A stretch of 64,000 nt of DNA from Cenarchaeum sp. (GTDB lineage Archaea > Thermoproteota > Nitrososphaeria > Nitrososphaerales > Nitrosopumilaceae), in NCBI GenBank assembly GCA_965212015.1, contig OZ243037.1, positions 864,001-928,000 of the forward strand, written 5' to 3'. The position numbers and the translations under genes are program-made. The notes under the pieces were generated by a model. The model made no database searches. It worked only from the letters and a program-made list of their open reading frames with translations, and was not told the origin of the DNA. Each line of letters opens with the position of its first letter. Positions within the stretch are counted from its first letter, which is position 1. This document shows, piece after piece, positions 1 through 64,000 of this stretch.

Positions 1-11
1 TAAAATCCGAC

Positions 12-224
12 ATGTCGAATCTGATCGCCGGACAAGCATCCGAATACCCGTACAATGACGAGGATATTAGGGAAAAACTTGCAAAATCAATCGGCCTGTC
101 CGAAATTCCCAAAATAGATCCGCGCTCTTTTGACAGATTGTCCGGAATACTTGGAGACAAACTAGGATTCGGGGATGTTGACTCAGTAGAGCTGGTTCGC
201 TCCGTACGTGGCTCAGATTGTTAA
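12..224 (+). CDS. putative VapB-like antitoxin
   Basis: 70-aa ORF ending in DSVELVRSVRG, a typical antitoxin C-terminus; its stop overlaps the TTG start of a PIN-domain gene. Confidence 0.55.
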   Translation: MSNLIAGQASEYPYNDEDIREKLAKSIGLSEIPKIDPRSFDRLSGILGDKLGFGDVDSVELVRSVRGSDC

Positions 225-795
225 AAAAATATATAGATACAAATATTCTGATTGCATATGCGCTAGGTGAAAAATTTGAAAAGATACAATATCCAAAGGC
301 AAAAATAATTTTCGAACAAATAAAAACGGTGGATTCATCTGGGTTATCTCTACTCTGACTTTAATCGAAATAACAGGCGCATTACGAACACGTTTGGGAA
401 AAAAGACAAATGCTTTACAAAAAATAGATAAACAAAATCAAGGCATACATATTAAAACAGAAGCTTCAAAGCTTTATGCGGCATTAATTGATGAGATGCT
501 GCAGATGCCAAACATCAAGTTTGAGAAAGGCCGACGGATCAATTTTCAAACGGCGTTGGATGATAGCTTGGACATAATGGATGAGATTGTCGGCTTTGTA
601 GAGTTTAAACGAAATGTAAAGTATGGCAAACTGGAATCTATCAATTCCAACTATAAGCAAATTCTGGTGGCGGATATTCTTCATGCCCTGCTGGCAAAGG
701 ATATCCAATGTGATCATTTTCTGACATTTGACAGGGGGTTTGAAAGTGCCAAAAACATAGAGAAATTCCAATCATTAAATATAGAAATTCATTAA
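218..795 (+). pseudogene. PIN-domain (VapC-like) toxin, frameshifted at A-run 322-326
   Basis: TTG at 218 gives LLKKYIDTNILIAYAL (PIN N-terminal motif). One extra A at 322-326 joins it to ISTLTLIE...ADILHALLA...FLTFDRGF (PIN C-terminal motif, ORF 394-795). Confidence 0.75.
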
Positions 796-1068
796 AAACC
801 TCATTTTAACGCATGTGAAAAATATAATCCCTATTGGTCATATGCAACTATAGTACGGCCCTAATGAATTGATGAAAAATATGGAGGTCGGTTATTGCCA
901 GACTGTATTTTGGCGATCACCGTATTTGTGGCGATCCCGGCTGCGCCTTCTATGCCCAAGGCCGTTTCGAGTCATTTTCAGATCGCGGATCAAGAGTTTT
1001 TTAGGATCCCAGCAGTCTAGGCGCCGTTTGGATTGAGACTATAAATAGCACGTAACCGTTGCAACTGC

Positions 1069-1281
1069 ATGGGCATAGTATCCAGGGGTTCAAAGTGCAA
1101 CATTGCCGGGTGCGGCGAGGACGGCGCAAGATCCCTCAATACCAAAAAGGTGGAAAACGCAGGCCTTGATGTGGCAGGCGGGGCCAAAAACACAGTCCTG
1201 TGCAGGACCCACTATAAAGAGTGGAAAAAGATGACAAAGGACGATCGCGCGCTAGAGCGGGCAAGATACGACAAGTTTTAG
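1069..1281 (+). CDS. small conserved thaumarchaeal Cys/His (Zn-binding) protein
   Basis: CNIAGC...LCRTHY motif; TATA-like ATAAATA at 1041-1047. Confidence 0.75.
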   Translation: MGIVSRGSKCNIAGCGEDGARSLNTKKVENAGLDVAGGAKNTVLCRTHYKEWKKMTKDDRALERARYDKF

Positions 1282-2402
1282 GCCTTGCGAATCCGTTTTG
1301 AGCGGGACCTGTACCTGTCATCGAGTATGTCATAGAATTCGTCGGGTTTTTTGAAATAGTCCCTCTTTAATTTGTCATACATGGCGCCGAGCCTTTTGTA
1401 GAGCCGCTTTGGCTTGCGCCGCTTTTGGTTGCTCAGCACGTACAGCGCAAGAATCGGAAACGCGACTGTGGCATCGGCATAGACTGTCACCAGATCCCGG
1501 TGCGCGTCTTGGACCTTGCCCCAGCTTTTTCCCTCCTGCAGCGTGGCGCCGGACAGCCCCCCGGTGTCGGGCCGGGCGTCGGTAATCTGCACGATATAGT
1601 CCTGCCCGCCGTTTCCGCGGCGCAGTATCTGATCTAGCAGCGGCCCCGTCTGCTGTGCGGTGTTCTTGGGCACGCCCCCGCCAAGCTCCACTATGCCGGA
1701 CTTTTTTGCGGCGTGCACGATTGCCCCCTGCTCTATTATCTCGCGCACAAAGTCCAGATTGTACGTCTTGCCGCGCAGCCGGTGTACTGCCAGGTTCAGC
1801 GCCAGCGACGAGTCCTTGAGGGTAGAGACGTATACCGGCACGTCGTACTTGAACGCAGTGGCCACAAAGCTTTTTTCCGGAAACCTCGACTTTTTGTGGC
1901 TAATCTCCCCTATCAGGTTGCAAAACTCTGCGCTGGTAAACGGCCCGTCCTGGAGCCTTTGCTTGAACATTTTCTGGATTATCTGGTCCTCGAACTCTAG
2001 GGTCTCGTAGAACTTTATGAACACGTCGCGGATTCGCACTATCTGCCTGTCATACAGCACGGAATCGTCGACTTCGGAGTGGCCCTGCTTTACTGGCAGG
2101 CCCCACGCAAAGTGATCCTCGTGGTACACGTTGGCGCCGGTGGTTACCATCCAGTCCACAAAACCGCGCTCAATTAGGGTCTGGAATATCCCCCCGAATC
2201 CCACCGGTGCCATCGCGCCGGCGGCGGTAAGGCAAATTGTCGCGCCCTGCCGGATCATCTTTGCATAAAGCTTTGCCGCCTCGCCCAAGCTCCTGCCGTT
2301 AAAGCCGCTTGCCGCATACACGTCGACTAGATCCTCGATGGTCATCTTTGGGGTGAGCTTGATGTGGGGAATGTCCCTTCCCCGGAAATGATGATGATCC
2401 AC
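1278..2402 (-). CDS. deoxyhypusine synthase / homospermidine synthase (DHS/SpeY-like) family protein
   Basis: TTGANVYHEDH, LGGGVPKN and DARPDTGGLSGATLQEGKSWGKV motifs. Confidence 0.9.
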   Translation of the reverse strand: MDHHHFRGRDIPHIKLTPKMTIEDLVDVYAASGFNGRSLGEAAKLYAKMIRQGATICLTAAGAMAPVGFGGIFQTLIERGFVDWMVTTGANVYHEDHFAWGLPVKQGHSEVDDSVLYDRQIVRIRDVFIKFYETLEFEDQIIQKMFKQRLQDGPFTSAEFCNLIGEISHKKSRFPEKSFVATAFKYDVPVYVSTLKDSSLALNLAVHRLRGKTYNLDFVREIIEQGAIVHAAKKSGIVELGGGVPKNTAQQTGPLLDQILRRGNGGQDYIVQITDARPDTGGLSGATLQEGKSWGKVQDAHRDLVTVYADATVAFPILALYVLSNQKRRKPKRLYKRLGAMYDKLKRDYFKKPDEFYDILDDRYRSRSKRIRKA

Positions 2403-2429
2403 GGGGGGGAGAAATTCTTAATACTAATA

Positions 2430-2783
2430 ATGGTTGTGATCGCCCAGTTGAAAATCATCGATCCCGCCATAAGGCGCGCAAGTTCAGGGCCGCAAAAAAC
2501 CGTCACCGTCTCGTCGCAGGACTTTGCACAGTACGGCCGCACGATCAAAAAGATCGAGCTGATACAGTACGTGGAGAGAACCGACGAAAAGCTCGGCCCG
2601 TACTCGCTTATTACCTCCAGAGTCGAGACGGACGCCGGAACAGTAGAGATGGTGTACGACAGGGGCTTTAGGGGCCCGGATGCGCTGGACTCTGCGTCAA
2701 GGTTTCTCTGCGGGAGCCTCGGGATATCAGGCCTGGTACTGCGCTCGATTATCGCGCTGGACGCAGGAAAAAACGATTCATAA
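2430..2783 (+). CDS. conserved hypothetical protein
   Basis: ORF directly upstream of and co-oriented with thrS; ATG 2430 chosen to avoid overlap with the divergent gene. Confidence 0.7.
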   Translation: MVVIAQLKIIDPAIRRASSGPQKTVTVSSQDFAQYGRTIKKIELIQYVERTDEKLGPYSLITSRVETDAGTVEMVYDRGFRGPDALDSASRFLCGSLGISGLVLRSIIALDAGKNDS

Positions 2784-2797
2784 CATTTAATTCAATT

Positions 2798-4660
2798 ATG
2801 CCCGAGTCTGAATCCGTGCGCATCCTGCAGCTACACTGCGACCACGCAGAGTACACCCCCACAAAAAAAGAGATTGCCTCGGCCGAAGACGCCACGACGG
2901 AGACGAGGCGCTTTGAGGAGATACTGGTGGCCTTTGTCGCAGTCGAAGAGGGTGACGACTCGGGCGTGGCCAGAAGGGCAGTCACACAAATCAAAGAGTC
3001 CCTCGGAAAAATAGGCTGCAAAAGGCTGCTGCTTTATCCGTACGCCCACCTCAGCTCCGACCTTGCCGCACCGCCAGTCGCGCTTGGGCTCATAAAGGAG
3101 ATGGAGGCGCACTCGTCCGGCCTTGACGTGTCCCGGGCGCCGTTTGGATGGACAAAGTCCTACAGCGTCAAAGTCAAGGCGCACCCCCTGGCAGAAAGCT
3201 CCAGGGTGATTACCGCAGATCAGGACGACGCACCTGACGCGCTAAGCTCAGAGTCCAAAATCGAGTCGTTCTGGCACATACTGGATACCGAGGGAAACCT
3301 GCACGAGGTGTCCGGTTTTGACTTTTCGGGGCACGAAAGCCTGGAGGCGCTGGCAAAGTACGAGTCGGCAAAAAAGCGCGCATCACCCCAGCCCCCGCCG
3401 CACGTGGGCCTGATGAAAAAGATGGCCATAGCGGACTATGAGCCGGCGTCGGATGCGGGAAACATGAGGTTTTATCCTAACGGCAGGCTCATAAAGTCGC
3501 TAATCGAGCAGTACGTCACGCAGCGGGTAAAACAGTACGGCGGATACGAGGTGGAGACTCCGATCATGTACGACTCGCACCACCCGAGCATGATGAGCTA
3601 TTTCAACCGGTTTCCGGCAAGGCAGTACAATATCAACTCGGAGGGAAAGAGCCTTTTTCTGAGGTTTGCTGCGTGCTTTGGGCAGTTTCTGATGGTAAAC
3701 GACTTTCAAATGTCATACAAGAGCCTGCCGTACAGGCTGTACGAGCTCACCCGGTACAGCTTTCGGCGCGAACAGTCCGGCGAGCTAGTCGGGCTGAGGC
3801 GGCTGCGCGCATTTACAATGCCGGACTGCCACGCATTCTGCAAGGACATGCCGCAGGCAATCGAGGAGCTAAAAAAGCGCTTTGAGCTCTCGCGCGACGT
3901 AATAGACAAGCTCGGAATACCCGCCAAAAGCTACGAGATGGCGGTGCGCTTTACAGAAGAGTTTTACGGCCAGAACAGGGACATGATACACGAGCTGGTG
4001 CGGCGGCACGGAAGGCCGGTCCTAGTCGAGATGTGGAAGGAGAGGTTTTTTTATTTCGTGCTAAAGTGGGAGTTCAACTATATCGACGGCACCGGAAAGG
4101 CCTCTGCACTCTCCACCGATCAAATCGACGTGGAGAATGCAAAAAGGTACGGAATAGAGTTCGTCGACGAGGGCAACTCGATGCAAAACCCGGTAATACT
4201 GCACAACTCGCCTAGCGGCGCCATAGAGCGCATAATATACGCGCTGCTGGAAAACGCGGCGGCAGACGCAAAGAGGGGCAAAAAGCCAGAGATGCCCCTG
4301 TGGCTGGCCCCGACCCAGGTGCGCGTGATTCCGCTCAAGGAAGAGTTTACAAAATACTGCACAGAGCTTGCAGATAAAATTGCAGGATGCGGCGTGCGCG
4401 TCGACGTTGATGACAGAAACGAGAGCATCGGCAGGCGCATACGCGACGCAGAAAAGGAGTGGATAAGGTACATACTGGTAATAGGGCAAAAGGAGGTTGA
4501 TTCGGGCAGCCTGAGCGTCCGTGACAGGCGCCTCGGCGACACGGCAGAGACCGGTGTTGATGCGTTCGTGGCCGGAATAAAGGAGCAGACAAAAGAAATG
4601 CCGTTTATGCAGCTCAACGTGCCGTTTTATCTCTCAAGGCGTCCGCAGATAATGGTGTAA
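2798..4660 (+). CDS. thrS: threonyl-tRNA synthetase (archaeal type)
   Basis: Archaeal editing domain (RILQLHCD, YPYAHLS), FRREQSGELVGLRRLRAFTMPDCH, HNSPSGAIER, anticodon-binding domain. Confidence 0.97.
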   Translation: MPESESVRILQLHCDHAEYTPTKKEIASAEDATTETRRFEEILVAFVAVEEGDDSGVARRAVTQIKESLGKIGCKRLLLYPYAHLSSDLAAPPVALGLIKEMEAHSSGLDVSRAPFGWTKSYSVKVKAHPLAESSRVITADQDDAPDALSSESKIESFWHILDTEGNLHEVSGFDFSGHESLEALAKYESAKKRASPQPPPHVGLMKKMAIADYEPASDAGNMRFYPNGRLIKSLIEQYVTQRVKQYGGYEVETPIMYDSHHPSMMSYFNRFPARQYNINSEGKSLFLRFAACFGQFLMVNDFQMSYKSLPYRLYELTRYSFRREQSGELVGLRRLRAFTMPDCHAFCKDMPQAIEELKKRFELSRDVIDKLGIPAKSYEMAVRFTEEFYGQNRDMIHELVRRHGRPVLVEMWKERFFYFVLKWEFNYIDGTGKASALSTDQIDVENAKRYGIEFVDEGNSMQNPVILHNSPSGAIERIIYALLENAAADAKRGKKPEMPLWLAPTQVRVIPLKEEFTKYCTELADKIAGCGVRVDVDDRNESIGRRIRDAEKEWIRYILVIGQKEVDSGSLSVRDRRLGDTAETGVDAFVAGIKEQTKEMPFMQLNVPFYLSRRPQIMV

Positions 4661-4792
4661 TCATCCGGTGTTATCCGGGATGTCAGTTGCCGTGTACGGT
4701 TTCTGGCAGGAGTTCGGCACGGATTCAGGCGCGATCGTGCAGCACGCCGGGCCGGGGGGAATCTTTTATAGTGCATGCAATCCTAGGCGGAC

Positions 4793-4954
4793 ATGGGCCT
4801 GTTTGGAAAAAAGGACAAAAGCGGCACAAAGTGCGAGCAGTGCGGCACCGAGCTGCACGATCCGGAGAGGCTAAAGCGGCACATGAAAAAGGCGCACGGA
4901 AACATTCCCGAGAAAAAGCAGGACGGCCAGGGATCAGACGGCGGAATGTGGTAG
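4793..4954 (+). CDS. 53-aa C2H2 zinc-finger protein
   Basis: MGLFGKKDKSGTKCEQCGTELHDPERLKRHMKKAHG...; below the ORF-track cutoff; TTTTATA about 23 bp upstream. Confidence 0.8.
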   Translation: MGLFGKKDKSGTKCEQCGTELHDPERLKRHMKKAHGNIPEKKQDGQGSDGGMW

Positions 4955-4959
4955 GCGCA

Positions 4960-5238
4960 ATGGACGAGGCAAGAAAGCAGCTCCTCGTGTTTGCCGGCGC
5001 GTTTGTCGCAGCCGGGCTGGTGATCGCCACCGTGGTGTTTCCGTTCTGGAACCTGATAAGGGAAGACGTCTATGAGCAAGTCGAGATACTCGACAACATA
5101 AACGGCGTATGCTATGTGGAGACTGACGATGACGTTCCAAAGACCATACAGGACTGCAGCGCGCTGCCTGGCGACACAGTCGAGATTGTGTTTGGCAGGG
5201 ATCTGGCCTGGGCTGCGATCGTAGAGCCGCAGCAATAG
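4960..5238 (+). CDS. small membrane-anchored hypothetical protein
   Basis: MDEARKQ followed by a hydrophobic helix and a small beta-rich domain. Confidence 0.75.
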   Translation: MDEARKQLLVFAGAFVAAGLVIATVVFPFWNLIREDVYEQVEILDNINGVCYVETDDDVPKTIQDCSALPGDTVEIVFGRDLAWAAIVEPQQ

Positions 5239-5322
5239 GCGGCACCTGCGAGCTAGCGGCGGCAAAATCTGATCGCACCACGAATCGCTAGCAATAAATC
5301 ACGTATATTATCCACGGTTTTC

Positions 5323-5607
5323 ATGGCAGAGCTAGAGCACAAGTACGAAGTCGAGGTAAAGACGGCAGAGGAAAAGCAGCGCATCCCAGACGACGTAAAG
5401 GCGGAGCTAAAGGCATCTGGCATAATGGACGAAAAGGGAAAGATAAAGCTAAAGGGGGTCAGCCCAAAGATGCTCAAGCGGATGAAGCAGGAATACGTGG
5501 ACTGTCCGGTTCTGGAGGCAAATACGCATTTCATAAAATGCTTTGTGTGCCCCAACTTTCAAAGCAGGGTTACCGGCAAGGTGCTCTGCAAGGGCGACAA
5601 GCTCTGA
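5323..5607 (+). CDS. conserved hypothetical protein (Cys-rich C-terminus)
   Basis: 94-aa ORF with DCPV...KCFVCPNF...VLC. Confidence 0.8.
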   Translation: MAELEHKYEVEVKTAEEKQRIPDDVKAELKASGIMDEKGKIKLKGVSPKMLKRMKQEYVDCPVLEANTHFIKCFVCPNFQSRVTGKVLCKGDKL

Positions 5608-5648
5608 GGCGCAATAGCAATTAATACGGCCGCGTCCCCTCCCGTACC

Positions 5649-6059
5649 GTGGATTGCGTGTTTTGCAGGATTGTGGAGGGAAAAATACCGGCCAGGATCA
5701 TCTCAGAGACTGGGAAATCTATCGCATTCATGGACGCGTTTCCGCTTGCCCCGGGCCATTCCATAATAATACCAAAGAGGCACCACGAAAAGATTCAGGA
5801 CATTCCGGAGGATGAAAACGCGGATCTGTTCGAGACTGTCAGAAGGGCCATGTCAAGGATAGACGAGCTTACCGGCGCGACGCTGATGGCAGTACACAAC
5901 GGCAGGCAGAGCGGCCAAGAGATCCCGCACGTCCACGTCCATCTGGTCCCGCGCAGCACCTCTGACGGCGCAGGGCCCATACACAGCATGTTCAAAAACG
6001 CGCCGCAGATTACCGGTGACGAGTCCTTTGCGCTGTATGACAGGCTAAAGTGCCTATAG
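5649..6059 (+). CDS. HIT family hydrolase
   Basis: DCVFCRI N-terminus and HVHVHLVPR histidine triad. Confidence 0.95.
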   Translation: MDCVFCRIVEGKIPARIISETGKSIAFMDAFPLAPGHSIIIPKRHHEKIQDIPEDENADLFETVRRAMSRIDELTGATLMAVHNGRQSGQEIPHVHVHLVPRSTSDGAGPIHSMFKNAPQITGDESFALYDRLKCL

Positions 6060-6722
6060 CGGATAAAGCCGCGCCCTCTTGTCCTTGTCCTCGACTATGA
6101 TTGCCTTTGTCGGGCACGTCTCTGCGGCATTCATTATCTTGTTGAATCCGGCCCCCCTCTGGTTGATTACGGTGGACTTTGGATTCATGCCAGAGTCGGC
6201 GTTTATGTGAAACACGTCGGGCGCTATGGTCTCGCAGCTCTGGCACGCTATGCACAGCGAGGGGTCCACCTGCACCGAGAGGTTCGGCCTTGCCTTGGGC
6301 TCTGCTGCCTTTGCATATTCGCCGTTTCTGCCGTCGGCGTTTATTGTACTGTTGTATTGCTGCCAGAATTTTTTTTCATACTCTTTCCAAAAGTCCGGGT
6401 TTTCGTCCTCAAACTCTTTTGTATGCCGGGACCAGTCCTGCTCTGGGGCCTTTGCGCCTGGCGGCGGGCCCCACTGCCTGCTTGTCCTGCGCCCGGGCTT
6501 TACTGGCGATCTTTTGCCAGAATCGGTGGACTGTTTTAGCACATTGTACGCCTCGTTTATCAGCCGGAACCTTTCGCCGTCATTGTCCGATCCCCTGTCC
6601 GGGTGCAGCTCGAGGGCCAGCCTCCTGTATGCCGCCCTTATCTCAGAAAACGTGGCATCAGACCCTACCTCGAGTGTGGCGTATGCCCGTGACGCATCCA
6701 TGCTGTCAGTTATCCGTACCAT
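6054..6722 (-). CDS. DnaJ-ferredoxin (J-domain plus ferredoxin) protein
   Basis: J-domain HPD motif (LELHPDR) and C-terminal CIACQSC...CPTKAI ferredoxin. Confidence 0.9.
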   Translation of the reverse strand: MVRITDSMDASRAYATLEVGSDATFSEIRAAYRRLALELHPDRGSDNDGERFRLINEAYNVLKQSTDSGKRSPVKPGRRTSRQWGPPPGAKAPEQDWSRHTKEFEDENPDFWKEYEKKFWQQYNSTINADGRNGEYAKAAEPKARPNLSVQVDPSLCIACQSCETIAPDVFHINADSGMNPKSTVINQRGAGFNKIMNAAETCPTKAIIVEDKDKRARLYPL

Positions 6723-6766
6723 GTTAAAAATAATTCCGTCCCGGTTCTGCTGTACAACAGGGGCTA

Positions 6767-6814
6767 GGCGCAAAAGGGGGACTTGAACCCTCGAATCCTT
6801 GGGAGGCATGGCCG
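6767..6814 (-). pseudogene. tRNA 3'-half-like remnant (Leu/Ser-type)
   Basis: Minus strand reads tcc-caa-gga (variable arm), ttc, GAGGG-TTCAAGT-CCCCC (T-arm), TTTTGCGCC; no matching 5' half visible. Confidence 0.35.
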
Positions 6815-6904
6815 TTTTTTTCCAATTCCCAAGTAATGCCGCAGCTGATCTGGTGCGATCCCCGGAATATAGTAACCCAAATGATGCGCCTGGCAGTACC
6901 AGTG

Positions 6905-7336
6905 TTATATCCGGGAAATCCGGCCGTCGGGATCCGACTCGTACCACACTGCCTTTGACTCGGCGCCCGCAGCGGTGGGAAAATTGATCGCAATGTGTGA
7001 GAATTTTCCCCTGCCAGACGAGCCGTGCGCGTGCAGCACCCCGGGATCAATGTACGCCATGCCGCCTGCCTTTAGCGGGATTCTGCGCGTCTCTTTTGCC
7101 GCAGCGCCGGTCTTTTTGTAGAATGCCAGATAGCCGCCGCCCCCGGTAGCAATGAGCAGCTGCGCGCCGGTATGCGTGTGCAGCTTTGTTGCAGCACCGC
7201 CGGAGAAATCCACGTGGTATATGCGGGTCTTTTTTGCACCCAGCCGGCCTGTGAGCTCGGCAAGTGCGGTACTGCCGGTGAAATAGTCCGGGTTTATCCT
7301 TCTTTTTACGCCGTCGTGATAGTCCGTTCCCTTCAT
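6905..7336 (-). CDS. cupin domain protein
   Basis: HTHTGAQLLI...PGVLHAHG cupin motifs. Confidence 0.85.
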   Translation of the reverse strand: MKGTDYHDGVKRRINPDYFTGSTALAELTGRLGAKKTRIYHVDFSGGAATKLHTHTGAQLLIATGGGGYLAFYKKTGAAAKETRRIPLKAGGMAYIDPGVLHAHGSSGRGKFSHIAINFPTAAGAESKAVWYESDPDGRISRI

Positions 7337-7338
7337 GT

Positions 7339-7716
7339 CTAGATCCGCGAGAGAAGCTTTTTCTTTTCCGCCCTGAACTCCTTTTCTGTCACAATGCCGG
7401 CCTTTCGCAGCTCGCCGAGCTTGGCTAGCGTGTCAAGTGCGTCGCCCTTTGCAATGACCATCTTTTTTGTGGCATCCACGCTCTCGGCCAGCCTTTTTTC
7501 GCCCCGCTCCTTGAGCTTTTTGCTCTCCTTTTGGGCCTGTTTTTTTAGCATCATGCTGCGCCTTTTGGCCTCGCCTGCGGTGATCTTGCCTAGCTCCACT
7601 GCATCGCACAGTATCTCGTCTGCCCTCTTGACGCCCTGATCTATCGCGCCGTCAATCGCCGCGTTTGCCCGATTCAGAAATTTTTCTATATATCCGCCCC
7701 TCGCCCCGGATTCCAT
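7339..7716 (-). CDS. coiled-coil protein with C-terminal SHOCT domain
   Basis: LAKLGELRKAGIVTEKEFRAEKKKLL. Confidence 0.8.
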   Translation of the reverse strand: MESGARGGYIEKFLNRANAAIDGAIDQGVKRADEILCDAVELGKITAGEAKRRSMMLKKQAQKESKKLKERGEKRLAESVDATKKMVIAKGDALDTLAKLGELRKAGIVTEKEFRAEKKKLLSRI

Positions 7717-7783
7717 GGCGGTATGTTGCGGCGCTGCGGTATTATTGTTTTGCTTTTATAACGGGCCGCACACCATACCAGCA

Positions 7784-8503
7784 ATGGTCAAGCCCGGCAC
7801 AGGTTCCAACCGCAAGACAAGGCTGGTGGTATTAAGGCACAGCCTGGACGAGGCAGCAGCGCGCGCGATAATCGACTCAAAAAAGACCGACGTCTTTAAA
7901 AAAAGGCTAAAGAGGCCTAGACGCGAGGAGGTCCGCATCCACTCTGTGAGGTTCTTTTACGAGGCAGTCCTGCTAGTGTCCGCAAGATACAGGGCCGACT
8001 ATTTCAGAAAGGCCACGCACCCCATCAGGGTGGACTATAACGTAAGCGAGGTGGTGCTAGGGGACGGGGTGTTTCCCATAATTCCAAAGTCAAAGCTGAC
8101 AAGGGCGTTTCTGGGCAGGCGCGGCAAGAACAGAGTCGAGCTGGAGCTAGAAGAGCACGTCTTTGTGGAAAGCGAGGATTCCATGTACTTTGACTGCCAC
8201 GGAGACGAGATGGAATTCCGCCACAGCATAGATCCAAAGACCATAGAGCACTATCCAAAACGCATGCTCCGCAACTGCGAGCCGGACCTGAAGAGGCCCG
8301 GGATTACGGTGGGGGCCGCCCTGGAAAGGCTCGGCAAAAAGATGCAGCGGCCCGCAGAGTCCGACGTGCGTGATCTCACAGACGAGCTTGCCGTGACTGA
8401 TACGGCAGAGATTTACCTGCCCGTGTTTGAGGCGCGCCTGGTAGGCCCGGGGAAAAAAATCGGCATCATGCGGATAGACGCGGTGCGAAAAAAAGTGCTG
8501 TGA
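7784..8503 (+). CDS. conserved hypothetical protein
   Basis: Long ORF; TTTTATAA at 7754-7761 upstream of ATG 7784. Confidence 0.75.
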   Translation: MVKPGTGSNRKTRLVVLRHSLDEAAARAIIDSKKTDVFKKRLKRPRREEVRIHSVRFFYEAVLLVSARYRADYFRKATHPIRVDYNVSEVVLGDGVFPIIPKSKLTRAFLGRRGKNRVELELEEHVFVESEDSMYFDCHGDEMEFRHSIDPKTIEHYPKRMLRNCEPDLKRPGITVGAALERLGKKMQRPAESDVRDLTDELAVTDTAEIYLPVFEARLVGPGKKIGIMRIDAVRKKVL

Positions 8504-8505
8504 GG

Positions 8506-9324
8506 CTATTTTACAATACGCCTGAACTGCTCGTTGTCCTGGAATTTTTCAAACGCCTTTTCTGCCCTGGCCCATTTTTTTATGGTCTTGGGATCCCCGC
8601 GTACTGCCTGCCTTAGCAGCTCCATTGACTGGCCGAACCTGTCTAGTGCCGCCAAGCTGCGCGCCTTTGCGTATATTATGTTCGGGTTTTTTCCGTGCTT
8701 TGAGAGCATTTGATCAAGGATTGCTATTGCCTTGTCGTGCATGCCAAGCTCGGCGAGCTCTATTGCCTTGTGGAACAGCGAGTCGGTGTGCCGCGGGTGC
8801 TGCCTGCACACGTTCTCAAAGCAGTTGAGGGCCTCCTCGTGCCGCCCCATCTTTCCCAGTACAATCCCCTTGTAGAACTTTGAGTTGGGCTTTTTTGGCT
8901 CCAGCTTTATTGCCTCATCCAGACAGGCAAGGGCATCCTGGTGGCTTTGCAGCCGGTCTAGCAGCACGCCGCAGTTAAAGTGTGCGGCGGCGTACTTTGG
9001 GTCGGCGTCTGCTGCCTTTTGATAGTTTTTGAGCGCAGAGTCCGTGTCTCCCAGCTCCGCCTGGGCGATTGCCATATTGTTGTACGAGGGCGCATCGTTT
9101 GGAGTGTAGCGCAGTACGGCCTCAAAGCAGGTTATCGCATCAGAGTATTTTCGCAGCAGGTTCAGCGCAAGGCCCTTGTTGTACATGGCAGACGCGTTTT
9201 TGGGGTCGCCCTTTAGCGCCTTGTTGAACAGGCCGATTGCCGCCTTTGGCTGGTTTTTTTGCATCAGCTGCATGGCAGAATATACCAGATCCTCGGGATC
9301 CCCCTTTGGGCCGAAAAATATCAC
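8506..9324 (-). CDS. tetratricopeptide repeat protein
   Basis: Multiple TPR units (AMYNKGLAL, SYNNMAIAQ, FYKGIVL); GTG start inferred. Confidence 0.9.
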   Translation of the reverse strand: MIFFGPKGDPEDLVYSAMQLMQKNQPKAAIGLFNKALKGDPKNASAMYNKGLALNLLRKYSDAITCFEAVLRYTPNDAPSYNNMAIAQAELGDTDSALKNYQKAADADPKYAAAHFNCGVLLDRLQSHQDALACLDEAIKLEPKKPNSKFYKGIVLGKMGRHEEALNCFENVCRQHPRHTDSLFHKAIELAELGMHDKAIAILDQMLSKHGKNPNIIYAKARSLAALDRFGQSMELLRQAVRGDPKTIKKWARAEKAFEKFQDNEQFRRIVK

Positions 9325-9399
9325 AGACAGGCTATGCCACAACAAGTAATGAAAGTTTTGCTTGCCGGGGCGGCGGCAGGCACTATACTGCCAGGGGGC

Positions 9400-9627
9400 C
9401 TATGGCGGGGCCAGAACGCCCGAGTCCCTCGAGGGGTGCAGATAGCACTGCAGCGGCACGCTCCACTCCAGCGTGGACAGATCCACGCCCATCATTACGG
9501 CATCAGAGGCCCAGACACACGGCCCTGCCAGGGTTCCATAAAGCGCAAGCGAGATTACCAGCTTGAAGGTCATCCCGCCGGCAATAAAGCAGGCTATTCC
9601 AACCAAAAGCACGACTAGTCTGGACAT
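9400..9627 (-). CDS. small hypothetical membrane protein
   Basis: MSRLVVLLVGIACFIAGG hydrophobic N-terminus. Confidence 0.5.
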   Translation of the reverse strand: MSRLVVLLVGIACFIAGGMTFKLVISLALYGTLAGPCVWASDAVMMGVDLSTLEWSVPLQCYLHPSRDSGVLAPP

Positions 9628-9695
9628 TGTACGCAGGTGAGAAACAGGGTATAAAAAGTCCCAACAACCGCATGCCGGATTGGGGGGGGTCCCGC

Positions 9696-9830
9696 TCATC
9701 CCAGCGACTTGAACTTTTTTATCGCCTCTTTTGCCAGGTCTTCGGGGGCAGGTATCTGCGTGGGATCGTCTCCGGCCACTGCGTCGTCGTGGTCCTTTTT
9801 GGTGTTCTGTGGAATCTTTTTTGCGGCCAA
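9696..9830 (-). CDS. 44-aa hypothetical protein
   Basis: TTG-start ORF AAKKIPQNTKKDHDDAVAGDDPTQIPAPEDLAKEAIKKFKSLG, with natural-looking composition, downstream of hemL. Confidence 0.5.
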   Translation of the reverse strand: MAAKKIPQNTKKDHDDAVAGDDPTQIPAPEDLAKEAIKKFKSLG

Positions 9831-9872
9831 CAAAACCGCATGTTTTTGGATGTTAAAAAATATTGCCAGACC

Positions 9873-11177
9873 CTACATGCCTGCAGAGAACCTTCCGGTT
9901 GCCTCAAGCATTGCCGCAATGTCTGCGCGCGTGTGCGCCCCGGATATGGCCCCCATCTTGCCTGGCAGAAAGAATATGCCGTCGCGCGTCATCATTTCAA
10001 AGTGGTACCTCCGCAAGAGTGCGGAATCGCACTCAGCCGCGTCTGCCGAGCTTTTAATGCCGTCATTTTCGCCCCGGGGAAAATGCGTCATAAACAGGGA
10101 TCCCCTTCCGGTGACTTTTGCCCGGCCGTCGAATAGTTTCGGTATCTCGCACCGGAGCTTCTCGCCCATGCCGTTGATTTTCGGATACAGCCGCGCCTTG
10201 TTTTTCTGCAGCACCTCAAGCGTGGCAGCACCCGCAGTCATTGTCGCGGGGTTTGCAGAAAACGTCCCGCCGCCAATGTAGGATCTCTCGGCCTTGCCAA
10301 GGCTGCTGGTGTTTGAGAGCTCCATTACCTCCTTTCTGCCGCAGATGACGCCGATTGAAAGTCCGCCGCCGGCTATTTTTCCCAGCAGTACAATGTCGGG
10401 ATCCAGCCGCATGCCCGGATACGCGCACCCGTACCCAAGGCGGAATCCCGTCACAATCTCATCAAGCAAAAACAGCGCGCCCTTTTTTTGCACAAACTCT
10501 TGTATTGCGCGCATATAGTCTGCGTCTGCCGGTATGCACCCCCCTCCCCCCAGCAGCGGCTCGATTACCGTGCACGCCAGGTCGTCGCCGACTGACTGCA
10601 GTATTTCAATAGAGCCCTCAATGTCGTTGTACGGCAGCGACACAATGTGATCCTCGTTTACAAGACCGCTGCTCTCCGGAACGTCAAACGGCCAGTTGAC
10701 AGTCTTTAGCAGCTCAGAGGTGTATCCGTGCCATCCCCCGTCAATCTTTGCCACTGTTTTTTTTCCGGTGTGCGAGCGCGCAAGCCGTACTGCATACATT
10801 GCAGCTTCTGTGCCCGACGAGACGTACCTTATCTTTTGCGCGGCGGGGACGGCACTTTGGATTAATTCGGACAGGCGCATGGTGGAGCTGTTTACGGTCC
10901 CGAACATCCATCCAGAGTCAAGCTGCCCTTTTAGCGCGGCCCTTACGGCCGGCGGTGCATGGCCCAGAATCAGGCTCCAGTGACCCATCCAATAATCCAC
11001 GTATCTGTTGGAATCGGCATCCGTCAGGTGCCTGCCCTTTGCCGATTCTGTGACAAACGGATACGGCTCAAAGAACCTAATGTTGTGATTCACCCCGTTT
11101 ACGTGGTATTTTTGCGATCTGGCAAAGATTTTGGCCGATCTTTTGGTCTTTTTCCTGTATTGGGCGATTATGTCCAT
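9873..11177 (-). CDS. hemL: glutamate-1-semialdehyde 2,1-aminomutase (class III aminotransferase)
   Basis: [22 protein letters not shown] and GGTFSANP motifs; sits next to the rRNA operon, as is typical in Thaumarchaeota. Confidence 0.9.
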
Positions 11178-11381
11178 TTTGTGACTTTGCTGGCCTGCCC
11201 CATAATTTAATCGATCTGCGTTTCTAGGCATGGTTTATATGACTAGAATTAGTCCTTGCCTTTGCATACGTAACGCAAGAGCGGCGCTTGTGATGAAGTA
11301 TGGTAATGAACCATTTTATGATTCATGGGCCTCCAGTTACGCATACAAAATGAGGGTCTGATCAAGCGATCAAATCTGAAA

Positions 11382-12961
<1,580 letters not shown>

Positions 12962-13073
12962 ACCATCAAATGCAATGCGCCATGAAAGTGGTGTATGAAG
13001 GATGTAGCGGATCCCTCCCTTGGAGGATTTGCAATGATCGTCGTGTATAGTCGTGTAATATGTGGCTGAATAT

Positions 13074-16060
<2,987 letters not shown>

Positions 16061-16570
16061 GCTCAGCCACTTACATAGAGACTATACGCGACGATTCATT
16101 TTTTTTAGACCCCCAGCGGACGCTGTACGGATTCGTACCGTGTCGCGCATGATGCAAAGCTTCAACTGCCACAAACCAGATCAAAACCGCATACAATTGC
16201 AGCCGATTTGTTTGCGTGGCAGGAATCAAATGACTATGATAAACCAACACAAAATCTGAGGGTATTGGGTATTTCCCTATCTATCCTGCCACGGCATTAT
16301 ATTGGCGCAGGTCGTATTTTTGCTTTTTGTACAGCCGGATTTGCCGGCCCGGGCACATGCCCCGTCTGGTTCAGGACACGGTCAAACTATGGGGGCTGTC
16401 CTACCCAGGAAAGCACTATAGATTGAGATCTCTTGTAGTGGTTATTTGTGCGCCCGACTGGCGGGAATTGATTCCAAAATTGCATGCCTTGTTGCCAAAA
16501 AAATATCCAGACGCAATGTCTGTGCACGGCTTTCGCGCCAATGCGGCCGCAGTACGAGCGGTTCGAGATG

Positions 16571-17131
16571 CTATCTCTTGCGTGTTTCTGTCGTTGTGCG
16601 TGTTTTGCCCGCCTTTGGCCCGGTCTGCTTTCTCCCGGCCAGAATGTCTTTGTTCCTGCGCAGCTGCCGTCTTTTGGCGAGTTTTGGATCATACACCCAT
16701 ATTCGCTCCCTTCCGTTCCTCTTCATCCCGGGGTTTTCCCTCAATTCCTTCCGGCGCTTTTTTACCTCCGGCCTGCGCTGGTACTCCCTTTTGCGTTCCT
16801 TCGGATCAGTCGGTGTGCGCCCCCAGTATCGCGTCCTCCCATCCACCTTTGGCGGGAGGCCCAAAAAGAAAAAAAGTGGAATTTCTGACTGGCCCATCTC
16901 CCTTTGAAGCAGCGTTACGGGTTTTTTCTTGCGTGTCTTTTGTACAGTCTTGTTTTTCTGGCTGCGTGTTTTGGCGGGTTTTTTTACCGCCGGTTTTTTT
17001 CTCGCAGACTTGGGCCGTTTTTTTGCGGCAGGACTGGTGCCAGACTTGCCACGCAATGTCCTGGCCGATCCCTTGGATTTTGCGCCCGCCGACGTGTGAC
17101 GTCTTGTTTTGTGATCATTATGAAGTTTCAT
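16571..17131 (-). CDS. Lys/Arg-rich basic protein (H1-like N-terminus plus one YQRRPEVK unit)
   Basis: AAKKRPKSARKKPAVKKPAK stretch and KREYQRRPEVKKRR; ATG 17131 lies just after the upstream paralogue's stop. Confidence 0.55.
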   Translation of the reverse strand: MKLHNDHKTRRHTSAGAKSKGSARTLRGKSGTSPAAKKRPKSARKKPAVKKPAKTRSQKNKTVQKTRKKKPVTLLQREMGQSEIPLFFFLGLPPKVDGRTRYWGRTPTDPKERKREYQRRPEVKKRRKELRENPGMKRNGRERIWVYDPKLAKRRQLRRNKDILAGRKQTGPKAGKTRTTTETRKR

Positions 17132-17156
17132 GTCAGATTTACGGGCACGCCTGGTG

Positions 17157-17894
17157 TCAGCTATTCCTGCGCCCCCCTGTTCTGGGTTTTGCCCGGGATT
17201 TCCCGCGGGTTGTTTTTGCCTTCCGCTTGCGTGCCTTGACCAGAATCGCTTTCTTGTTTTTCTCATAGTATTTTTTGGCGTGTTTTTCACTTTGCTTTTT
17301 TACCTCCGGCCTCTGGCGGTATTCCATGTCATACTCCCTCTTGCGCCTCTTTATTTCCGGCCTCTGGTTGTATTTTTGTAGGCGGCTTTTGATCTCCGGC
17401 CTCTGGCGGTATTCCCTGAGGTGCCTTTGCACTTCTGGCTTGAGATAGTATTTTTTTAGGCGCCTTTTGACCTCCGGCTTTTGGTTGTACTTTCTGCTGT
17501 ACTCCCTGTACCGTTTCTTTATCTCCGGCCTTTGCATCCATTTCTTCTTGCGCGCCTTGACCTCAGGCTTTTGGTTGTACTTTCTGCTGTACTCCCTGTA
17601 CCGTTTCTTTATCTCCGGCCTTTGCATCCATTTCTTCTTGCGCGCCTTGACCTCCGGCCTCTGGTTGTACTCTTTGCGGTATTTCTTTGCGCGCCTCTTC
17701 ACTTCCGGCCTCTGGTTGTTTCTTTTCACATATTCCATGTGGCGTCGCCTTGCCTCCGGCTTTTGGAGGTATTTTTTCATGTATTCGCGCTGGTATTTCC
17801 TGCGCCTTTCCAGCCTTTCCTTGGCCGATTTTCCGGTATTTGCCAACATGTTGCGTTTTATTTTGTAATTATTATTTGTGGTGTTTTTGCGCAT
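17157..17894 (-). CDS. highly basic Y-x-Q-[RK]-P-E-[VI]-K repeat protein
   Basis: About 11 QRPEVK-like units in 245 aa. Confidence 0.7.
   Translation of the reverse strand: MRKNTTNNNYKIKRNMLANTGKSAKERLERRRKYQREYMKKYLQKPEARRRHMEYVKRNNQRPEVKRRAKKYRKEYNQRPEVKARKKKWMQRPEIKKRYREYSRKYNQKPEVKARKKKWMQRPEIKKRYREYSRKYNQKPEVKRRLKKYYLKPEVQRHLREYRQRPEIKSRLQKYNQRPEIKRRKREYDMEYRQRPEVKKQSEKHAKKYYEKNKKAILVKARKRKAKTTRGKSRAKPRTGGRRNS
17467..17672. repeat. 90-bp tandem duplication (about 2.3 copies) inside the basic repeat gene
   Basis: Near-identical units start at 17467, 17557 and 17647 (30 aa each). Confidence 0.9.
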
Positions 17895-17945
17895 GGGGAA
17901 CTGTTCATGTGTGATCGGGGTTTTGTGCCAGAAACGCGAGCCGGA

Positions 17946-18134
17946 TTACTTTGACCGGGCCAGATAGCACGTATGGCATATCAGGCCCTCTATGTACCGC
18001 TCGCCTATATAGTCCCTGTATCGGCAGGTGTGATCCTTGCGGTCACAAAAGTCACAGCATCCAAAATTGCCGAAAAACACGAGTATCTCACGATCGGATA
18101 GCTTTCTCGAGAGCAGTTCCCTGAGATTTTGCAC
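17946..18134 (-). CDS. small Cys-rich (CCDFC...CHTC) protein
   Basis: Two CxxC pairs; co-oriented upstream of the basic proteins. Confidence 0.5.
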   Translation of the reverse strand: MQNLRELLSRKLSDREILVFFGNFGCCDFCDRKDHTCRYRDYIGERYIEGLICHTCYLARSK

Positions 18135-18332
18135 AGGAATGTTGTGTCTGCACGGCTATTTGTGTCTGGTGCGCAGGTGGAGCATATGGGCGCGTGAGAA
18201 AACGCGTCTAATCCCGCAGGTCTGGAACGGAATCCGTTTTTGTCGTCGATTCACAGGCCGGGTTTACAGGGGGACGGACTCGTAGTCTCCAGTCATTGTG
18301 CTTTGTTTTAATAACGGTGCGGCCGCATACCG

Positions 18333-19439
18333 TTGTTGAATCCCGGCATGGCAGTATTGATTGGCGCGGTGTTTTTGAGCGTCGGTGCGGCATACTCCCA
18401 AAATGACGTCCCAGGGTGGGTCACAGAGGTCATTGGGTACTGGCAGGATGACAAAATTACGAATCAGGAATTCAAGGAGGCAATGGACTATCTTATGGAG
18501 AGAGGCGTGGTTCCAGCTCTTATGGCAGTCTCAGCCGAAGGCGGGTCTGCCACGGGGTCAGAAAAAATGATCGAGCCACTGTGTGATATCGGCACAGAGT
18601 ATGACGGGATCAAAAACGAATGCGTCGAAATCGAGAATTATAGGTTTGGTGCCACAATACTGTTTGATCAGCTAGTCTATACGTGGACCGACAAGGCATA
18701 CATTACCATTATTGCACCCAATCACAATCTTGATGCAGATTTGATCGAGGAGATCGGGGCTGGAAAAAACACGCTGAGGATCACCACAAGCACGGGCGAT
18801 CTTGACCGCTACAGGCTAGTCGAGACGGGGCCCAATACCGGCATATTTGCAGGCGAGTTTATCCTTGCCGGCTTTTTGCATGACGCTGACGGCGACCCTA
18901 CCACGGGCAACGACCTGGGACAGGATGTCGGCGAGGCCATACCGGCAGATTACAAATCCGACGGACTGGGCCCCTCTGACGGACTGTTGCCGGCTGCAAA
19001 AGAGGACGGCATAGCAGCATACTTTGAGTTTGACAAGGACGAATCCGTGGTAAGCTCTGCCCTTGTAAGGTGGAATCTGGGCGAGATCAGCTGGCTTGAG
19101 CCACCAAATGCAGGGTCAGGCGCGGTGCGCGTAATTGATCCGGACATGAACTGGGATCCGGAGGCAGTCGATGTATTTCATGTTATGGTTTATTCCGACA
19201 GCGACATGCTGGGCTGGGAGGTTAACGTGATTGAGACCGGTTTGAGTACCGGCATATTTGAGGGATATGTACGGCTTACAGAGAGAGGCGACTCTGGACC
19301 AATAGTTGCCAATGGCGACACGATTACGGCAGTATACACCGACCACACGCTTCCCAACATGCCCGGCGAGATAAATGCACTCTCAGACAAAAAGGAGATT
19401 GTCGACACGATGATTTTCACCAGTCCCGCCGGCACATGA
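18333..19439 (+). CDS. secreted S-layer-like protein with thaumarchaeal PxW...W...I...Y-L domain
   Basis: Signal peptide, VPGWVTEVIGYWQDDKITNQEF domain, two ETGxxTGIFxG repeats. Confidence 0.8.
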   Translation: MLNPGMAVLIGAVFLSVGAAYSQNDVPGWVTEVIGYWQDDKITNQEFKEAMDYLMERGVVPALMAVSAEGGSATGSEKMIEPLCDIGTEYDGIKNECVEIENYRFGATILFDQLVYTWTDKAYITIIAPNHNLDADLIEEIGAGKNTLRITTSTGDLDRYRLVETGPNTGIFAGEFILAGFLHDADGDPTTGNDLGQDVGEAIPADYKSDGLGPSDGLLPAAKEDGIAAYFEFDKDESVVSSALVRWNLGEISWLEPPNAGSGAVRVIDPDMNWDPEAVDVFHVMVYSDSDMLGWEVNVIETGLSTGIFEGYVRLTERGDSGPIVANGDTITAVYTDHTLPNMPGEINALSDKKEIVDTMIFTSPAGT

Positions 19440-19578
19440 GTCCCAAGGTCCGGGATCTAATCGTGCAGGTTTGCCGCCGGTACAATTGATGCGCGCATTG
19501 CACATGTAACGGCATGGCTTTTGGAATGCGTCCCACAGGATAGAACGAGATATATAATTTCATGCCCCCGCGTACTGT

Positions 19579-19902
19579 ATGAAAACATACCGTATAAGTG
19601 CAGAAAAAGTACTTGCATGCGGGCCGCTAGAGAGCATGTTTCCGTGCTCTAGTACAAAGATTCTCGACTTTTTACTGGTGCACTCAGAGTATGACTATTC
19701 GATATCCGATCTCGCAAGGTTTTCCGGAGTGTCCGTCAAGTCGGCCCTCAGGGAGGTCAGCATGCTAATGGATATGGGGATTCTAAAAAAACCCAGAATA
19801 GTGGGAAAGGCAGAATCATACCGCGTGTCCCGTACCTCCGCCCTTGCCCGGCAGATAAACAGGATGGCAATAAACATCACAATGCAAAGGTATTCGCACT
19901 AG
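19579..19902 (+). CDS. winged helix-turn-helix protein
   Basis: KILDFLL...YSISDLARFSGVSVKSA...VGKAESYRV. Confidence 0.8.
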   Translation: MKTYRISAEKVLACGPLESMFPCSSTKILDFLLVHSEYDYSISDLARFSGVSVKSALREVSMLMDMGILKKPRIVGKAESYRVSRTSALARQINRMAINITMQRYSH

Positions 19903-20476
19903 CCTTGGCTGCAACACGTAGCCATTGATCCTACCTGCGATAATCCATGTGCGTTGCCACATGGTGCGCGGCACATAGACGCTGCATATCACACCAGTCC
20001 TCGACTGGCATGAATCTCTTGCCATGGTTCGGCTCTGTCAGAGAGCGTGTCTATCTGGCAGCTGTTAATCCCAATCCTCCAAATATTCGGGAACGCATGA
20101 ATTCCCATTGTGCGTTAAAATTGAATTGGTCCAGAATCCATGCTGCCCTCGGTACCACCGTTATGCCATGGTCAACGTTAGTCCGAAGGATACAGATTCT
20201 GGCACATTTCCCATGATATAGCATTATAAAAATTTATCTCAGACGGCACTGTAAAGTTGATGTGTTTTGTATGCCAGATTATGCGTAACCACACCTATCA
20301 AAGACATGCAGTCTTTTTACTTTACACGACTACAAAGACTGCATCCTTCTGATCGACTATACATGATCCGAAAAATGCAAAAAAACGCGCAGCTCAGACA
20401 GTCTTGGGTATAATTCCCAAATGGCAACAGACTGTTTTAATCTCGCACGAACTTTTGCGCACCCATAGTTTGGCGG

Positions 20477-21748
20477 TCAGATCTCTAGTATTCCCTGCGA
20501 CACCAGATACTGCAGTGCCTTGATATAGTCAGAGTCAGATATCTGCCCGGCGGCCCACCACTCTGCATTCTTTTTTATCCATTCGGGAATCACATACTCC
20601 TCTGGCCGGTCCTGCGGCGCCTGATCCCCGTATCCGTCCCAGATTATATTCCCGTCATAGCTTATCTGCGAGAGGCCGCGCAGGCCGACGTCTGCCACGC
20701 CTTCAGAGATTGGCACGTATAACAGCGAGGCCGAATATTCCTGCCCGTCAGTTATCATCCAGTGCATCAGGTGTATTAACGCCTGCGCCTTTTGGAGTGA
20801 GTCGACTATCTGCGTCAAGTCGTCATACACCAAAAGATACGTAAAGCTGGATATCGGGTACGAGTCCTCGCCGGGGGCATTTACCAGCGTGACTGCACTC
20901 CAGTCGTCGCCGGCTGCCGGCAAGTTTCCTGCAAGGCCTTCGGATGCTGCGCGTATGGAGTCAAGTGTCGGCTCTATGAACGTGCCGTGCGCGTTTTGAA
21001 TGTACGCAAAGGACATTTTGGTCTGAAACGCGTACGCCAGCTCTACGTATCCCAGCGTGTACGGCGTGTTGCGCACTATACCTGCCACGCCCTCGTTTCC
21101 CGCCGATCCCACAAGCGTGGCCGCACCGTCAGGAATGCCGCTCCAGGGCACGTTCTTTCCCTTTCCCACATGTTTGTCAAATTCCGGGCTGATTGCAACG
21201 AGATAGTCGGTAAAGACAAATGTGGTGCCAGAGCCGTCTGAGCGGTGCACCGCTATAATGTCTTCGTCAGGCAGTCCTGCGCCCTCGTTGATCTCTAGTA
21301 TCCGGGGATCGTTCCATTTTGTAATCTTGCCAAGGTAAATGTCCGCTATGATGGGGCCCGTAAGGTGCAGGCCCTTTTGGGGGTATTCTGGAATGTTATA
21401 TGCCGCCACCACGCCGCCAATTGACTCTGGAATGTGAATCGTGCCGGGGGCAAGTGCAAGCTCGGACTGCTTCATCGGGGCGTCAGAGGCCGCAAAGTCT
21501 ACCGTTCCCTCGATGTGCTGTGTAATCCCCCCTCCGCTTCCGACTGACTGGTAGTTGAGGCGAATGTCAGAGTACTGCTTGCCGTATTCCACCCTCCACA
21601 AATCTATGAGCGGGTACGGAAATGTGGCGCCTGCCCCGTTAATGGTATAGTCAATCTCCGGCAGTATGGGCGCCGATTCCGCCGCTGCGTACGCAGGCAC
21701 CATTACCAGAATGACTGACAGTAAAACGCACGCTCGTCCTGCCTTCAT
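20477..21748 (-). CDS. pstS: phosphate ABC transporter substrate-binding protein
   Basis: GAGATFPYP, YQSVGSGGG, DFAASDA and RSDGSGTT motifs; C-terminal IPEWIKKNAEWW domain. Confidence 0.95.
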   Translation of the reverse strand: MKAGRACVLLSVILVMVPAYAAAESAPILPEIDYTINGAGATFPYPLIDLWRVEYGKQYSDIRLNYQSVGSGGGITQHIEGTVDFAASDAPMKQSELALAPGTIHIPESIGGVVAAYNIPEYPQKGLHLTGPIIADIYLGKITKWNDPRILEINEGAGLPDEDIIAVHRSDGSGTTFVFTDYLVAISPEFDKHVGKGKNVPWSGIPDGAATLVGSAGNEGVAGIVRNTPYTLGYVELAYAFQTKMSFAYIQNAHGTFIEPTLDSIRAASEGLAGNLPAAGDDWSAVTLVNAPGEDSYPISSFTYLLVYDDLTQIVDSLQKAQALIHLMHWMITDGQEYSASLLYVPISEGVADVGLRGLSQISYDGNIIWDGYGDQAPQDRPEEYVIPEWIKKNAEWWAAGQISDSDYIKALQYLVSQGILEI

Positions 21749-21829
21749 GGTGTGGATGTGGGATGTTCCGTATTTACGAATTCCAGTCATAGACTACGTG
21801 TGAATAACGTATTACCGTATTCTATATAG

Positions 21830-24800
21830 TTAGGACTCGCACTTTACCTGCACGTCGCCTGTTCCGGCATGACATGTGTCATAATCGTCGCCGCCGTCGA
21901 TTACGTCGGTGCCCGAGCCGCCAGAGATGGAGTCGTTGCCGGAATTTCCCTTTAGTATGTCGTTGCCACCGCCCCCGCGTATGCCGTCATCGCCCTGCTG
22001 GCCGAATATAATGTCGTCGCCCTCGCCCCCGAATATGCAGTCGTTTCCGCCGTGGCCAGACACCGTGTCATCGCCGCCCAGGGCAAATACCAGGTCGGGC
22101 AGCGGCGTGCCCGTTATGACGTCGTCTGCCGGGCTTGACTGTATGGTGTTATAGTATTCTATGGGCCTGCCGCAGGCCTGCACGTCAATGTTCTGGGTGT
22201 GCGATATCGTGTTTCCAAGCACGTCCGTGCCAGTCCAGGTTATTACGGTCAGGCCGAGCGGGAATAGTTCCGGTGCATCGTGCGTGACTGTCGGATTCGG
22301 GTCAGTCAGGTCAGTCACAGTCGCATTGCCAATGTCCACTGCGGTATCCAGGGATGTGGCATCAATTATTATGTCGTGCGGAATTGCAAGCTCTGGCGGC
22401 GCAGTGTCAATTACGGACACTGTCTGTGTAATACTAGCCGCGTTTCCGTCCTGGTCTGTGGCAGTCCATATTACGGTGGTGTTGCCAAGCGGGAATAGTT
22501 CCGGTGCGTCATTATACAGGGACTCTATTCCTATAATGTCTGCGGCATCAGCCGTTCCTATATCTATCTGGTTTGCCCCAAGTGTGGTGGCCTGTACGGT
22601 TATGTCAGCCGGCGGCGTAATCTCTGGCGGCGTGGTGTCAATTACCGTTACCATCTGGGTTGCAGCCGCGCTGTTCTGGCCGTCAGTTGCGTTCCACGTC
22701 ACAACGGTGAGGCCGTACGGAAATGCCGCCGGGGCGTCATTGGATACTGACAGCACGCCCACAATGTCATCAGCTACAGCCACTCCAATGTCGGCAGTAT
22801 TCCCCGATACGGATGACGCCTCCAGTATGAGGTCCGGCGGGGCCTCAATTACGGGCGGGGTTGTATCAGTAATGGTTACAGTCTGCCTTGCAGTCGCGGT
22901 GTTTTGCGACGCATCCTCCACACTCCACGTTACCGTGGTCTGTCCGGGCATGAACAGCTCTGGTGCGTCATTTGTTATTGTCATTGAATAAATGTCATTT
23001 GCAATCGGCTCTAATAGCTGGATTGCATTGCCGTCCGGTATGGCCTCCTGCCTGACGTTTGCAGGCGCCGTAACCGTGGGCGGCGTCGTGTCAGTAATGG
23101 TTACAGTCTGCTCTGCACTGGCGGAATTTCCAGCAGAGTCAAGCGCAGTCCAGGTTATTACGGTGCTGCCAAGCTGGAATGATTCTGGTGCGTCGCTTGT
23201 AACGGACTCGACGCCCACAATGTCCGAGGCTGCTGCATCTTTTAGCGGTATGGCGTTGTCTAGCGATATTGACTCCAGTGTAATGTCTGCCGGCGGCGCA
23301 ATCTCTGGCGGTACTGTATCAGTTATGGTTATTGTCTGCACCGCCTGTGCGGTGTTTCCTGCGGCATCACCCGCAGTCCAGGTTATTACGGTCCGGCCCG
23401 GAGGGAACGATTCGGGTGCGTCGTTTTGAATGTATTTTATTCCCACAGCGTCCTCGGCGGCAGCAAAGCCCGCATCAATTATCGATAGCGGGCCTGTCGC
23501 CTCGTGTGTAATGTCAGATGGTGGGACAATTACAGGCGGAATTGTATCAGTTACGATTATTTCCTGTACGGCAGTGGCGGCATTGCCGTGCGAGTCCGTT
23601 CCGGTCCACGTCACCATTGTGCTGCCAATCGGAAACATGTCCGGGGCGTCATTTGTTATAATGGATGCGCCCGCACCGTCAGTCGCAGTCGCATCGCCAA
23701 TTAATGGTGTAGCGCCGTCCGGGCCGGCAGCTTCTGCCGTAACGTTTTGCGGCGCCGTGATTTGTGGCGGCGTCGTGTCAGTAATCAGCACTGTCTGCAC
23801 GTCGGATGCGGAATTGCCCGACGTGTCAGTGGCGCTCCACGTAACGGTGGTAGCCCCGATCATGTATGATGCCGGCGCGTCGCTGGTAACTGTTACTACG
23901 CCTATTGCGTCGCTTGCCTCAGGCACTCCAAGCTCCACAAGGTTTTCTGCACCGATTGCCTCCGATATTACGTCGGCAGGCGCAGTAATTGCCGGCGGCG
24001 TGGTGTCTATCACCGTTACGGTCTGTATGACGCTTGCCGCGTTTGCATAGTCATCCAGTATGGTCCAGGTTACTATAGTGTCCCCAAGCGGGAATGATTC
24101 CGGCGCGTCGCTTGTTATCTGTGCAATTCCCGTAGCGTCGCTTGCCGTAATGTTGCCCAGGTTTACCGCATTATCCGGGCCTTTTGCCTCTGCCACCACA
24201 TTTTTTATCTGCGCGACAGGCGGCGTCGTGTCCACTATGGATACAATCTGTATTGCGCGGGCTGCATTGCCGCCGGCATCAGTGGCAGTCCAGGTCACCA
24301 TGGTGTCGCCCAGAAGGAACGACGCAGGCGCGTCGCTTGTAATGGATACGGCCTGAATGTCTGCCACATCTGGCAGTCCGGTGTCTAAAACGTTGGAATC
24401 GGCAGATACGGCCTCAGATGTTATATCGTCGGGCGCAGTAATCTGTGGCGGCGTGGTGTCCTGTATGGTTACCAGCTGCTTCGCAGTGGCGGTGTTTCCC
24501 GCAGAGTCTGCCGCAGTCCACGTGACTGTCGTGTTTCCCAGCCCGAATGTGGGCGGCGCATTGCTAGTCACCGAGGTTATCAGGCCGCTGTCAGTCACGC
24601 GCGGCTTGCCCAGCTCTATTGTATTCTCGGGTGACTCTGCCTCGTACAGTATGTCCTGCGGGGCCGTAATGCGCGGCACGGTTGTATCCGTTATATCCAC
24701 CCTCTGCACCGCAAAGGCGGTATTGCCGGCAATGTCAGTAATGGTCCACGTTACGGCAGTCCTGCCAATCGGGAATGATTCGGGCGCATCATTACTAATG

Positions 24801-26188
24801 GATGCTATTCCCACTATATCGGTGGCATTGGGCCGGATTAGCTCTATTGTGTTATGCTCCGGATGTACTGCCTCCATTGTTATGTCGACAATCTCTGACA
24901 CCTCCGGGCTTGTTGAATCTATAACGGTTACAATCTGCTGTGCGACTGCCAGGTTTCCTGCGCCGTCAATGGCAGTCCAGATTACGGTATTTTCCCCCAG
25001 TGAAAACTCTGCCGGCGCATTATGTACAAGCGACTTTATGCCGCTCTCATCTCTGGCAGTTGCCTGGCCCACTATTAGCGCGGTGAGCGGTCCTGTCGCC
25101 TCTATTGTCAGGTCGTTTGGCGGGATAATCTCGGGCTTTGTCAGATCGCCTGCAACCGGCTGTATTGCTTTTGGTGCGGGCTGTTTCGTTTCCTGCGATT
25201 CTAGTTGTGCGGGTATTTGCCGTACTGTTTCTTGCACCGGCGTTTTGCCTGCAACGGGCGTGGAGAATTTCTGTATGCGGTCCACGTTGGAATCTACCAC
25301 GTACAGGTCGCCATTCCCGTCAAGCGCAAGGTCAGTCGGCACCTGGAACTCGCCGGATCTTATCCCGCCGTTGCCCCAGATTGCAAGCGACGTTCCCTGC
25401 GAATCAAGCCTCAGTATGCGGTTGTGCGCCGTGTCTGCCACGTACAGGTTGCCCTCGGGATCCGCGTGCAGCCCGCCGGCGGCGACTGCTATTCCGCCGA
25501 CGCTTGAATCGATGACCTTTAGCAGGTTGCCGTCAGAATCGAATTTTTTTATGTTGCTGTTTTCAGTGTCGCTGACTAGCACGTTAGAGTCTGCGTCTAT
25601 GGTGATTCCCGCAGGCGATCGGAATCCGTCCCTGCCGTACTCTCCTGCACCAAACTCTGCAAGATGCTCGCCTTCTGTGGTAAACTTTTGGACGCGGTCG
25701 TTTCCGGCATCCACCACATACACGTCCCCGTTGCTATTCACCGCGACGCCCTCTGGCGACATGAACTCCCCGGGACTGCGCCCGCTTGTCCCCCATTGTG
25801 AGATGTAATTGCCATACTCGTCAAACGTCTGTATCCTGTTTAGTGCGGAATCTGCCACGTGTATGGTATGGTTTGCCCCCGTTGCGATTCCGGACGGGGA
25901 ATGGAACTGCCCGTTGTCCGAGCCGTATGCCCCCCATCCCCCAATCAGCGTGCCGTTGCCGTCGAACTTTTGTACGCGCGCATTTCCCGCGTCAGTCACG
26001 TATATGGAGCCGTCCGGATCTATTGCAATGTTTTTCGGGCCGGCAAACTCGCCGGGCTCTATTCCGTGATCGCCCCACTGTAAGATAAAGGGGTGGCTGA
26101 CGCTGCCATACGCGAGGCCCGGGGCTGCCAGTACTAATAATACCATAAATGGTGTAATTCTCAATGCCAATACGTCCAGATATGGCAA
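21830..26188 (-). CDS. large secreted NHL-repeat, HYR-repeat and RTX-type Ca-binding protein
   Basis: N-terminal NHL beta-propeller (DAGNxRVQKF), about 13 HYR-like DTTPP...VTW units, C-terminal GGxGxD repeats. Confidence 0.9.
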   Translation of the reverse strand: MPYLDVLALRITPFMVLLVLAAPGLAYGSVSHPFILQWGDHGIEPGEFAGPKNIAIDPDGSIYVTDAGNARVQKFDGNGTLIGGWGAYGSDNGQFHSPSGIATGANHTIHVADSALNRIQTFDEYGNYISQWGTSGRSPGEFMSPEGVAVNSNGDVYVVDAGNDRVQKFTTEGEHLAEFGAGEYGRDGFRSPAGITIDADSNVLVSDTENSNIKKFDSDGNLLKVIDSSVGGIAVAAGGLHADPEGNLYVADTAHNRILRLDSQGTSLAIWGNGGIRSGEFQVPTDLALDGNGDLYVVDSNVDRIQKFSTPVAGKTPVQETVRQIPAQLESQETKQPAPKAIQPVAGDLTKPEIIPPNDLTIEATGPLTALIVGQATARDESGIKSLVHNAPAEFSLGENTVIWTAIDGAGNLAVAQQIVTVIDSTSPEVSEIVDITMEAVHPEHNTIELIRPNATDIVGIASISNDAPESFPIGRTAVTWTITDIAGNTAFAVQRVDITDTTVPRITAPQDILYEAESPENTIELGKPRVTDSGLITSVTSNAPPTFGLGNTTVTWTAADSAGNTATAKQLVTIQDTTPPQITAPDDITSEAVSADSNVLDTGLPDVADIQAVSITSDAPASFLLGDTMVTWTATDAGGNAARAIQIVSIVDTTPPVAQIKNVVAEAKGPDNAVNLGNITASDATGIAQITSDAPESFPLGDTIVTWTILDDYANAASVIQTVTVIDTTPPAITAPADVISEAIGAENLVELGVPEASDAIGVVTVTSDAPASYMIGATTVTWSATDTSGNSASDVQTVLITDTTPPQITAPQNVTAEAAGPDGATPLIGDATATDGAGASIITNDAPDMFPIGSTMVTWTGTDSHGNAATAVQEIIVTDTIPPVIVPPSDITHEATGPLSIIDAGFAAAEDAVGIKYIQNDAPESFPPGRTVITWTAGDAAGNTAQAVQTITITDTVPPEIAPPADITLESISLDNAIPLKDAAASDIVGVESVTSDAPESFQLGSTVITWTALDSAGNSASAEQTVTITDTTPPTVTAPANVRQEAIPDGNAIQLLEPIANDIYSMTITNDAPELFMPGQTTVTWSVEDASQNTATARQTVTITDTTPPVIEAPPDLILEASSVSGNTADIGVAVADDIVGVLSVSNDAPAAFPYGLTVVTWNATDGQNSAAATQMVTVIDTTPPEITPPADITVQATTLGANQIDIGTADAADIIGIESLYNDAPELFPLGNTTVIWTATDQDGNAASITQTVSVIDTAPPELAIPHDIIIDATSLDTAVDIGNATVTDLTDPNPTVTHDAPELFPLGLTVITWTGTDVLGNTISHTQNIDVQACGRPIEYYNTIQSSPADDVITGTPLPDLVFALGGDDTVSGHGGNDCIFGGEGDDIIFGQQGDDGIRGGGGNDILKGNSGNDSISGGSGTDVIDGGDDYDTCHAGTGDVQVKCES

Positions 26189-26236
26189 AAAGATCTCCCG
26201 TGTGAGTAATTTTTGCAGTTTTTGTCAATTTTTGGA

Positions 26237-27013
26237 TCAGAACGGCTTGTTTACCTCGCGCGTAAAGACGTAACTGGCAATTCCCACCATACACACGACA
26301 AATACGGCAATTATCCCTATGCTCAGTACGGCAGAGACCCCCTCTGTCACCCCCGTCATGAGCTCGCGGACCAGCAATACTGCGTATGTGACAGGATTGA
26401 GCTGTGCGGCAAAGGCAAGCCAGTCGGGGAGCAGCTCGAGCGGAAAGAGGGCCGGACTAAGCATGAACAGCGGCATGCCCAGAAAGTTTATCATGGCCCA
26501 GAATGTCTCTTGTGACTTTGTGACTGCGGCCACGGTGACTGAGATTCCCGAAAAGCCCAGCGAGAATAGCACCACTATCACCATGATGGGGGCGATTGCG
26601 AAAATGTCGGGAAACCTCACCCCTATTGCAAGGGCGATTCCTATTATGAGGCTGGCCTGGAGCGCCGCAATCATTGATATTGCAAGCATTTTTCCCAGTG
26701 CGATAGACGAGCGCGAGACAGGCGAGGTGAGCGCCTTGTTCATGAATCCGTAGCGCCTGTCCCATAGGGTGTTGACGCCGCCAAATATGCTCGTAAATAT
26801 GGCAGTCAGCACTATGATTCCCGGCGTCATAAACTCGATGTACTGGCCCTCAAAGCCCACCGACTGTATCAGGGACTGCGTTCCCGCAAAGGTGTTTCCC
26901 ACCACTATAATCCAGATTGCCGGCTGTATGAGCCGTATGAGCACGCCGCTGCGCGACTTTTTGTAGCGCTTCATCTCGCGCCAGAATATCGTGTACGTGT
27001 CGGAGAGTATCAT
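26237..27013 (-). CDS. ABC-2 type transporter permease
   Basis: Six hydrophobic helices; PxWL...NPVTYAV motif. Confidence 0.92.
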   Translation of the reverse strand: MILSDTYTIFWREMKRYKKSRSGVLIRLIQPAIWIIVVGNTFAGTQSLIQSVGFEGQYIEFMTPGIIVLTAIFTSIFGGVNTLWDRRYGFMNKALTSPVSRSSIALGKMLAISMIAALQASLIIGIALAIGVRFPDIFAIAPIMVIVVLFSLGFSGISVTVAAVTKSQETFWAMINFLGMPLFMLSPALFPLELLPDWLAFAAQLNPVTYAVLLVRELMTGVTEGVSAVLSIGIIAVFVVCMVGIASYVFTREVNKPF

Positions 27014-27993
27014 GCCCCCATCCTCTTTATCCTTGCGTGCTCTTTTTTGCGGTCGTATCTTCCCGACTCGCGGAGGTTGCGGCCCGTATACGATATGAAT
27101 ACGTCATCCAGGGTAGGCTGCGTCATGGAGATGGAGCGTATGGTGACGTGTGATCGTGCCGCCAGCTCGAATATCTTTGGGATTGCGACTGTGGCCTTTG
27201 AGGCAAAGACGGTGATTGTTCCGTCCTGCTCTATTATATCTGTCACCTGCGGAAGGTCTCTTATTTTTGATCCAAGGTTTGTATCGTCTGTTGTGATGTT
27301 TATCGCCTCGCGCCCCAGGGCGGCCTTCATGTTTTGCGGCGTGTCCATTACCTGTATTTTGCCGTGATCAATGATTCCCACCTTACCGCACAGCTTGTCT
27401 GCCTCCTCCATATAGTGGGTGGATACGAATATGGACGTGCCGAATTCCTTGTTTATCTTTTTGATATACTCCCAGATCTTTTGCCTGGTCTGTATGTCAA
27501 GTCCTACTGTCGGCTCGTCAAGGAACAATACCTTTGGCATGTGGAGCAGGCCGCCGGCAATGTCAAGCCGCTTTCGCATGCCGCCAGAATACGTCAGTAC
27601 GGCGTCGTGCTGCCTGTTTTTGAGCTCGATCAGGTCCAGTACGGCGTCTATTCTCCGGTCGATGGTATCATTCGGTATGTGGTTTAGCTTTGCAAGAAAG
27701 CGCAAATTTTCCCTTCCCGTCAGAAACTCGTCGACTGCCGTCTCTTGCTGTACGTACCCGATGTTCTGCCTTACCATGCCCGGATGGGTACGGACGTCGT
27801 ACCCGCAGACTAGCGCCTGCCCGGAGGTGGGCTTTAGCAGGGTGGTGAGTATCATCATTGTGGTGCTCTTGCCTGCGCCGTTGGGGCCCAAAAACCCGAA
27901 TATCTCGCCCTGTTCTACTCCAAAGGATACGTCGTCTATGGCCGTATTGTCGCCGAATTTTTTTGTGAGCGATTTGGTCTGTATGGAATACAA
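27010..27993 (-). CDS. ABC transporter ATP-binding protein (DrrA-like)
   Basis: GPNGAGKST, YSGGMRKRL, LFLDEPT. Confidence 0.95.
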   Translation of the reverse strand: MYSIQTKSLTKKFGDNTAIDDVSFGVEQGEIFGFLGPNGAGKSTTMMILTTLLKPTSGQALVCGYDVRTHPGMVRQNIGYVQQETAVDEFLTGRENLRFLAKLNHIPNDTIDRRIDAVLDLIELKNRQHDAVLTYSGGMRKRLDIAGGLLHMPKVLFLDEPTVGLDIQTRQKIWEYIKKINKEFGTSIFVSTHYMEEADKLCGKVGIIDHGKIQVMDTPQNMKAALGREAINITTDDTNLGSKIRDLPQVTDIIEQDGTITVFASKATVAIPKIFELAARSHVTIRSISMTQPTLDDVFISYTGRNLRESGRYDRKKEHARIKRMGA

Positions 27994-28031
27994 TGCGGAT
28001 TTGTATGATTTGGAATTATAAATTGCTAACA

Positions 28032-28439
28032 CTAGCGCTTTGGCCACATGAGGTTCCAGGTCTCGGCGAATTTACCCATCATATCGCCGTACGACTTTAG
28101 CTGGTCCATTCCCGAGGATGTCAGCGACTTTTGCCAGTTTTCTGCAAACTGTTTGTAGGCGTCTGTGGTGGACTCGTTTATGGCCTTTTGCCAGCCGTCT
28201 CCGAACTGCTTGAATGCGTCCATGTCTGCCGTACTCATTGCCTTTTTCCAGTTGTCGCCGAACTGCTTCATGGTGTCAGATGACGACTCTTTTGCGGCCT
28301 TTTCTATCACCCGGTTAAAGTTTGCCTGCATTTCTGCGCCTGCCTTTTGGATGGACTCGAACATTTGCTTCCAGGTCTCAAAGGACTTTGTATAGTCGTC
28401 CCAGAGCTTTTGCCAGTCGTTTGGCGGCTGTTTGGACAT
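28032..28439 (-). CDS. helical repeat hypothetical protein (phasin/PhaE-like composition)
   Basis: KQFGDNWKK / KQFGDGWQK / KQFAENWQK repeats. Confidence 0.7.
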   Translation of the reverse strand: MSKQPPNDWQKLWDDYTKSFETWKQMFESIQKAGAEMQANFNRVIEKAAKESSSDTMKQFGDNWKKAMSTADMDAFKQFGDGWQKAINESTTDAYKQFAENWQKSLTSSGMDQLKSYGDMMGKFAETWNLMWPKR

Positions 28440-28473
28440 GGGAATTGTCTGATGTTCTGACTCATAAATGATT

Positions 28474-28923
28474 CTATGGGCATACCTGTATCTCATCCAG
28501 ACTTGCCCTGTTTATGTGAAAAAACGTGGCCTTTTTTGCTGACATGTCAAATCGTCTCATAAGCTTTCCGATATACGACATGTGATATTTTATTCTGGTC
28601 TTTTTTGCAATGATCTTCCACATCTCATCGGAGGTAACATCTTGATTGTCGGGATGACTCACTACCTTTTCGAGTGATTTCATCGGGATTATCGGCGGTG
28701 CTCCGAATCTGGGACGGGTGGAAAGGCCTTCCAGGCAATCCTCGTCGCAGCGTGTTGTCCATTTTGCAACCCAGCTTGGCGCGCACATCATTTGAATTGC
28801 CGTCTGGCGCTAGGTTATGTTGCAAGATTTGCGCATGTGTACCACTATTATCCGTTCACGTATGTCCGGATCTTTTTCCATGTCTCGCGCATGTCTTAGC
28901 TCATCAATCTGTCGTTGTGTCAT
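28474..28923 (-). mobile_element. IS630-family transposase remnant (N-terminal HTH part, internal stop, no DDE domain)
   Basis: IRERIIVV...(TAG at 28810-28812)...WVAKW...GLSTRPRFGAPP...IKYHMSYIGKLMRRFDMSAKK. Confidence 0.75.
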
Positions 28924-29214
28924 GTGTGTGCTACGAATCGATGATCAATATAGTTTTCGGCCACACGCTTGTTTTAGATCTCGAACTTTGGATTGAGACT
29001 GTATGTTCTGAGTACTGATGACCTGCCTTCTGAGCTGGCTCAAATAGAGCCAGAACAGAGCAGAAAGGCTGCAAGAATTTCTAGGGATGATCTAATTGAT
29101 TACTATCGTAACCGGTTAGATCCCGTGCCTGTAGATCCAAATATCCCTCTTGAGCCTAACCTGTTACCTACTATCTATAGATATAGTAATATTAGGGTTA
29201 ATACAATAACTCTC

Positions 29215-29340
29215 ATGAATTCCATCAAGTGTAAATGTGGACATGATGTAAATCAACATGGTCCTTTTAATAATGGAAATCACATCAATGCTTGTAAGGA
29301 ATGTGATTGTTCAGGCTATAATCCTTCGGATCTACAATAA
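29215..29340 (+). CDS. 41-aa Cys/His zinc-binding microprotein
   Basis: MNSIKCKCGHDVNQH...ACKECDCSGY. Confidence 0.55.
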   Translation: MNSIKCKCGHDVNQHGPFNNGNHINACKECDCSGYNPSDLQ

Positions 29341-29431
29341 AATAAGGATCTAATAAATATTTAGCCTTAACAAAAAATTTGCGACACATTCTCAAACCAA
29401 AATTTGAGATCAATGATTCAAATAGATTGAA

Positions 29432-29513
29432 AATTGATCATCATCATACAATATAGAATTGATCATCATCATACAATATAGAATTGATCATCATCATACA
29501 ATATAGAATTGAT
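29432..29513. repeat. 25-bp tandem repeat x3.3
   Basis: aattgatcatcatcatacaatatag at 29432, 29457, 29482 and partial at 29507. Confidence 0.9.
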
Positions 29514-29627
29514 ATAACAATGAATAGAGTCAAAATATGATGTAAAACTTATCTTTAATCATAACTTAAAATTCACATTTTAGATCTAGACTGTAAAGTT
29601 TATCAAAATATATCAAATATTTTCAAT

Positions 29628-30320
29628 TCAATCTAATAGATAATGATTTTGTTGCAACCATGTTTTTCTTATCTCATAATCAGGCATTATTCTACCTAGC
29701 AGATTCCAAAATGATTGGTCATGGTTTGGAATTTTAAGATGACATAATTCATGTATGATGACATAATCGATGATTTTCCTTGGTGCACGGATTAGTTTCT
29801 GATTGATTGTAAGTGTATCTGACTTACTGATTCCTCCCCATTTTGTATTTAAGGGTTTTATTAAAATCTCAGATGGGAATAATTTAATTAATTTTGAATA
29901 TTTTTTGATCCATTTTTCAAATAATAAAGTAGCTTTTTGTTTTTCCCAATCTAGATATAATTTGCGTATGTTACTACTTGTTGTATTATCTAAACTAGCA
30001 TTAAATATTCCATTCTTTAATTCAAAATGATTAGATGATGATTTGATAATCTTGAGTGTATACCATTTTCCAAGATATGGAATTTTTGATTTATCAGCAT
30101 ATGTGATTTTAGATGTTGTATAATCTTGAATTTCAAGCTGTTTTTTGAAAATCCATCTTGAATGGCTTTGGATCTCATCATGTATGGTTTTTTGACTTTT
30201 TATATCAGATGCCAGTACTTTAACTCCCGATTTACCGACAAGAATCTCTGTTGTATTTCTTTTACGTAATATTATTCTGTAAGGAATTTTTGTCTTTCCA
30301 AAAATTATATAATTCATCAT
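29628..30320 (-). CDS. YgjP/M48-like (DUF45) metallo-hydrolase associated with type I R-M
   Basis: KWG...IDYVIIHELCHLKIPNHDQSFW; start overlaps the hsdR stop (ATGA). Confidence 0.9.
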   Translation of the reverse strand: MMNYIIFGKTKIPYRIILRKRNTTEILVGKSGVKVLASDIKSQKTIHDEIQSHSRWIFKKQLEIQDYTTSKITYADKSKIPYLGKWYTLKIIKSSSNHFELKNGIFNASLDNTTSSNIRKLYLDWEKQKATLLFEKWIKKYSKLIKLFPSEILIKPLNTKWGGISKSDTLTINQKLIRAPRKIIDYVIIHELCHLKIPNHDQSFWNLLGRIMPDYEIRKTWLQQNHYLLD

Positions 30321-33271
30321 TGATTCGCCTTCATCAATTTTACAATTTCTATGGCAAGTGATTGGGTTTTGTCAAAATCTAAACTTTGTTCACGTAGTAT
30401 ATCTTTGATCTTTGCTCGCATCTCTTTTTGTATATTTTCTTTTTCCGGCCAATTACTTACTTGCAATAGTTCTAAATTCTTGGAGATTGTCATGGTTAAT
30501 TCTTTGGATTTTTCATCATCAAATGCGTTTTGAAGACTGCTATATATGGAGAATTGTATTTTGGTCAACCCTTCATCTGATGCTCGTTTACCTTCAGAAA
30601 ATAATTTTTGTAGCAGTTTCTGTAACTGGTTAAATGATTGTGCATCCTCAAACTTTGTATTTTTTAAATTTTCGATGATCTCTTCTAGTCTTTGTTTTAG
30701 TGATTTGTAATATGCAGGATTTGTTGATTCATTTTTTTCTATTACTTTTCGTGCCTTTTTTATAATTATACTTGATCTAGTCTTTACAGAACCATAGGAT
30801 TTGATCAGTTTGATGAAATTTGTATTATCAATCTTGGTAGGAGGAATGAGTTGAATGGATTCTTCAGCACTAATTACATCTTTGATCAATTTTTTTACTT
30901 TTTCGCCTATCTCTTGCAAATTTAGATTTTCATCATAAAAGGCAGTCCTAGCAGCTGCCCTTGTTTTTGCCAAAAATTTCAAGTCATCTTGATATTTAAG
31001 TGCCTCAGGATCCGGCAGCACTAAATCCATGTATTTAGAAAATTCTTTAAAATCGTGTTCAAATGATTCCCTCGTATCTTCAGGGGTCAGGATTTCGATC
31101 AGGGCATCAAGGTCATTTCTATTCATATTAGTAAAATATGACATTGCTTTATCACACCAAATTTTTAATTTTAAATGTGCATCTTCGAATGTTTTTAAAA
31201 TCTGTTTTATCTCGATATTTGCATCTTCATCTATATCATACATTTGATACGCCTCTGCCAAATTCCCAGAGATTCCCCAAAAATCAACAATCATCCCATG
31301 TGTTTTTTTTACTCCATGTGGACGATTTACCCTAGCTATTGCCTGAAGTAGAGTATGTTCCTTAAGCCCTTGATCAAGATACATTGTCTGTAGAATCGGC
31401 GCATCAAATCCTGTAAGTAGCATATCTACTACAATTAGAATCGACAGGGACTCATCCTTTATTGAAAGCTTGAATTTTTCCACATATTGTTCCTTGACTC
31501 TGTCTGTTAATTCATATTTGTCCCAACCATATTTTTTGTCAGTAGGCATAGATGTCATTATGATTCTAGATTCTGGCGCTTCTAGGTCATCAAGTGCTTT
31601 TTTATATAGGACTGCAGCTCCTCTTGATGGCGCCACAATCATTGCTTTAAGACCATTAGGATAGACATGTTTTTCATAGTGATCCACTATTGCTTCTGCC
31701 ACTCTTTTGATTCTGTTAGGTGCAGAAGCTATAGCAGTCTTGTTCGCATATTTTTTCCTTGAAATTTCACGTGTCTTTTCATCAACATTTTTTGTTATTT
31801 CTGCAAATCTTTTTTCAATGGATTCTCCTTGTACATGCATATCACTGAATCTCCCTTCATAGTAAATTGGAAGAGTAGCACCATCTGCCTCCGATTCTGA
31901 AATTTTATAGGTATCAATATAAGTTCCAAAGCTATCCTGAGTTTTATCATTCTTTATTAAAGGTGTTCCAGTATATGCAAAAAATATGGCATTGGGAAGT
32001 GCCGCACGCATTGTGGCATTTGTGAGACCGTATTGTGATCGATGTCCTTCATCCACCAAAACAAAACAGGATTCATCGGACACAGGATGAGGTTTCTCAT
32101 CTTTAAAGAATGGAAATTTAAATACCGTACTCATTATGGTTTTTCCTCTATTGTTTTCTATCATTTCTTTTAGATTGTCCCGATCTTTAGCTCGAACTGG
32201 GGTTGGAAATCCACATGATTTGAAAGTGTTATGAATTTGTTTATCTAGTTGTTTTCTATCTGTTACGATCAACACTGTGGGATTTTCATATAATCGTTTT
32301 AATTTTAATGCCAACCAAAACATAGTAAGTGATTTTCCAGAGCCTTGAGTATGCCAGATCACACCGCCTCTTTCAACCGGAATTTTTCCTGTATCTATCC
32401 TTCGAATTGTTTTTTGTACAGCTCTGAACTGCTGATATTTAGCAATTTTCTTGGTTTTTTCACCTTCTTCTATTTGGAAAACAGTAAAACTTTTTACCAA
32501 TTCCAATAAGTTTTTTTTTGTAAGCATTCCATCGATTAAGATTTCTTGCTGTCGTGATCTATTCTTTTGTTTGATATTTTCTAACGGATATGAATCTTTC
32601 CATTCTCTGTAGTTGTGAGATGATGCAAAGGTTGGAGCATATCTTGCCTTAAGTCCACATGTTGCAACTAGGATTTGTACATAGTAAAATAGACTCTCAT
32701 ATCCTGTTTTAGGCTGCTGATATCGATACAGATTGTTGTTTATCGCCTCACTAAGTGGATTTGATATATATGGTGATTTGCATTCTATTACCACTAATGG
32801 TATTCCATTAACAAATATTACAATATCTGGAAGTATGTCATTTTTGTACCCTTTGAGGAAGTATTGATTTGTTACAAAAAAGTCATTTTTTTCGATCTTT
32901 TCAAAATCAATAATTTTTACAGTACGTGGCTTGTTGCCATCACCAAGGTTTTGCATTACAGTGATTGGTCGTAATCGGCCTGTAGAGAGCCCTATTATTC
33001 TTGCATGTATTATTTCATTTGCGTCAATCGCAATATTGCTATCAAATTTTTTAAATTCTCTTACAACATCGTCAATTCCCTGATCATCGATCCAGGGATT
33101 TAGACGTAATATTGCCTTCTCAAATCTATCAATTAAGAGGGGCTCTAGATCAGACTTGCGTGTTTTGTCCAATTCTGACCTAGTTTTATATTCAAATCCA
33201 AGCTGTTTTAGCTGCTCTATTGCAGGCATTTCTGATTGTTCCTTTTCAGGACCATGTTCTTGTACACTCAT
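30317..33271 (-). CDS. hsdR: type I restriction enzyme R subunit
   Basis: PDIVIFVNGIPLVVIECK nuclease, HTQGSGKS, DEGHRSQ, YTGTP and MLLTGFDAP helicase motifs. Confidence 0.97.
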   Translation of the reverse strand: MSVQEHGPEKEQSEMPAIEQLKQLGFEYKTRSELDKTRKSDLEPLLIDRFEKAILRLNPWIDDQGIDDVVREFKKFDSNIAIDANEIIHARIIGLSTGRLRPITVMQNLGDGNKPRTVKIIDFEKIEKNDFFVTNQYFLKGYKNDILPDIVIFVNGIPLVVIECKSPYISNPLSEAINNNLYRYQQPKTGYESLFYYVQILVATCGLKARYAPTFASSHNYREWKDSYPLENIKQKNRSRQQEILIDGMLTKKNLLELVKSFTVFQIEEGEKTKKIAKYQQFRAVQKTIRRIDTGKIPVERGGVIWHTQGSGKSLTMFWLALKLKRLYENPTVLIVTDRKQLDKQIHNTFKSCGFPTPVRAKDRDNLKEMIENNRGKTIMSTVFKFPFFKDEKPHPVSDESCFVLVDEGHRSQYGLTNATMRAALPNAIFFAYTGTPLIKNDKTQDSFGTYIDTYKISESEADGATLPIYYEGRFSDMHVQGESIEKRFAEITKNVDEKTREISRKKYANKTAIASAPNRIKRVAEAIVDHYEKHVYPNGLKAMIVAPSRGAAVLYKKALDDLEAPESRIIMTSMPTDKKYGWDKYELTDRVKEQYVEKFKLSIKDESLSILIVVDMLLTGFDAPILQTMYLDQGLKEHTLLQAIARVNRPHGVKKTHGMIVDFWGISGNLAEAYQMYDIDEDANIEIKQILKTFEDAHLKLKIWCDKAMSYFTNMNRNDLDALIEILTPEDTRESFEHDFKEFSKYMDLVLPDPEALKYQDDLKFLAKTRAAARTAFYDENLNLQEIGEKVKKLIKDVISAEESIQLIPPTKIDNTNFIKLIKSYGSVKTRSSIIIKKARKVIEKNESTNPAYYKSLKQRLEEIIENLKNTKFEDAQSFNQLQKLLQKLFSEGKRASDEGLTKIQFSIYSSLQNAFDDEKSKELTMTISKNLELLQVSNWPEKENIQKEMRAKIKDILREQSLDFDKTQSLAIEIVKLMKANQ

Positions 33272-34458
33272 GTCTTTACACGTATCTTCCCAGTTAGAAG
33301 GTTTTGCATAAGTCCTTTTTTTAAACGTTCGAGTTTTTCTTTATATACTTGATTTTTTTGAATGTACGCATCAACTCCTGACAGAATTGATGCAATTTTT
33401 TGTTGTTCTTTAATGTTTTTAGGAACTTTTATTTTAAAAGAATGTAGATGATTTCTATTTAATGTAGGAACACTAGTTCCTGAATTGAATTTTTCGTAAT
33501 TTAAATTTTGAAGTAAATAAAAAACAAATTTTGGAAATGATGAACGAAATTCTTTTACATATAATGACGTATTCAATGGCCAATAATTTTCTACAACATA
33601 ATATGTTTTTCCTAAAGTGCCACTTCGTCCAATTATTACTCCAGGACCATTAGATTTGTATTTATTATGGTATCCAACAACACCATTTGAACCTATTACT
33701 GGAATTTTACCAATTTTACGTTCATGTTTTGGTAAATCATGACCTCTTTGAAGAAAAATTATAGAATCTAACCTAGAAAATTTAATCAATGAATTTTTAA
33801 TTCCTTTTGTGAGCAGCTGCTGCATCAGACCTTTTTTCAGCCTCTCGGTCTTTTCGATTATTCCTTGTGTGGATTCGATCAATGCATCAACATTAGAAAG
33901 AATTGATGCAATTTTTTGTTGTTCTGTAATATTGGGAATCGGAAGAATAATTTTTTTAACACTATTTAAATCTAAATGTAACACTGTGGTTCCAGCACTA
34001 AAAGAAAATGAACTTTTGTGAAAAAATTCACTAGAAAATAAATAAAATAGAAATTTTTTATATATTAATTTGGTGTTTATTTTACAATGAGCTGTATCCA
34101 TAGAATGAAAAACTTTCTTTATATTATGAAAATTTGGTATTATTAATGGAAATCCAATTACATTACCATCACGAGTTACATCAGTGATTGAGATCAGGAT
34201 TTCGTTTGTAGCTATTGAACATTTATTTGTCTTGCCAGTGAAATATATGATACCTTTATCTACAAATCCTCCTAATTTTTGAAAGCAATTGAGATTAATG
34301 AGAATATTGCCAATTTTTTCTGAATTGATTTCTTGGCTGCTGTAGCTTATTCCTCGAATTAATTCCATTAATTGATCGAGTTGAATAGTGTCATATTCCT
34401 CTGGGATTTTAATTTCCAAAAATCGTGGTTTAAGAACTAATTTCTTGAATTTTGCCAT
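33268..34458 (-). CDS. hsdS: type I R-M specificity subunit (two TRDs)
   Basis: Two TRDs, each followed by EQQKIASILS...LKKGLMQxLLT; stop overlaps the hsdR start. Confidence 0.95.
   Translation of the reverse strand: MAKFKKLVLKPRFLEIKIPEEYDTIQLDQLMELIRGISYSSQEINSEKIGNILINLNCFQKLGGFVDKGIIYFTGKTNKCSIATNEILISITDVTRDGNVIGFPLIIPNFHNIKKVFHSMDTAHCKINTKLIYKKFLFYLFSSEFFHKSSFSFSAGTTVLHLDLNSVKKIILPIPNITEQQKIASILSNVDALIESTQGIIEKTERLKKGLMQQLLTKGIKNSLIKFSRLDSIIFLQRGHDLPKHERKIGKIPVIGSNGVVGYHNKYKSNGPGVIIGRSGTLGKTYYVVENYWPLNTSLYVKEFRSSFPKFVFYLLQNLNYEKFNSGTSVPTLNRNHLHSFKIKVPKNIKEQQKIASILSGVDAYIQKNQVYKEKLERLKKGLMQNLLTGKIRVKT
33368..33402 (-). repeat. 35-bp inverted repeat, copy A (putative inversion site)
   Basis: Exact reverse complement of 36530-36564. 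Confidence 0.9.
33883..33918 (-). repeat. degenerate third copy (B) of the repeat, in the central conserved region of hsdS
   Basis: 20 bp identical to copies A and C, plus the GTTGATGCA arm; different 6-bp spacer (TTTCTA). Confidence 0.75.
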
Positions 34459-34486
34459 ATTTCCACCTTGTAGTCAGCACAACCCC

Positions 34487-34493
34487 TATAAAT
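34487..34493. promoter_or_regulatory. putative bidirectional TATA box for hsdM (+) and hsdS (-)
   Basis: TATAAAT lies 22 bp before the hsdM ATG (34515); the reverse TTTATA lies 28 bp before the hsdS ATG (34458). Confidence 0.55.
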
Positions 34494-34514
34494 CAGTTAA
34501 AAATATAATGGTTG

Positions 34515-36005
34515 ATGGCCGAAAAGCTGACCTTTAATAAGCTAAAAAATCACTATTGGGACGCGTCTGATATCTTAAGAGGCGGTCTTGATGCGAGTGA
34601 ATATCGTCAGCCAATAATGACACTATTATTTCTAAAAAGATTAAATGATCAATTTCAGGAAAAAGCTGAAAAGCTGGAAAAAGAAGGTAAACCAAAAAAA
34701 ATAGCTTATGAAGATACTGACTACCACACATTTTTTGTGCCAAAAGCATCAAGATGGAATGTATTATCAAAGGCTTTTGAAAATATTGGTGAAAAAATAG
34801 ACAAAGCTTCTGTTGCATTAGAGCGCGCCAATCATTCACAGCTTGAAGGCGTTTTAACCAATATATCATATAATGATAAGAAAAAATATTCTGATGAAGA
34901 TCTTTTAAAACTTGTAAGTCATTTCAGTAAATACAGATTAAGAAATTCAGATATTGAAAATGAAGATATTTTTGGTCAGGCTTATGAATATCTCTTAGAG
35001 CAATTTGCTGATTCAGCTGGGAAAAAAGCTGGTGAATTTTTTACCCCACGAGAAGTGGTAGAATTATTGGTAAAGATTTTGGCACCTACAGAAAAAATGT
35101 CGATTTGTGATCCTACATGTGGTTCAGGTGGGATGTTAATCTGGTCTAGGCAATATGTACAAGAACACAAAGGAAATCCAAAAAATCTTTCATTGTATGG
35201 ACAAGAGAGAAATTTTGGAAATTATGGGATGTGTAAAATGAATATGATCCTGCACGGTATTGAAAATTTTAAAATTAAACAAGGAAATACCTTATCAAAT
35301 CCACTTTTTGTAAAAGGTGGAAAATTACAAGAATTTGACAGAGTTGTAGCTAATTTTCCTTTTAGTATGGATTGGAATAATACACAAGCTGCACAAGATA
35401 GATATAATAGATTTGAATTTGGAATTCCTCCATCTAAAGGAAAAGCAGATTTTGCATTCATTCAACACATGTATTCATCACTTAACAAGAAAGGTAAAGC
35501 CACAATTGTCTGCTCACAAGGTATTTTATTTAGAGGAAATATAGAAGGTAAGATTCGTGAAAATTTTATTAAAAATGATATAATTGAAGCAATAATTGCA
35601 TTACCGGCTAATTTGTTTTTTGGGACAGGAATTCCAGCATGTGTTTTAGTTCTAAATAAAGCAAAACCTGAGAAAAGAAAAAACAAGATTTTATTCATTT
35701 ATGCTGCAAAAGATTTTCTTGATTTAAAAAAACGTGATATTCTTAGAGATGAAGATATTAAAAAGATAATTTCATCATATGAAAAATTCAAGGATATAGA
35801 AAAATATTGCCATATCGCTGATTTAGATGAAATAAAAGAAAATGAATTTAATCTAAATGTGCCAAGATATGTGGATATTTCTGAGCCAGAAGAACAAATT
35901 GATGTCCAGGATGCATATAATGAATTAAAAAAATCATTTAAAGAACAAAATATACTTAAAAAATCTATAGAGGTAGATCTAAAGGAATTGAATATTAAAC
36001 TTTGA
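34515..36005 (+). CDS. hsdM: type I R-M N6-adenine methyltransferase subunit
   Basis: GEFFTPREVV, DPTCGSGG, VANFPF and LPANLFFGTGIP motifs. Confidence 0.97.
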   Translation: MAEKLTFNKLKNHYWDASDILRGGLDASEYRQPIMTLLFLKRLNDQFQEKAEKLEKEGKPKKIAYEDTDYHTFFVPKASRWNVLSKAFENIGEKIDKASVALERANHSQLEGVLTNISYNDKKKYSDEDLLKLVSHFSKYRLRNSDIENEDIFGQAYEYLLEQFADSAGKKAGEFFTPREVVELLVKILAPTEKMSICDPTCGSGGMLIWSRQYVQEHKGNPKNLSLYGQERNFGNYGMCKMNMILHGIENFKIKQGNTLSNPLFVKGGKLQEFDRVVANFPFSMDWNNTQAAQDRYNRFEFGIPPSKGKADFAFIQHMYSSLNKKGKATIVCSQGILFRGNIEGKIRENFIKNDIIEAIIALPANLFFGTGIPACVLVLNKAKPEKRKNKILFIYAAKDFLDLKKRDILRDEDIKKIISSYEKFKDIEKYCHIADLDEIKENEFNLNVPRYVDISEPEEQIDVQDAYNELKKSFKEQNILKKSIEVDLKELNIKL

Positions 36006-36682
36006 ATGATATTTTAGAACCTAAAGCAAAATATAAGAAAGTACAAAACTTTTTTAAAAAATATTTTATTATACCAATTGATTGGGAATATCCAAAATTT
36101 GCTTCAGTAATATATGTAAATCCAAAAACTAAAATATTTTCAAAAACTGCACCATATGTTCCAATGGATGCTGTAAACACTAATTGTAGAATGGTAGATT
36201 ATTATGAGAATAGGAATGTATCAGATCATTCAAATTTATCAAAATTTATAGAACATGATATATTATTTGCTAGAATTACTCCTAGTACTGAAAATGGAAA
36301 AACTGCTTTCATTGAGAATTTTAAACATGTTGGTATTGCATCATCTGAATTAACTATTTTACGACCTACAAAAAAAATTATTCCACAATATTTATATTAT
36401 TACATAAAATCACACAGGATCAGATCATTTGCTATTTCACAAATGCTGGGCACCACAAATCGCCAGAGAGTTCCAGAATATGTTTTTGAAAAAGATCTGA
36501 ATTTTGAATTGCCATCTATCAAAGAACAGCAAAAAATTGCATCAATTCTGTCAGGAGTTGATGCATATAAAAAAATTATATATATCATAATATTGAATAT
36601 TTTATATATAAAATTAGCAATATATTTGATAATGTTCACTGCTGATGTATTTAGATTTGGATCTAATCAAATACATTATTAA
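36002..36682 (+). CDS. hsdS: half (single-TRD) HsdS cassette with non-HsdS tail
   Basis: One TRD (DILFARITPSTENGK...GTTNRQRV) plus EQQKIASILSGVDAY, then abrupt loss of HsdS similarity; TTG start overlaps the hsdM stop. Confidence 0.85.
   Translation: MNDILEPKAKYKKVQNFFKKYFIIPIDWEYPKFASVIYVNPKTKIFSKTAPYVPMDAVNTNCRMVDYYENRNVSDHSNLSKFIEHDILFARITPSTENGKTAFIENFKHVGIASSELTILRPTKKIIPQYLYYYIKSHRIRSFAISQMLGTTNRQRVPEYVFEKDLNFELPSIKEQQKIASILSGVDAYKKIIYIIILNILYIKLAIYLIMFTADVFRFGSNQIHY
36530..36564 (+). repeat. 35-bp inverted repeat, copy C (putative inversion site)
   Basis: caaaaaattgcatcaattctgtcaggagttgatgc, the reverse complement of 33368-33402. Confidence 0.9.
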
Positions 36683-36750
36683 ATCTACTTACAAAAAACA
36701 CCATATTCATAAACACATATGTAAAAATAGTTATCATACAAGCAACATAC

Positions 36751-37662
36751 ATGATAATAGCCAAGCAGAGAAGCACCAAATTATTTGAGGAATCCATAAA
36801 ATCAAAATATACAAAAAGAAACTGCAATAATAATCTAAGACAATTTCAGAAATTCGTCATCAGATATACATCAAAAGATCTGTCAGATATCAATGTTGAA
36901 AATCTACAGAATTTACTGGAGGACTATATCATCGAGCTAAAACATACTTCACATCCAAACTCCATACCGTCAAAATTCCAGGGAATAAAGCATTTTTGTG
37001 TAATGAACCGAATCAATCTCAACTGGGACATCATACACAAGATGTTCCCCCAGAAACAAAAAACACAAAATTTGAGATCCTATACCTCAAAAGAGGTCAA
37101 AAGACTATTAGTCGGCACAAAAAGCGTCCGAAATCAAGCCTTGGTTCATTTTCTAGCATCAACCGGCGCAAGAATCGGCGTATTTGACCACGAATTATTA
37201 ATCAAACATATGAAAAGGATGCCCAGCAAATGTTGTGCAGTCAAACTCTACGCCGGAGACATGGAAGAATATTGGTCATTTCTCACTCCTCAGGCAACGA
37301 AGATACTGGATTTGTATCACGAGCAACGTAAGTTAGGCGGAGAATCATTATGTGATGAAACACCCATTTTTGCGACAAGCTTCGGGCAACTTGGATGGAA
37401 TGGTGCAAGATCTGTCGTATATCGAGCCATATCAAAAAGTGGCATTGACAGAAACAAGCGGAATAACCGTTATGACGTACAGGCAGACCATGGCCTCAGA
37501 AAAAGATTCAACACCATACTAAAATTGGACAATTCTATAAACTATAACATTGCAGAAAAGCTTATGGGCCACAAGAACGGTCTAGATGGAATATACCTGA
37601 CACCCACAATTGACGAATTATTTGCAGAATTCAAAATAGTCGCACACAAATTGGAGATCTGA
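36751..37662 (+). CDS. tyrosine recombinase/integrase
   Basis: Catalytic motifs ASTGARIG (R), HGLRKRF (HxxR), LMGH and GIY (Y). Confidence 0.92.
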   Translation: MIIAKQRSTKLFEESIKSKYTKRNCNNNLRQFQKFVIRYTSKDLSDINVENLQNLLEDYIIELKHTSHPNSIPSKFQGIKHFCVMNRINLNWDIIHKMFPQKQKTQNLRSYTSKEVKRLLVGTKSVRNQALVHFLASTGARIGVFDHELLIKHMKRMPSKCCAVKLYAGDMEEYWSFLTPQATKILDLYHEQRKLGGESLCDETPIFATSFGQLGWNGARSVVYRAISKSGIDRNKRNNRYDVQADHGLRKRFNTILKLDNSINYNIAEKLMGHKNGLDGIYLTPTIDELFAEFKIVAHKLEI

Positions 37663-37831
37663 GTGATTATTCTTGTGTGCCCAAATGGATAATAATCCCA
37701 AATGGCGATTAGTCAGCAAATAGCATCAAATCTCCTACAATGATCGGCAATTCCAACAATCAATCTAACTTATCAATGAAAGACAGCGATAGCTTTATAG
37801 AATCCTCACCGCTAGTATCATAATTCCAATC

Positions 37832-40135
37832 TTGACAATTCCAGTATGGCAGATGATTCGTGAGGCAATAGATGCCCTTGGAGGTACTGCAACCAATAGT
37901 AAAATTCGGGATTACATAAATTCCAAGTATAAAGGAGTCAATCAAGGAACTATTAATTGCCAAATTATCTCTTGTACCGTAAACAGGGCATCCAGGGTAC
38001 GTTTTCCAAAAAATTTCAAACCCAGAAAAGCAGACACAGAATATGATTTTTTGTATTCTGTAGGGAGAAGCAAAGTGATTCTTTACAAGCCAGAGATACA
38101 TGGAGATTACGAGATAGCAATACATGATGGAAAACCAAAAGTTTTGACCAACGGAGGAATCATTGATAACAGCATAGAATGCGCTCTCTTAGAATTTATT
38201 CAAAACGAGATGGAAATGGATACAAATTATCAACCCATAATCATAAAGACTTTGTTGGAAAGTGGGAATGAAAACAGATTTGAGTCCGACAAGGAATTAA
38301 TCCAAGAAAAACTTCAGGAATTAAACTTTGAGAAGCAATTTGATTTTGATAATATGTTGGAATCCATAAGAAAAGATCTAAATGGATTTGTTACCTTTGG
38401 TAACAGAATTATAGGTTTACATTTTGATCAATTTTCATCCAAAGACATACCGGAATGTTTGAAAGCATGTGGACAAAAAATCGCACAATGGCATATGGAT
38501 AATTATCAAATAGACATGTGGTCAATGCTGCCTGGCAGAACAAGGGAAAATTATCCATTTTTGGATGAATTTTTACAAACCAATTCAATTGGTGTCGGAT
38601 GGAATCGAATCAAGGATATTTCTGATCTCACAAAAAACCAAATACTCAAAGAGTTTAATAGACGATATCCTGAGGAAGACAGTGCAAGCTTTAGCGATTT
38701 TACAAGAATAGACAAAAAAGATCTGATTGTACTGACCAGAGGACAAAAGGAGATTGTAGACTATGGGATTGTCACCGGTGATTACCACTATGAATCCAAA
38801 AGCCCCTCATATACACACAGAAAGAAGATTGTCTGGCTAAAACGAGGTCCTGTCTTGCCAAAAGAGTTACCAAACCCCACTTTGGAAGGATTTATGCGCA
38901 CATGCATTAAAGTCTTAAAGCGGAGAGAAGAGCTGATTCAGGTATTGCTTGAAAAACACACAGTTAATAATATAGTTCCTGCCGATAATTATACAGTGGA
39001 GCAAAAGCTAGAAAAAATACTAGATCTGAAAAAACAGTTGATTCTGTACGGCCCTCCTGGAACTGGAAAAACATACCATGCCATGCGTCTTGCACAGCAT
39101 TTAATCAGAAATAACTCTTCGAGACAGGCTCTGACTTTTAGATCCGCCACAATACAGGTTCTCAAAGAAACTGGTAAACCTATGCATTACAAAGACATTT
39201 ATCAAAAAATCAAAGATCAGAATTTGATTCAAAGTGCAGGTCAGACGCCAAGAGATACCATGCGAGCAATAATATACAGGGATATAAAACACAAGGGATC
39301 AGATTCAATCTTTAAAAAAACTGACAACGGAACATATGAATTAAATCAAGATTCACAAGAATATGAAATCAAATTCAGTGATGAAATTCCAGATGATCAG
39401 CCAAAATTCATTCGTAGCGTGACATTTCACCAATCATATTCCTACGAGGATTTTATCGAGGGCATAAGGCCTACTGCAATCAATAATCAGATATCCTACG
39501 ATCTAGAAGACGGTATTTTCAAACAGATTTCCGAGGAAGCTCGGGCCGATCCCTTGAACAAATATGTGCTGGTAATAGACGAAATCAATAGAGGAAACAT
39601 CTCCAAGATCTTCGGCGAGCTGATTACATCGATTGAAAAGGACAAACGGGAAAACCACACACTACAACTGGCCTACTCGAAGGAAGAATTTACAGTCCCA
39701 AAAAACCTATTCATCATAGGTACGATGAACACTGCAGATCGCAGCCTGATTCAAATTGACACAGCACTGAGGCGACGATTCTCATTTCATGAATTAATGC
39801 CAGAACCTGAATTATTGAGTCAAATAATCGAGGGGATTCCTGTGAGGGATATTTTGACCATGCTCAATCAGCGAATCAAACAGGAGGGACTACGTGAGCG
39901 GCAAATAGGTCATTCATATTTCATGAGCATATCAGATCTAGATGGACTACAGTTTACCTTTGCCCACGACATTGTGCCACTGCTCCAGGATTATTTCTTT
40001 GATGACTATAAAAAACTGGAAAATGACATTCTAAGCAGTGATTTTGTTGATTCCGACAATATGAAAATCAAAACGGACTGGCATGATGATCCGCAAAAAT
40101 TCCTAGAAATTCTAAAAAATATTCTCCAACAATGA
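37832..40135 (+). CDS. mcrB: McrB-family GTPase with multiple DNA-reader domains
   Basis: GPPGTGKT, TFHQSYSYEDFIEG, IDEINRGN and MNTADRS motifs. Confidence 0.93.
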   Translation: MTIPVWQMIREAIDALGGTATNSKIRDYINSKYKGVNQGTINCQIISCTVNRASRVRFPKNFKPRKADTEYDFLYSVGRSKVILYKPEIHGDYEIAIHDGKPKVLTNGGIIDNSIECALLEFIQNEMEMDTNYQPIIIKTLLESGNENRFESDKELIQEKLQELNFEKQFDFDNMLESIRKDLNGFVTFGNRIIGLHFDQFSSKDIPECLKACGQKIAQWHMDNYQIDMWSMLPGRTRENYPFLDEFLQTNSIGVGWNRIKDISDLTKNQILKEFNRRYPEEDSASFSDFTRIDKKDLIVLTRGQKEIVDYGIVTGDYHYESKSPSYTHRKKIVWLKRGPVLPKELPNPTLEGFMRTCIKVLKRREELIQVLLEKHTVNNIVPADNYTVEQKLEKILDLKKQLILYGPPGTGKTYHAMRLAQHLIRNNSSRQALTFRSATIQVLKETGKPMHYKDIYQKIKDQNLIQSAGQTPRDTMRAIIYRDIKHKGSDSIFKKTDNGTYELNQDSQEYEIKFSDEIPDDQPKFIRSVTFHQSYSYEDFIEGIRPTAINNQISYDLEDGIFKQISEEARADPLNKYVLVIDEINRGNISKIFGELITSIEKDKRENHTLQLAYSKEEFTVPKNLFIIGTMNTADRSLIQIDTALRRRFSFHELMPEPELLSQIIEGIPVRDILTMLNQRIKQEGLRERQIGHSYFMSISDLDGLQFTFAHDIVPLLQDYFFDDYKKLENDILSSDFVDSDNMKIKTDWHDDPQKFLEILKNILQQ

Positions 40136-41403
40136 CTGTTATCACTTTAAAAGAATACGAAACATTCCCATCTAATCAAGGAATATCTGATCCAGTGTCT
40201 TTAAAACATATTCGCGGATTGAAGCTTGAGGAACAAGATAAAAAATTAAAAAAAGAACTACAAAAGAATATACTTTCCATCAATGTCGATCCTTTTCAGG
40301 AAGGATTATTGCAGTTTAAGGCATATAGCCACATAGGTGTGGCACAATTTACAAATTTCTCCATCTCTATAACACCTAAATTCTCAGAAATTGGAAAATT
40401 GATTGAACTGATTGACTATGTCTATGATCTTGATCTTGAAATATTCCCAGAAAGTGAATCCAAATTTGAAGGAGAAAGACACATGATATCGGAGATTATC
40501 ATAACCACATTCGTAAAGAAATGCCAAAAGCTGATCCGGCAAGGACTCTTCAAATCATATAATAATCACGAGGATGATCTACCGTTTCTGCGAGGAAAAC
40601 TGCTTGTATCACAGCAAATACGTAATCAGGCCAATACTAAGCTCCAATTTTCATGTAAATATGATGAATTCGAATATAATAATCTGGACAATCAGATCAT
40701 TTTATACTGTTTGAGACGGATCTATTATCTGACCATAAATGAGAAAAGAAAAAAAGAAATCAGAATATTGATTCAAGAATTTTCAGATCTAGTCGATGAT
40801 ATTGGAATTTCATCAGATGACTTTGCTAAAATCAATTACAATCAAATGAATAGCCACTATAAAAAAATCCATGAATTATGTCGTCTGATCATAGGAAATA
40901 TTCAAATTACTAATTTTTACAAACAGAAATTACGCTTTATCAATTCATTTTTTATAGACATGAATATTGTATTTGAAAAATTCATCTTCAAGCTATTTGC
41001 AGAATTTTATCCATTGCATGCCAAAGATCAAGAGAGTGATATTGCTTGGAAGACGGAGAATGAAGGAAAGACTATCCAATCTATTACAGATATTTTAATT
41101 TTTGAAAAGGACCAAAATACCGTACATACTATAATAGATACAAAATATAAAACTGATCTTACAAATGCCGATCGATATCAATTAGAGCATTATATACACG
41201 ATCATAAGAAAACAGAAGCATATGTAATATTGCCCGAATTTAAAGATGCAAAATATAACAGCTATATTGCAACAAGACAGGATATTCAAATCAAAGTCAG
41301 ACATGTCAATATAGACAAAGTATTAGAATATATCAATCTCAAAGATCCAAGATCGAAAAAAGACAAAATCAAGGAATTATTGATAGAAGTTATTCCACTG
41401 TAG
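40132..41403 (+). CDS. mcrC: McrC-family nuclease subunit
   Basis: Coupled to mcrB; RGKL, FIDMNIVFEKF, TDILI...IIDTKYK and DRYQL motifs. Confidence 0.92.
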   Translation: MTVITLKEYETFPSNQGISDPVSLKHIRGLKLEEQDKKLKKELQKNILSINVDPFQEGLLQFKAYSHIGVAQFTNFSISITPKFSEIGKLIELIDYVYDLDLEIFPESESKFEGERHMISEIIITTFVKKCQKLIRQGLFKSYNNHEDDLPFLRGKLLVSQQIRNQANTKLQFSCKYDEFEYNNLDNQIILYCLRRIYYLTINEKRKKEIRILIQEFSDLVDDIGISSDDFAKINYNQMNSHYKKIHELCRLIIGNIQITNFYKQKLRFINSFFIDMNIVFEKFIFKLFAEFYPLHAKDQESDIAWKTENEGKTIQSITDILIFEKDQNTVHTIIDTKYKTDLTNADRYQLEHYIHDHKKTEAYVILPEFKDAKYNSYIATRQDIQIKVRHVNIDKVLEYINLKDPRSKKDKIKELLIEVIPL

Positions 41404-42070
41404 AATTCTGCATATCAGATTAAGATCATTCAAAGAACAGATGACCGAAAATTCAACCAAATATCGCAATAGATCGGATAAACAGTGGATTCCTGCCAGT
41501 ATGGCATTTCATTATCCCAACAATGACTTGTCCTCGGGTTTGGGATTTCCTGCCATGTATTCCTTGAAAAGATCGAGCCATCATTTTTTCAGATCAAAGC
41601 GGATGTGCGATCTGAATCAAATTCTTTAATTTGTTTGTTGATAAATTTTTCCACCCATGTGTGATCGGTTTTGTTCTCTTTTTTCATAAGCCTCTGGATT
41701 TTTCTCCAAATGGACCATGATGATCCTGTCCATCCCCAGTATATAATCTCAGGTCTGCCACTCATCAGGTTTTGTGTGGGTCACGAATATTCGCTAGTAC
41801 GCCCAAAAGGCTGTTTTTCGTGATTTTGAGCCAAATCCTCGAAAACACCCACCTGCCCACCAGAGCACAGAATAAGTAGGTTCAAAAGGAATATTTGGCA
41901 CTGTAAGCGTGGAATCTAGCCGTTTATGCCTCCAGCAACCACAATATTTTTATTATGAATGTGTGTATTATAGTCATGGTGAGAATGGATTTGGGCGGCG
42001 GCGGAGTTTCTTAACATAATCGGATATCATTATAACCACCTCTTAAAATAGCCCAACATGTACTGTAAAT

Positions 42071-43276
42071 GTGTTGTCTGAACTCCTTTCTACATTTCGT
42101 ACTCTAATTGTGTGCACTCTAATAATACTTGCAAGTGGACTCGTACTAACGTTCTATTCCCATATGCAAGAAAGCAAAGATTTCTATACCGATCTAGCAC
42201 ATTCAGTTGGACTTACGCTAATATCTGCAAGTGTGGTAGGTGTTGTAGCCGAAGTTTTTATCATGTCGTTATTTACAAAAAAAGTGTTAAAACTGGAGGA
42301 ATCTTTTCTTAACAGAGTCATTCCATCAATAATTAACACAACGCATGAATGGATAATTAGTAAAAGTAAAACTATACCGATAGATAAAACTGCATTGTAT
42401 AATCTCATCCGTATTGGTGTATTGCAATGGTTTATGAAAGAAAATTTTGAAAAGATAGGAATATCATCAAATAAAATAGCAGAATTATACCAAGATCTTC
42501 AATTATCTGAATTCAAAGAACCGATAATAATAGATTTTTCAACCACACTAAGATATGAGGGAAAAATTAATGAAGAGATATCCGGCAGGAAAGGATTGAT
42601 TGATTTACATACTCAGACACAATATACGGCATTCAATTCTTCTAATTCAGAAACTCGATATGTGAATACCAATGGTACTATATTACTACATGCTTTTGAC
42701 ATATTTGGAATTTTTCCAAAAAATGAAAAGGAAAAACAGGAATTTGTTAATAGTTTAAAACTCAAATTGAGCATTACAATAGATGATGTTAAGATAGAAT
42801 ACGAGACAATTCCAATATATCTAGATTTGAAAGATATATCAAGATTGGAAGAAAAAAAACCATCCGAAATTATTCAGATCATAGAGAACAAATTAGATAC
42901 AAAAATAAAAGATAATACAACTTATTTATTCTATAGTTTTAGAGGTAATGAACTAGATGATATCAAACGATTCATCTATTCAGCATTTTGTACATATACA
43001 ATAAAACCTCAAGAACGTATATTGGTTTCATATGATATTCATGAATCCTTCGCCGAGAACGATTATCTCTTTCACACCATGAAGAGTATTACTAAAGGTG
43101 TTAGTGTAAATTTGATTGGATTTGAAGATAGATTTGACACTACAATTCTAAAATATTTCCTAAATGACAAAGAAGATACTATAAAACAAACAACTAATAT
43201 CCTTACAACTTCCTCATTAATGCTTCCTAAAAGCATCATAATTATTTCTTGGCAAAAGAAACTGGAATCTTTGTAA
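42071..43276 (+). CDS. orphan protein with two N-terminal TM helices
   Basis: 401-aa AT-rich ORF; two hydrophobic segments followed by a soluble domain. Confidence 0.75.
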   Translation: MLSELLSTFRTLIVCTLIILASGLVLTFYSHMQESKDFYTDLAHSVGLTLISASVVGVVAEVFIMSLFTKKVLKLEESFLNRVIPSIINTTHEWIISKSKTIPIDKTALYNLIRIGVLQWFMKENFEKIGISSNKIAELYQDLQLSEFKEPIIIDFSTTLRYEGKINEEISGRKGLIDLHTQTQYTAFNSSNSETRYVNTNGTILLHAFDIFGIFPKNEKEKQEFVNSLKLKLSITIDDVKIEYETIPIYLDLKDISRLEEKKPSEIIQIIENKLDTKIKDNTTYLFYSFRGNELDDIKRFIYSAFCTYTIKPQERILVSYDIHESFAENDYLFHTMKSITKGVSVNLIGFEDRFDTTILKYFLNDKEDTIKQTTNILTTSSLMLPKSIIIISWQKKLESL

Positions 43277-43468
43277 AGGATATGGAATATTAGAATCTAT
43301 ATGTATTGCTTTTGTCATTTAGTCAAATATATATCAGTATCAATGATTTATCAAACCTCGTTATATGAACAGACATTTACATACATCGATAAAAAATATG
43401 ATTAAAATATGCACGTTAATACATCAATATCCATCACACAGGTATCGCAGACAAGTACAATAATCAAT

Positions 43469-44890
43469 TCATGCAGTAGGGTCCAACAGCCGTCCCATGA
43501 ACAGTATCATGCCGCTCTCATCATCCTGTATTATGAACAAAAACGGGTGATTCGCAGTAAAGTCCGGGGGCACAGACGTTACGGACGTTATCGTGGTTAC
43601 CGCAGCAGCTTCCGTACCCTCCTCGTTTACATCAACGAACGCGTCCTGGGTTGCCTTGCCCACATACAGGTTTCTTATGTCAGTCGTGTCTGCAATTGAC
43701 AAAAGATTCGCATAATATTCATCAAAGACATCAGTCATTCCAAGATTTTTCAGGAATTCGCCGAGATTATATTTTGTCTCCATGGTAAACTTTGGCATGC
43801 TTACGGCCAATTCGGCATCAGACATGTTCTGGTTCCACTGCGATATCATCTCTGAAGATATGGACTCCTCAAGTGCGGCAATACCGTCCCGATCACTTGG
43901 AAGAGCCACCAGCATGGAGAGTCTGTCCCCCTTGTACGGCAGCTTTAGCACCTGCACACCATCATGCCGAGTGTGATTGAATATTCCCGTAACATGCATA
44001 AAATCCGCATTCACGCTTTCCGCGCCGCTTGTCCAAAAGCCGGCCTGTTGCGTGGCCTCTGTAGGAAACTGCGTCACCCATGTCCCCTTGAAGTATATTG
44101 CATTTGTGATTACCATGGCGGTAAGATGATTCACATCTTCGGAGCCGAGTACCGTCTTTATCTTTTGGTTGGTGTTATCAGATGCCCATGTGTTGATCTT
44201 TTTTACGCCATCATCCATGAAATCCACCGACTCTACGCTAGAAAGATACGTTCCGCGCGCGACATCAAGGTACGACTCGTACGGTGAAAACCAGTCTGCA
44301 AGCCATAACGCGTTTGCCATGGCCAGTGTCGCATGCGGGTCGTCCCGGTTGAGGGATTCCATGGCACGCGCCGTGTGATTGTGGCGCACATCGGCATCAG
44401 ATTCAAAGCCAAACACGTCCTGCATCTGCTGTGCAGTATTTCCCCTTGCCCCCTCGTACAGCACGGAAAATGCCACATACATTCCAGAAGGTGAAAAGAA
44501 CAGATTGGCATCGTTATCAGATATCTGCCTGTAAAAATCCACTGCAAAAATATTGTTTGCAGTTGTAATATTTTGCGGGATTGTAAAGTTTGCCTGTGGA
44601 TTGTCTTTTGGAATCGTGGAATGATCCTGTGGGCCTGGCACACCGTCAATTACATCTGCCAAATCCTGCAAAACAATCTCCCATCCGCGCGATTCCAGTT
44701 TCTTTGCCGTATTCTCGTACACGCAGGCAGGTTTTCCGGACTGTGACTGCACCAGTGTTTTGTCGGCACTGCATTGGATCTCATTTAACGGGGTGCCGTT
44801 TTCTAATTGTTGTAATGGAGTGGATTCTGCAAACACGGGAGTCAAAACCACGATTGACAGCAGTGCCAATACGCATGCCAGATACATCAC
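43469..44890 (-). CDS. secreted serpin with thaumarchaeal N-terminal Cys domain
   Basis: NLFFSP, NAIYFKGTW, EEGTEAAA hinge, NHPFLFII and LFMGR motifs; signal peptide. Confidence 0.95.
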   Translation of the reverse strand: MMYLACVLALLSIVVLTPVFAESTPLQQLENGTPLNEIQCSADKTLVQSQSGKPACVYENTAKKLESRGWEIVLQDLADVIDGVPGPQDHSTIPKDNPQANFTIPQNITTANNIFAVDFYRQISDNDANLFFSPSGMYVAFSVLYEGARGNTAQQMQDVFGFESDADVRHNHTARAMESLNRDDPHATLAMANALWLADWFSPYESYLDVARGTYLSSVESVDFMDDGVKKINTWASDNTNQKIKTVLGSEDVNHLTAMVITNAIYFKGTWVTQFPTEATQQAGFWTSGAESVNADFMHVTGIFNHTRHDGVQVLKLPYKGDRLSMLVALPSDRDGIAALEESISSEMISQWNQNMSDAELAVSMPKFTMETKYNLGEFLKNLGMTDVFDEYYANLLSIADTTDIRNLYVGKATQDAFVDVNEEGTEAAAVTTITSVTSVPPDFTANHPFLFIIQDDESGMILFMGRLLDPTA

Positions 44891-45093
44891 GGATTAACAC
44901 AAAATTTATGATATTTATGATGTTCGCATAATTGCATCGAAGGTATGATGGTTTTGAATAGACAAAAAACAGAGATCCTGCCAGTTTCATCCGAAATGCA
45001 TGAGGCGCATGCTTGATTTATCGTATAATGTCGGATGTTGCCACCTTACAGCATCCGTCATATAGGTCTCTTGCAAATCAGAATGTAATCAAT

Positions 45094-46416
45094 TCATGCA
45101 GTAGGGTCCGACAGTCGCCCCATGAACAGTATCGTACCGCTCTCATCATCCTGTATTATGAATATGAACGGGTGGTTTGCATCAAATGTAGGGGATCCAC
45201 TTTGTGCAGTTATCGATGCGCCCGTTACTGCGACTGCTTCTGTGCCCTCTTCGTTTACATCAACGAACGCATCATGAACCGCCTTGAACACGTAAAGATT
45301 TTTGCCAGACGTATCTGCAATTCCCGAGAGATCCGCATCATTAGGTGAAAAGACGTCCACCATCCCCAGATTTTTCATGATTTCTTCTAGTTCATAGTGC
45401 GTTCCCGTCGTGAATTTGGGCATAGAGACATGTATGTATATGTCGCTCAGATCTTGATTCCATTGTGTTATCATCTCGGAGGATATGGATTCCTCAAGTG
45501 CGGCAATACCGTCCAGATTTCTTGGAAGAGCCACCAGCATTGAAAGCCTGTCCCCCTTGTACGGAAGCTTTAGCACCTGCACACCATCATGTATGGTGTG
45601 ACTGAATTTGCCTACAACATGCATAAAATCCGTATTCACAGTTTTCGAGTCATTTATCCAAAAGTCATCCTTATACGTGGCCTCTGTACGAAACTGTGTC
45701 ACCCATGTCCCCTTGAAATATATGGCATTGGTCATCACCATGGCAGTCAAATCATTTACACTATCAGACTCGAGTACTTTTTTTATTTTTTTATTAGTAT
45801 TGTCAGATGCCCACGCGTTGATCTTTTTTACGCCGTCACCCGTGAAATCCACCGACTCCACACTAGAAAGATACGTTCCGCGCGCAACATCAAGGTACGA
45901 CTCGTACGGTGAAAACCAGTCTGCAAGCCATAACGCGTTTGCCATGGCCAGTGTCGCATGCGGGTCGTCCCGGTTGAGGGACGCCATGGTCTGTGCCGAG
46001 TAATTGTGCCTGGCATCCGTATCAGATTCAAAGCCAAACACGTCCTGCATCTGCTGTGCAGTATCATTTTTTGCCCCCTCGTACAATACAGAAAAGGCCA
46101 CGTACATTCCGGAGGGAGAAAAGAACAGATTGTCATCATTATTAGATATCTGCCTGTAAAAGTCCACTGCAAAGTCATTGTTTGCCACGGCTATATCCTT
46201 TGGAATAACTCCGGATCCTGGTTGTATGCTGGCAACTATGTACTGCGGAAGATTCACAATATGCGATGAAATGTATGGTAACAGCTCCCCGCTAAATAGC
46301 AATTCTAGCGCATAAATGATCGTATTAGGATAATAAACCGTGCCCAGAACAAAACTCACGCCAAATACGACCAGTATGGTAAAAACCACCAGAGGAATCT
46401 TGTATCTTTTTCTCAC
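45094..46416 (-). CDS. membrane-anchored serpin
   Basis: Same serpin motifs, EEGTEAVA hinge; N-terminal TM helix. Confidence 0.95.
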   Translation of the reverse strand: MRKRYKIPLVVFTILVVFGVSFVLGTVYYPNTIIYALELLFSGELLPYISSHIVNLPQYIVASIQPGSGVIPKDIAVANNDFAVDFYRQISNNDDNLFFSPSGMYVAFSVLYEGAKNDTAQQMQDVFGFESDTDARHNYSAQTMASLNRDDPHATLAMANALWLADWFSPYESYLDVARGTYLSSVESVDFTGDGVKKINAWASDNTNKKIKKVLESDSVNDLTAMVMTNAIYFKGTWVTQFRTEATYKDDFWINDSKTVNTDFMHVVGKFSHTIHDGVQVLKLPYKGDRLSMLVALPRNLDGIAALEESISSEMITQWNQDLSDIYIHVSMPKFTTGTHYELEEIMKNLGMVDVFSPNDADLSGIADTSGKNLYVFKAVHDAFVDVNEEGTEAVAVTGASITAQSGSPTFDANHPFIFIIQDDESGTILFMGRLSDPTA

Positions 46417-46624
46417 AATATCCGGCCAATCCTCGGATCGGATTTAAACATCACTATCATTTAAAATGAGAGTAATAAAATCCATCCCGAATGCGGCGCG
46501 GATCTAAAATGCAGCATCAACTCTACATCGTTCTGGGGCCAAAATCCCAGCCTCGACACCATAATCACGATAAATTCCTAGAAAATCTAAAGCCACCTTT
46601 GGGATATGATTAATCCGATTTCCG

Positions 46625-46779
46625 AACTTCAGTGTTTTCAGGTATTTAAAGAGGCCAACTTCAGTGTTTTCAGGTATTTAAAGAGGCCAACTTCAGTGTT
46701 TTCAGGTATTTAAAGAGGCCAACTTCAGTGTTTTCAGGTATTTAAAGAGGCCAACTTCAGTGTTTTCAGGTATTTAAAG
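46625..46779. repeat. 32-bp perfect tandem repeat x4.8 containing TATTTAAA
   Basis: aacttcagtgttttcaggtatttaaagaggcc at 46625, 46657, 46689, 46721 and partial at 46753. Confidence 0.93.
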
Positions 46780-46974
46780 CGCCAGAGATTGCAGTTCCCA
46801 CGGTATAGTCCCAAAATTGCCCCCATACACCACCGATTCGGAGCCAAAATACCCCCAAGGGCCAGAATCCGGCCGCAAAACTCCCAAATCGCACGCCTAT
46901 GTTAAATGGGTTTTACTCACAGATAACACAAATTACACTTGGATTTTAAAAGTGAACTATTTCATACATGTAGC

Positions 46975-48519
46975 ATGAAAAGGGCACTTGCAATGGCAGT
47001 CATATGCGCATTTTTCACGCTAATGCTCAACCCGGCATATGCCGAGGTAAAGACAGTGGAGCTGGGCCAGCCCTCCTATTCCAACGAGGAATCCATAAAG
47101 TTTGTTGGAACCAACAAAAAGGACAATACCTCAGTCGTGGTAATGATCAGGGATTCGGCAGGAAAGTTCGTGGCAGGACTCGACGACCCGTTCCCGGATT
47201 CTGACGGGACGTTTGAGACGTCCTCAAAGAAAGTCAAGGACGCATTCACAACGCCGGGGATATACAATGCCACAGTCTTTGCCAACAACCAAAAGGAGGC
47301 AGACGGAACCGTGATACGGCTGCAGTACGACGGGGACAAGGTGTTTCCAATGCCGGACTTTATCCTAAAGCTAGAAAAGATCAGATTCAAGGCGGCAGAC
47401 GAGCATGTGACACTAGAGTTTACCGTACAGCTCACAAAAGATTCCGTTGACGGGGCGACATTCAGCCTGGACGGCGAGCCTGCCGGCGCGGCAATCGACT
47501 CAAAGACGGGCAAATTTACGTGGACTCCCACCGGCAAGCAGGGCAGTATAAAGGGGACGAGTTACAGCTTTGACATAATAGTAAGCAAGGGCACCGTACA
47601 GGACACAAGGCAGGCCAAAGTCACGGTGTTTGAGGCAGAGCCAAAGCCGGCCATACCAAAGATGATCCTCGAGCCCATCGCACAGCCTGCTGCAGCACAG
47701 GAGGACAAGGCCGCAGAGCCGGAAATCATACAGGCAGACGAGCTTGGCGTTGCCACGTTTGTAGACGAGTCAAAGGATCCGTTCCACTATATCAACAGGT
47801 ACAACAATGAACCGGCATATCAAAAGTGGTTTGATGAGAATTATCCAGAGTATGATTCAATATACGAGGCAGTCGGCCTAAAGGGCGTTGCCGACTTTGT
47901 AGAGTCCGACAAGATTCCACAGTACTATATCGACAGGTACGACAAAGAGCCGGCATACAAGAAATGGTTTGATGAGAATTATCCCGAGTATGACTCGATA
48001 TACGAGGCCGTAGGCGCCAAGGAGCCCGGAACATCAAATGTTCCAGACGAGTCCAACAAGCCGATATTCGGCGAGTGCGGAATCGGCACCAGCCTTGTGG
48101 ACGATCACTGCGAGATTGACAAAAAGCCCGGCGGATGCCTGATTGCCACTGCAGCATACGGCTCTGAGCTGGCACCGCAGGTGCAGATGCTGCGCGAAAT
48201 ACGGGACAATACGCTGCTCTCCACGGAATCCGGCGCGACATTCATGTCCGGATTCAGCGACGTATACTATACATTCTCACCCGGTATAGCAGACCTTGAG
48301 AGGCAGAATCCGGCGTTCCGGGAGGCAGTAAGGCTGTTTATCACCCCGATGCTGGCCACCCTGTCCATAATGACGCTGGCCGAAGAGGGCTCTGAATCGC
48401 AGGTGCTGGCACTCGGAATATCAGTCATTGCCCTGAACCTCGGAATGTACATTGCGGCACCCGCACTGGCAGGCATGAAGATCAGAGACCACATTAGAAA
48501 GACAAAACACCCGCTTTAG
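46975..48519 (+). CDS. secreted Ig-like domain protein with CFI-box-CTERM domain
   Basis: Signal peptide, TGKFTWTP Ig-like domain, duplicated RYxxEPAYxKWFDENYPEYDSIYEAVG, GGCLIATAAYGSELAPQVQMLREIRD. Confidence 0.88.
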   Translation: MKRALAMAVICAFFTLMLNPAYAEVKTVELGQPSYSNEESIKFVGTNKKDNTSVVVMIRDSAGKFVAGLDDPFPDSDGTFETSSKKVKDAFTTPGIYNATVFANNQKEADGTVIRLQYDGDKVFPMPDFILKLEKIRFKAADEHVTLEFTVQLTKDSVDGATFSLDGEPAGAAIDSKTGKFTWTPTGKQGSIKGTSYSFDIIVSKGTVQDTRQAKVTVFEAEPKPAIPKMILEPIAQPAAAQEDKAAEPEIIQADELGVATFVDESKDPFHYINRYNNEPAYQKWFDENYPEYDSIYEAVGLKGVADFVESDKIPQYYIDRYDKEPAYKKWFDENYPEYDSIYEAVGAKEPGTSNVPDESNKPIFGECGIGTSLVDDHCEIDKKPGGCLIATAAYGSELAPQVQMLREIRDNTLLSTESGATFMSGFSDVYYTFSPGIADLERQNPAFREAVRLFITPMLATLSIMTLAEEGSESQVLALGISVIALNLGMYIAAPALAGMKIRDHIRKTKHPL

Positions 48520-48573
48520 CCCAAAAATCCGAATTATCAGATTATTTAATTAGCGTATGTCCGGGGTCATATC

Positions 48574-49872
48574 ATGACAAAATGGGCCGATTACCTCGTA
48601 TCTGCCGTACAGTACGACCGCGCACGGCAGGTGACCCGGCTGAGGAGGCACGCAGATACAGGTGAGATAGGTACAGGTGAGATAATCGACAAGGCCACCG
48701 CAGTGTCTGACATTTCCAGGGGGGTCTCGTACATGACAATCCACGGCACGATATCGAACTGGAAGCTCGGAGAGAGGATCAGGGCCCCGCAGGTCGGGGG
48801 GCAGTTCCGGCTCAGGGCAGACGACAACAAGGTCGAATATGACAATCTCGGAAGCGTACTGGAGCTGGAGACAGACCCGGTACCGGATGCTGCCAGGCCG
48901 GCAAAGGCAGTCAAAAAGCGCCAGCTGCACATATCGGCAAAAGACAAGGCAATGCTCAAAAACATGGGCGCCGCCCCCGGTGATGTCTCACAGGCACACA
49001 CCGAGACCAGTCCGCAACCAGAGCTGGAAAACATCCGGCACGGTTCGCCGCGCGGGGCACTGCCTAAGGGATTTGAGGATACTGCCCGCAGGGACGCACC
49101 CGCAGATGATGCGCGCGACACAAAGGATGACGGACCAAAGGTTTCTACTCATGGCACGCTGCCAAAGGGTTTTGATACCGTACAAGAATCGCACAAAACC
49201 GCAAAGGATGACGGGCCGCAGGTTTCTACTCATGGCACGCTGCCAAAGGGTTTTGATAGTACAACTAACAAGGATGCACCCGCAAAGACAGAATCCCCCG
49301 ACACGCTGCCAAAAGATGATGCCGCACAGAAGGAATCTTTGCACGAAACCGTAAAGGATGCAGAGCCTCCGCGCAAGACTCCGCCAAAAGAGACGAGCAA
49401 GATTCCTCCGAAAGATATTCCAAAGGACGCAGAGCCGCCGCGTAAAATTCCGCCAAAGAAAACACCCAAAAAGGCAGAGCCTCCGCGCAAGACTCCGCCA
49501 AAAGAGACGAGCAAGATTCCTCCGAAAGATATTCCAAAGGACGCAGAGCCGCCGCGTAAAATTCCGCCAAAGAAAACACCCAAGGCAGAGCTGCTGCGCA
49601 GCACCACTCCCAAAAAAAAGCCAAAGGCCAAGGATGCCAAAAAGCCAGATGCAAAGCGCAAGGAGAGCCTGGACGACATCAGAAGACAGATTCTCGCGCT
49701 AAAAAAAGAGATAAAAAAATTCGACCGGGGCTCAGTAGAGATATACTGTGCAAAATGCAAAAAGAAAAGAACCATCAGGGATGCAAAGCGCACCAGAGAG
49801 GACGGGATATCGGCGCTCAGGGGCACGTGCCCCACATGCAAGGGCGGCGTGTATCGCGCAGTAAAGCACTAG
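48574..49872 (+). CDS. DUF3892-like N-terminal domain, Pro/Lys-rich linker and DUF5679-like Zn ribbon
   Basis: WADYLVSAVQY N-terminus; YCAKCK...GTCPTC C-terminus. Confidence 0.8.
   Translation: MTKWADYLVSAVQYDRARQVTRLRRHADTGEIGTGEIIDKATAVSDISRGVSYMTIHGTISNWKLGERIRAPQVGGQFRLRADDNKVEYDNLGSVLELETDPVPDAARPAKAVKKRQLHISAKDKAMLKNMGAAPGDVSQAHTETSPQPELENIRHGSPRGALPKGFEDTARRDAPADDARDTKDDGPKVSTHGTLPKGFDTVQESHKTAKDDGPQVSTHGTLPKGFDSTTNKDAPAKTESPDTLPKDDAAQKESLHETVKDAEPPRKTPPKETSKIPPKDIPKDAEPPRKIPPKKTPKKAEPPRKTPPKETSKIPPKDIPKDAEPPRKIPPKKTPKAELLRSTTPKKKPKAKDAKKPDAKRKESLDDIRRQILALKKEIKKFDRGSVEIYCAKCKKKRTIRDAKRTREDGISALRGTCPTCKGGVYRAVKH
49360..49583. repeat. 114-bp tandem duplication within the CDS
   Basis: Units start at 49360 and 49474 (38 aa, AEPPRKTPPKETSK...). 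Confidence 0.88.
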
Positions 49873-49956
49873 TCGGGATTTTTGGGCAGCAGCTTGACTG
49901 TGGCCTTTTGTATTCCGTACGTCCTGTCGTTTATTCCCTTGTAGCGTATGGTGTGC

Positions 49957-50325
49957 TCACACGGTACTGACATTCCAGGTATTGTCAATCCATACCCCCG
50001 CAACATCCACCCCGAGGTTCCACGATTCGGCCACCCGTACTGCCTGCCGGATGCACTCCATATGCTGCTCGTCAGACACCGGATTGCCTGCGCACTCTGC
50101 GTGGCCGGATACCACTATCAGCCCCGACTTGTGCGCCCGAATCGAGATTACGGCCTTTTTTCTCAGGACCTCTGCAGTCTCTGGATCCGAGATCCTCTTG
50201 TCAAGGCCGGGCTCTGTTATCGTATCCACATAGTCTACAGTATAGTTTTTTTTAATCCAGTCCGCAACCGGCCCCTGAATCCTGCCGTCAATGCAGCTAA
50301 TCGAGGTCGCAAAGATCCCTGCCAT
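49957..50325 (-). CDS. putative (beta-type-like) carbonic anhydrase
   Basis: SCIDGRIQ...SGHAECAGNP Zn ligands. Confidence 0.75.
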   Translation of the reverse strand: MAGIFATSISCIDGRIQGPVADWIKKNYTVDYVDTITEPGLDKRISDPETAEVLRKKAVISIRAHKSGLIVVSGHAECAGNPVSDEQHMECIRQAVRVAESWNLGVDVAGVWIDNTWNVSTV

Positions 50326-50366
50326 ACGCGTTGCTTTTTAAGGCCTGCAAATAAAAATGATTACGG

Positions 50367-50675
50367 ATGAACCCGTTATTCCAGCTCAGCACAAGGACGT
50401 ACGACAAGGAGATTGTCCTGGTGAAAAGAGCCATGGACGAATTGGGGGCAAAATGCGGCATAAAGGACGGCTATAGGCTCGGCGAGCCAAAAAACACCGC
50501 CGGATGGACCTTTTTTGACGTACAGCTAGGCCCGGAAATGTTTGCGGCAATAGAGACCTCCGGAATGATGGAGGGCGCACGCGGATACAGGATTGGTGAG
50601 CAGACAAAGAACTTTTTGGGGCATTTTCTGGAACAGTACGGAAGCCGCGTCCGGATAAAGCAGATAGGCTACTAG
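50367..50675 (+). CDS. conserved hypothetical protein
   Basis: 102-aa ORF with core-like codon usage. Confidence 0.7.
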   Translation: MNPLFQLSTRTYDKEIVLVKRAMDELGAKCGIKDGYRLGEPKNTAGWTFFDVQLGPEMFAAIETSGMMEGARGYRIGEQTKNFLGHFLEQYGSRVRIKQIGY

Positions 50676-50773
50676 CGGCGCACCCAAGTCCTGCGGATTT
50701 TTAGATAGTTTTCTGGCGCATCCGGGTTTTGCAGGCCTGTGGGCAAAGTAGGCGTGAATGGCGCAAACGCACC

Positions 50774-50983
50774 CTAGTATTCGTCGTATTCCTCATCGTC
50801 GTCCTTGTTTTCAATTATTTTGCCGTCCTTTACTGCCAGGGTTTCCATCACCATGTCCCCGTCCTTGAACGTGAGACGGTCGCCCCATACCGCTTTTGCC
50901 CGATCAGTCGGCCTGAAATTTTCATCCAGCCATTCTACGGGCAATTCCAGAGGTTCGTCCCTGGATTCATCATCTGAATCCAT
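50774..50983 (-). CDS. small acidic hypothetical protein
   Basis: 69-aa ORF. Confidence 0.6.
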   Translation of the reverse strand: MDSDDESRDEPLELPVEWLDENFRPTDRAKAVWGDRLTFKDGDMVMETLAVKDGKIIENKDDDEEYDEY

Positions 50984-51167
50984 TTTTTTTAGTGTCCTTG
51001 GATTCCATGTACGGTGAATGCCTGAATATCCTATATGTCTTTAGAATCGTTTGAGGCTTTGCCCAAAAATATCCAAAACACGCAATGTCCCGAATTATGT
51101 CGCAGATGGCAAATGCTTGGCAGGGGTTGCCTCAAAATTTAAAATAACACATACTTGCAATGACATC

Positions 51168-51452
51168 ATGAAAACGACGTATACGAAAAATGACAAGCTT
51201 TTACTGCGGATGGTCAGAATGAGGATTAATAGCAAGAACCCGATGTACTGTGACGGGATTAGCAAGGACTGGCTGATAGCCACTATACAAAGCTTGGGTC
51301 AGGAACTGGATGATGGCGATGTGGATACGGCCATACGGGAGGGGATGCTGGTTGACTCAGGAAAAAATTTTCTCGGTCAAAAAATATACCGACCTGCAGA
51401 ATATGTGTCTGATGATAAAAGCGTTCAAAAAAACCCAATTACAAAACCCTGA
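51168..51452 (+). CDS. hypothetical protein (possible wHTH)
   Basis: ATG 51168 preceded by TTTAAAATA. Confidence 0.55.
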   Translation: MKTTYTKNDKLLLRMVRMRINSKNPMYCDGISKDWLIATIQSLGQELDDGDVDTAIREGMLVDSGKNFLGQKIYRPAEYVSDDKSVQKNPITKP

Positions 51453-51683
51453 AAAGCACAAAAGTACAGGCAAAAAACGGCATGAACGCCAAAAACCCGG
51501 CAGACTGGCCAGTCAAGAAATTACAATGCCGCACGCAGGTATGAAAAACTTGAGAAAAAAAGGCATGCAGAAAAGATCACATTGACTGGGACGATCTGGA
51601 GGACAGATCCAGAAAAGATGCCTGTGATTATGTGGTTTTTCAGGCCGGCAAAACCTTTTATCATACAATTGTAGAGGGCTTAC

Positions 51684-51977
51684 ATGAAAGATAATAATGG
51701 CAATTCCACAAAACCGCACACCAGGCAAGAGCTGATTCTTGCCGCCATGAACAGCAAGAGCAGAATCCACATCCTGCACACGCTCGATTCAGAGGGATCA
51801 CTGGCACTGTCCAGACTTGCCTCCCTGGCAGGGTTTGCGTCAAGTGAAAATGCCGGAAAATTCGAGTTTCACGTAAAAAAGCTCTCTACATCACGCCTCG
51901 TAGAGCTAGACGGATCAAACGTATGCAGCATTACTGACACTGGCAGAAAGGCCCTGAATTTTGCAAGACAGCTCTGA
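51684..51977 (+). CDS. ArsR-like winged helix-turn-helix protein
   Basis: SRIHILHTL...GKFEFHVKKL...ITDTGRKAL. Confidence 0.8.
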   Translation: MKDNNGNSTKPHTRQELILAAMNSKSRIHILHTLDSEGSLALSRLASLAGFASSENAGKFEFHVKKLSTSRLVELDGSNVCSITDTGRKALNFARQL

Positions 51978-52181
51978 GCTGCAGGCAATCCAGTAAAATC
52001 CGGGCGCGCGAACTTTGGTATGGTTGTGTTCGCAGTCACATATCATTTGGGTGTTTGAAAAACACGGACCATACACCGCCTGCTGCCGGCCACTACAGAG
52101 TTTTAGACTGTGTGCCCGGGCCAGAACCCTGCATAATCCGAATCTAGAGGTTATAAATACGGGAGTATGCGCAGTACCGGC

Positions 52182-52313
52182 ATGCCAAGCATGAAATGCG
52201 TATCGTGTGGGATTGGATTCTTTTCCCCCACGGGATCAGACAGGTGCTCAAAGTGCTCAGAAAAAGAGACACAGCAGGGCCACGACTCTTGTGGCTGCGG
52301 ACACAGCCACTAG
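52182..52313 (+). CDS. 43-aa Cys/His-rich metal-binding microprotein
   Basis: MPSMKCVSCG...RCSKC...HDSCGCGHSH; TTATAAATA at 52151-52159. Confidence 0.7.
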   Translation: MPSMKCVSCGIGFFSPTGSDRCSKCSEKETQQGHDSCGCGHSH

Positions 52314-52328
52314 GGATTTTTTTTTACA

Positions 52329-53294
52329 CTAGAGCGAATCTACCATCAGCGCTATGAACAGCACCGCAAGGTACGGGCTTGAAAACTTGAAGAGCGTCCA
52401 TGACGCCCTCTCTGTCGGCCTTGCCACAACCCATGCGGACAGTGCTATCATTAATCCGCCGGATGCCACGGCAGTCCACATGTACACCGGACCCACCGCG
52501 TCGAGGGGAATCATGCCGGCAATAATCCCGGTGCGGTCATCATAAACCGGCGTCTCTATTGCCAAAAATATCGGCGCCATGCTGAACAGAAACATTACCA
52601 CGGTAGATGCGGCAATTATCCGCGCAGAGGTCTTTTCGGACTGAACCGCGGTGAGCATCGGCACGTTCACCTTGTTGTAATCGTCCTTAAAGTGGAGCGT
52701 CAGCGCCCAGATGTGCATCGGAATCCAGATAAATACAAGCCCGGCCATTACCAGACCCATGGTCCACAGCTCAGTCACGGTGACTGCAACCCAGCCTATC
52801 AGTGGCGGCATGCCGCCGCACAGCCCGCCAAGTATTATGTTCAGGCGGCTGCGCCTCTTTAGCAGGTATGAATAGATCAAGACATTGTTAAAAAGTCCGA
52901 ACGCAATGAACGCACCTGCCAGCATTCCCTGTATAGGGCTCGTCGTAAAAGACATTCCAAACGCCATTGCAAGTGAGATTCCCGCAAGCACAAACCCAAA
53001 GTTGCGCGCATTTACAGCAGTAATCCTGCCGGAGGGAATCGGGCGCTTTTTTGTGCGCTCCATTATCCCGTCAATGTCCCTGTCGTGATAGTTGGTCAGC
53101 ACGTTTGCAGCAGCCGATCCGGCTGCCACCGATCCCAGCATCAGCGCCCACGTGGCACCGGAGATTGGAATGTCATAAATGTTGGAGGCCGTGACGGCGG
53201 CTCCGATCGCAGTAAACACCAGCAAGTACCATATCTTTGGCTTGCTTAGCTCGTAATATACGGCTGCCCTTGATTGCGTCTTTTGTTTCTGCAC
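52329..53294 (-). CDS. cyoE: protoheme IX farnesyltransferase (heme o synthase)
   Basis: NYHDRDIDGIMERTKKRPIPSG and HFKDDY motifs. Confidence 0.95.
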   Translation of the reverse strand: MQKQKTQSRAAVYYELSKPKIWYLLVFTAIGAAVTASNIYDIPISGATWALMLGSVAAGSAAANVLTNYHDRDIDGIMERTKKRPIPSGRITAVNARNFGFVLAGISLAMAFGMSFTTSPIQGMLAGAFIAFGLFNNVLIYSYLLKRRSRLNIILGGLCGGMPPLIGWVAVTVTELWTMGLVMAGLVFIWIPMHIWALTLHFKDDYNKVNVPMLTAVQSEKTSARIIAASTVVMFLFSMAPIFLAIETPVYDDRTGIIAGMIPLDAVGPVYMWTAVASGGLMIALSAWVVARPTERASWTLFKFSSPYLAVLFIALMVDSL

Positions 53295-53304
53295 CCATCT
53301 CCAC

Positions 53305-53763
53305 CTATTTTGTTGGCATATATGGCATTGCTTTTTCCCTGCTCTTCATCTCGATAAAGCTCTCGGAGGATATTATGCCGTCTATCTTTCCAATCTCGTC
53401 GGAGACTATCCCGTGCATCTCGTCGAGTGCGCGGGCGTATATCGTAACTAGCACGTCGAACCTGCCGGTCACCTCTGCAATCTTGCGCACGCCGCCTATC
53501 CCAAATAGCGCGTCAATCACGCTGTCCCTCTTTTTGGAGTCCATGTTCAGCCCGATCAGCGCCTTGACCTGGTATCCGAGCTCGTGGTCGTTTACCACTA
53601 TGGTGAACCGCTCGATGAGCCTTCGCTTTACCAGCCGCTTTATCCGGGAGTATACCACACTAGAGTTTATGTTGATCTTTTCGGAGAGCTTTGGCACAGA
53701 GATTGACGCATCCTCGGAGAGCTCTGAGAGTATCATCAGGTCCAGCTTGTCCACCTTTATCAT
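53305..53763 (-). CDS. Lrp/AsnC family transcriptional regulator
   Basis: DKLDLMIL...SRIKRL HTH; VTGRFD. Confidence 0.92.
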   Translation of the reverse strand: MIKVDKLDLMILSELSEDASISVPKLSEKININSSVVYSRIKRLVKRRLIERFTIVVNDHELGYQVKALIGLNMDSKKRDSVIDALFGIGGVRKIAEVTGRFDVLVTIYARALDEMHGIVSDEIGKIDGIISSESFIEMKSREKAMPYMPTK

Positions 53764-53829
53764 ATAATCACGCCCGATTCAAAACCACGTATGGAATTTA
53801 TAAATCTTAAACGGTTTTTGTGAAAAAAA

Positions 53830-54923
53830 TTAGATTTTTTCCCTCTTGAGGAGCATTTCTGCCAGCAATACTGCGCCCTTGCCGGATCCCATCTTTTTGT
53901 TGTGCGAGAACAGCATGTACTTTAGGCCGTTATCAAAGAGATCCTCCCTTTCGACTCGGCCTATGGTGGTAGTCATTCCGCCGCCCACGTCGATCTCCAG
54001 CCGGGGCTGCGGCCTGGTCGGATCCTCGTGGAACGCGTAATAGTACTCCGGCGCCGACGGCAGGCCCGATACTGTCGTCTTTTTGTTGTACTCGTCGAAC
54101 AGCTCCTTTGCCTGCTCCGGGGTTATCGGCTTTTCTGTCTCTACTAGGACCGATTCTGTGTGGCCGTCTACTACGGGCACCCTGGTGCAAGTCGCACTCA
54201 CCTTTATGTCGGCATCATCTATTTTGCCCTCACCTAGCCTGCCGAGTATCTTTCGGGTCTCAATTCTCACCTTTTTCTCCTCGTTTGGAATGTACGGAAT
54301 AATGTTTCCCATAATGTTCATCGCAGACACGCCCGGGGATCTGCCTCCGCCGGAGATTGCCTGCATGGAGGTCATCATTACCCTTTTTACGCCGTACTTT
54401 TCGTGCAGCGGCTTTAGCGTTATTGCCAGGCCCGTCGTGGTGCAGTTTGGCAGCGGCGCCACCCATCCCTTCCAGTTCCTGTTTTTTTCTGGGCCTCTAG
54501 CAGATCAGTCTGATCGTCGTTGATTCCCGGAATAAGTATCGGGACGTCCCGCTCGTACCTGTAGGCGGAGCTAGTAGATATCACCGGAACGTCGGCTGCA
54601 AACCGGGTCTCAATGTCCCTTGCCGCCCCGGACTCTATTGCAGAGAATACCAGGTCCAGCTGCGTTGCGTCTATCTCCTCTATCGTCCTTACGGTCATTG
54701 ACTTTATGTACTCTGGAATCTCGCCGCCTATCTCCCAGTTTATGATGCCGCCGTCGTCCCGGATGGCATCCAGATAGTTCTTTCCGGCAGAGCGCTCAGA
54801 GGCGGCAATCTGCGTCACCTCAAACCACGGGTGTCCGTCGAGGGACTGGACGAACTCTTGGCCCACAGAGCCCGTGACTCCCAGAATTGCCACCCTTTTT
54901 TTGTCCATGCGGGGTTTTGCCAT
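53830..54923 (-). CDS. asd: aspartate-semialdehyde dehydrogenase, split by a frameshift at T7 run 54482-54488
   Basis: GVTGSVGQ in one frame; PNCTT, QAISGGG and RVPVVDGH in the next; one extra A restores QKKNRNWKGWVAP. Confidence 0.9.
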
Positions 54924-55294
54924 ACCGAACTAATATTTGTTCAGTCCTGTGCGCCTGCAGGAGGGCGGGCCCGTACAAGTTGCGCAGATGCAGGCATTGC
55001 TGCAAAATTTGACTTGAACTACAAATCTGGTCGTTCTGGCCCCGTCACATCGGGATCATTGGCACGTGTACTGATGAGAAGAAAGGCAGTGCCGGCAGAC
55101 TCTGTAGTTATTTACTGGTTTATATGCACGATTCCCCCATCATGCGCAGTTACCGTCCAGCAGGGAAATGGGGCGGCCAGAGGCGGCAACATCTGCGTAA
55201 ACGATGGTGACTGGAACTTTAAAACCGGTACCAGTCCAGGTGGTTTGAAGATTCCAGACAGGGCATTTGGCCGTTTTCTCACCGTTTTTAGATG

Positions 55295-55985
55295 TCAGTG
55301 TGTTATGAAATTCCCATGACGACAATAGGCTATGTCCATCACGTGTTTTTTTAACGCACCGCACAAGATGTCCGTAGTTTGGACGGGTTTAGATTCGTGG
55401 GAATGTTTTATGACATGTAATGGCCCATATGCACCACAGTCAGCCAAAATTCTTACAAATTGCCGGACTATTTTATCTGACGTAAGCGGCTGAAAATCAG
55501 GATCACAGTGAATCGTGGTCTTGTTGACAAAATTAAAGAGTGTTTTTCGCAGCTGTATACGAATTCCACTCTTGTATTCATAATTTGTAAACCAGCCGCT
55601 GATTAATTTGATAAAGACGTTCAAAAGCCTCTCGTCAGGGGACTTGATGCATTGGTTTTGATCATCATGACACCGAAACAGGATATTTTTAATAATATTT
55701 CAAGATTTTCATCTATGAGTTTTCTATATTCGGGGTTGAGTTTATGCCATTTGAATTCAGGATCGGGCAATTCATTGGATTTGGGAATGTGGAGAATGTT
55801 ATCCAAAATGATAACCTGCCAAATAATTGTCAAATAATGCAATGCAGACATGTGTATGTTCATCATCACTGCTTGTATCGATTCCGACAGAAGGTGAATC
55901 CAGAATGGGGACAAGAAAAACACTGTTGTTTATTTCATATTGTTTGACTTTTCCGTCATTGCCGCTTTTCTCAATCCACCCATGT
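55295..55985 (-). pseudogene. DUF3800-like (RNase H fold) pseudogene
   Basis: Fragments GIDTSSDD, EFKWHKL and VQTTDILCGA spread across several frames; lower GC than the core. Confidence 0.5.
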
Positions 55986-56505
55986 TTTTGGCGGCATAAT
56001 TAGCTTTTAGCCATGCGTTTAAAATTGGGCGAAAGTCCTGCAAATAACCTGTTCATTTGTGTTTTTGATCCAAACTTAGGGCAGGATCGTATCAGGTCAT
56101 ATTTCCGCAGGACTGTCGGCTCTAGCGTGTGCTGTCTGCCACAAATTATCTGCTTGCCTCCCAAAAAAGAACATCGTACCAGTTCGACAAAAAGATCATG
56201 GGATTCTGCCAATCATGATTTTTGCTTGATCACACACATTTGATGTTACCATGTAGGCCGTCGCGTAATCTCAAACCGCAAATCCGGCCTTTTTTGCACC
56301 GTCGCATTCGGATCAAGCTCCGCCCCAATTACCGATCAGAGGCACGGTGCCCCAATTGTGCGGCTTGCAATTAATGAGACGATCCGAGGCAGGGCCGCAT
56401 ATTCTACGCTTGTCCCACATTGCAGACCCGCAGGATCATCCCCGAGATTGCCGATACGCCGTGTTACCAAAACACACTAAATTACCCCCCGAGTAACACC
56501 ACCGT

Positions 56506-57568
56506 ATGAAGCTTGCAGGCGCGATTGCATCGCACAGGCCCGTGCCCCACGGGGGGCCGTTCTCAGTCAGGAGGCCGGATGCGGCAATACTGGACTTTAG
56601 CTCAAGTGTCTCGCCTGCCGGCGCGCCGCCGCTGGTAAAAAAATACCTGAGACGGCAGCTCGACGTGATCGACGTGTATCCCGACCCGGATTCTGTCAGC
56701 CTCAAAAAGAGCCTCAGCTGGTACACCGGCCTTGGCAGCTCGCAGATAACGGCAGGCAACGGCGCAACTGAGATAATCTACAACTTTGGGCGCGCGTTTC
56801 TCTCAAAAAACACGCGTGTCCTGATTGCCGTCCCCGCCTTTGGCGAGTACGAGGCCGCCGCAAGGCTGCAGGGCAGCAGGATCTCCTTTTTCAAAACGAT
56901 GAATATTGGTGATGATATCGCAGAGTTTTCAAGGCGCATCCCGAAAAACGGATGCGTCTTTGTGTGCAATCCAAACAACCCCACCGGCGCGCTGGTCTCA
57001 AAAAACGACATGTCATATATGATAGAGTCTGCCAGGAAAAAATCCGCACTTGCGTTTGTTGACGAGTGCTTTATAGAGCTGGTGCCGGATGCAGACGAGT
57101 CAGTGGCCGGACTGGTAAAAAGATACGACAATCTCTTGGTGCTGCGCTCGCTTACAAAGTCCTTCGGGCTGGCAGGCGCCCGCATAGGGTACGCGCTGGG
57201 ATCAAGGGGCATAATCGGCACGCTGGAGAGGATAAAGATTCCCTGGAACGTCTCGGGGCTCGCCCAAAAGGCGGCAGGCGCCGCAATATGCCACTCGTTT
57301 CACCTCAAAAAGGCAAAAAGAATAATCAAAAAAGAGTCGCAGTTTCTAAGAAAAGAGATATCCGGAATTGACCCTCGATGGCGCGGCCAACTTTATCCTG
57401 GTGAGGACCAGGCTAAAGCCGGGCACCGTAAAAAGCAGGCTGCTAAGGCGCGGCATACTGGTGCGCGACTGTAGCTCCTTTAGGGGGCTTGCGGGAAACC
57501 ACATACGAATCGCAGTGAGGACCAGGCAGGAGAACAGGAGGCTCATCAGGGCCATGAAAAAGATATGA
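56506..57568 (+). CDS. cobD: L-threonine-O-3-phosphate decarboxylase (CobD/HisC-like), frameshifted near 57368
   Basis: CNPNNPTG, VDECF and RSLTKSFGLAGARIGY; C-terminal ANFILVR...HIRIAVR in another frame. Confidence 0.85.
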
Positions 57569-58395
57569 AGTCCCTGATGGTACAGGGGACGTCCTCAGGT
57601 GCGGGCAAGTCCATACTGGTGACGGCGCTGTGCAGGATATTCTCAGACTGCGGGCTCTCAGTTGCGCCATTCAAGTCGCAAAACATGTCGAGGCTCTCGT
57701 ACAGCTGGGACGGCCTTGAGATCTCGCGCGCGCAGGCAGTGCAGGCGCTCGCGGCAAGGACGGATATCACCCCGGACATCAATCCAATACTGCTAAAGCC
57801 GGAGGGGGACAATTACAGCGCCGTATACCTGAACGGAAGATACCGCAGCAGGATGAACGCAAAAGAGTACTATGCCGGATTTGCAACCGGTACGGGAATC
57901 AGGGCGGCGCTAAGATCGCTAAGGAGGCTGCAAAAAGGCCACGACATTGTGGTAATCGAGGGCGCCGGATCGCCTGCCGAGATAAACATGCAAAAGTTCG
58001 ACATTGCAAACATGGCAATAGCGCAGGAGGCCCGGTCCCCCGTGGTGCTAGTGACAGACATTGAGCGCGGCGGCTCCTTTGCAAGCCTGGCAGGAACGCT
58101 CCTGCTGCTAAGCAAGAGGCACCAGAGACTAGTCAGGGGGTTTGTCTTTAACAAGTTTCGCGGCGACGCAGAGATACTCGAGCCCGGACTGGCAAAGATC
58201 AGGCGCATTACCGGCAAAAAGACATTCGGGGTCATACCCAAAGTCGACGTGGGAATCCCTTCTGAGGACTCGCTTGACGGCAAAGGCGGCCGCTTTGTGT
58301 GGAATGCGCGCAAGCTGGACTCTGAGATTGACAAGATAAGCGGGATTGTAAAAAAAAGCCTGGACATGGGCGCACTGGAGGAGATTATCCGGTGA
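57565..58395 (+). CDS. cobQ: cobyric acid synthase (short form)
   Basis: QGTSSGAGKS, PFKSQNMS, EGAGSPAEIN, NKFRGD. Confidence 0.93.
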   Translation: MKSLMVQGTSSGAGKSILVTALCRIFSDCGLSVAPFKSQNMSRLSYSWDGLEISRAQAVQALAARTDITPDINPILLKPEGDNYSAVYLNGRYRSRMNAKEYYAGFATGTGIRAALRSLRRLQKGHDIVVIEGAGSPAEINMQKFDIANMAIAQEARSPVVLVTDIERGGSFASLAGTLLLLSKRHQRLVRGFVFNKFRGDAEILEPGLAKIRRITGKKTFGVIPKVDVGIPSEDSLDGKGGRFVWNARKLDSEIDKISGIVKKSLDMGALEEIIR

Positions 58396-59357
58396 TGGAG
58401 GTGCTGCTGGTACTCGCACTCGCACTCGCACTAGATCTTGCCGCAGGCGATCCCAGAAACAGGTTCCATCCGACTGCGTGGATTGGAAGGCTGATTGGAG
58501 TAATGGTGCCGCGCTGCAAGACCGGCTCGCCGTACTCCGAGCGGGCCCTCGGCGTTGTTCTGGTCTGTGTGGTGACGGGAATAGTAATGTCGGTCCTGGT
58601 TGCGATAAATGCGGGGGCCGGCCTTGTCACGGGGTATGTCGGCGCCATAATATCGGTGGCCATGGGAGTGGTCCTGCTAAAGTGCACGATTGCAATGCGC
58701 GGCATGGAGGAGCACGCCAAGGCAGTGCTGAAATGCCTCGAGGCAGGCGACATTGAATCCGCACGGGGGCGCCTGGCCGGAATAGTAAAGCGCGACACTG
58801 AAAATCTTGACGAGCAGCACGTGCTGTCAGGGGTGCTTGAGAGCATATCGGAAAATACCGTCGACGGGGTCACAGGGCCGCTGTTTTATTTCGGGTTTTT
58901 CGGAATCTTTGGCGCGTTTGCCTACCGTACCATAAGCACGTTTGATTCCATGATAGGATACCGCACAGAAATGTTCGGCAGTATCGGGTGGTTTGCCGCA
59001 AACTGCGACAAGATCCTCAGCTATGCGCCCGCCCGGCTGACTGCGCTTGCCATGATCCTCGGCGCACTAGTGCTCCGGACCAACTGGAGGGACTCGTACA
59101 GAATAGTACTGCGCGACGGATCAAAGCCGGACAGCCCCAACTCTGGATACCCCATAGCGGCACTCGCCGGCGCACTTGATGCCACGCTTGAAAAGCAGGA
59201 CTGCTACAAAATAGGCAGCGGCGGCGCCGTTTTGCGCGCCTCGCACGTCAGGCAGTCAATCCGGCTGATGAAGACGGCATCCATACTGTTCTGCGGAATG
59301 GTGACGGTGCCGGCAGCGGCCGTACTGTACGGCCTGGGATGGTGGCTGCATGCTTGA
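58392..59357 (+). CDS. cbiB: adenosylcobinamide-phosphate synthase CbiB
   Basis: GDP...HPTAWIG, ESISENTVDG, DSMIGY and SPNSGYP motifs. Confidence 0.92.
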   Translation: MMEVLLVLALALALDLAAGDPRNRFHPTAWIGRLIGVMVPRCKTGSPYSERALGVVLVCVVTGIVMSVLVAINAGAGLVTGYVGAIISVAMGVVLLKCTIAMRGMEEHAKAVLKCLEAGDIESARGRLAGIVKRDTENLDEQHVLSGVLESISENTVDGVTGPLFYFGFFGIFGAFAYRTISTFDSMIGYRTEMFGSIGWFAANCDKILSYAPARLTALAMILGALVLRTNWRDSYRIVLRDGSKPDSPNSGYPIAALAGALDATLEKQDCYKIGSGGAVLRASHVRQSIRLMKTASILFCGMVTVPAAAVLYGLGWWLHA

Positions 59358-60078
59358 GGGAATCAGATCCGTGCTGTCGTTTCTGAGCGTTATTCCGTCC
59401 GGTAATGGGGACATTCGGACCGTATCAAAAAACATGCATCTTTTTCCGGTGGCCGGGGTGGTAATAGGCCTGGTTGCCGGCGCCGCAGGCTTTGGGCTCT
59501 CTGAAGCCGGGGTGGATCCGCTAATAGTGGGCCTGCTGGTGGCAGCGGCAATCGCCGTAATTACCGGCATGCACCACACCGACGGCCTTGCCGACTGGGC
59601 CGACGGCCTCATGGCCGGCGGCTCTAGGGAGAAAAAGCTAGCCGCAATGAAGGATGTTGCCACGGGATCTGCAGGCGTTGCCGCAATAATCATATATTAT
59701 ACGGGAATGACAGTCGCACTCTCGCAGACTGCAGGAGTCGAGCTGCTCACCGTCATAATACTGGCCGAGGTTGCAGCAAAGTTTTCAATGGTGCTGATGG
59801 CAGGCGCCGGCAGATCGGCTACCTGCGGCTCGGGCTCGCACTTTGTGAACTCGATGAGGGACAGAAAAAAGCTCGCACTTGCGTTTATGGTGACTCTGGG
59901 CATCTTTGTAATCGCAGGAGCAGGCACCCTGCTTGTCATGCTTGCAGTAGGAATCATGGTGCCGCTGTTTCTTGCGGCGCTTGCATCCCGCAGCTTTGGC
60001 GGGGTAACAGGCGATGTGATGGGCGCTGCAAACGAGCTTGTGCGGCTCTGCTGTGTGGTGGTGTTTGTGTCGGTATGA
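59350..60078 (+). CDS. cobS: adenosylcobinamide-GDP ribazoletransferase
   Basis: GMHHTDGLADWADG and GGVTGDVMGA motifs. Confidence 0.93.
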   Translation: MLEGIRSVLSFLSVIPSGNGDIRTVSKNMHLFPVAGVVIGLVAGAAGFGLSEAGVDPLIVGLLVAAAIAVITGMHHTDGLADWADGLMAGGSREKKLAAMKDVATGSAGVAAIIIYYTGMTVALSQTAGVELLTVIILAEVAAKFSMVLMAGAGRSATCGSGSHFVNSMRDRKKLALAFMVTLGIFVIAGAGTLLVMLAVGIMVPLFLAALASRSFGGVTGDVMGAANELVRLCCVVVFVSV

Positions 60079-60653
60079 TCGGAATCGTCATGGCCGGCGG
60101 CAGGGGCAGCAGGATGTGCATGGGAACAGAAAAGCTCCTGTTACGGTACGAAAAGCCGATCATACTCTGCGTGACAGACGCAATGAGGGACTCTGGATGC
60201 TTTGGGAGAATGATTGCGCTTACCAGCCCCAACGCGCCGGAAACAAAAAAACTTCTCTGCAGGAATTCAATAGAGGTAATGGACACGGCGGGGGACGGAT
60301 ATGCGGCGGATCTGGGATGCGCACTTGCCGGCCTGTCCGGCATGGTCCTGGTCGTCTCCGGCGACCTGCCGCTGCTTGACGCACATATCGTAAAAAGACT
60401 CGCAGCAGGCGCATCCGCTGTCTGGCGGAGCTATATAGTGACAAAAAAGTTTCTTGATTCTGCTGGACTGTCGCCTGCGCATAAGGTTACGCATAATGGT
60501 GCGCAGTGCTCGTATACCGGCGTGTCGCTAGTCAACGCAGACCGCATACGCTCGTGCGACACGATAGACGAGCGTCTCGAGATAGTCGACGACCTGAGGA
60601 TTGCGCTTAACGTGAATACGAAAAAAGACTATGACCTACTCTGTGCCGTCTAA
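60075..60653 (+). CDS. cobY: GTP:adenosylcobinamide-phosphate guanylyltransferase
   Basis: MAGGRGSRM...EK, SGDLPLL and NVNT motifs; cob cluster context. Confidence 0.85.
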   Translation: MIGIVMAGGRGSRMCMGTEKLLLRYEKPIILCVTDAMRDSGCFGRMIALTSPNAPETKKLLCRNSIEVMDTAGDGYAADLGCALAGLSGMVLVVSGDLPLLDAHIVKRLAAGASAVWRSYIVTKKFLDSAGLSPAHKVTHNGAQCSYTGVSLVNADRIRSCDTIDERLEIVDDLRIALNVNTKKDYDLLCAV

Positions 60654-60833
60654 GACCTTGCCGTTTAGCCTCGCCACAGAGCCAGTCGGGCTAGCAAGCT
60701 CGTTGCCGCAAGAGTTGCACGTGACGCTAGTCGATGAATGCGAATACACCACCTGTATCTCGCCGCACTCGCCGCACGCCACCCTCAAAAAGCTGCTAGT
60801 CGGCTCTGGAATCGACGTGTGGTTTCTCTTCAT
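60636..60833 (-). CDS. rps27e: 30S ribosomal protein S27e
   Basis: FLRVACGECG...VTCNSCG...PTGS. Confidence 0.95.
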   Translation of the reverse strand: MKRNHTSIPEPTSSFLRVACGECGEIQVVYSHSSTSVTCNSCGNELASPTGSVARLNGKVLDGTE

Positions 60834-61111
60834 GCGGCCACCAGCTCGAACTTTTTCACCCTGATTCCGTACGTGTTGGACTTTTTCTTGCACTCAGGAC
60901 ATGCCAGTATGCGCGTGACCTTTTTGGTGACCTTTGCCGGCTTTGCAAGCTTTGGAAACTTTTGGCCGCCGTACCCCTTTTTGTCCTCGGCGTGGCGCCT
61001 CTCCCCGATGGCAGACGCCCTGCGCTTGCCGGCCTTGTAGATGGAGACCTTTTGCAGGGTGTGCTTTTTGCACTTTGCGCAGTACCGCTTTATCTGCTTG
61101 GGATAGTTCAT
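60830..61111 (-). CDS. rpl44e: 50S ribosomal protein L44e
   Basis: YCAKCKKHT...GYGGQKFP...KVTKK...CPEC. Confidence 0.96.
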   Translation of the reverse strand: MNYPKQIKRYCAKCKKHTLQKVSIYKAGKRRASAIGERRHAEDKKGYGGQKFPKLAKPAKVTKKVTRILACPECKKKSNTYGIRVKKFELVAA

Positions 61112-61178
61112 ATCAAAAAATGCCCGTCCACTGTAATTTAAGTTGAATCTATAATAGGCGGCGCTGCCAACCATTCCG

Positions 61179-62933
61179 GTGAATCCCCTTTCAGAGTCCG
61201 CCTCAGATCTCAACCGGACTGCCATGGGCGACAAAAAGGCCGACATGCTGCTTTGCAACTGCAGGCTGGTCTCTGTGTACACAAACGAGGTAATAGAGGG
61301 CACCGACATTGCCGTGTCAGGCGGAAGGATTGCGTACGTGGGCCCCGACGGCTCCCACACGGCAGGCGAAAAGACCAGGGTGGTGGATGCCGGCAAAAGG
61401 TACGTCACGCCGGGCTTTGCAGACCCGCACATACACGTGGATCAGTTCGTCACGCCGCACGAGCTTGCAAGGAGGCTGGTACTGTGCGGGACCACCTCGG
61501 TGTTCTCCGATCCAATCGACATCGTAGGCGTTACGGGGTACAGGGGATTTACAGAGTTTGTAAGGATGACACGGGACCTTCCGGTGAGGTTTTTTCACGT
61601 GGTTCCCGGCGGCGTTCCAGTCGACAGAAGGTTCGGCCACGGAAGGTCCATGACGCCCCGCGAGGAGGCATCGGCCGCAGGGCAGCCCGGCGTGGTGGGA
61701 CTCGGCGAGGTGTTCTCGTGGACAAAGGTAATCCTGCGCGATCCGGCCACTATGAAATCCATATCGTCAATGCTGGAGCGCGGCCTTGCAGTCAACGGGC
61801 ATACAGCCGGCATGTCCGGAAAAAAGCTCAACGCATATGTCGCATCCGGGATATCGTCGTGCCACGAGCCGGTCAGCTGGGAGCAGGTACTGGAGAGGCT
61901 CCGCCTTGGAATGTGGATAATGATGCGCGAGGGGACGGTGCGCCGGGATCTTGCGCACATAATACCGGGACTGCTAGGATGCGGGGCGCACATTGACAGG
62001 CTGATGTTCTGCTCAGACGGCGTGGATCCCGTGCACGTGCAGGAGCGCGGCCACATCGACCACTGCATAAGGGAGTCAGTCAGGCTGGGAATGGACACAA
62101 TTGACGCCATAGTGATTGCCACGCGGAACTGTTTTGACTATTACAACATGGACGAGCTGGGCGGGATTGCGCCGGGCAAGATTGCCGACATGCTGGTGCT
62201 CGACGACCTTGACGCAGCGAGGCCAAGGGACGTCTATGTAGGAGGCAAGCTTACCGTATCGGGCGGCAAGCTAGTAGGGGAGCCGCGCAAAAAAAGAATC
62301 CCCGCGTGGATGGGGGACACCATACTGCTGGACAAGTTTTCAAAAAAGGACTTTGCCGTAAAATCAAAATCCGCAGTGGCGTCGGCAAACACCATATCGA
62401 TGGTAACTGAGATAATCACGGAGCTCGGTTCGGCCGAGCTTGCAGTAAAAGACGGCAACGTAAAGGCCTCTTTGGACGGGGACGTCTGGAAGGTGGCCGC
62501 ATTTGAGAGGATATTTGGCACCAAAAAGCGCACAGTAGGGTTTTTGCAGAACTTTGGCGCAGACATTGGCGCCTTTGCGTCCACGTGGAGCTTTCATGAG
62601 AATGATCTCGTCGTGATAGGCTCAGACGAGTCGGACATGGCAGCGGCCGCCAACGCCCTGATCCGCGCGCACGGCGGCATGTCGCTGGTCAGGGACGGCA
62701 AGCTCAGGACCATGCCGATGCGGCTTGGCGGGATAATCTCCACTGAGCCCTTTGAGAGGGCATTGGCCGACTTTGAAGGCATTACCGGGGCCATTACCGA
62801 CGCCGGATGCAGGTTCAAGAGGCCCCACATGATACCGCTGTTTCTGCCGTTTCTAGCCCTGCCGGCTGTGCGCATAATGCACGGCGGAATAGTCGACGTC
62901 AAAAGGCGCTCCCTGATACCTGCCATAAACTAA
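61179..62933 (+). CDS. ade: adenine deaminase
   Basis: PGFADPHIHVD, GTTSVFSDP, SCHE, REGT and GGIAPGKIAD motifs. Confidence 0.9.
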   Translation: MNPLSESASDLNRTAMGDKKADMLLCNCRLVSVYTNEVIEGTDIAVSGGRIAYVGPDGSHTAGEKTRVVDAGKRYVTPGFADPHIHVDQFVTPHELARRLVLCGTTSVFSDPIDIVGVTGYRGFTEFVRMTRDLPVRFFHVVPGGVPVDRRFGHGRSMTPREEASAAGQPGVVGLGEVFSWTKVILRDPATMKSISSMLERGLAVNGHTAGMSGKKLNAYVASGISSCHEPVSWEQVLERLRLGMWIMMREGTVRRDLAHIIPGLLGCGAHIDRLMFCSDGVDPVHVQERGHIDHCIRESVRLGMDTIDAIVIATRNCFDYYNMDELGGIAPGKIADMLVLDDLDAARPRDVYVGGKLTVSGGKLVGEPRKKRIPAWMGDTILLDKFSKKDFAVKSKSAVASANTISMVTEIITELGSAELAVKDGNVKASLDGDVWKVAAFERIFGTKKRTVGFLQNFGADIGAFASTWSFHENDLVVIGSDESDMAAAANALIRAHGGMSLVRDGKLRTMPMRLGGIISTEPFERALADFEGITGAITDAGCRFKRPHMIPLFLPFLALPAVRIMHGGIVDVKRRSLIPAIN

Positions 62934-62974
62934 ATCTTAAAAAGGGGCATTTTAGGCAGGTTTTTTGAAAACAC

Positions 62975-64000
62975 ATGGCGTCAATACAGCAAACCCCGCA
63001 GGGCCCCGTTTTGGTCCTAAAGGAGAGCGCCCTGCAGCAAAAGGGCAGGGATGCGCAGCAAAACAACATTGCGGCAGCAAAGCTAGTCTCCGATCTGGTC
63101 CGCTCCAGCTTGGGCCCGAGGGGCCTGGACAAGATGCTGGTAGACTCGCTAGGCGACGTTACGATTACAAACGACGGTGCGACGATTCTCAAAGAGATAG
63201 ACGTGCAGCATCCGGCGGCAAAAATGATGGTAGAGATTTCAAAGGCGATGGACAACGAGGTGGGCGACGGCACCACCTCGTCAGTGGTGTTCGGCGGCGC
63301 CCTGCTGGCAAAGGCCGAGGATTTGCTCAAAAAGGACGTGCACTCTTCTGTCATTGTGGACGGCTATCAGGCAGCAGCCGAAAAATCACTGGACATTCTG
63401 TCCGGGCTGGCAAAAAAGATACAGCCTGACGACAAAGAGTACCTGATAAAGATAGCAAAGACCAGCATGCAGTCAAAGCTAATCTCGGAGGACAGCGGCC
63501 CGCTCTCAAAGATCATAGTGGATGCCGTAATGAGTATTAGCGCAAAAAGGGACCAGGCCTACTCTGTCGACCTGGACAACATAAAGGTGGAAAAAAAATC
63601 CGGCGGCTCCATCCAGGACACGCAGCTAATCCAGGGAATAGTGCTGGACAAGGAAATAGTGCACAGCGAGATGCCAACAAAAATCCAGGGCGCAAAGATT
63701 GCCCTGCTTAATACCGCCCTAGAGGTCGAAAAGACCGAAATGAGCGCGGAAATTAGAATAAACGATCCCACACAGATGCAAATGTTCCTGGAGGAGGAAA
63801 ACAGGATGCTAAAGTCAATGGTCGAAAAGATACACGACTCTGGCGCCAACGTGCTGCTGTGCCAAAAGGGCATTGACGACATTGCGCAGTACTATCTTGG
63901 CAAAAAGGGCATACTTGCAGTCAGGCGCATAAAGGAGAGCGACATGGTAAAGCTAGGCAAGGCCACCGGGGGCAGGGTCACTGCAAACGTGGACGACCTT
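62975..64000 (+). CDS. ths: thermosome (group II chaperonin) subunit, truncated by the window end
   Basis: MASIQQTPQGPVLVLKE...SLGPRGLDKML...TNDGATIL...GDGTTS. Confidence 0.96.
   Translation, partial: MASIQQTPQGPVLVLKESALQQKGRDAQQNNIAAAKLVSDLVRSSLGPRGLDKMLVDSLGDVTITNDGATILKEIDVQHPAAKMMVEISKAMDNEVGDGTTSSVVFGGALLAKAEDLLKKDVHSSVIVDGYQAAAEKSLDILSGLAKKIQPDDKEYLIKIAKTSMQSKLISEDSGPLSKIIVDAVMSISAKRDQAYSVDLDNIKVEKKSGGSIQDTQLIQGIVLDKEIVHSEMPTKIQGAKIALLNTALEVEKTEMSAEIRINDPTQMQMFLEEENRMLKSMVEKIHDSGANVLLCQKGIDDIAQYYLGKKGILAVRRIKESDMVKLGKATGGRVTANVDDL

Follow-up and report, generated by a model that had tools for sequence, protein, structure and literature searches.

The window, which is the whole stretch of 64,000 nucleotides of Cenarchaeum sp. 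DNA that was analysed, carries a Type I restriction-modification (R-M) locus with genes on both strands. The source genome is assembled as one contig of 1.76 Mb with a completeness of 99.74%. The host is an archaeon, as the rRNA operon in the window shows. The locus is comprised of the following genes and regions.

29200..43600, unstranded: low-GC island carrying the whole R-M locus (32.8% GC, against 52.3% GC in the surroundings)
29628..30320, minus strand: ygjP, gene of a YgjP-like metallopeptidase (Pfam YgjP-like, E 2.9e-47), the last gene of the hsdS-hsdR-ygjP unit
30317..33271, minus strand: hsdR, Type I restriction subunit, 984 aa (Pfam HSDR_N, SWI2_SNF2, T1R_D3-like and T1RH-like_C)
33268..34458, minus strand: full hsdS, 396 aa (Pfam Methylase_S in two stretches, E 1.6e-30)
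34459..34514, unstranded: 56-bp divergent intergenic region between hsdS and hsdM, read from the sequence, within the predicted invertible segment
34512..36005, plus strand: hsdM, Type I methyltransferase subunit, 497 aa (Pfam N6_Mtase, E 2.1e-111, and HsdM_N)
36002..36682, plus strand: truncated hsdS', 226 aa (Pfam Methylase_S in one stretch, E 1.1e-8)
36751..37662, plus strand: tyrosine recombinase, candidate invertase, 303 aa, outside the predicted invertible segment and starting 69 bp past the hsdS' stop
37832..40135, plus strand: mcrB-like gene
40132..41403, plus strand: mcrC gene

HsdR, HsdM and a two-TRD HsdS, the components of a Type I R-M system, were all recognized by Pfam, and hsdM was also recognized by the NCBIfam model hsdM (278.5 bits, over the cut-off). 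An additional ATG of hsdM is found at 34515. The genes within each unit overlap. Four nucleotides are shared by ygjP and the end of hsdR, the hsdS stop and the hsdR start overlap in ATGA, and the hsdM stop and the hsdS' start overlap in TTGA. The last two couplings, read directly in the sequence, had been pointed out in the original prediction, and all the other elements that it described (the repeat, the genes and the recombinase) were recovered where it had placed them. The 34459-34514 region is presumed to be a bidirectional promoter; candidate TATA-like boxes can be seen in it by eye. The mcrB-like and mcrC genes (37832-41403; Pfam AAA_5, HARE-HTH, DUF7669 and McrBC for the pair) are neighbours in the low-GC island and lie outside the proposed switch.

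Inverted repeats and the predicted inversion

Alignment shows that the full hsdS is built of TRD1 (about 33932-34458), a central conserved region, TRD2 (about 33415-33881), a C-terminal conserved region and a C-terminal helix (33268-33364). The truncated gene, hsdS', consists of TRD3 (36002-36517) and a conserved region reaching to ...SGVDAY, after which a 37-aa hydrophobic tail (36568-36682) replaces the C-terminal helix. The HsdS character of hsdS' stops right after ...SGVDAY, where the repeat also ends, in agreement with the earlier claim that the half gene loses this character exactly there. The repeats and the segment between them are as follows.

33365..33414, unstranded: inverted-repeat arm in the hsdS C-terminal conserved region (perfect core 33368-33402; dyad 33368-33393)
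33882..33931, unstranded: repeat copy in the hsdS central conserved region (20-nt perfect core 33899-33918; dyad 33884-33909, with a different spacer)
36518..36567, unstranded: inverted-repeat arm located in hsdS' (perfect core 36530-36564; dyad 36539-36564, identical in its spacer to 33368-33393)
33403..36529, unstranded: predicted invertible segment of 3127 bp between the 35-nt perfect cores, holding TRD2, the central region, TRD1, the intergenic region, hsdM and TRD3

The perfect 35-bp inverted repeat was found again at 33368-33402 and 36530-36564. The two arms are 94% complementary over 50 nt and sit in the conserved helix codons of hsdS and hsdS', bracketing hsdM and the intergenic region. 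With up to 3 mismatches allowed, the 35-mer occurs twice in the window, and none of 100 dinucleotide shuffles gave any match; a perfect inverted repeat of this length is far beyond chance. Each of the three conserved regions of the window contains, with at most 1 mismatch, the 26-nt dyad GCATCAA-N12-TTGATGC, and the spacer of the dyad is common to the two arms that share the 35 nt. Three features by which Huang et al. 2020 define hsdS invertons are present here: two or more hsdS genes in a single Type I locus, a pair of inverted repeats within hsdS coding sequence that delimits the invertible DNA, and an invertase homologue less than 2 kb from an R-M gene.

When the segment is inverted in silico at the 35-nt core, hsdM, a 220-aa hsdS made of TRD3 and the C-terminal helix, hsdR and ygjP fall on one strand, and the other strand carries a 402-aa two-TRD gene ending in the tail; all frames are open. 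The predicted restoration of an hsdM-hsdS-hsdR-ygjP operon, with a TRD3-helix product of about 220 aa and the tail passed to the two-TRD gene, is thus in frame. The TTGA and ATGA overlaps look as an inversion would leave them.

These features suggest that the locus is probably a recombinase-driven hsdS inverton. The adjacent recombinase (36751-37662) would pair the identical opposed sites at 33368-33402 and 36530-36564, the dyad being its putative recognition site, and would invert the intervening 3.1 kb with hsdM, the divergent region and its presumed promoters, and all three TRDs. In state A, the assembled one, an hsdS(TRD1-TRD2-helix)-hsdR-ygjP unit would stand beside an hsdM-hsdS'(TRD3-tail) unit, and TRD1 and TRD2 would set the specificity. 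In state B, the inverted one, hsdM-hsdS(TRD3-helix, 220 aa)-hsdR-ygjP would form a single operon and the two-TRD gene would gain the tail. The half-size S subunit of state B would then dimerize and recognize a different, symmetric target. The dependence of state B on a half-size S subunit, the activity of which is predicted, counts against this reading. Among the relatives, natural HsdS proteins of half size (P0006, P0009, P0010 and P0013) combine the full C-terminal helix with a TRD3-like domain at 61-65% identity. The hydrophobic tail after ...GVDA is also found in relatives (P0002, P0003 and P0024), which indicates that the truncated end belongs to a conserved design rather than to a single accident.

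The recombinase and its relatives

The AlphaFold2 model of the recombinase (pLDDT 86.5) has 70 Foldseek matches in the PDB at E <= 0.001, with XerA, Cre and lambda Int matching over both domains. These three are the top hits; XerA (5hxy) has an E of 2.5e-9, and Cre, lambda Int, XerH, XerD and IntI all have a probability of 1.00. R141, R250, H274 and Y282 are invariant across 24 homologues and H247 is present in at least 90% of them; we take these five to be the catalytic residues from their order in the motif. The recombinase is intact, with the two-domain tyrosine-recombinase fold and the R, H-x-x-R, H and Y residues. The curated cut-offs were not reached by Pfam Phage_integrase (20.2 against 27.1 bits, E 5.6e-4) or by NCBIfam XerA_Arch (47.6 against 220, E 1.5e-12), and a sequence search of the PDB with the recombinase gave no match at E <= 0.1. 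The sub-cut-off scores count against the inverton reading. They indicate a distant clade, the protein being a member of the superfamily through its fold and motifs and not XerA itself. The clade is almost confined to Nitrosopumilaceae MAGs.

An HsdS-like ORF lies within 4 kb in 20 of the 41 loci that encode relatives of the recombinase. In the other 21, several of which are among transposases, there is no hsdS within that distance, so the recombinase family is not bound to hsdS. When 22 loci were checked for repeats, 14 showed inverted repeats within hsdS copies of opposite orientation; the recombinase is located between the copies in 8 of these 14. Five loci (L015, L024, L025, L030 and L054) have the same arrangement as the window, with hsdM within the repeats and the recombinase outside. 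Of the recombinase loci, 19 of the 20 with hsdS and 1 of the 21 without it contain the dyad at up to 1 mismatch; none of 4 hsdM loci that have no recombinase does. The overlap of the dyad with conserved codons in AT-rich genomes means that protein constraint or codon bias may explain part of this conservation; in L059, the protein motif is retained and the DNA dyad is absent. The closest recombinase-less hsdM relatives, L059 (70% HsdM identity) and L061 (64%), are colinear hsdM-hsdS-hsdR-ygjP operons, with neither a recombinase homologue nor repeats in the DNA examined.

Blocks adjacent to the repeats occur in both orientations relative to the recombinase when species are compared: 686 nt at 93% between L030 and L054, 2.7 kb at 79% between L015 and L024, and 1.7 kb at 80% between L015 and L028. 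In contrast to what would be expected of free, unbiased flipping, the orientation of the recombinase relative to hsdM is identical in all five relatives that have both a window-like hsdM and a recombinase (L019, L031, L033, L039 and L044).

Orientation of the segment and alternative explanations

In two runs (X1 and X2), the k=31 contigs that hold the locus are broken at 33376-33397, 33896-33901 and 36535-36559. No opposite-strand joint at the repeats is listed in these contigs, which break at every repeat and therefore cannot tell the orientation. A search of the metagenome contigs for the 35-mer gave no exact match. A collection of 5.8 billion protein clusters holds 27 relatives of hsdS', among which there is no product of state B or of a third state, state C; the window's own protein is the only one to exceed 74% identity across more than 18% of the query. 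The original prediction of an invertible, phase-variable locus is borne out in every detail of its geometry; as to phase variation, neither reads nor an assembly in the opposite orientation came to light.

The arrangement could be a fossil, in which a single past inversion between the conserved hsdS helices, homologous or site-specific, split a colinear hsdM-hsdS-hsdR-ygjP operon and became fixed, the recombinase now serving another purpose, such as integration of a mobile element or resolution. We consider this somewhat unlikely. The lack of any second orientation in the contigs and the protein collection, and the constant orientation in the window-like relatives, are in accord with such a history, but the 35-nt repeat has been retained perfect, with an identical spacer, despite unrelated flanks. 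The low-GC island, and the thaumarchaeal integrated elements with Type I R-M genes, an M48 peptidase and XerC/D-like integrases, whose recombinases are read as integrases in the account of them drawn on here (PMC6563490), would suit an integrative role. However, the recombinase is not terminal but mid-island, with about 7.5 kb separating it from the left edge and 5-7 kb from the right one, and the island has no flanking direct repeats: comparison of its two ends gave nothing better than direct repeats of 10 nt and a single inverted match of 22 nt at 86%. The loci without a nearby hsdS, several amid transposases, also favour a fossil, but the clade lies beside repeat-bearing opposed hsdS pairs in most of the loci checked, and the dyad is nearly constant where recombinase and hsdS occur together.

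A three-way shufflon, in which the central and C-terminal conserved regions both recombine with the hsdS' arm to give TRD1/TRD2, TRD3 alone or TRD3/TRD2, is improbable. The central copy is 84% complementary over 50 nt to 36517-36566, and inversion there would yield, in silico, an in-frame 392-aa TRD3-TRD2 hsdS after hsdM; its perfect core, however, is only 20 nt long. Relatives such as L033 and L039 do possess one pair of repeats for the central region and another for the C-terminal one, but their partner sites share a spacer within each pair, whereas the spacer of the central dyad in the window differs from that of hsdS'. Tyrosine recombinases generally require matching overlap regions. A third state via the central repeat is unlikely because its 12-nt dyad spacer differs from the others. 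The X1 contigs also break at 33896-33901, where the repeats of the reference are shorter than k, but this break could stem from other organisms of the metagenome.

It is highly improbable that the 3.1-kb segment was simply mis-oriented at the repeat, the true form being colinear hsdM-hsdS-hsdR-ygjP: the short-k-mer contigs of X1 and X2, broken at each repeat, leave the assembled orientation unconfirmed, and hsdS inversion variants are reported as often mis-assembled in the part of Huang et al. 2020 used here (PMC7672463), but an assembly this contiguous and complete would hardly be misled by a 35-50-nt repeat, and the flipped form would keep the same repeats, truncated copy and recombinase, so that the inverton reading stands even if the orientation is wrong.

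Distribution, significance and known systems

It is quite possible, though we propose it tentatively, that the Nitrosopumilaceae, which comprise ammonia-oxidising archaea and their relatives from sponges, have a family of Type I R-M shufflons specific to their lineage, with its own XerA-like tyrosine invertase clade. The site would be a 26-28-nt dyad in the HsdS conserved-helix codons (…IASILSGVDA…), the spacer would decide the pairing, and the C-terminal helix would move between competing hsdS bodies, with hsdM and the promoter flipped in several loci including this one. In bacteria, the switching of Type I specificity by recombinases has been studied extensively as a source of epigenetic and defence heterogeneity. 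With this locus and its about 14 relatives, the mechanism would also reach the ammonia-oxidising archaea, a group abundant in oceans and sponges. If active, the shufflons would give the first phase-variable methylomes in the phylum and, to our knowledge, the first demonstrated in any archaeon, and would be spreading between genera on low-GC defence islands. Slow-growing archaeal populations would then hedge their restriction specificity against viruses, and their methylomes would be heterogeneous. Together with its relatives, the locus offers a defined clade of recombinases and a 26-nt candidate site, both directly testable in E. coli.

The claim of novelty among archaea is weaker than it was originally made. 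A literature search found no characterised archaeal hsdS inverton and none reported for Thaumarchaeota, and in PMC9881135 archaea were explicitly not scanned; predicted invertase-positive hsdS invertons of Euryarchaeota, however, are already listed in Tables 1 and 2 of Huang et al. 2020 (PMC7672463), with 4 REBASE and 11 NCBI loci. The archaeal listings that the search turned up are bioinformatic ones, and all are from Euryarchaeota.

The SpnIII/cod (ivr) locus of S. pneumoniae, with PsrA/CreX, likewise has extra partial hsdS copies, intragenic inverted repeats and a locus-encoded tyrosine recombinase, and its inversion swaps TRDs with some of the products truncated, as predicted here (Li et al. 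2016, PMC4948785; Huang et al. 2020, PMC7672463); inversion was demonstrated experimentally in S. pneumoniae, whereas here it is predicted from sequence. In the PCR primer design described in PMC7672463, hsdM of SpnIII is treated as non-invertible, whereas here hsdM and the intergenic region are inside the segment. The present locus also differs from SpnIII in that the recombinase lies outside the segment and the host is archaeal. With hsdM and the divergent region inside the segment, inversion would, unlike in SpnIII, also rewire the operons.

In Mycoplasma pulmonis, opposed hsdS genes flank the other hsd genes and, as predicted here, place them inside the invertible DNA. Inversions of hsdS in hsd1 and hsd2 of that species, carried out with the tyrosine recombinase HvsR, lead to variant or inactive S subunits according to the section of PMC4948785 used; HvsR is described in PMC7672463 as encoded away from its target loci, whereas the recombinase is adjacent here. 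The predicted epigenetic invertons of Euryarchaeota belong mostly to clade 2 (TvrR-like) in the same source, where clade-2 loci mostly give rise to a truncated HsdS and ON/OFF switching, which resembles the helix/tail toggle proposed here. The phylum is different, the present relatives being Nitrosopumilaceae; the name Thaumarchaeota is absent from PMC7672463. Krupovic et al. 2019 (PMC6563490) described cryptic integrated thaumarchaeal elements with HsdM/S/R, an M48 (YgjP-like) peptidase and XerC/D-like integrases, and their arCOG table holds more S subunits (11) than M subunits (9). In that paper the recombinases are read as integrases and inversion is nowhere mentioned, whereas the recombinase of the present locus is central in its island and abuts a repeat-bearing hsdS.

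Organization of the locus and its repeats

According to the window's gene annotation and Pfam, the locus encodes a complete Type I restriction-modification system arranged as two divergent units. The full specificity gene (hsdS, carrying TRD1 and TRD2) and a shortened copy (hsdS', carrying TRD3) lie on opposite strands, and the gene of the candidate invertase, hereafter the recombinase, follows the latter.

29628-30320, minus strand: ygjP-like peptidase gene
30317-33271, minus strand: hsdR
33268-34458, minus strand: hsdS, 396 aa, two Methylase_S stretches
34512-36005, plus strand: hsdM
36002-36682, plus strand: hsdS', 226 aa, with a TTG start overlapping the hsdM stop
36751-37662, plus strand: recombinase gene, 303 aa, 69 bp past hsdS'

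The minus-strand genes hsdS, hsdR and ygjP overlap by 4 nt at each successive junction, and the gap between the starts of hsdS and hsdM is only 56 bp. An mcrB-like gene and mcrC come after the recombinase gene. The McrB-like protein (37832-40135, 767 aa) has DUF7669 and HARE-HTH domains N-terminal to its AAA_5 domain. The defence cluster lies wholly inside an island of about 14.4 kb (approximately 29200-43600), the GC content of which is 32.8% vs 52.3% elsewhere in the window. The host is an archaeon, since the window contains an archaeal 16S-23S rRNA operon (11449-16065), and its genome is a single contig of 1.76 Mb. Two neighbouring serpin genes (43469-44890 and 45094-46416; Pfam Serpin, E 1e-110 and 4e-113) are found immediately to the right of the island, and a 25-nt unit, TTGATCATCATCATACAATATAGAA, is repeated three times in tandem at about 29433-29510, just within its left end.

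A repeat search of the window revealed two inverted arms of 50 nt with 94% identity, 33365-33414 in the C-terminal region of hsdS and 36518-36567 in hsdS', and a second pairing, at 84%, of 36517-36566 with 33882-33931 in the central conserved region of hsdS. The perfect cores of these pairings are 35 nt (33368-33402 and 36530-36564) and 20 nt (33899-33918 and 36530-36549) long; the window has two occurrences of the 35-mer, and 0 of 100 shuffles had a match. All three copies are the codons of a conserved HsdS motif, …EQQKIASILS(G/N)VDA…, which full-length hsdS has twice, in its central and its C-terminal conserved region, and hsdS' once, where its only TRD ends. In the alignment, hsdS' continues beyond …GVDAY into a 37-aa hydrophobic tail instead of the coiled-coil helix. 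The split locus, the inverted repeats and the adjacent recombinase reported in the original prediction are thus all present.

Inversion of the assembled arrangement (state A) at the 35-nt cores was simulated in silico. In the resulting state B, one strand carries hsdM, a 220-aa hsdS (TRD3 and the C-terminal helix, with the hsdR overlap kept), hsdR and ygjP, and the other a 402-aa TRD1-TRD2 gene with the tail at its end. Inversion at the central core (state C) gives hsdM, a 392-aa TRD3-TRD2 hsdS, hsdR and ygjP, together with a 230-aa TRD1-tail gene. Open frames are preserved throughout in both cases, and the geometry of the proposed hsdS inversion switch, in which a hsdM-hsdS-hsdR-ygjP order is rebuilt, is borne out. 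The nearest HsdM relatives, on metagenome contigs L059 (70%) and L061 (64%), belong to colinear hsdM-hsdS-hsdR loci, followed in L059 by ygjP, and their available DNA contains neither a recombinase homologue nor an inverted repeat of at least 20 nt; recombinase or repeats were found in none of the four loci of hsdM relatives in metagenome contigs. For this reason the assembled layout is best read, from comparison of the sequences, as an inverted derivative of the colinear hsdM-hsdS-hsdR operon.

The 220-aa protein predicted for state B has natural counterparts among the database relatives of hsdS', because four of them (P0006, P0009, P0010 and P0013) are half-size HsdS proteins of 217-231 aa, in which a TRD3-like domain (61-65% identity) is joined to a full C-terminal helix ending …LLTGxxRV(K)x. 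A truncated HsdS with altered specificity has been described for NgoAV (PMC7394358). A state-B or state-C protein is not found among the 27 hsdS' relatives. Similar hydrophobic tails past …GVDA occur in only three database proteins (P0002, P0003 and P0024), and this recurrence suggests a conserved 'silent end' design.

The recombinase and related loci

The recombinase scores under the curated cut-offs of Pfam Phage_integrase (20.2 bits) and NCBIfam XerA_Arch (47.6 bits). Comparison of its sequence with PDB chains gave nothing meaningful, whereas a fold search did produce matches. An AlphaFold2 model built with 24 homologues (pLDDT 86.5) was matched by Foldseek over both domains to XerA (E 2.5e-9), Cre, lambda Int, XerH, XerD and IntI, with 70 matches at E <= 0.001. 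R141, R250, H274 and Y282 are invariant across 24 recombinase sequences, and H247 is retained in at least 90%. Despite the sub-cut-off scores, the modelled fold and the conserved residues place the protein in the tyrosine recombinase superfamily. The host genome has no other close copy of it, its two further matches having 28% and 25% identity.

When one genome of each species was scanned, 41 loci with relatives of the recombinase emerged, at 28-77% identity and with partial matches among them. Forty are labelled Nitrosopumilus, Nitrosopumilaceae, Thaumarchaeota, Nitrososphaerota, Nitrososphaerales, Cenarchaeum or Nitrosotalea; the other is a 3-kb contig labelled Hyphomicrobiaceae. None carries a near-identical copy of the island, the best DNA identity being about 73%. 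With HMMs made from Pfam-confirmed ORFs, an HsdS-like ORF was found within 4 kb of the recombinase in 20 of the 41 loci, and in one of the ten (L044) where the recombinase has 56% identity or less. Opposed hsdS copies with inverted-repeat pairs are present in 14 of 22 loci checked, including three (L025, L030 and L054) where one repeat arm lies in unannotated DNA. Repeat lengths range from 50 to 739 nt in L015, L025, L027, L033 and L054, which derive from long-read MAG projects. The recombinase is located between the hsdS copies in eight loci (L019, L027, L032, L033, L034, L039, L040 and L044). In five others (L015, L024, L025, L030 and L054), as in the window, hsdM or hsdM and hsdR are inside the repeats and the recombinase is outside, so that the hsdM-containing cassette, singled out at the start as an odd feature, is recurrent in the lineage. 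The Type I systems at recombinase loci fall into two families, one window-like (HsdM 55-65% identical) vs one with HsdM 26-28% identical and an EcoEI_R_C-type HsdR.

Several other genes accompany the recombinase in relatives. Genes for TATA-binding-protein (TBP, PF00352) paralogues adjoin it or are start/stop-coupled to hsdS; they were detected by Pfam in 6 of 16 loci and by a purpose-made HMM in 9 of 41, and there are none in the window.

TBP paralogue genes in related loci (locus: positions)
L017: 1470-2009
L019: 4537-5094
L024: 7197-7736
L026: 7300-7899 and 11316-12005
L028: 6750-7334
L030: 10403-10942
Also present in L036, L045 and L053

HicA / HicB-like genes lie beside the recombinase in L019 (6470-6784) and L027 (8925-9176). 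A short ORF with a conserved start (MSSTIQKKTYTIII…), whose product may resemble HicB, follows the repeat dyad downstream of the silent hsdS' in six relatives (L033, L039, L038, L019, L040 and L020). A single ORF in L020 (6420-7505) combines Phage_integrase (residues 87-224) with Methylase_S (residues 226-315), perhaps as a fusion or as the scar of a recombination event. In three Nitrosopumilus loci (L015, L025 and L029) the recombinase adjoins a shared chromosomal flank (AhpC, biotin carboxyl carrier, biotin carboxylase), which suggests that insertion has recurred at this spot; in L029 Type I genes are missing from it.

A candidate recombination site

All three conserved regions share a dyad, GCATCAA-N12-TTGATGC (33368, 33884 and 36539 in the window). 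When up to one mismatch is allowed, the dyad is present in 19 of the 20 recombinase loci with hsdS, in one of the 21 without (L038, bearing an hsdS fragment) and in none of four recombinase-less hsdM loci; L059 retains the protein motif (…IASVLSNVDS…) and its DNA is not a dyad. In an eight-locus alignment the dyad region is conserved and the flanks are divergent. The hsdS' tail was considered as conserved DNA across recombinase loci and rejected, as seven aligned loci diverge from the window downstream of the dyad.

The 12-nt spacer is identical in both arms of the 35-nt match and different in the central copy (33891-33902), and in L033 and L039 the spacers pair central with central and C-terminal with C-terminal sites. 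The overlap regions of tyrosine-recombinase core sites must match, and the dyad with its spacer pairing fits such a site. Codon bias and protein constraint account for part of the dyad conservation, so that we only infer a core site here. The matching-spacer rule would predict a two-state switch in the window, between A and B. A looser pattern, GMATCAA-N12-TTGATKC, matched 59 of 201 family genomes vs 5 for a reversed control, mostly as single sites with unrelated spacers; among the matches listed, only G000, G017 and G192 have hsdS-type spacers. It was discarded as a co-occurrence test because the pattern is too loose and the 201-genome sample is poor in such loci.

Orientation of the segment and comparison with known systems

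The locus is present in two metagenome runs of one study, X1 and X2, as k=31 contigs, which were compared over 28500-44500. They end at 33376-33397, 33896-33901 and 36535-36559, that is, at every repeat, and do not resolve the orientation; the joints listed for them include no opposite-strand joint at the repeats, and the exact 35-mer has no match in the metagenome contigs. The reference repeats at the central copy, of 20 and 27 nt and hence below k, do not account for the break there, which other organisms in the sample may have caused. In one X1 contig of depth 2.16, 36701 is connected to 33896 through a single intervening letter; 33896, where the main contig also starts, is within the central-dyad spacer.

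In X1 the left flank (28500-29033) has a summed depth of about 6100, mostly of a SNP-rich variant, and the island (29568-43985) about 480-820; in X2 the values are about 1980 and 0-13. Apparently a minority strain carries the island. An X1 contig links 42025 back to 29128, with a depth of 37 vs about 640 in the island and a shorter side of only 33 letters. The 27 letters between these positions resemble a diverged copy of 29101-29127, and the joint could reflect the island in circular or tandem form, or else a related element carried by a different strain. At the left edge, a stretch of roughly 60 nt (29108-29168), where many X1 and X2 contigs terminate or branch, has 24 scattered matches genome-wide (73-100% identity, self included) and a 22-nt partial inverted copy at 41877-41898; this stretch may represent a target site or a repeat dispersed in the genome.

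Comparison between species bears on flipping in both directions. The orientation of the recombinase relative to hsdM is identical in all five relatives with a window-like hsdM, which was counted against it. A block beside the repeats is inverted between L030 and L054 (686 nt at 93%), which was counted in its favour; such blocks are also inverted between L015 and L024 (2.7 kb at 79%) and between L015 and L028 (1.7 kb at 80%). The main alternative, a fixed fossil arrangement with the recombinase serving as the integrase of the element, agrees with Krupovic et al. 2019 (PMC6563490), but the recombinase sits centrally in the island, comparison of the island ends revealed no att sites or direct repeats flanking it, and the perfect repeat has been maintained. 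Such a fossil is possible but less likely than active switching of the segment, which appears moderately probable. Misassembly is unlikely and, even if it had occurred, would leave the design in place.

Several bacteria are known to invert hsdS (PMC4948785, PMC7672463, PMC7394358). Such systems are said to exist in many archaeal species by Li et al. 2016 (PMC4948785), and Huang et al. 2020 predicted invertons in Euryarchaeota, the word 'Thaumarchaeota' being absent from the text of that paper (PMC7672463). Chanin et al. obtained 12 invertons from 42 archaeal long-read sets, with no hsdS case named in the article text (PMC10028968); the scan of Milman et al. 2023, as its text describes it, left out archaea (PMC9881135), and the word 'archaea' is absent from both papers of Atack et al. 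2020. Among the papers that the literature search listed, no report of such an hsdS/recombinase/invertible locus in Nitrosopumilus or Thaumarchaeota was found. The locus is a probable new case, in a phylum with no report in this survey, of a kind of system already known from bacteria, and it comes with a recombinase clade that recurs within the lineage and is specific to it, and with a candidate site that can be tested.

Follow-up and report, generated by a model that had tools for sequence, protein, structure and literature searches.

A candidate Xer-like recombinase site within the hsdS codons of an archaeal Type I restriction-modification inverton

Background

Is the 28-bp near-palindrome within the coding sequence of a partial hsdS gene a recombination site through which the neighbouring tyrosine recombinase switches restriction specificity, or does it merely accompany the HsdS peptide that it encodes? 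The question was raised by a first-pass annotation of a 64,000-nucleotide stretch of archaeal DNA (hereafter the window). The most likely answer, judging from sequence comparison, is that the near-palindrome is the target site of that recombinase and serves to switch restriction specificity.

Inversion of hsdS is well studied in host-associated bacteria, in which it reshapes the methylome and phage defence. The inverting Type I restriction-modification (R-M) systems of bacteria, or 'epigenetic invertons', include SpnD39III or cod of Streptococcus pneumoniae with PsrA (CreX), and the accessible part of Huang et al. 2020 (PMC7672463) distinguishes six invertase clades. In the accessible text of the in vitro paper on PsrA, a word search found no mention of core, spacer or palindrome. 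Specificity switching in archaea has so far been represented, as far as the accessible tables go, only by database counts for Euryarchaeota (PMC7672463, Tables 1-2), with 4 and 11 loci and no row for Thaumarchaeota/Nitrososphaerota, and one large survey states that archaea were outside its scan (PMC9881135). The comparative analysis reported here predicts that such switches make up an entire clade in the Nitrosopumilaceae. These ammonia oxidisers, marine and sponge-associated, are abundant worldwide, and the result bears on their arms race with viruses. The analysis also yields a candidate recombinase site at base resolution together with a partner rule, namely that the centres of two partner sites be identical.

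Organization of the locus

The features of the locus, in window coordinates, are as follows.

29628..30320, minus strand: YgjP-like metallopeptidase gene (Pfam PF01863, E 2.9e-47), the last gene of the hsdS-hsdR-ygjP transcription unit; it follows hsdR in relatives too
30317..33271, minus strand: hsdR, restriction subunit, 984 aa (Pfam HSDR_N, SWI2_SNF2, T1R_D3-like and T1RH-like_C)
33268..34458, minus strand: full-length hsdS, 396 aa (Pfam Methylase_S in two stretches, E 1.6e-30)
33367..33394, minus strand: site A, 28-bp 11-6-11 site of the C-terminal class, centre TGTCAG
33395..36537, no strand: predicted invertible segment between A and C, from repeat geometry
33883..33910, minus strand: site B, 28-bp site of the central-conserved-region class, centre TTTCTA
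34459..34511, no strand: 53-bp intergenic region between the divergent hsdS and hsdM starts, from the coordinates
34512..36005, plus strand: hsdM, methyltransferase subunit, 497 aa (Pfam N6_Mtase, E 2.1e-111, and HsdM_N)
36002..36682, plus strand: hsdS', 226 codons (Pfam Methylase_S, E 1.1e-8)
36538..36565, plus strand: site C, 28-bp 11-6-11 site, centre TGTCAG, inverted partner of A
36751..37662, plus strand: Xer-like tyrosine recombinase, 303 aa, presumed invertase

Pfam matches to hsdR, hsdM and hsdS indicated a complete Type I R-M set. The hsdS gene leads into hsdR, and the pair is divergent from hsdM, which is followed by hsdS' with its junk tail and then by the recombinase gene; the hsdS' start overlaps the hsdM stop, and the recombinase start lies 69 bp downstream of the hsdS' end. 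Translation of the full-length hsdS gave the order N-terminus, TRD1, central conserved region, TRD2 and C-terminal conserved region, and that of hsdS' gave N-terminus, TRD' and site C, followed by a tail that does not resemble the C-terminal conserved region. Beyond a conserved motif TRD' is unrelated to TRD1 and TRD2, and in the nearest relative, L081, TRD1 shares 60% identity with it. The predicted invertible segment contains TRD2, site B, TRD1, the 53-bp intergenic region, hsdM, the hsdS' N-terminus and TRD'; promoters are presumed to lie in the intergenic region and to move with the segment.

The extra partial hsdS that is inverted relative to hsdS and carries a different TRD, the inverted repeats within the hsdS conserved regions and the presence of a site-specific recombinase identify the locus as a probable Type I R-M inverton on an archaeal low-GC island (GC 0.27-0.40, compared with 0.51 for the genome). 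The island is foreign, that is, horizontally acquired, and was not found in four genomes of the same genus. With the bacterial invertons, as described in the accessible part of PMC7672463, the locus shares hsdRMS genes with an inverted extra hsdS, short inverted repeats in hsdS and a tyrosine recombinase at the locus, but its host is an archaeon of Nitrosopumilaceae kinship. Unlike in the bacterial invertons, the segment includes hsdM and the divergent promoter region, and the predicted switch does not swap TRDs but alternates an S subunit of two domains with one of a single domain.

Sites A, B and C

On the plus strand, site C reads TGCATCAATTC TGTCAG GAGTTGATGCA. The two arms pair at 10 of 11 positions, with a single mismatch of T9 against G3', and in frame the site codes ASILSGVDA of the hsdS' ORF, exactly as the first-pass annotation had described. 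Two further copies had been claimed, one with the same spacer and one with most of the arms around a different spacer, and both were found. Site A is the reverse complement of C with 27 of 28 bases matching (its last base is G, not A) and the same TGTCAG centre, and it codes IASILSGVDA followed by YIQKNQ... The minus-strand sequence of site B is TGCATCAATTC TTTCTA ATGTTGATGCA; its left arm agrees with that of C at 11/11 positions and its right arm at 9/11.

Sites A and C are embedded in a 50-nt inverted repeat (33365-33414 and 36518-36567) that is 94% complementary, differs at 3 of 50 positions, two of them 33367/36565 and 33403/36529, and has a 35-nt exact core, while B and C are 84% complementary across 50 nt, with a 20-nt exact core. 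Site B has no partner of its own class in this locus, and no copies beyond A, B and C were found in the 1.76-Mb genome.

A single 10/11 palindrome is within chance for the window, in which two 11-6-11 sites reach 10/11 pairs or more, one of them, at 57391, being unrelated; 30 block shuffles of the window gave a mean of 0.47 such sites and a maximum of 2. In addition, the peptide I-A-S-I-L-x-G-V-D-A dictates six of the 11 arm pairs, and four more hang on the choice between synonymous codons. These observations favor an explanation in which the palindrome is a by-product of coding an HsdS motif in AT-rich codons, any rearrangement proceeds by general homologous recombination at any point of the 35-50-nt repeats and the recombinase gene is a passenger of the island. 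Recombination at spnIII in pneumococci, which is reported in the accessible text of PMC6620402 to be independent of known site-specific recombinases, points the same way. We regard the by-product explanation as distinctly unlikely; what goes beyond chance is the presence of the site in all three repeat copies and its behavior in relatives, described below.

The first Ala codon and the Asp codon have their third bases at arm positions 4 and 8', respectively, and covariation between these bases was considered as a sign of selected symmetry and was dropped. A hand count of codon pairs (GCA/GAT about 10, GCA/GAC about 11, GCG/GAC about 9 and GCG/GAT about 3) gave four combinations with no clear covariation at these two positions.

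The recombinase

The recombinase ORF is intact and has all of the catalytic residues (R, H-x-x-R, H, Y). In an alignment of 16 sequences, from which L028 was omitted for its internal stop, R141, R250, H274 and Y282 were invariant and H247 was conserved in at least 90%. The protein matched Pfam Phage_integrase at E 5.6e-4 only and NCBIfam XerA_Arch at E 1.5e-12, with 47.6 bits against a curated cut-off of 220; its scores against XerC (31.2 bits, cut-off 335) and XerD (28.6 bits, cut-off 330) were below both cut-offs. Since the Xer cut-offs are far above the scores, the recombinase is not XerA. A PDB search with the single sequence gave two chance-level matches only, and a profile of 16 recombinase relatives matched the XerA structures 5hxy and 4a8e. 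By these profile scores the protein is Xer-like, with XerA, XerC and XerD as the nearest known families, yet it is a member of none of them.

The dif site has an 11-6-11 layout, and an Xer-like neighbor fits a dif-style site. Like the Xer/dif systems (XerA 5hxy and 4a8e; XerC/D), the locus combines a 28-bp site made of inverted 11-bp arms and about six asymmetric bases with a recombinase in which R, H-x-x-R, H and Y are conserved. Unlike dif, the site lies in protein-coding DNA, appears to exist in several heterospecific versions and would serve inversion instead of chromosome dimer resolution. The genome encodes two further tyrosine recombinases, which are 28% and 25% identical to the one at the locus.

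Recombinase-linked and recombinase-free hsdS genes

Sites of this kind were found in the neighboring hsdS genes of 24 of 41 relatives of the recombinase, nearly all of them from Nitrosopumilaceae, an association of one recombinase clade with such sites that the by-product explanation does not account for. The site-bearing hsdS genes span two HsdS/HsdM families. The recombinases of both families are interleaved on the tree, with L018_F1 and L017_F2 as sisters (support 100), and the arm consensus sequences TG[C/A]RTCAAT and TTGAYGCA are common to both families.

In family 1, the 38 sites of 12 recombinase-linked loci had palindrome scores of 7-10 of 11 (mean 8.47), compared with 3-7 of 11 (mean 5.23) for 22 sites of 15 recombinase-free loci, and the per-locus means of the two groups did not overlap, so that the palindrome, which the first-pass annotation had tied to the recombinase, is not equally frequent without one. 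The annotation had also asked whether synonymous codons keep the palindrome only in recombinase-linked hsdS genes, and the codon choices in family 1 do differ from those of the free controls:

Ser codon TCA: linked 38/38, free 13/22, background use 0.34
Val codon GTT: linked 36/38, free 8/22, background use 0.28
Ile codon ATA: linked 0/38, free 6/22, background use 0.36
First Ala codon GCR: linked 37/38, free 3/14 Ala codons
Ala following Asp: linked 38/38, free 0/22

The same contrast between linked and free genes was seen in family 2, in which L119 codes the same peptide, KIESIFTQID, by other codons and scores 6. Recombinase-free homologues that have the same or a similar peptide and use other codons thus do without the palindrome, contrary to what a by-product of coding would give. 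Linked and free loci intermingle on the HsdM tree, and L081, the sister of the window, is free and lacks the palindrome. There is a counter-case in family 2, locus L120 (G099), whose score is 9 and whose genome has no close recombinase, and TCAAT...ATTGA is also present in some recombinase-free genes (L083, L086), as the by-product explanation would have it. The conserved regions of the linked hsdS genes may all come from one module travelling with the recombinase, in which case the contrast between linked and free genes would partly reflect shared ancestry and p values would overstate the support.

Homology boundary and central 6 nt

In the junk-tailed partner copies, homology stops at the outer edge of the right arm in 8/8 cases. 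Identity in these eight C-terminal-class pairs was 0.95 for the left arm, 0.98 for the centre, 0.94 for the right arm and 0.25 for the next 15 nt. Provided that exchange takes place in the centre, no functional protein ever receives the right arm of a junk-tailed copy, and selection on the protein therefore cannot explain the upkeep of that arm; the by-product explanation is at odds with an arm that is kept where it codes nothing useful. A sharp boundary, once present, could also be maintained by homology-bounded gene conversion. What is conserved as DNA, as in a dif-like site, is a pair of inverted arms, each about 11 bp long, flanking an asymmetric centre of 6-8 bp.

The central 6 nt were identical in 34/35 inverted partner pairs, with a one-base difference in the lone exception (L027), whereas the centres of same-gene direct pairs differed in 24/24 cases, by 2-5 nt. 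Mismatches between partners were found at 27/770 positions in the arms and 1/210 in the centre (Fisher p 0.017). Mismatches thus persist in the arms and not in the centre, a pattern that recombination or gene conversion of the whole repeat, as proposed in the by-product explanation, would not yield. Partners differ at position 10 of the arm in L098 and at position 2 of the right arm in L090, which restricts the block that is always identical to at most 8 nt, and in L031 the partner has a diverged right arm and has kept the left arm and the centre. In five loci (L006, L010, L026, L027 and L090) both site classes code ILSGV and differ by synonymous changes only.

The proposal that A x C is the licensed inversion fits both the identical inverted centres and the differing direct centres. 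A companion proposal, that the changed spacer of B protects against the A x B deletion, is upheld in part. Blocking by the spacer would fit this pattern, but an origin of the spacer by alteration for protection fits it less well; comparison with relatives indicates that B is better read as an orphan of the central-conserved-region class, whose sites in relatives have inverted partners of their own. In L096, for example, the TTTCTA centre is present on both strands, i.e. a B-type site has an inverted partner.

Alternatively, crossover might occur upstream of the centre, in the stretch GAACAnCAAAAAATTGCATCAATTCT that is common to A, B and C with at most one change, and B x C would then be allowed as well, giving a third specificity, TRD'+TRD2. 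Simulated B x C recombination did produce an in-frame 393-codon chimera in a canonical hsdM-hsdS-hsdR operon, which is the order of the nearest relative L081, and Logan contigs break at B (33896-33901), where there is no 31-nt exact repeat. On the other hand, the 15 nt upstream of the partner sites of relatives are only 0.80-0.83 identical, compared with 0.94-1.00 within the 28-mer, the two site classes keep different centres throughout the 24 direct pairs, and C agrees with A rather than B in its SGVDAY codons and in having the C-terminal-class centre. Crossover in the upstream stretch is, in our judgment, highly improbable.

Exchange within the centre, the preferred reading, has a parallel in engineered spacer variants of loxP and FRT (lox511, lox2272, FRT3/F5), which have the same arms and other centres and recombine with their own kind only. 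The comparative pattern suggests the same centre rule here, the difference from the engineered variants being that the different centres appear natural and in part consist of synonymous codons, with a presumptive role in specificity. If the centre rule is true, these are natural heterospecific recombination sites hidden in synonymous codons.

Predicted outcome of the inversion

We consider it probable that the 28 bp within the IASILSGVDA codons are the core site of the Xer-like recombinase, with A and C as a permitted pair and B without a partner. Two recombinase monomers would bind the two inverted arms, with the consensus TGCRTCAAYYC read inwards from each side, and strand exchange would take place in the asymmetric central 6-8 bp, which would have to match between the partners. 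Because A and C are inverted and have the same TGTCAG centre, they would be such a pair, and their recombination would flip 33395-36537. Site B, with its TTTCTA centre and no partner in the locus, should recombine with neither A, which would delete TRD2, nor C.

In the present state, a two-domain HsdS (TRD1+TRD2) would be made on the good C-terminal helix and joined to hsdR. After the flip, hsdM, a half hsdS (TRD' and the good helix) and hsdR would form a co-directional operon, and the half S subunit could act as a homodimer on a different, symmetric target sequence. In the simulated A x C inversion all reading frames were kept, and an open 221-codon half hsdS was placed between hsdM and hsdR. 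The alternative layout was found in L090, which has an intact 224-aa half hsdS with a good tail beside hsdR and a 446-aa two-domain gene with a junk tail; both layouts thus occur across different genomes, namely those of the window and L090. The L090 half HsdS was predicted to form a homodimer via its C-terminal helix with a score of 0.78, compared with 0.28 for the best of three controls; the mark used for this score is reached by 21/30 solved pairs and 0/23 single chains. The dimer runs had 100% contact agreement and pLDDT of at least 88. The homodimer model may have passed the mark on account of its likeness to solved HsdS folds.

A broader and more tentative reading, to which we give slightly less than an even chance, is that one Xer-like invertase lineage in ammonia-oxidising archaea uses one 28-bp arm-centre-arm grammar within the codons of two HsdS families, with orthogonal centres, action in trans (G306) and a toggle between two-domain and dimerising half S subunits. 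The 6-bp centres would function as address labels, partly through synonymous changes such as CTT vs CTG for the same leucine, and orthogonal centres would permit several inversions side by side in one gene without deleting the gene. One recombinase gene could serve a distant locus in trans, as the arrangement in G306 suggests. The hsd loci of Mycoplasma pulmonis have vip sites in the centre of hsdS and sip sites near its 3' end, and resemble the loci studied here in having central and C-terminal hsdS site classes and one recombinase for several loci, in another organism and with another recombinase lineage. Action in trans, proposed here for G306, is also known among the bacterial invertons, where the accessible part of PMC7672463 describes HvsR of Mycoplasma pulmonis as a trans-acting invertase.

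Search for inverted junctions

Junctions were searched for over 31000-39000 in Logan assembled contigs of two runs of one study; such contigs drop rare variants. In run X1, 0.98 of the sampled words were present and the word depth at the locus was about 600-700. Among the X1 contigs listed, from which rare variants are dropped, no junction with the flanks in inverted order was found. Metagenome scans with TRD' gave 0 matches to its 40-nt end in the exact-match scan and 0 relatives in the protein scan.

The lack of an inverted junction at this depth among the listed X1 contigs would be expected if the site is genuine and the switch is frozen, hsdS' being the decaying remnant of a past rearrangement on an acquired island, with no inversion now. 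The three differences in 50 positions between the A and C repeats, the decayed tail of hsdS' and the foreign character of the island, with its low GC and its absence from the four same-genus genomes, are consistent with a frozen switch. Weighing against it are the intact recombinase ORF with its full set of catalytic residues, the 27/28 identity of the A and C sites with identical centres, the open frame of TRD' and the in-frame product of the inversion, and rare variants would be invisible in contigs. We consider a frozen switch unlikely.

The contigs of X1 stop at all three sites. A joint of depth 2 from 36701 to 33896 was also observed in them. At A and C the stops fit breakage of a 31-mer graph at the exact repeat of 35 nt, but the break at B, among the contigs listed, lies in a place with no such repeat of 31 nt.

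The Type I locus and its genomic setting

The genome, a single contig, has a GC content of 51%, and the part of the window at approximately 29–44 kb has 27–40%. This low-GC stretch (approximately 29000–44000) holds the Type I system together with a McrBC-like pair. The recombinase and an HsdM of the window's type were absent from the four same-genus genomes searched; from the GC contrast and this absence, the Type I restriction-modification locus lies on a foreign island.

Genes of the Type I locus in window positions (assigned by Pfam)
29628–30320, minus strand, YgjP-like gene
30317–33271, minus strand, hsdR
33268–34458, minus strand, full, two-domain hsdS
34512–36005, plus strand, hsdM
36002–36682, plus strand, half gene hsdS', whose start overlaps the hsdM stop
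36751–37662, plus strand, tyrosine recombinase (303 aa)

The McrBC-like pair downstream of the recombinase consists of a 767-aa AAA_5/HARE-HTH/DUF7669 protein (37832–40135) and a McrC homologue (40132–41403). The hsdS' gene carries a third target recognition domain (TRD'), unrelated to the other two, which precedes site C, and its frame past SGVDAY continues into a tail resembling no conserved region (the junk tail). The window also contains an archaeal rRNA operon with SSU and LSU genes (11449–12919 and 13071–16065); ARAGORN found no tRNA genes in their spacer of approximately 150 nt or elsewhere in the window.

Candidate recombination sites A, B and C

Site C (36538–36565, plus strand) reads TGCATCAATTC TGTCAG GAGTTGATGCA, with 10 of 11 arm positions paired, and lies in frame in ORF 36002–36682, where it encodes ASILSGVDA. 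Site A (33367–33394), in the C-terminal conserved region of hsdS (…EQQKIASILSGVDAYIQKNQ…LLTGKIRVKT), differs from the reverse complement of C at the outermost base alone and shares its centre. Site B (33883–33910), in the central conserved region (…EQQKIASILSNVDALIESTQ…), reads TGCATCAATTC TTTCTA ATGTTGATGCA on the minus strand. These letters, including the spacers of all three copies, were as reported in the first-pass annotation. A and C form a 50-nt inverted repeat with 94% complementarity and an exact core of 35 nt. For B and C the complementarity is 84% and the exact core 20 nt long, and no fourth copy was found in the 1.76-Mb genome. Two 11-6-11 palindromes of at least 10/11 occur in the window, the second of which (57391) is unrelated; in 30 shuffles there were 0.47 on average and never more than 2. 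A lone 10/11 palindrome of this layout is within chance expectation for the window.

Palindromes in recombinase-linked and recombinase-free loci

Related loci fell into two families, family 1 with HsdM 53–79% identical to that of the window and sites encoding IASILSGVDA, and family 2 with HsdM approximately 26% identical and sites of the form TGAATCAATCT TCNCNC AGATTGAYGCA encoding KIESIFxQIDA; the arm consensus is common to both. An HsdM search of 400 genomes of the family gave matches at E ≤ 1e-80 in 34 of 401 genomes, that of the window counted, and 28 regions were fetched in which HsdM is at least 53% identical. Loci with a recombinase at least 50% identical within the fetched DNA were classed as linked (12 loci, 38 sites) and the others as free (22 sites, found in 15 of the 16 loci examined).

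Family-1 sites in linked and free loci
Palindrome score (of 11): linked 7–10, mean 8.47; free 3–7, mean 5.23
Ser codon TCA: linked 38/38; free 13/22; background 0.34
Val codon GTT: linked 36/38; free 8/22; background 0.28
Ile codon ATA: linked 0/38; free 6/22; background 0.36
First Ala codon GCA or GCG: linked 37/38; free 3/14 Ala codons
Ala as residue after Asp: linked 38/38; free 0/22

Equal frequency of the palindrome in hsdS genes lacking a nearby recombinase, which the first-pass annotation had named as evidence against its reading, was not seen (3–7 versus 7–10); codon choice, the check that it proposed, likewise differed between linked and free loci. Per-locus mean scores of the two groups did not overlap, a comparison whose statistics overstate independence if, as may be the case, the linked conserved regions descend together as a module moving with the recombinase. 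Free sites of the lowest similarity (for example IAFILSNIEN in locus L081) escape the motif filter, so the contrast is conservative. Linked and free loci were interleaved on the HsdM tree (7 changes, at least 6 forced), on which four "free" rows are short contigs that may be mislabelled. The window's sister on this tree, L081, is free and has no palindrome; its HsdM is 79% identical to that of the window and its TRD1 60% identical to TRD'. No recombinase more than 51% identical was found in the 16 genomes holding free family-1 loci. The same contrast was seen in family 2, in which free loci scored 2–3 (KIEELF…) or 6, and free L119 encodes the same KIESIFTQID peptide with the codons TCC, ATA and ATC-GAC.

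Two loci outside this grouping also have palindromic sites. L090 has no recombinase nearby, and the only close recombinase of its genome (G306) lies approximately 13 kb from a family-2 HsdM and some 430 kb from L090, which suggests that the recombinase may act on the L090 sites in trans. L116 is on a 9.5-kb contig, with a 64%-identical recombinase on another contig of the genome. The exception is L120, which reaches a score of 9 with no close recombinase in its genome. Taken as sequence evidence, these comparisons support the reading of the 28-mer as a dif-like core of a candidate site.

Partner choice and the central six bases

The central 6 bases were identical in 34 of 35 inverted partner pairs (17 of family 1, 18 of family 2), with mismatches at 27/770 arm positions versus 1/210 centre positions (Fisher p 0.017). 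Same-gene direct pairs, consisting of a central-region and a C-terminal site, had centres differing by 2–5 bases in all 24 cases. These results agree with the previously proposed rule that spacer identity would license the A x C exchange. In L006, L010, L026, L027 and L090, ILSGV is encoded in both site classes with synonymous differences only (CTT TCR versus CTG TCR); the Leu codon is CTG, rare at a background of 0.12, in 21 of 22 C-terminal-class sites by hand count. Partners differ at arm position 10 in L098 and at right-arm position 2 in L090, so the always-identical block can span no more than 8 nt, a length typical of tyrosine-recombinase overlap regions.

The differing centre of B is as the rule predicts. 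The TTTCTA site occurs on both strands in L096, making it a working-type site in relatives; in the window, B is therefore better read as an orphan member of a second site class than, as described earlier, a spacer changed to protect against deletion.

Boundary of homology

Eight expressed C-terminal-class sites were compared with their junk-tailed inverted partners.

Identity between partners, by position relative to the 28-mer
−30 to −16: 0.38
−15 to −1: 0.80
Left arm: 0.95
Centre: 0.98
Right arm: 0.94
+1 to +15: 0.25

The outer edge of the right arm was the end of homology in 8/8 pairs. Were exchange to take place in the centre, a junk-tailed copy's right arm would never leave the junk tail, and protein selection could not explain its conservation. 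A conserved stretch just past the site (…AATTRTATACAATTCATA-like), absent from the window's own tail, was seen in the junk tails of L090 (7383), L036 (7048), L096 (2362) and L012 (6680), which hints at a common module flank or a further functional element.

Predicted inversion and its products

Simulated A x C exchange kept every frame. The product has hsdM, a 221-codon half hsdS (N-terminus, TRD' and good C-terminal helix) and hsdR co-directional in this order, and the junk tail goes to the two-domain gene. Simulated B x C exchange was also in frame and gave a 393-codon chimera. L090 is a natural example of the layout expected after A x C exchange, with an intact 224-aa half hsdS on a good tail beside hsdR and a 446-aa two-domain gene ending in a junk tail. 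In work on truncated HsdS proteins, half subunits are reported to function as dimers with symmetric targets. The L090 half HsdS was predicted to form a homodimer via residues 175–224 (score 0.78 versus 0.28 for the best of 3 controls; contact agreement between runs 100%; pLDDT at least 88), on a score whose mark was reached by 21/30 solved pairs and 0/23 single chains; resemblance to HsdS folds already solved may account for this pass.

No inverted junction was present among the assembled contigs listed for two runs of one study, and metagenome scans with the 40-nt end of TRD' (exact) and the TRD' protein gave no matches. Logan contigs break at A, B and C. Those of run X1 break at B (33896–33901) despite no exact repeat of at least 31 nt there, and one X1 contig, of depth 2, connects 36701 with 33896 through a single extra base; the break at B and this joint probably stem from a further allele or strain in that sample or from an artefact of the graph.

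Comparison with known systems

The hsdS-inverton class is well described in bacteria (PMC7672463, PMC7394358, PMC4948785). The phylum tables of PMC7672463 give Euryarchaeota 4 and 11 loci and have no Thaumarchaeota/Nitrososphaerota row; PMC9881135 states that archaea were left out of its scan, and PMC10028968 calls archaeal invertons "minimally investigated". No literature on Nitrosopumilus with hsdS, inversion or methylome was found among the matches listed, and supplementary tables may hold related loci. The words core, spacer, palindrome and minimal are absent from the PsrA in vitro paper. The locus appears to be a new member, in an archaeal host, of the kind known as hsdS invertons in bacteria; its candidate core site is well resolved, and the partner-choice rule that it supplies can be tested.

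The recombinase and its relatives

The recombinase matched Pfam Phage_integrase weakly (E 5.6e-4), and a single-sequence PDB search gave no meaningful match. A profile of 16 relatives matched the archaeal XerA structures 5hxy (E 4.7e-9) and 4a8e, and the top NCBIfam families were XerA_Arch, XerC and XerD, all with scores far under the cut-offs. Conservation is complete at R141, R250, H274 and Y282 and almost complete at H247. The recombinase is Xer-like, but it is not XerA. Two further tyrosine-recombinase genes lie outside the window (G000:C1:1562154-1562870 and 652908-653675); their identity to the island recombinase is 28% and 25%, and they are longer, with stop-to-stop frames of 436 and 426 codons.

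A search of one genome per prokaryotic species gave 41 relatives (28–70% identity), whose hosts by title are Nitrosopumilaceae or other Nitrososphaerota with one exception. This was L023, a 3-kb contig that holds part of a family-2 hsdS together with a 59%-identical recombinase; its MAG is titled Hyphomicrobiaceae bacterium, and its placement there is probably a binning error. hsdS-type sites were found near the relative in 24 of the 41 fetched loci; among the other 17, five are 5 kb or shorter and six hold the most distant relatives (28–45%), L034 belonging to both groups. In the recombinase tree, one supported clade of 25 takes in every hsdS-linked recombinase, with the distant relatives outside, and linked members of the two families are interleaved (7 changes of the family-1 label, at least 5 forced), including a family-1 and a family-2 member (L018_F1 and L017_F2) as sisters with support 100.

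At L030 (4445–9975), a 56%-identical relative is flanked on one side by a gene for a 1157-aa Eco57I/MmeI-like methylase-endonuclease and on the other by a partial copy of 269 aa in inverted orientation, which have inverted repeats of 100–214 nt in common. The 28-bp hsdS-type core was not found there, and the arrangement resembles a Type IIG/IIL specificity cassette of the invertible sort. At L008 (9702–9729), a site with 11/11 palindromic arms, TGCGTCAACTC TTTCCG GAGTTGACGCA, adjoins another relative at a contig end.
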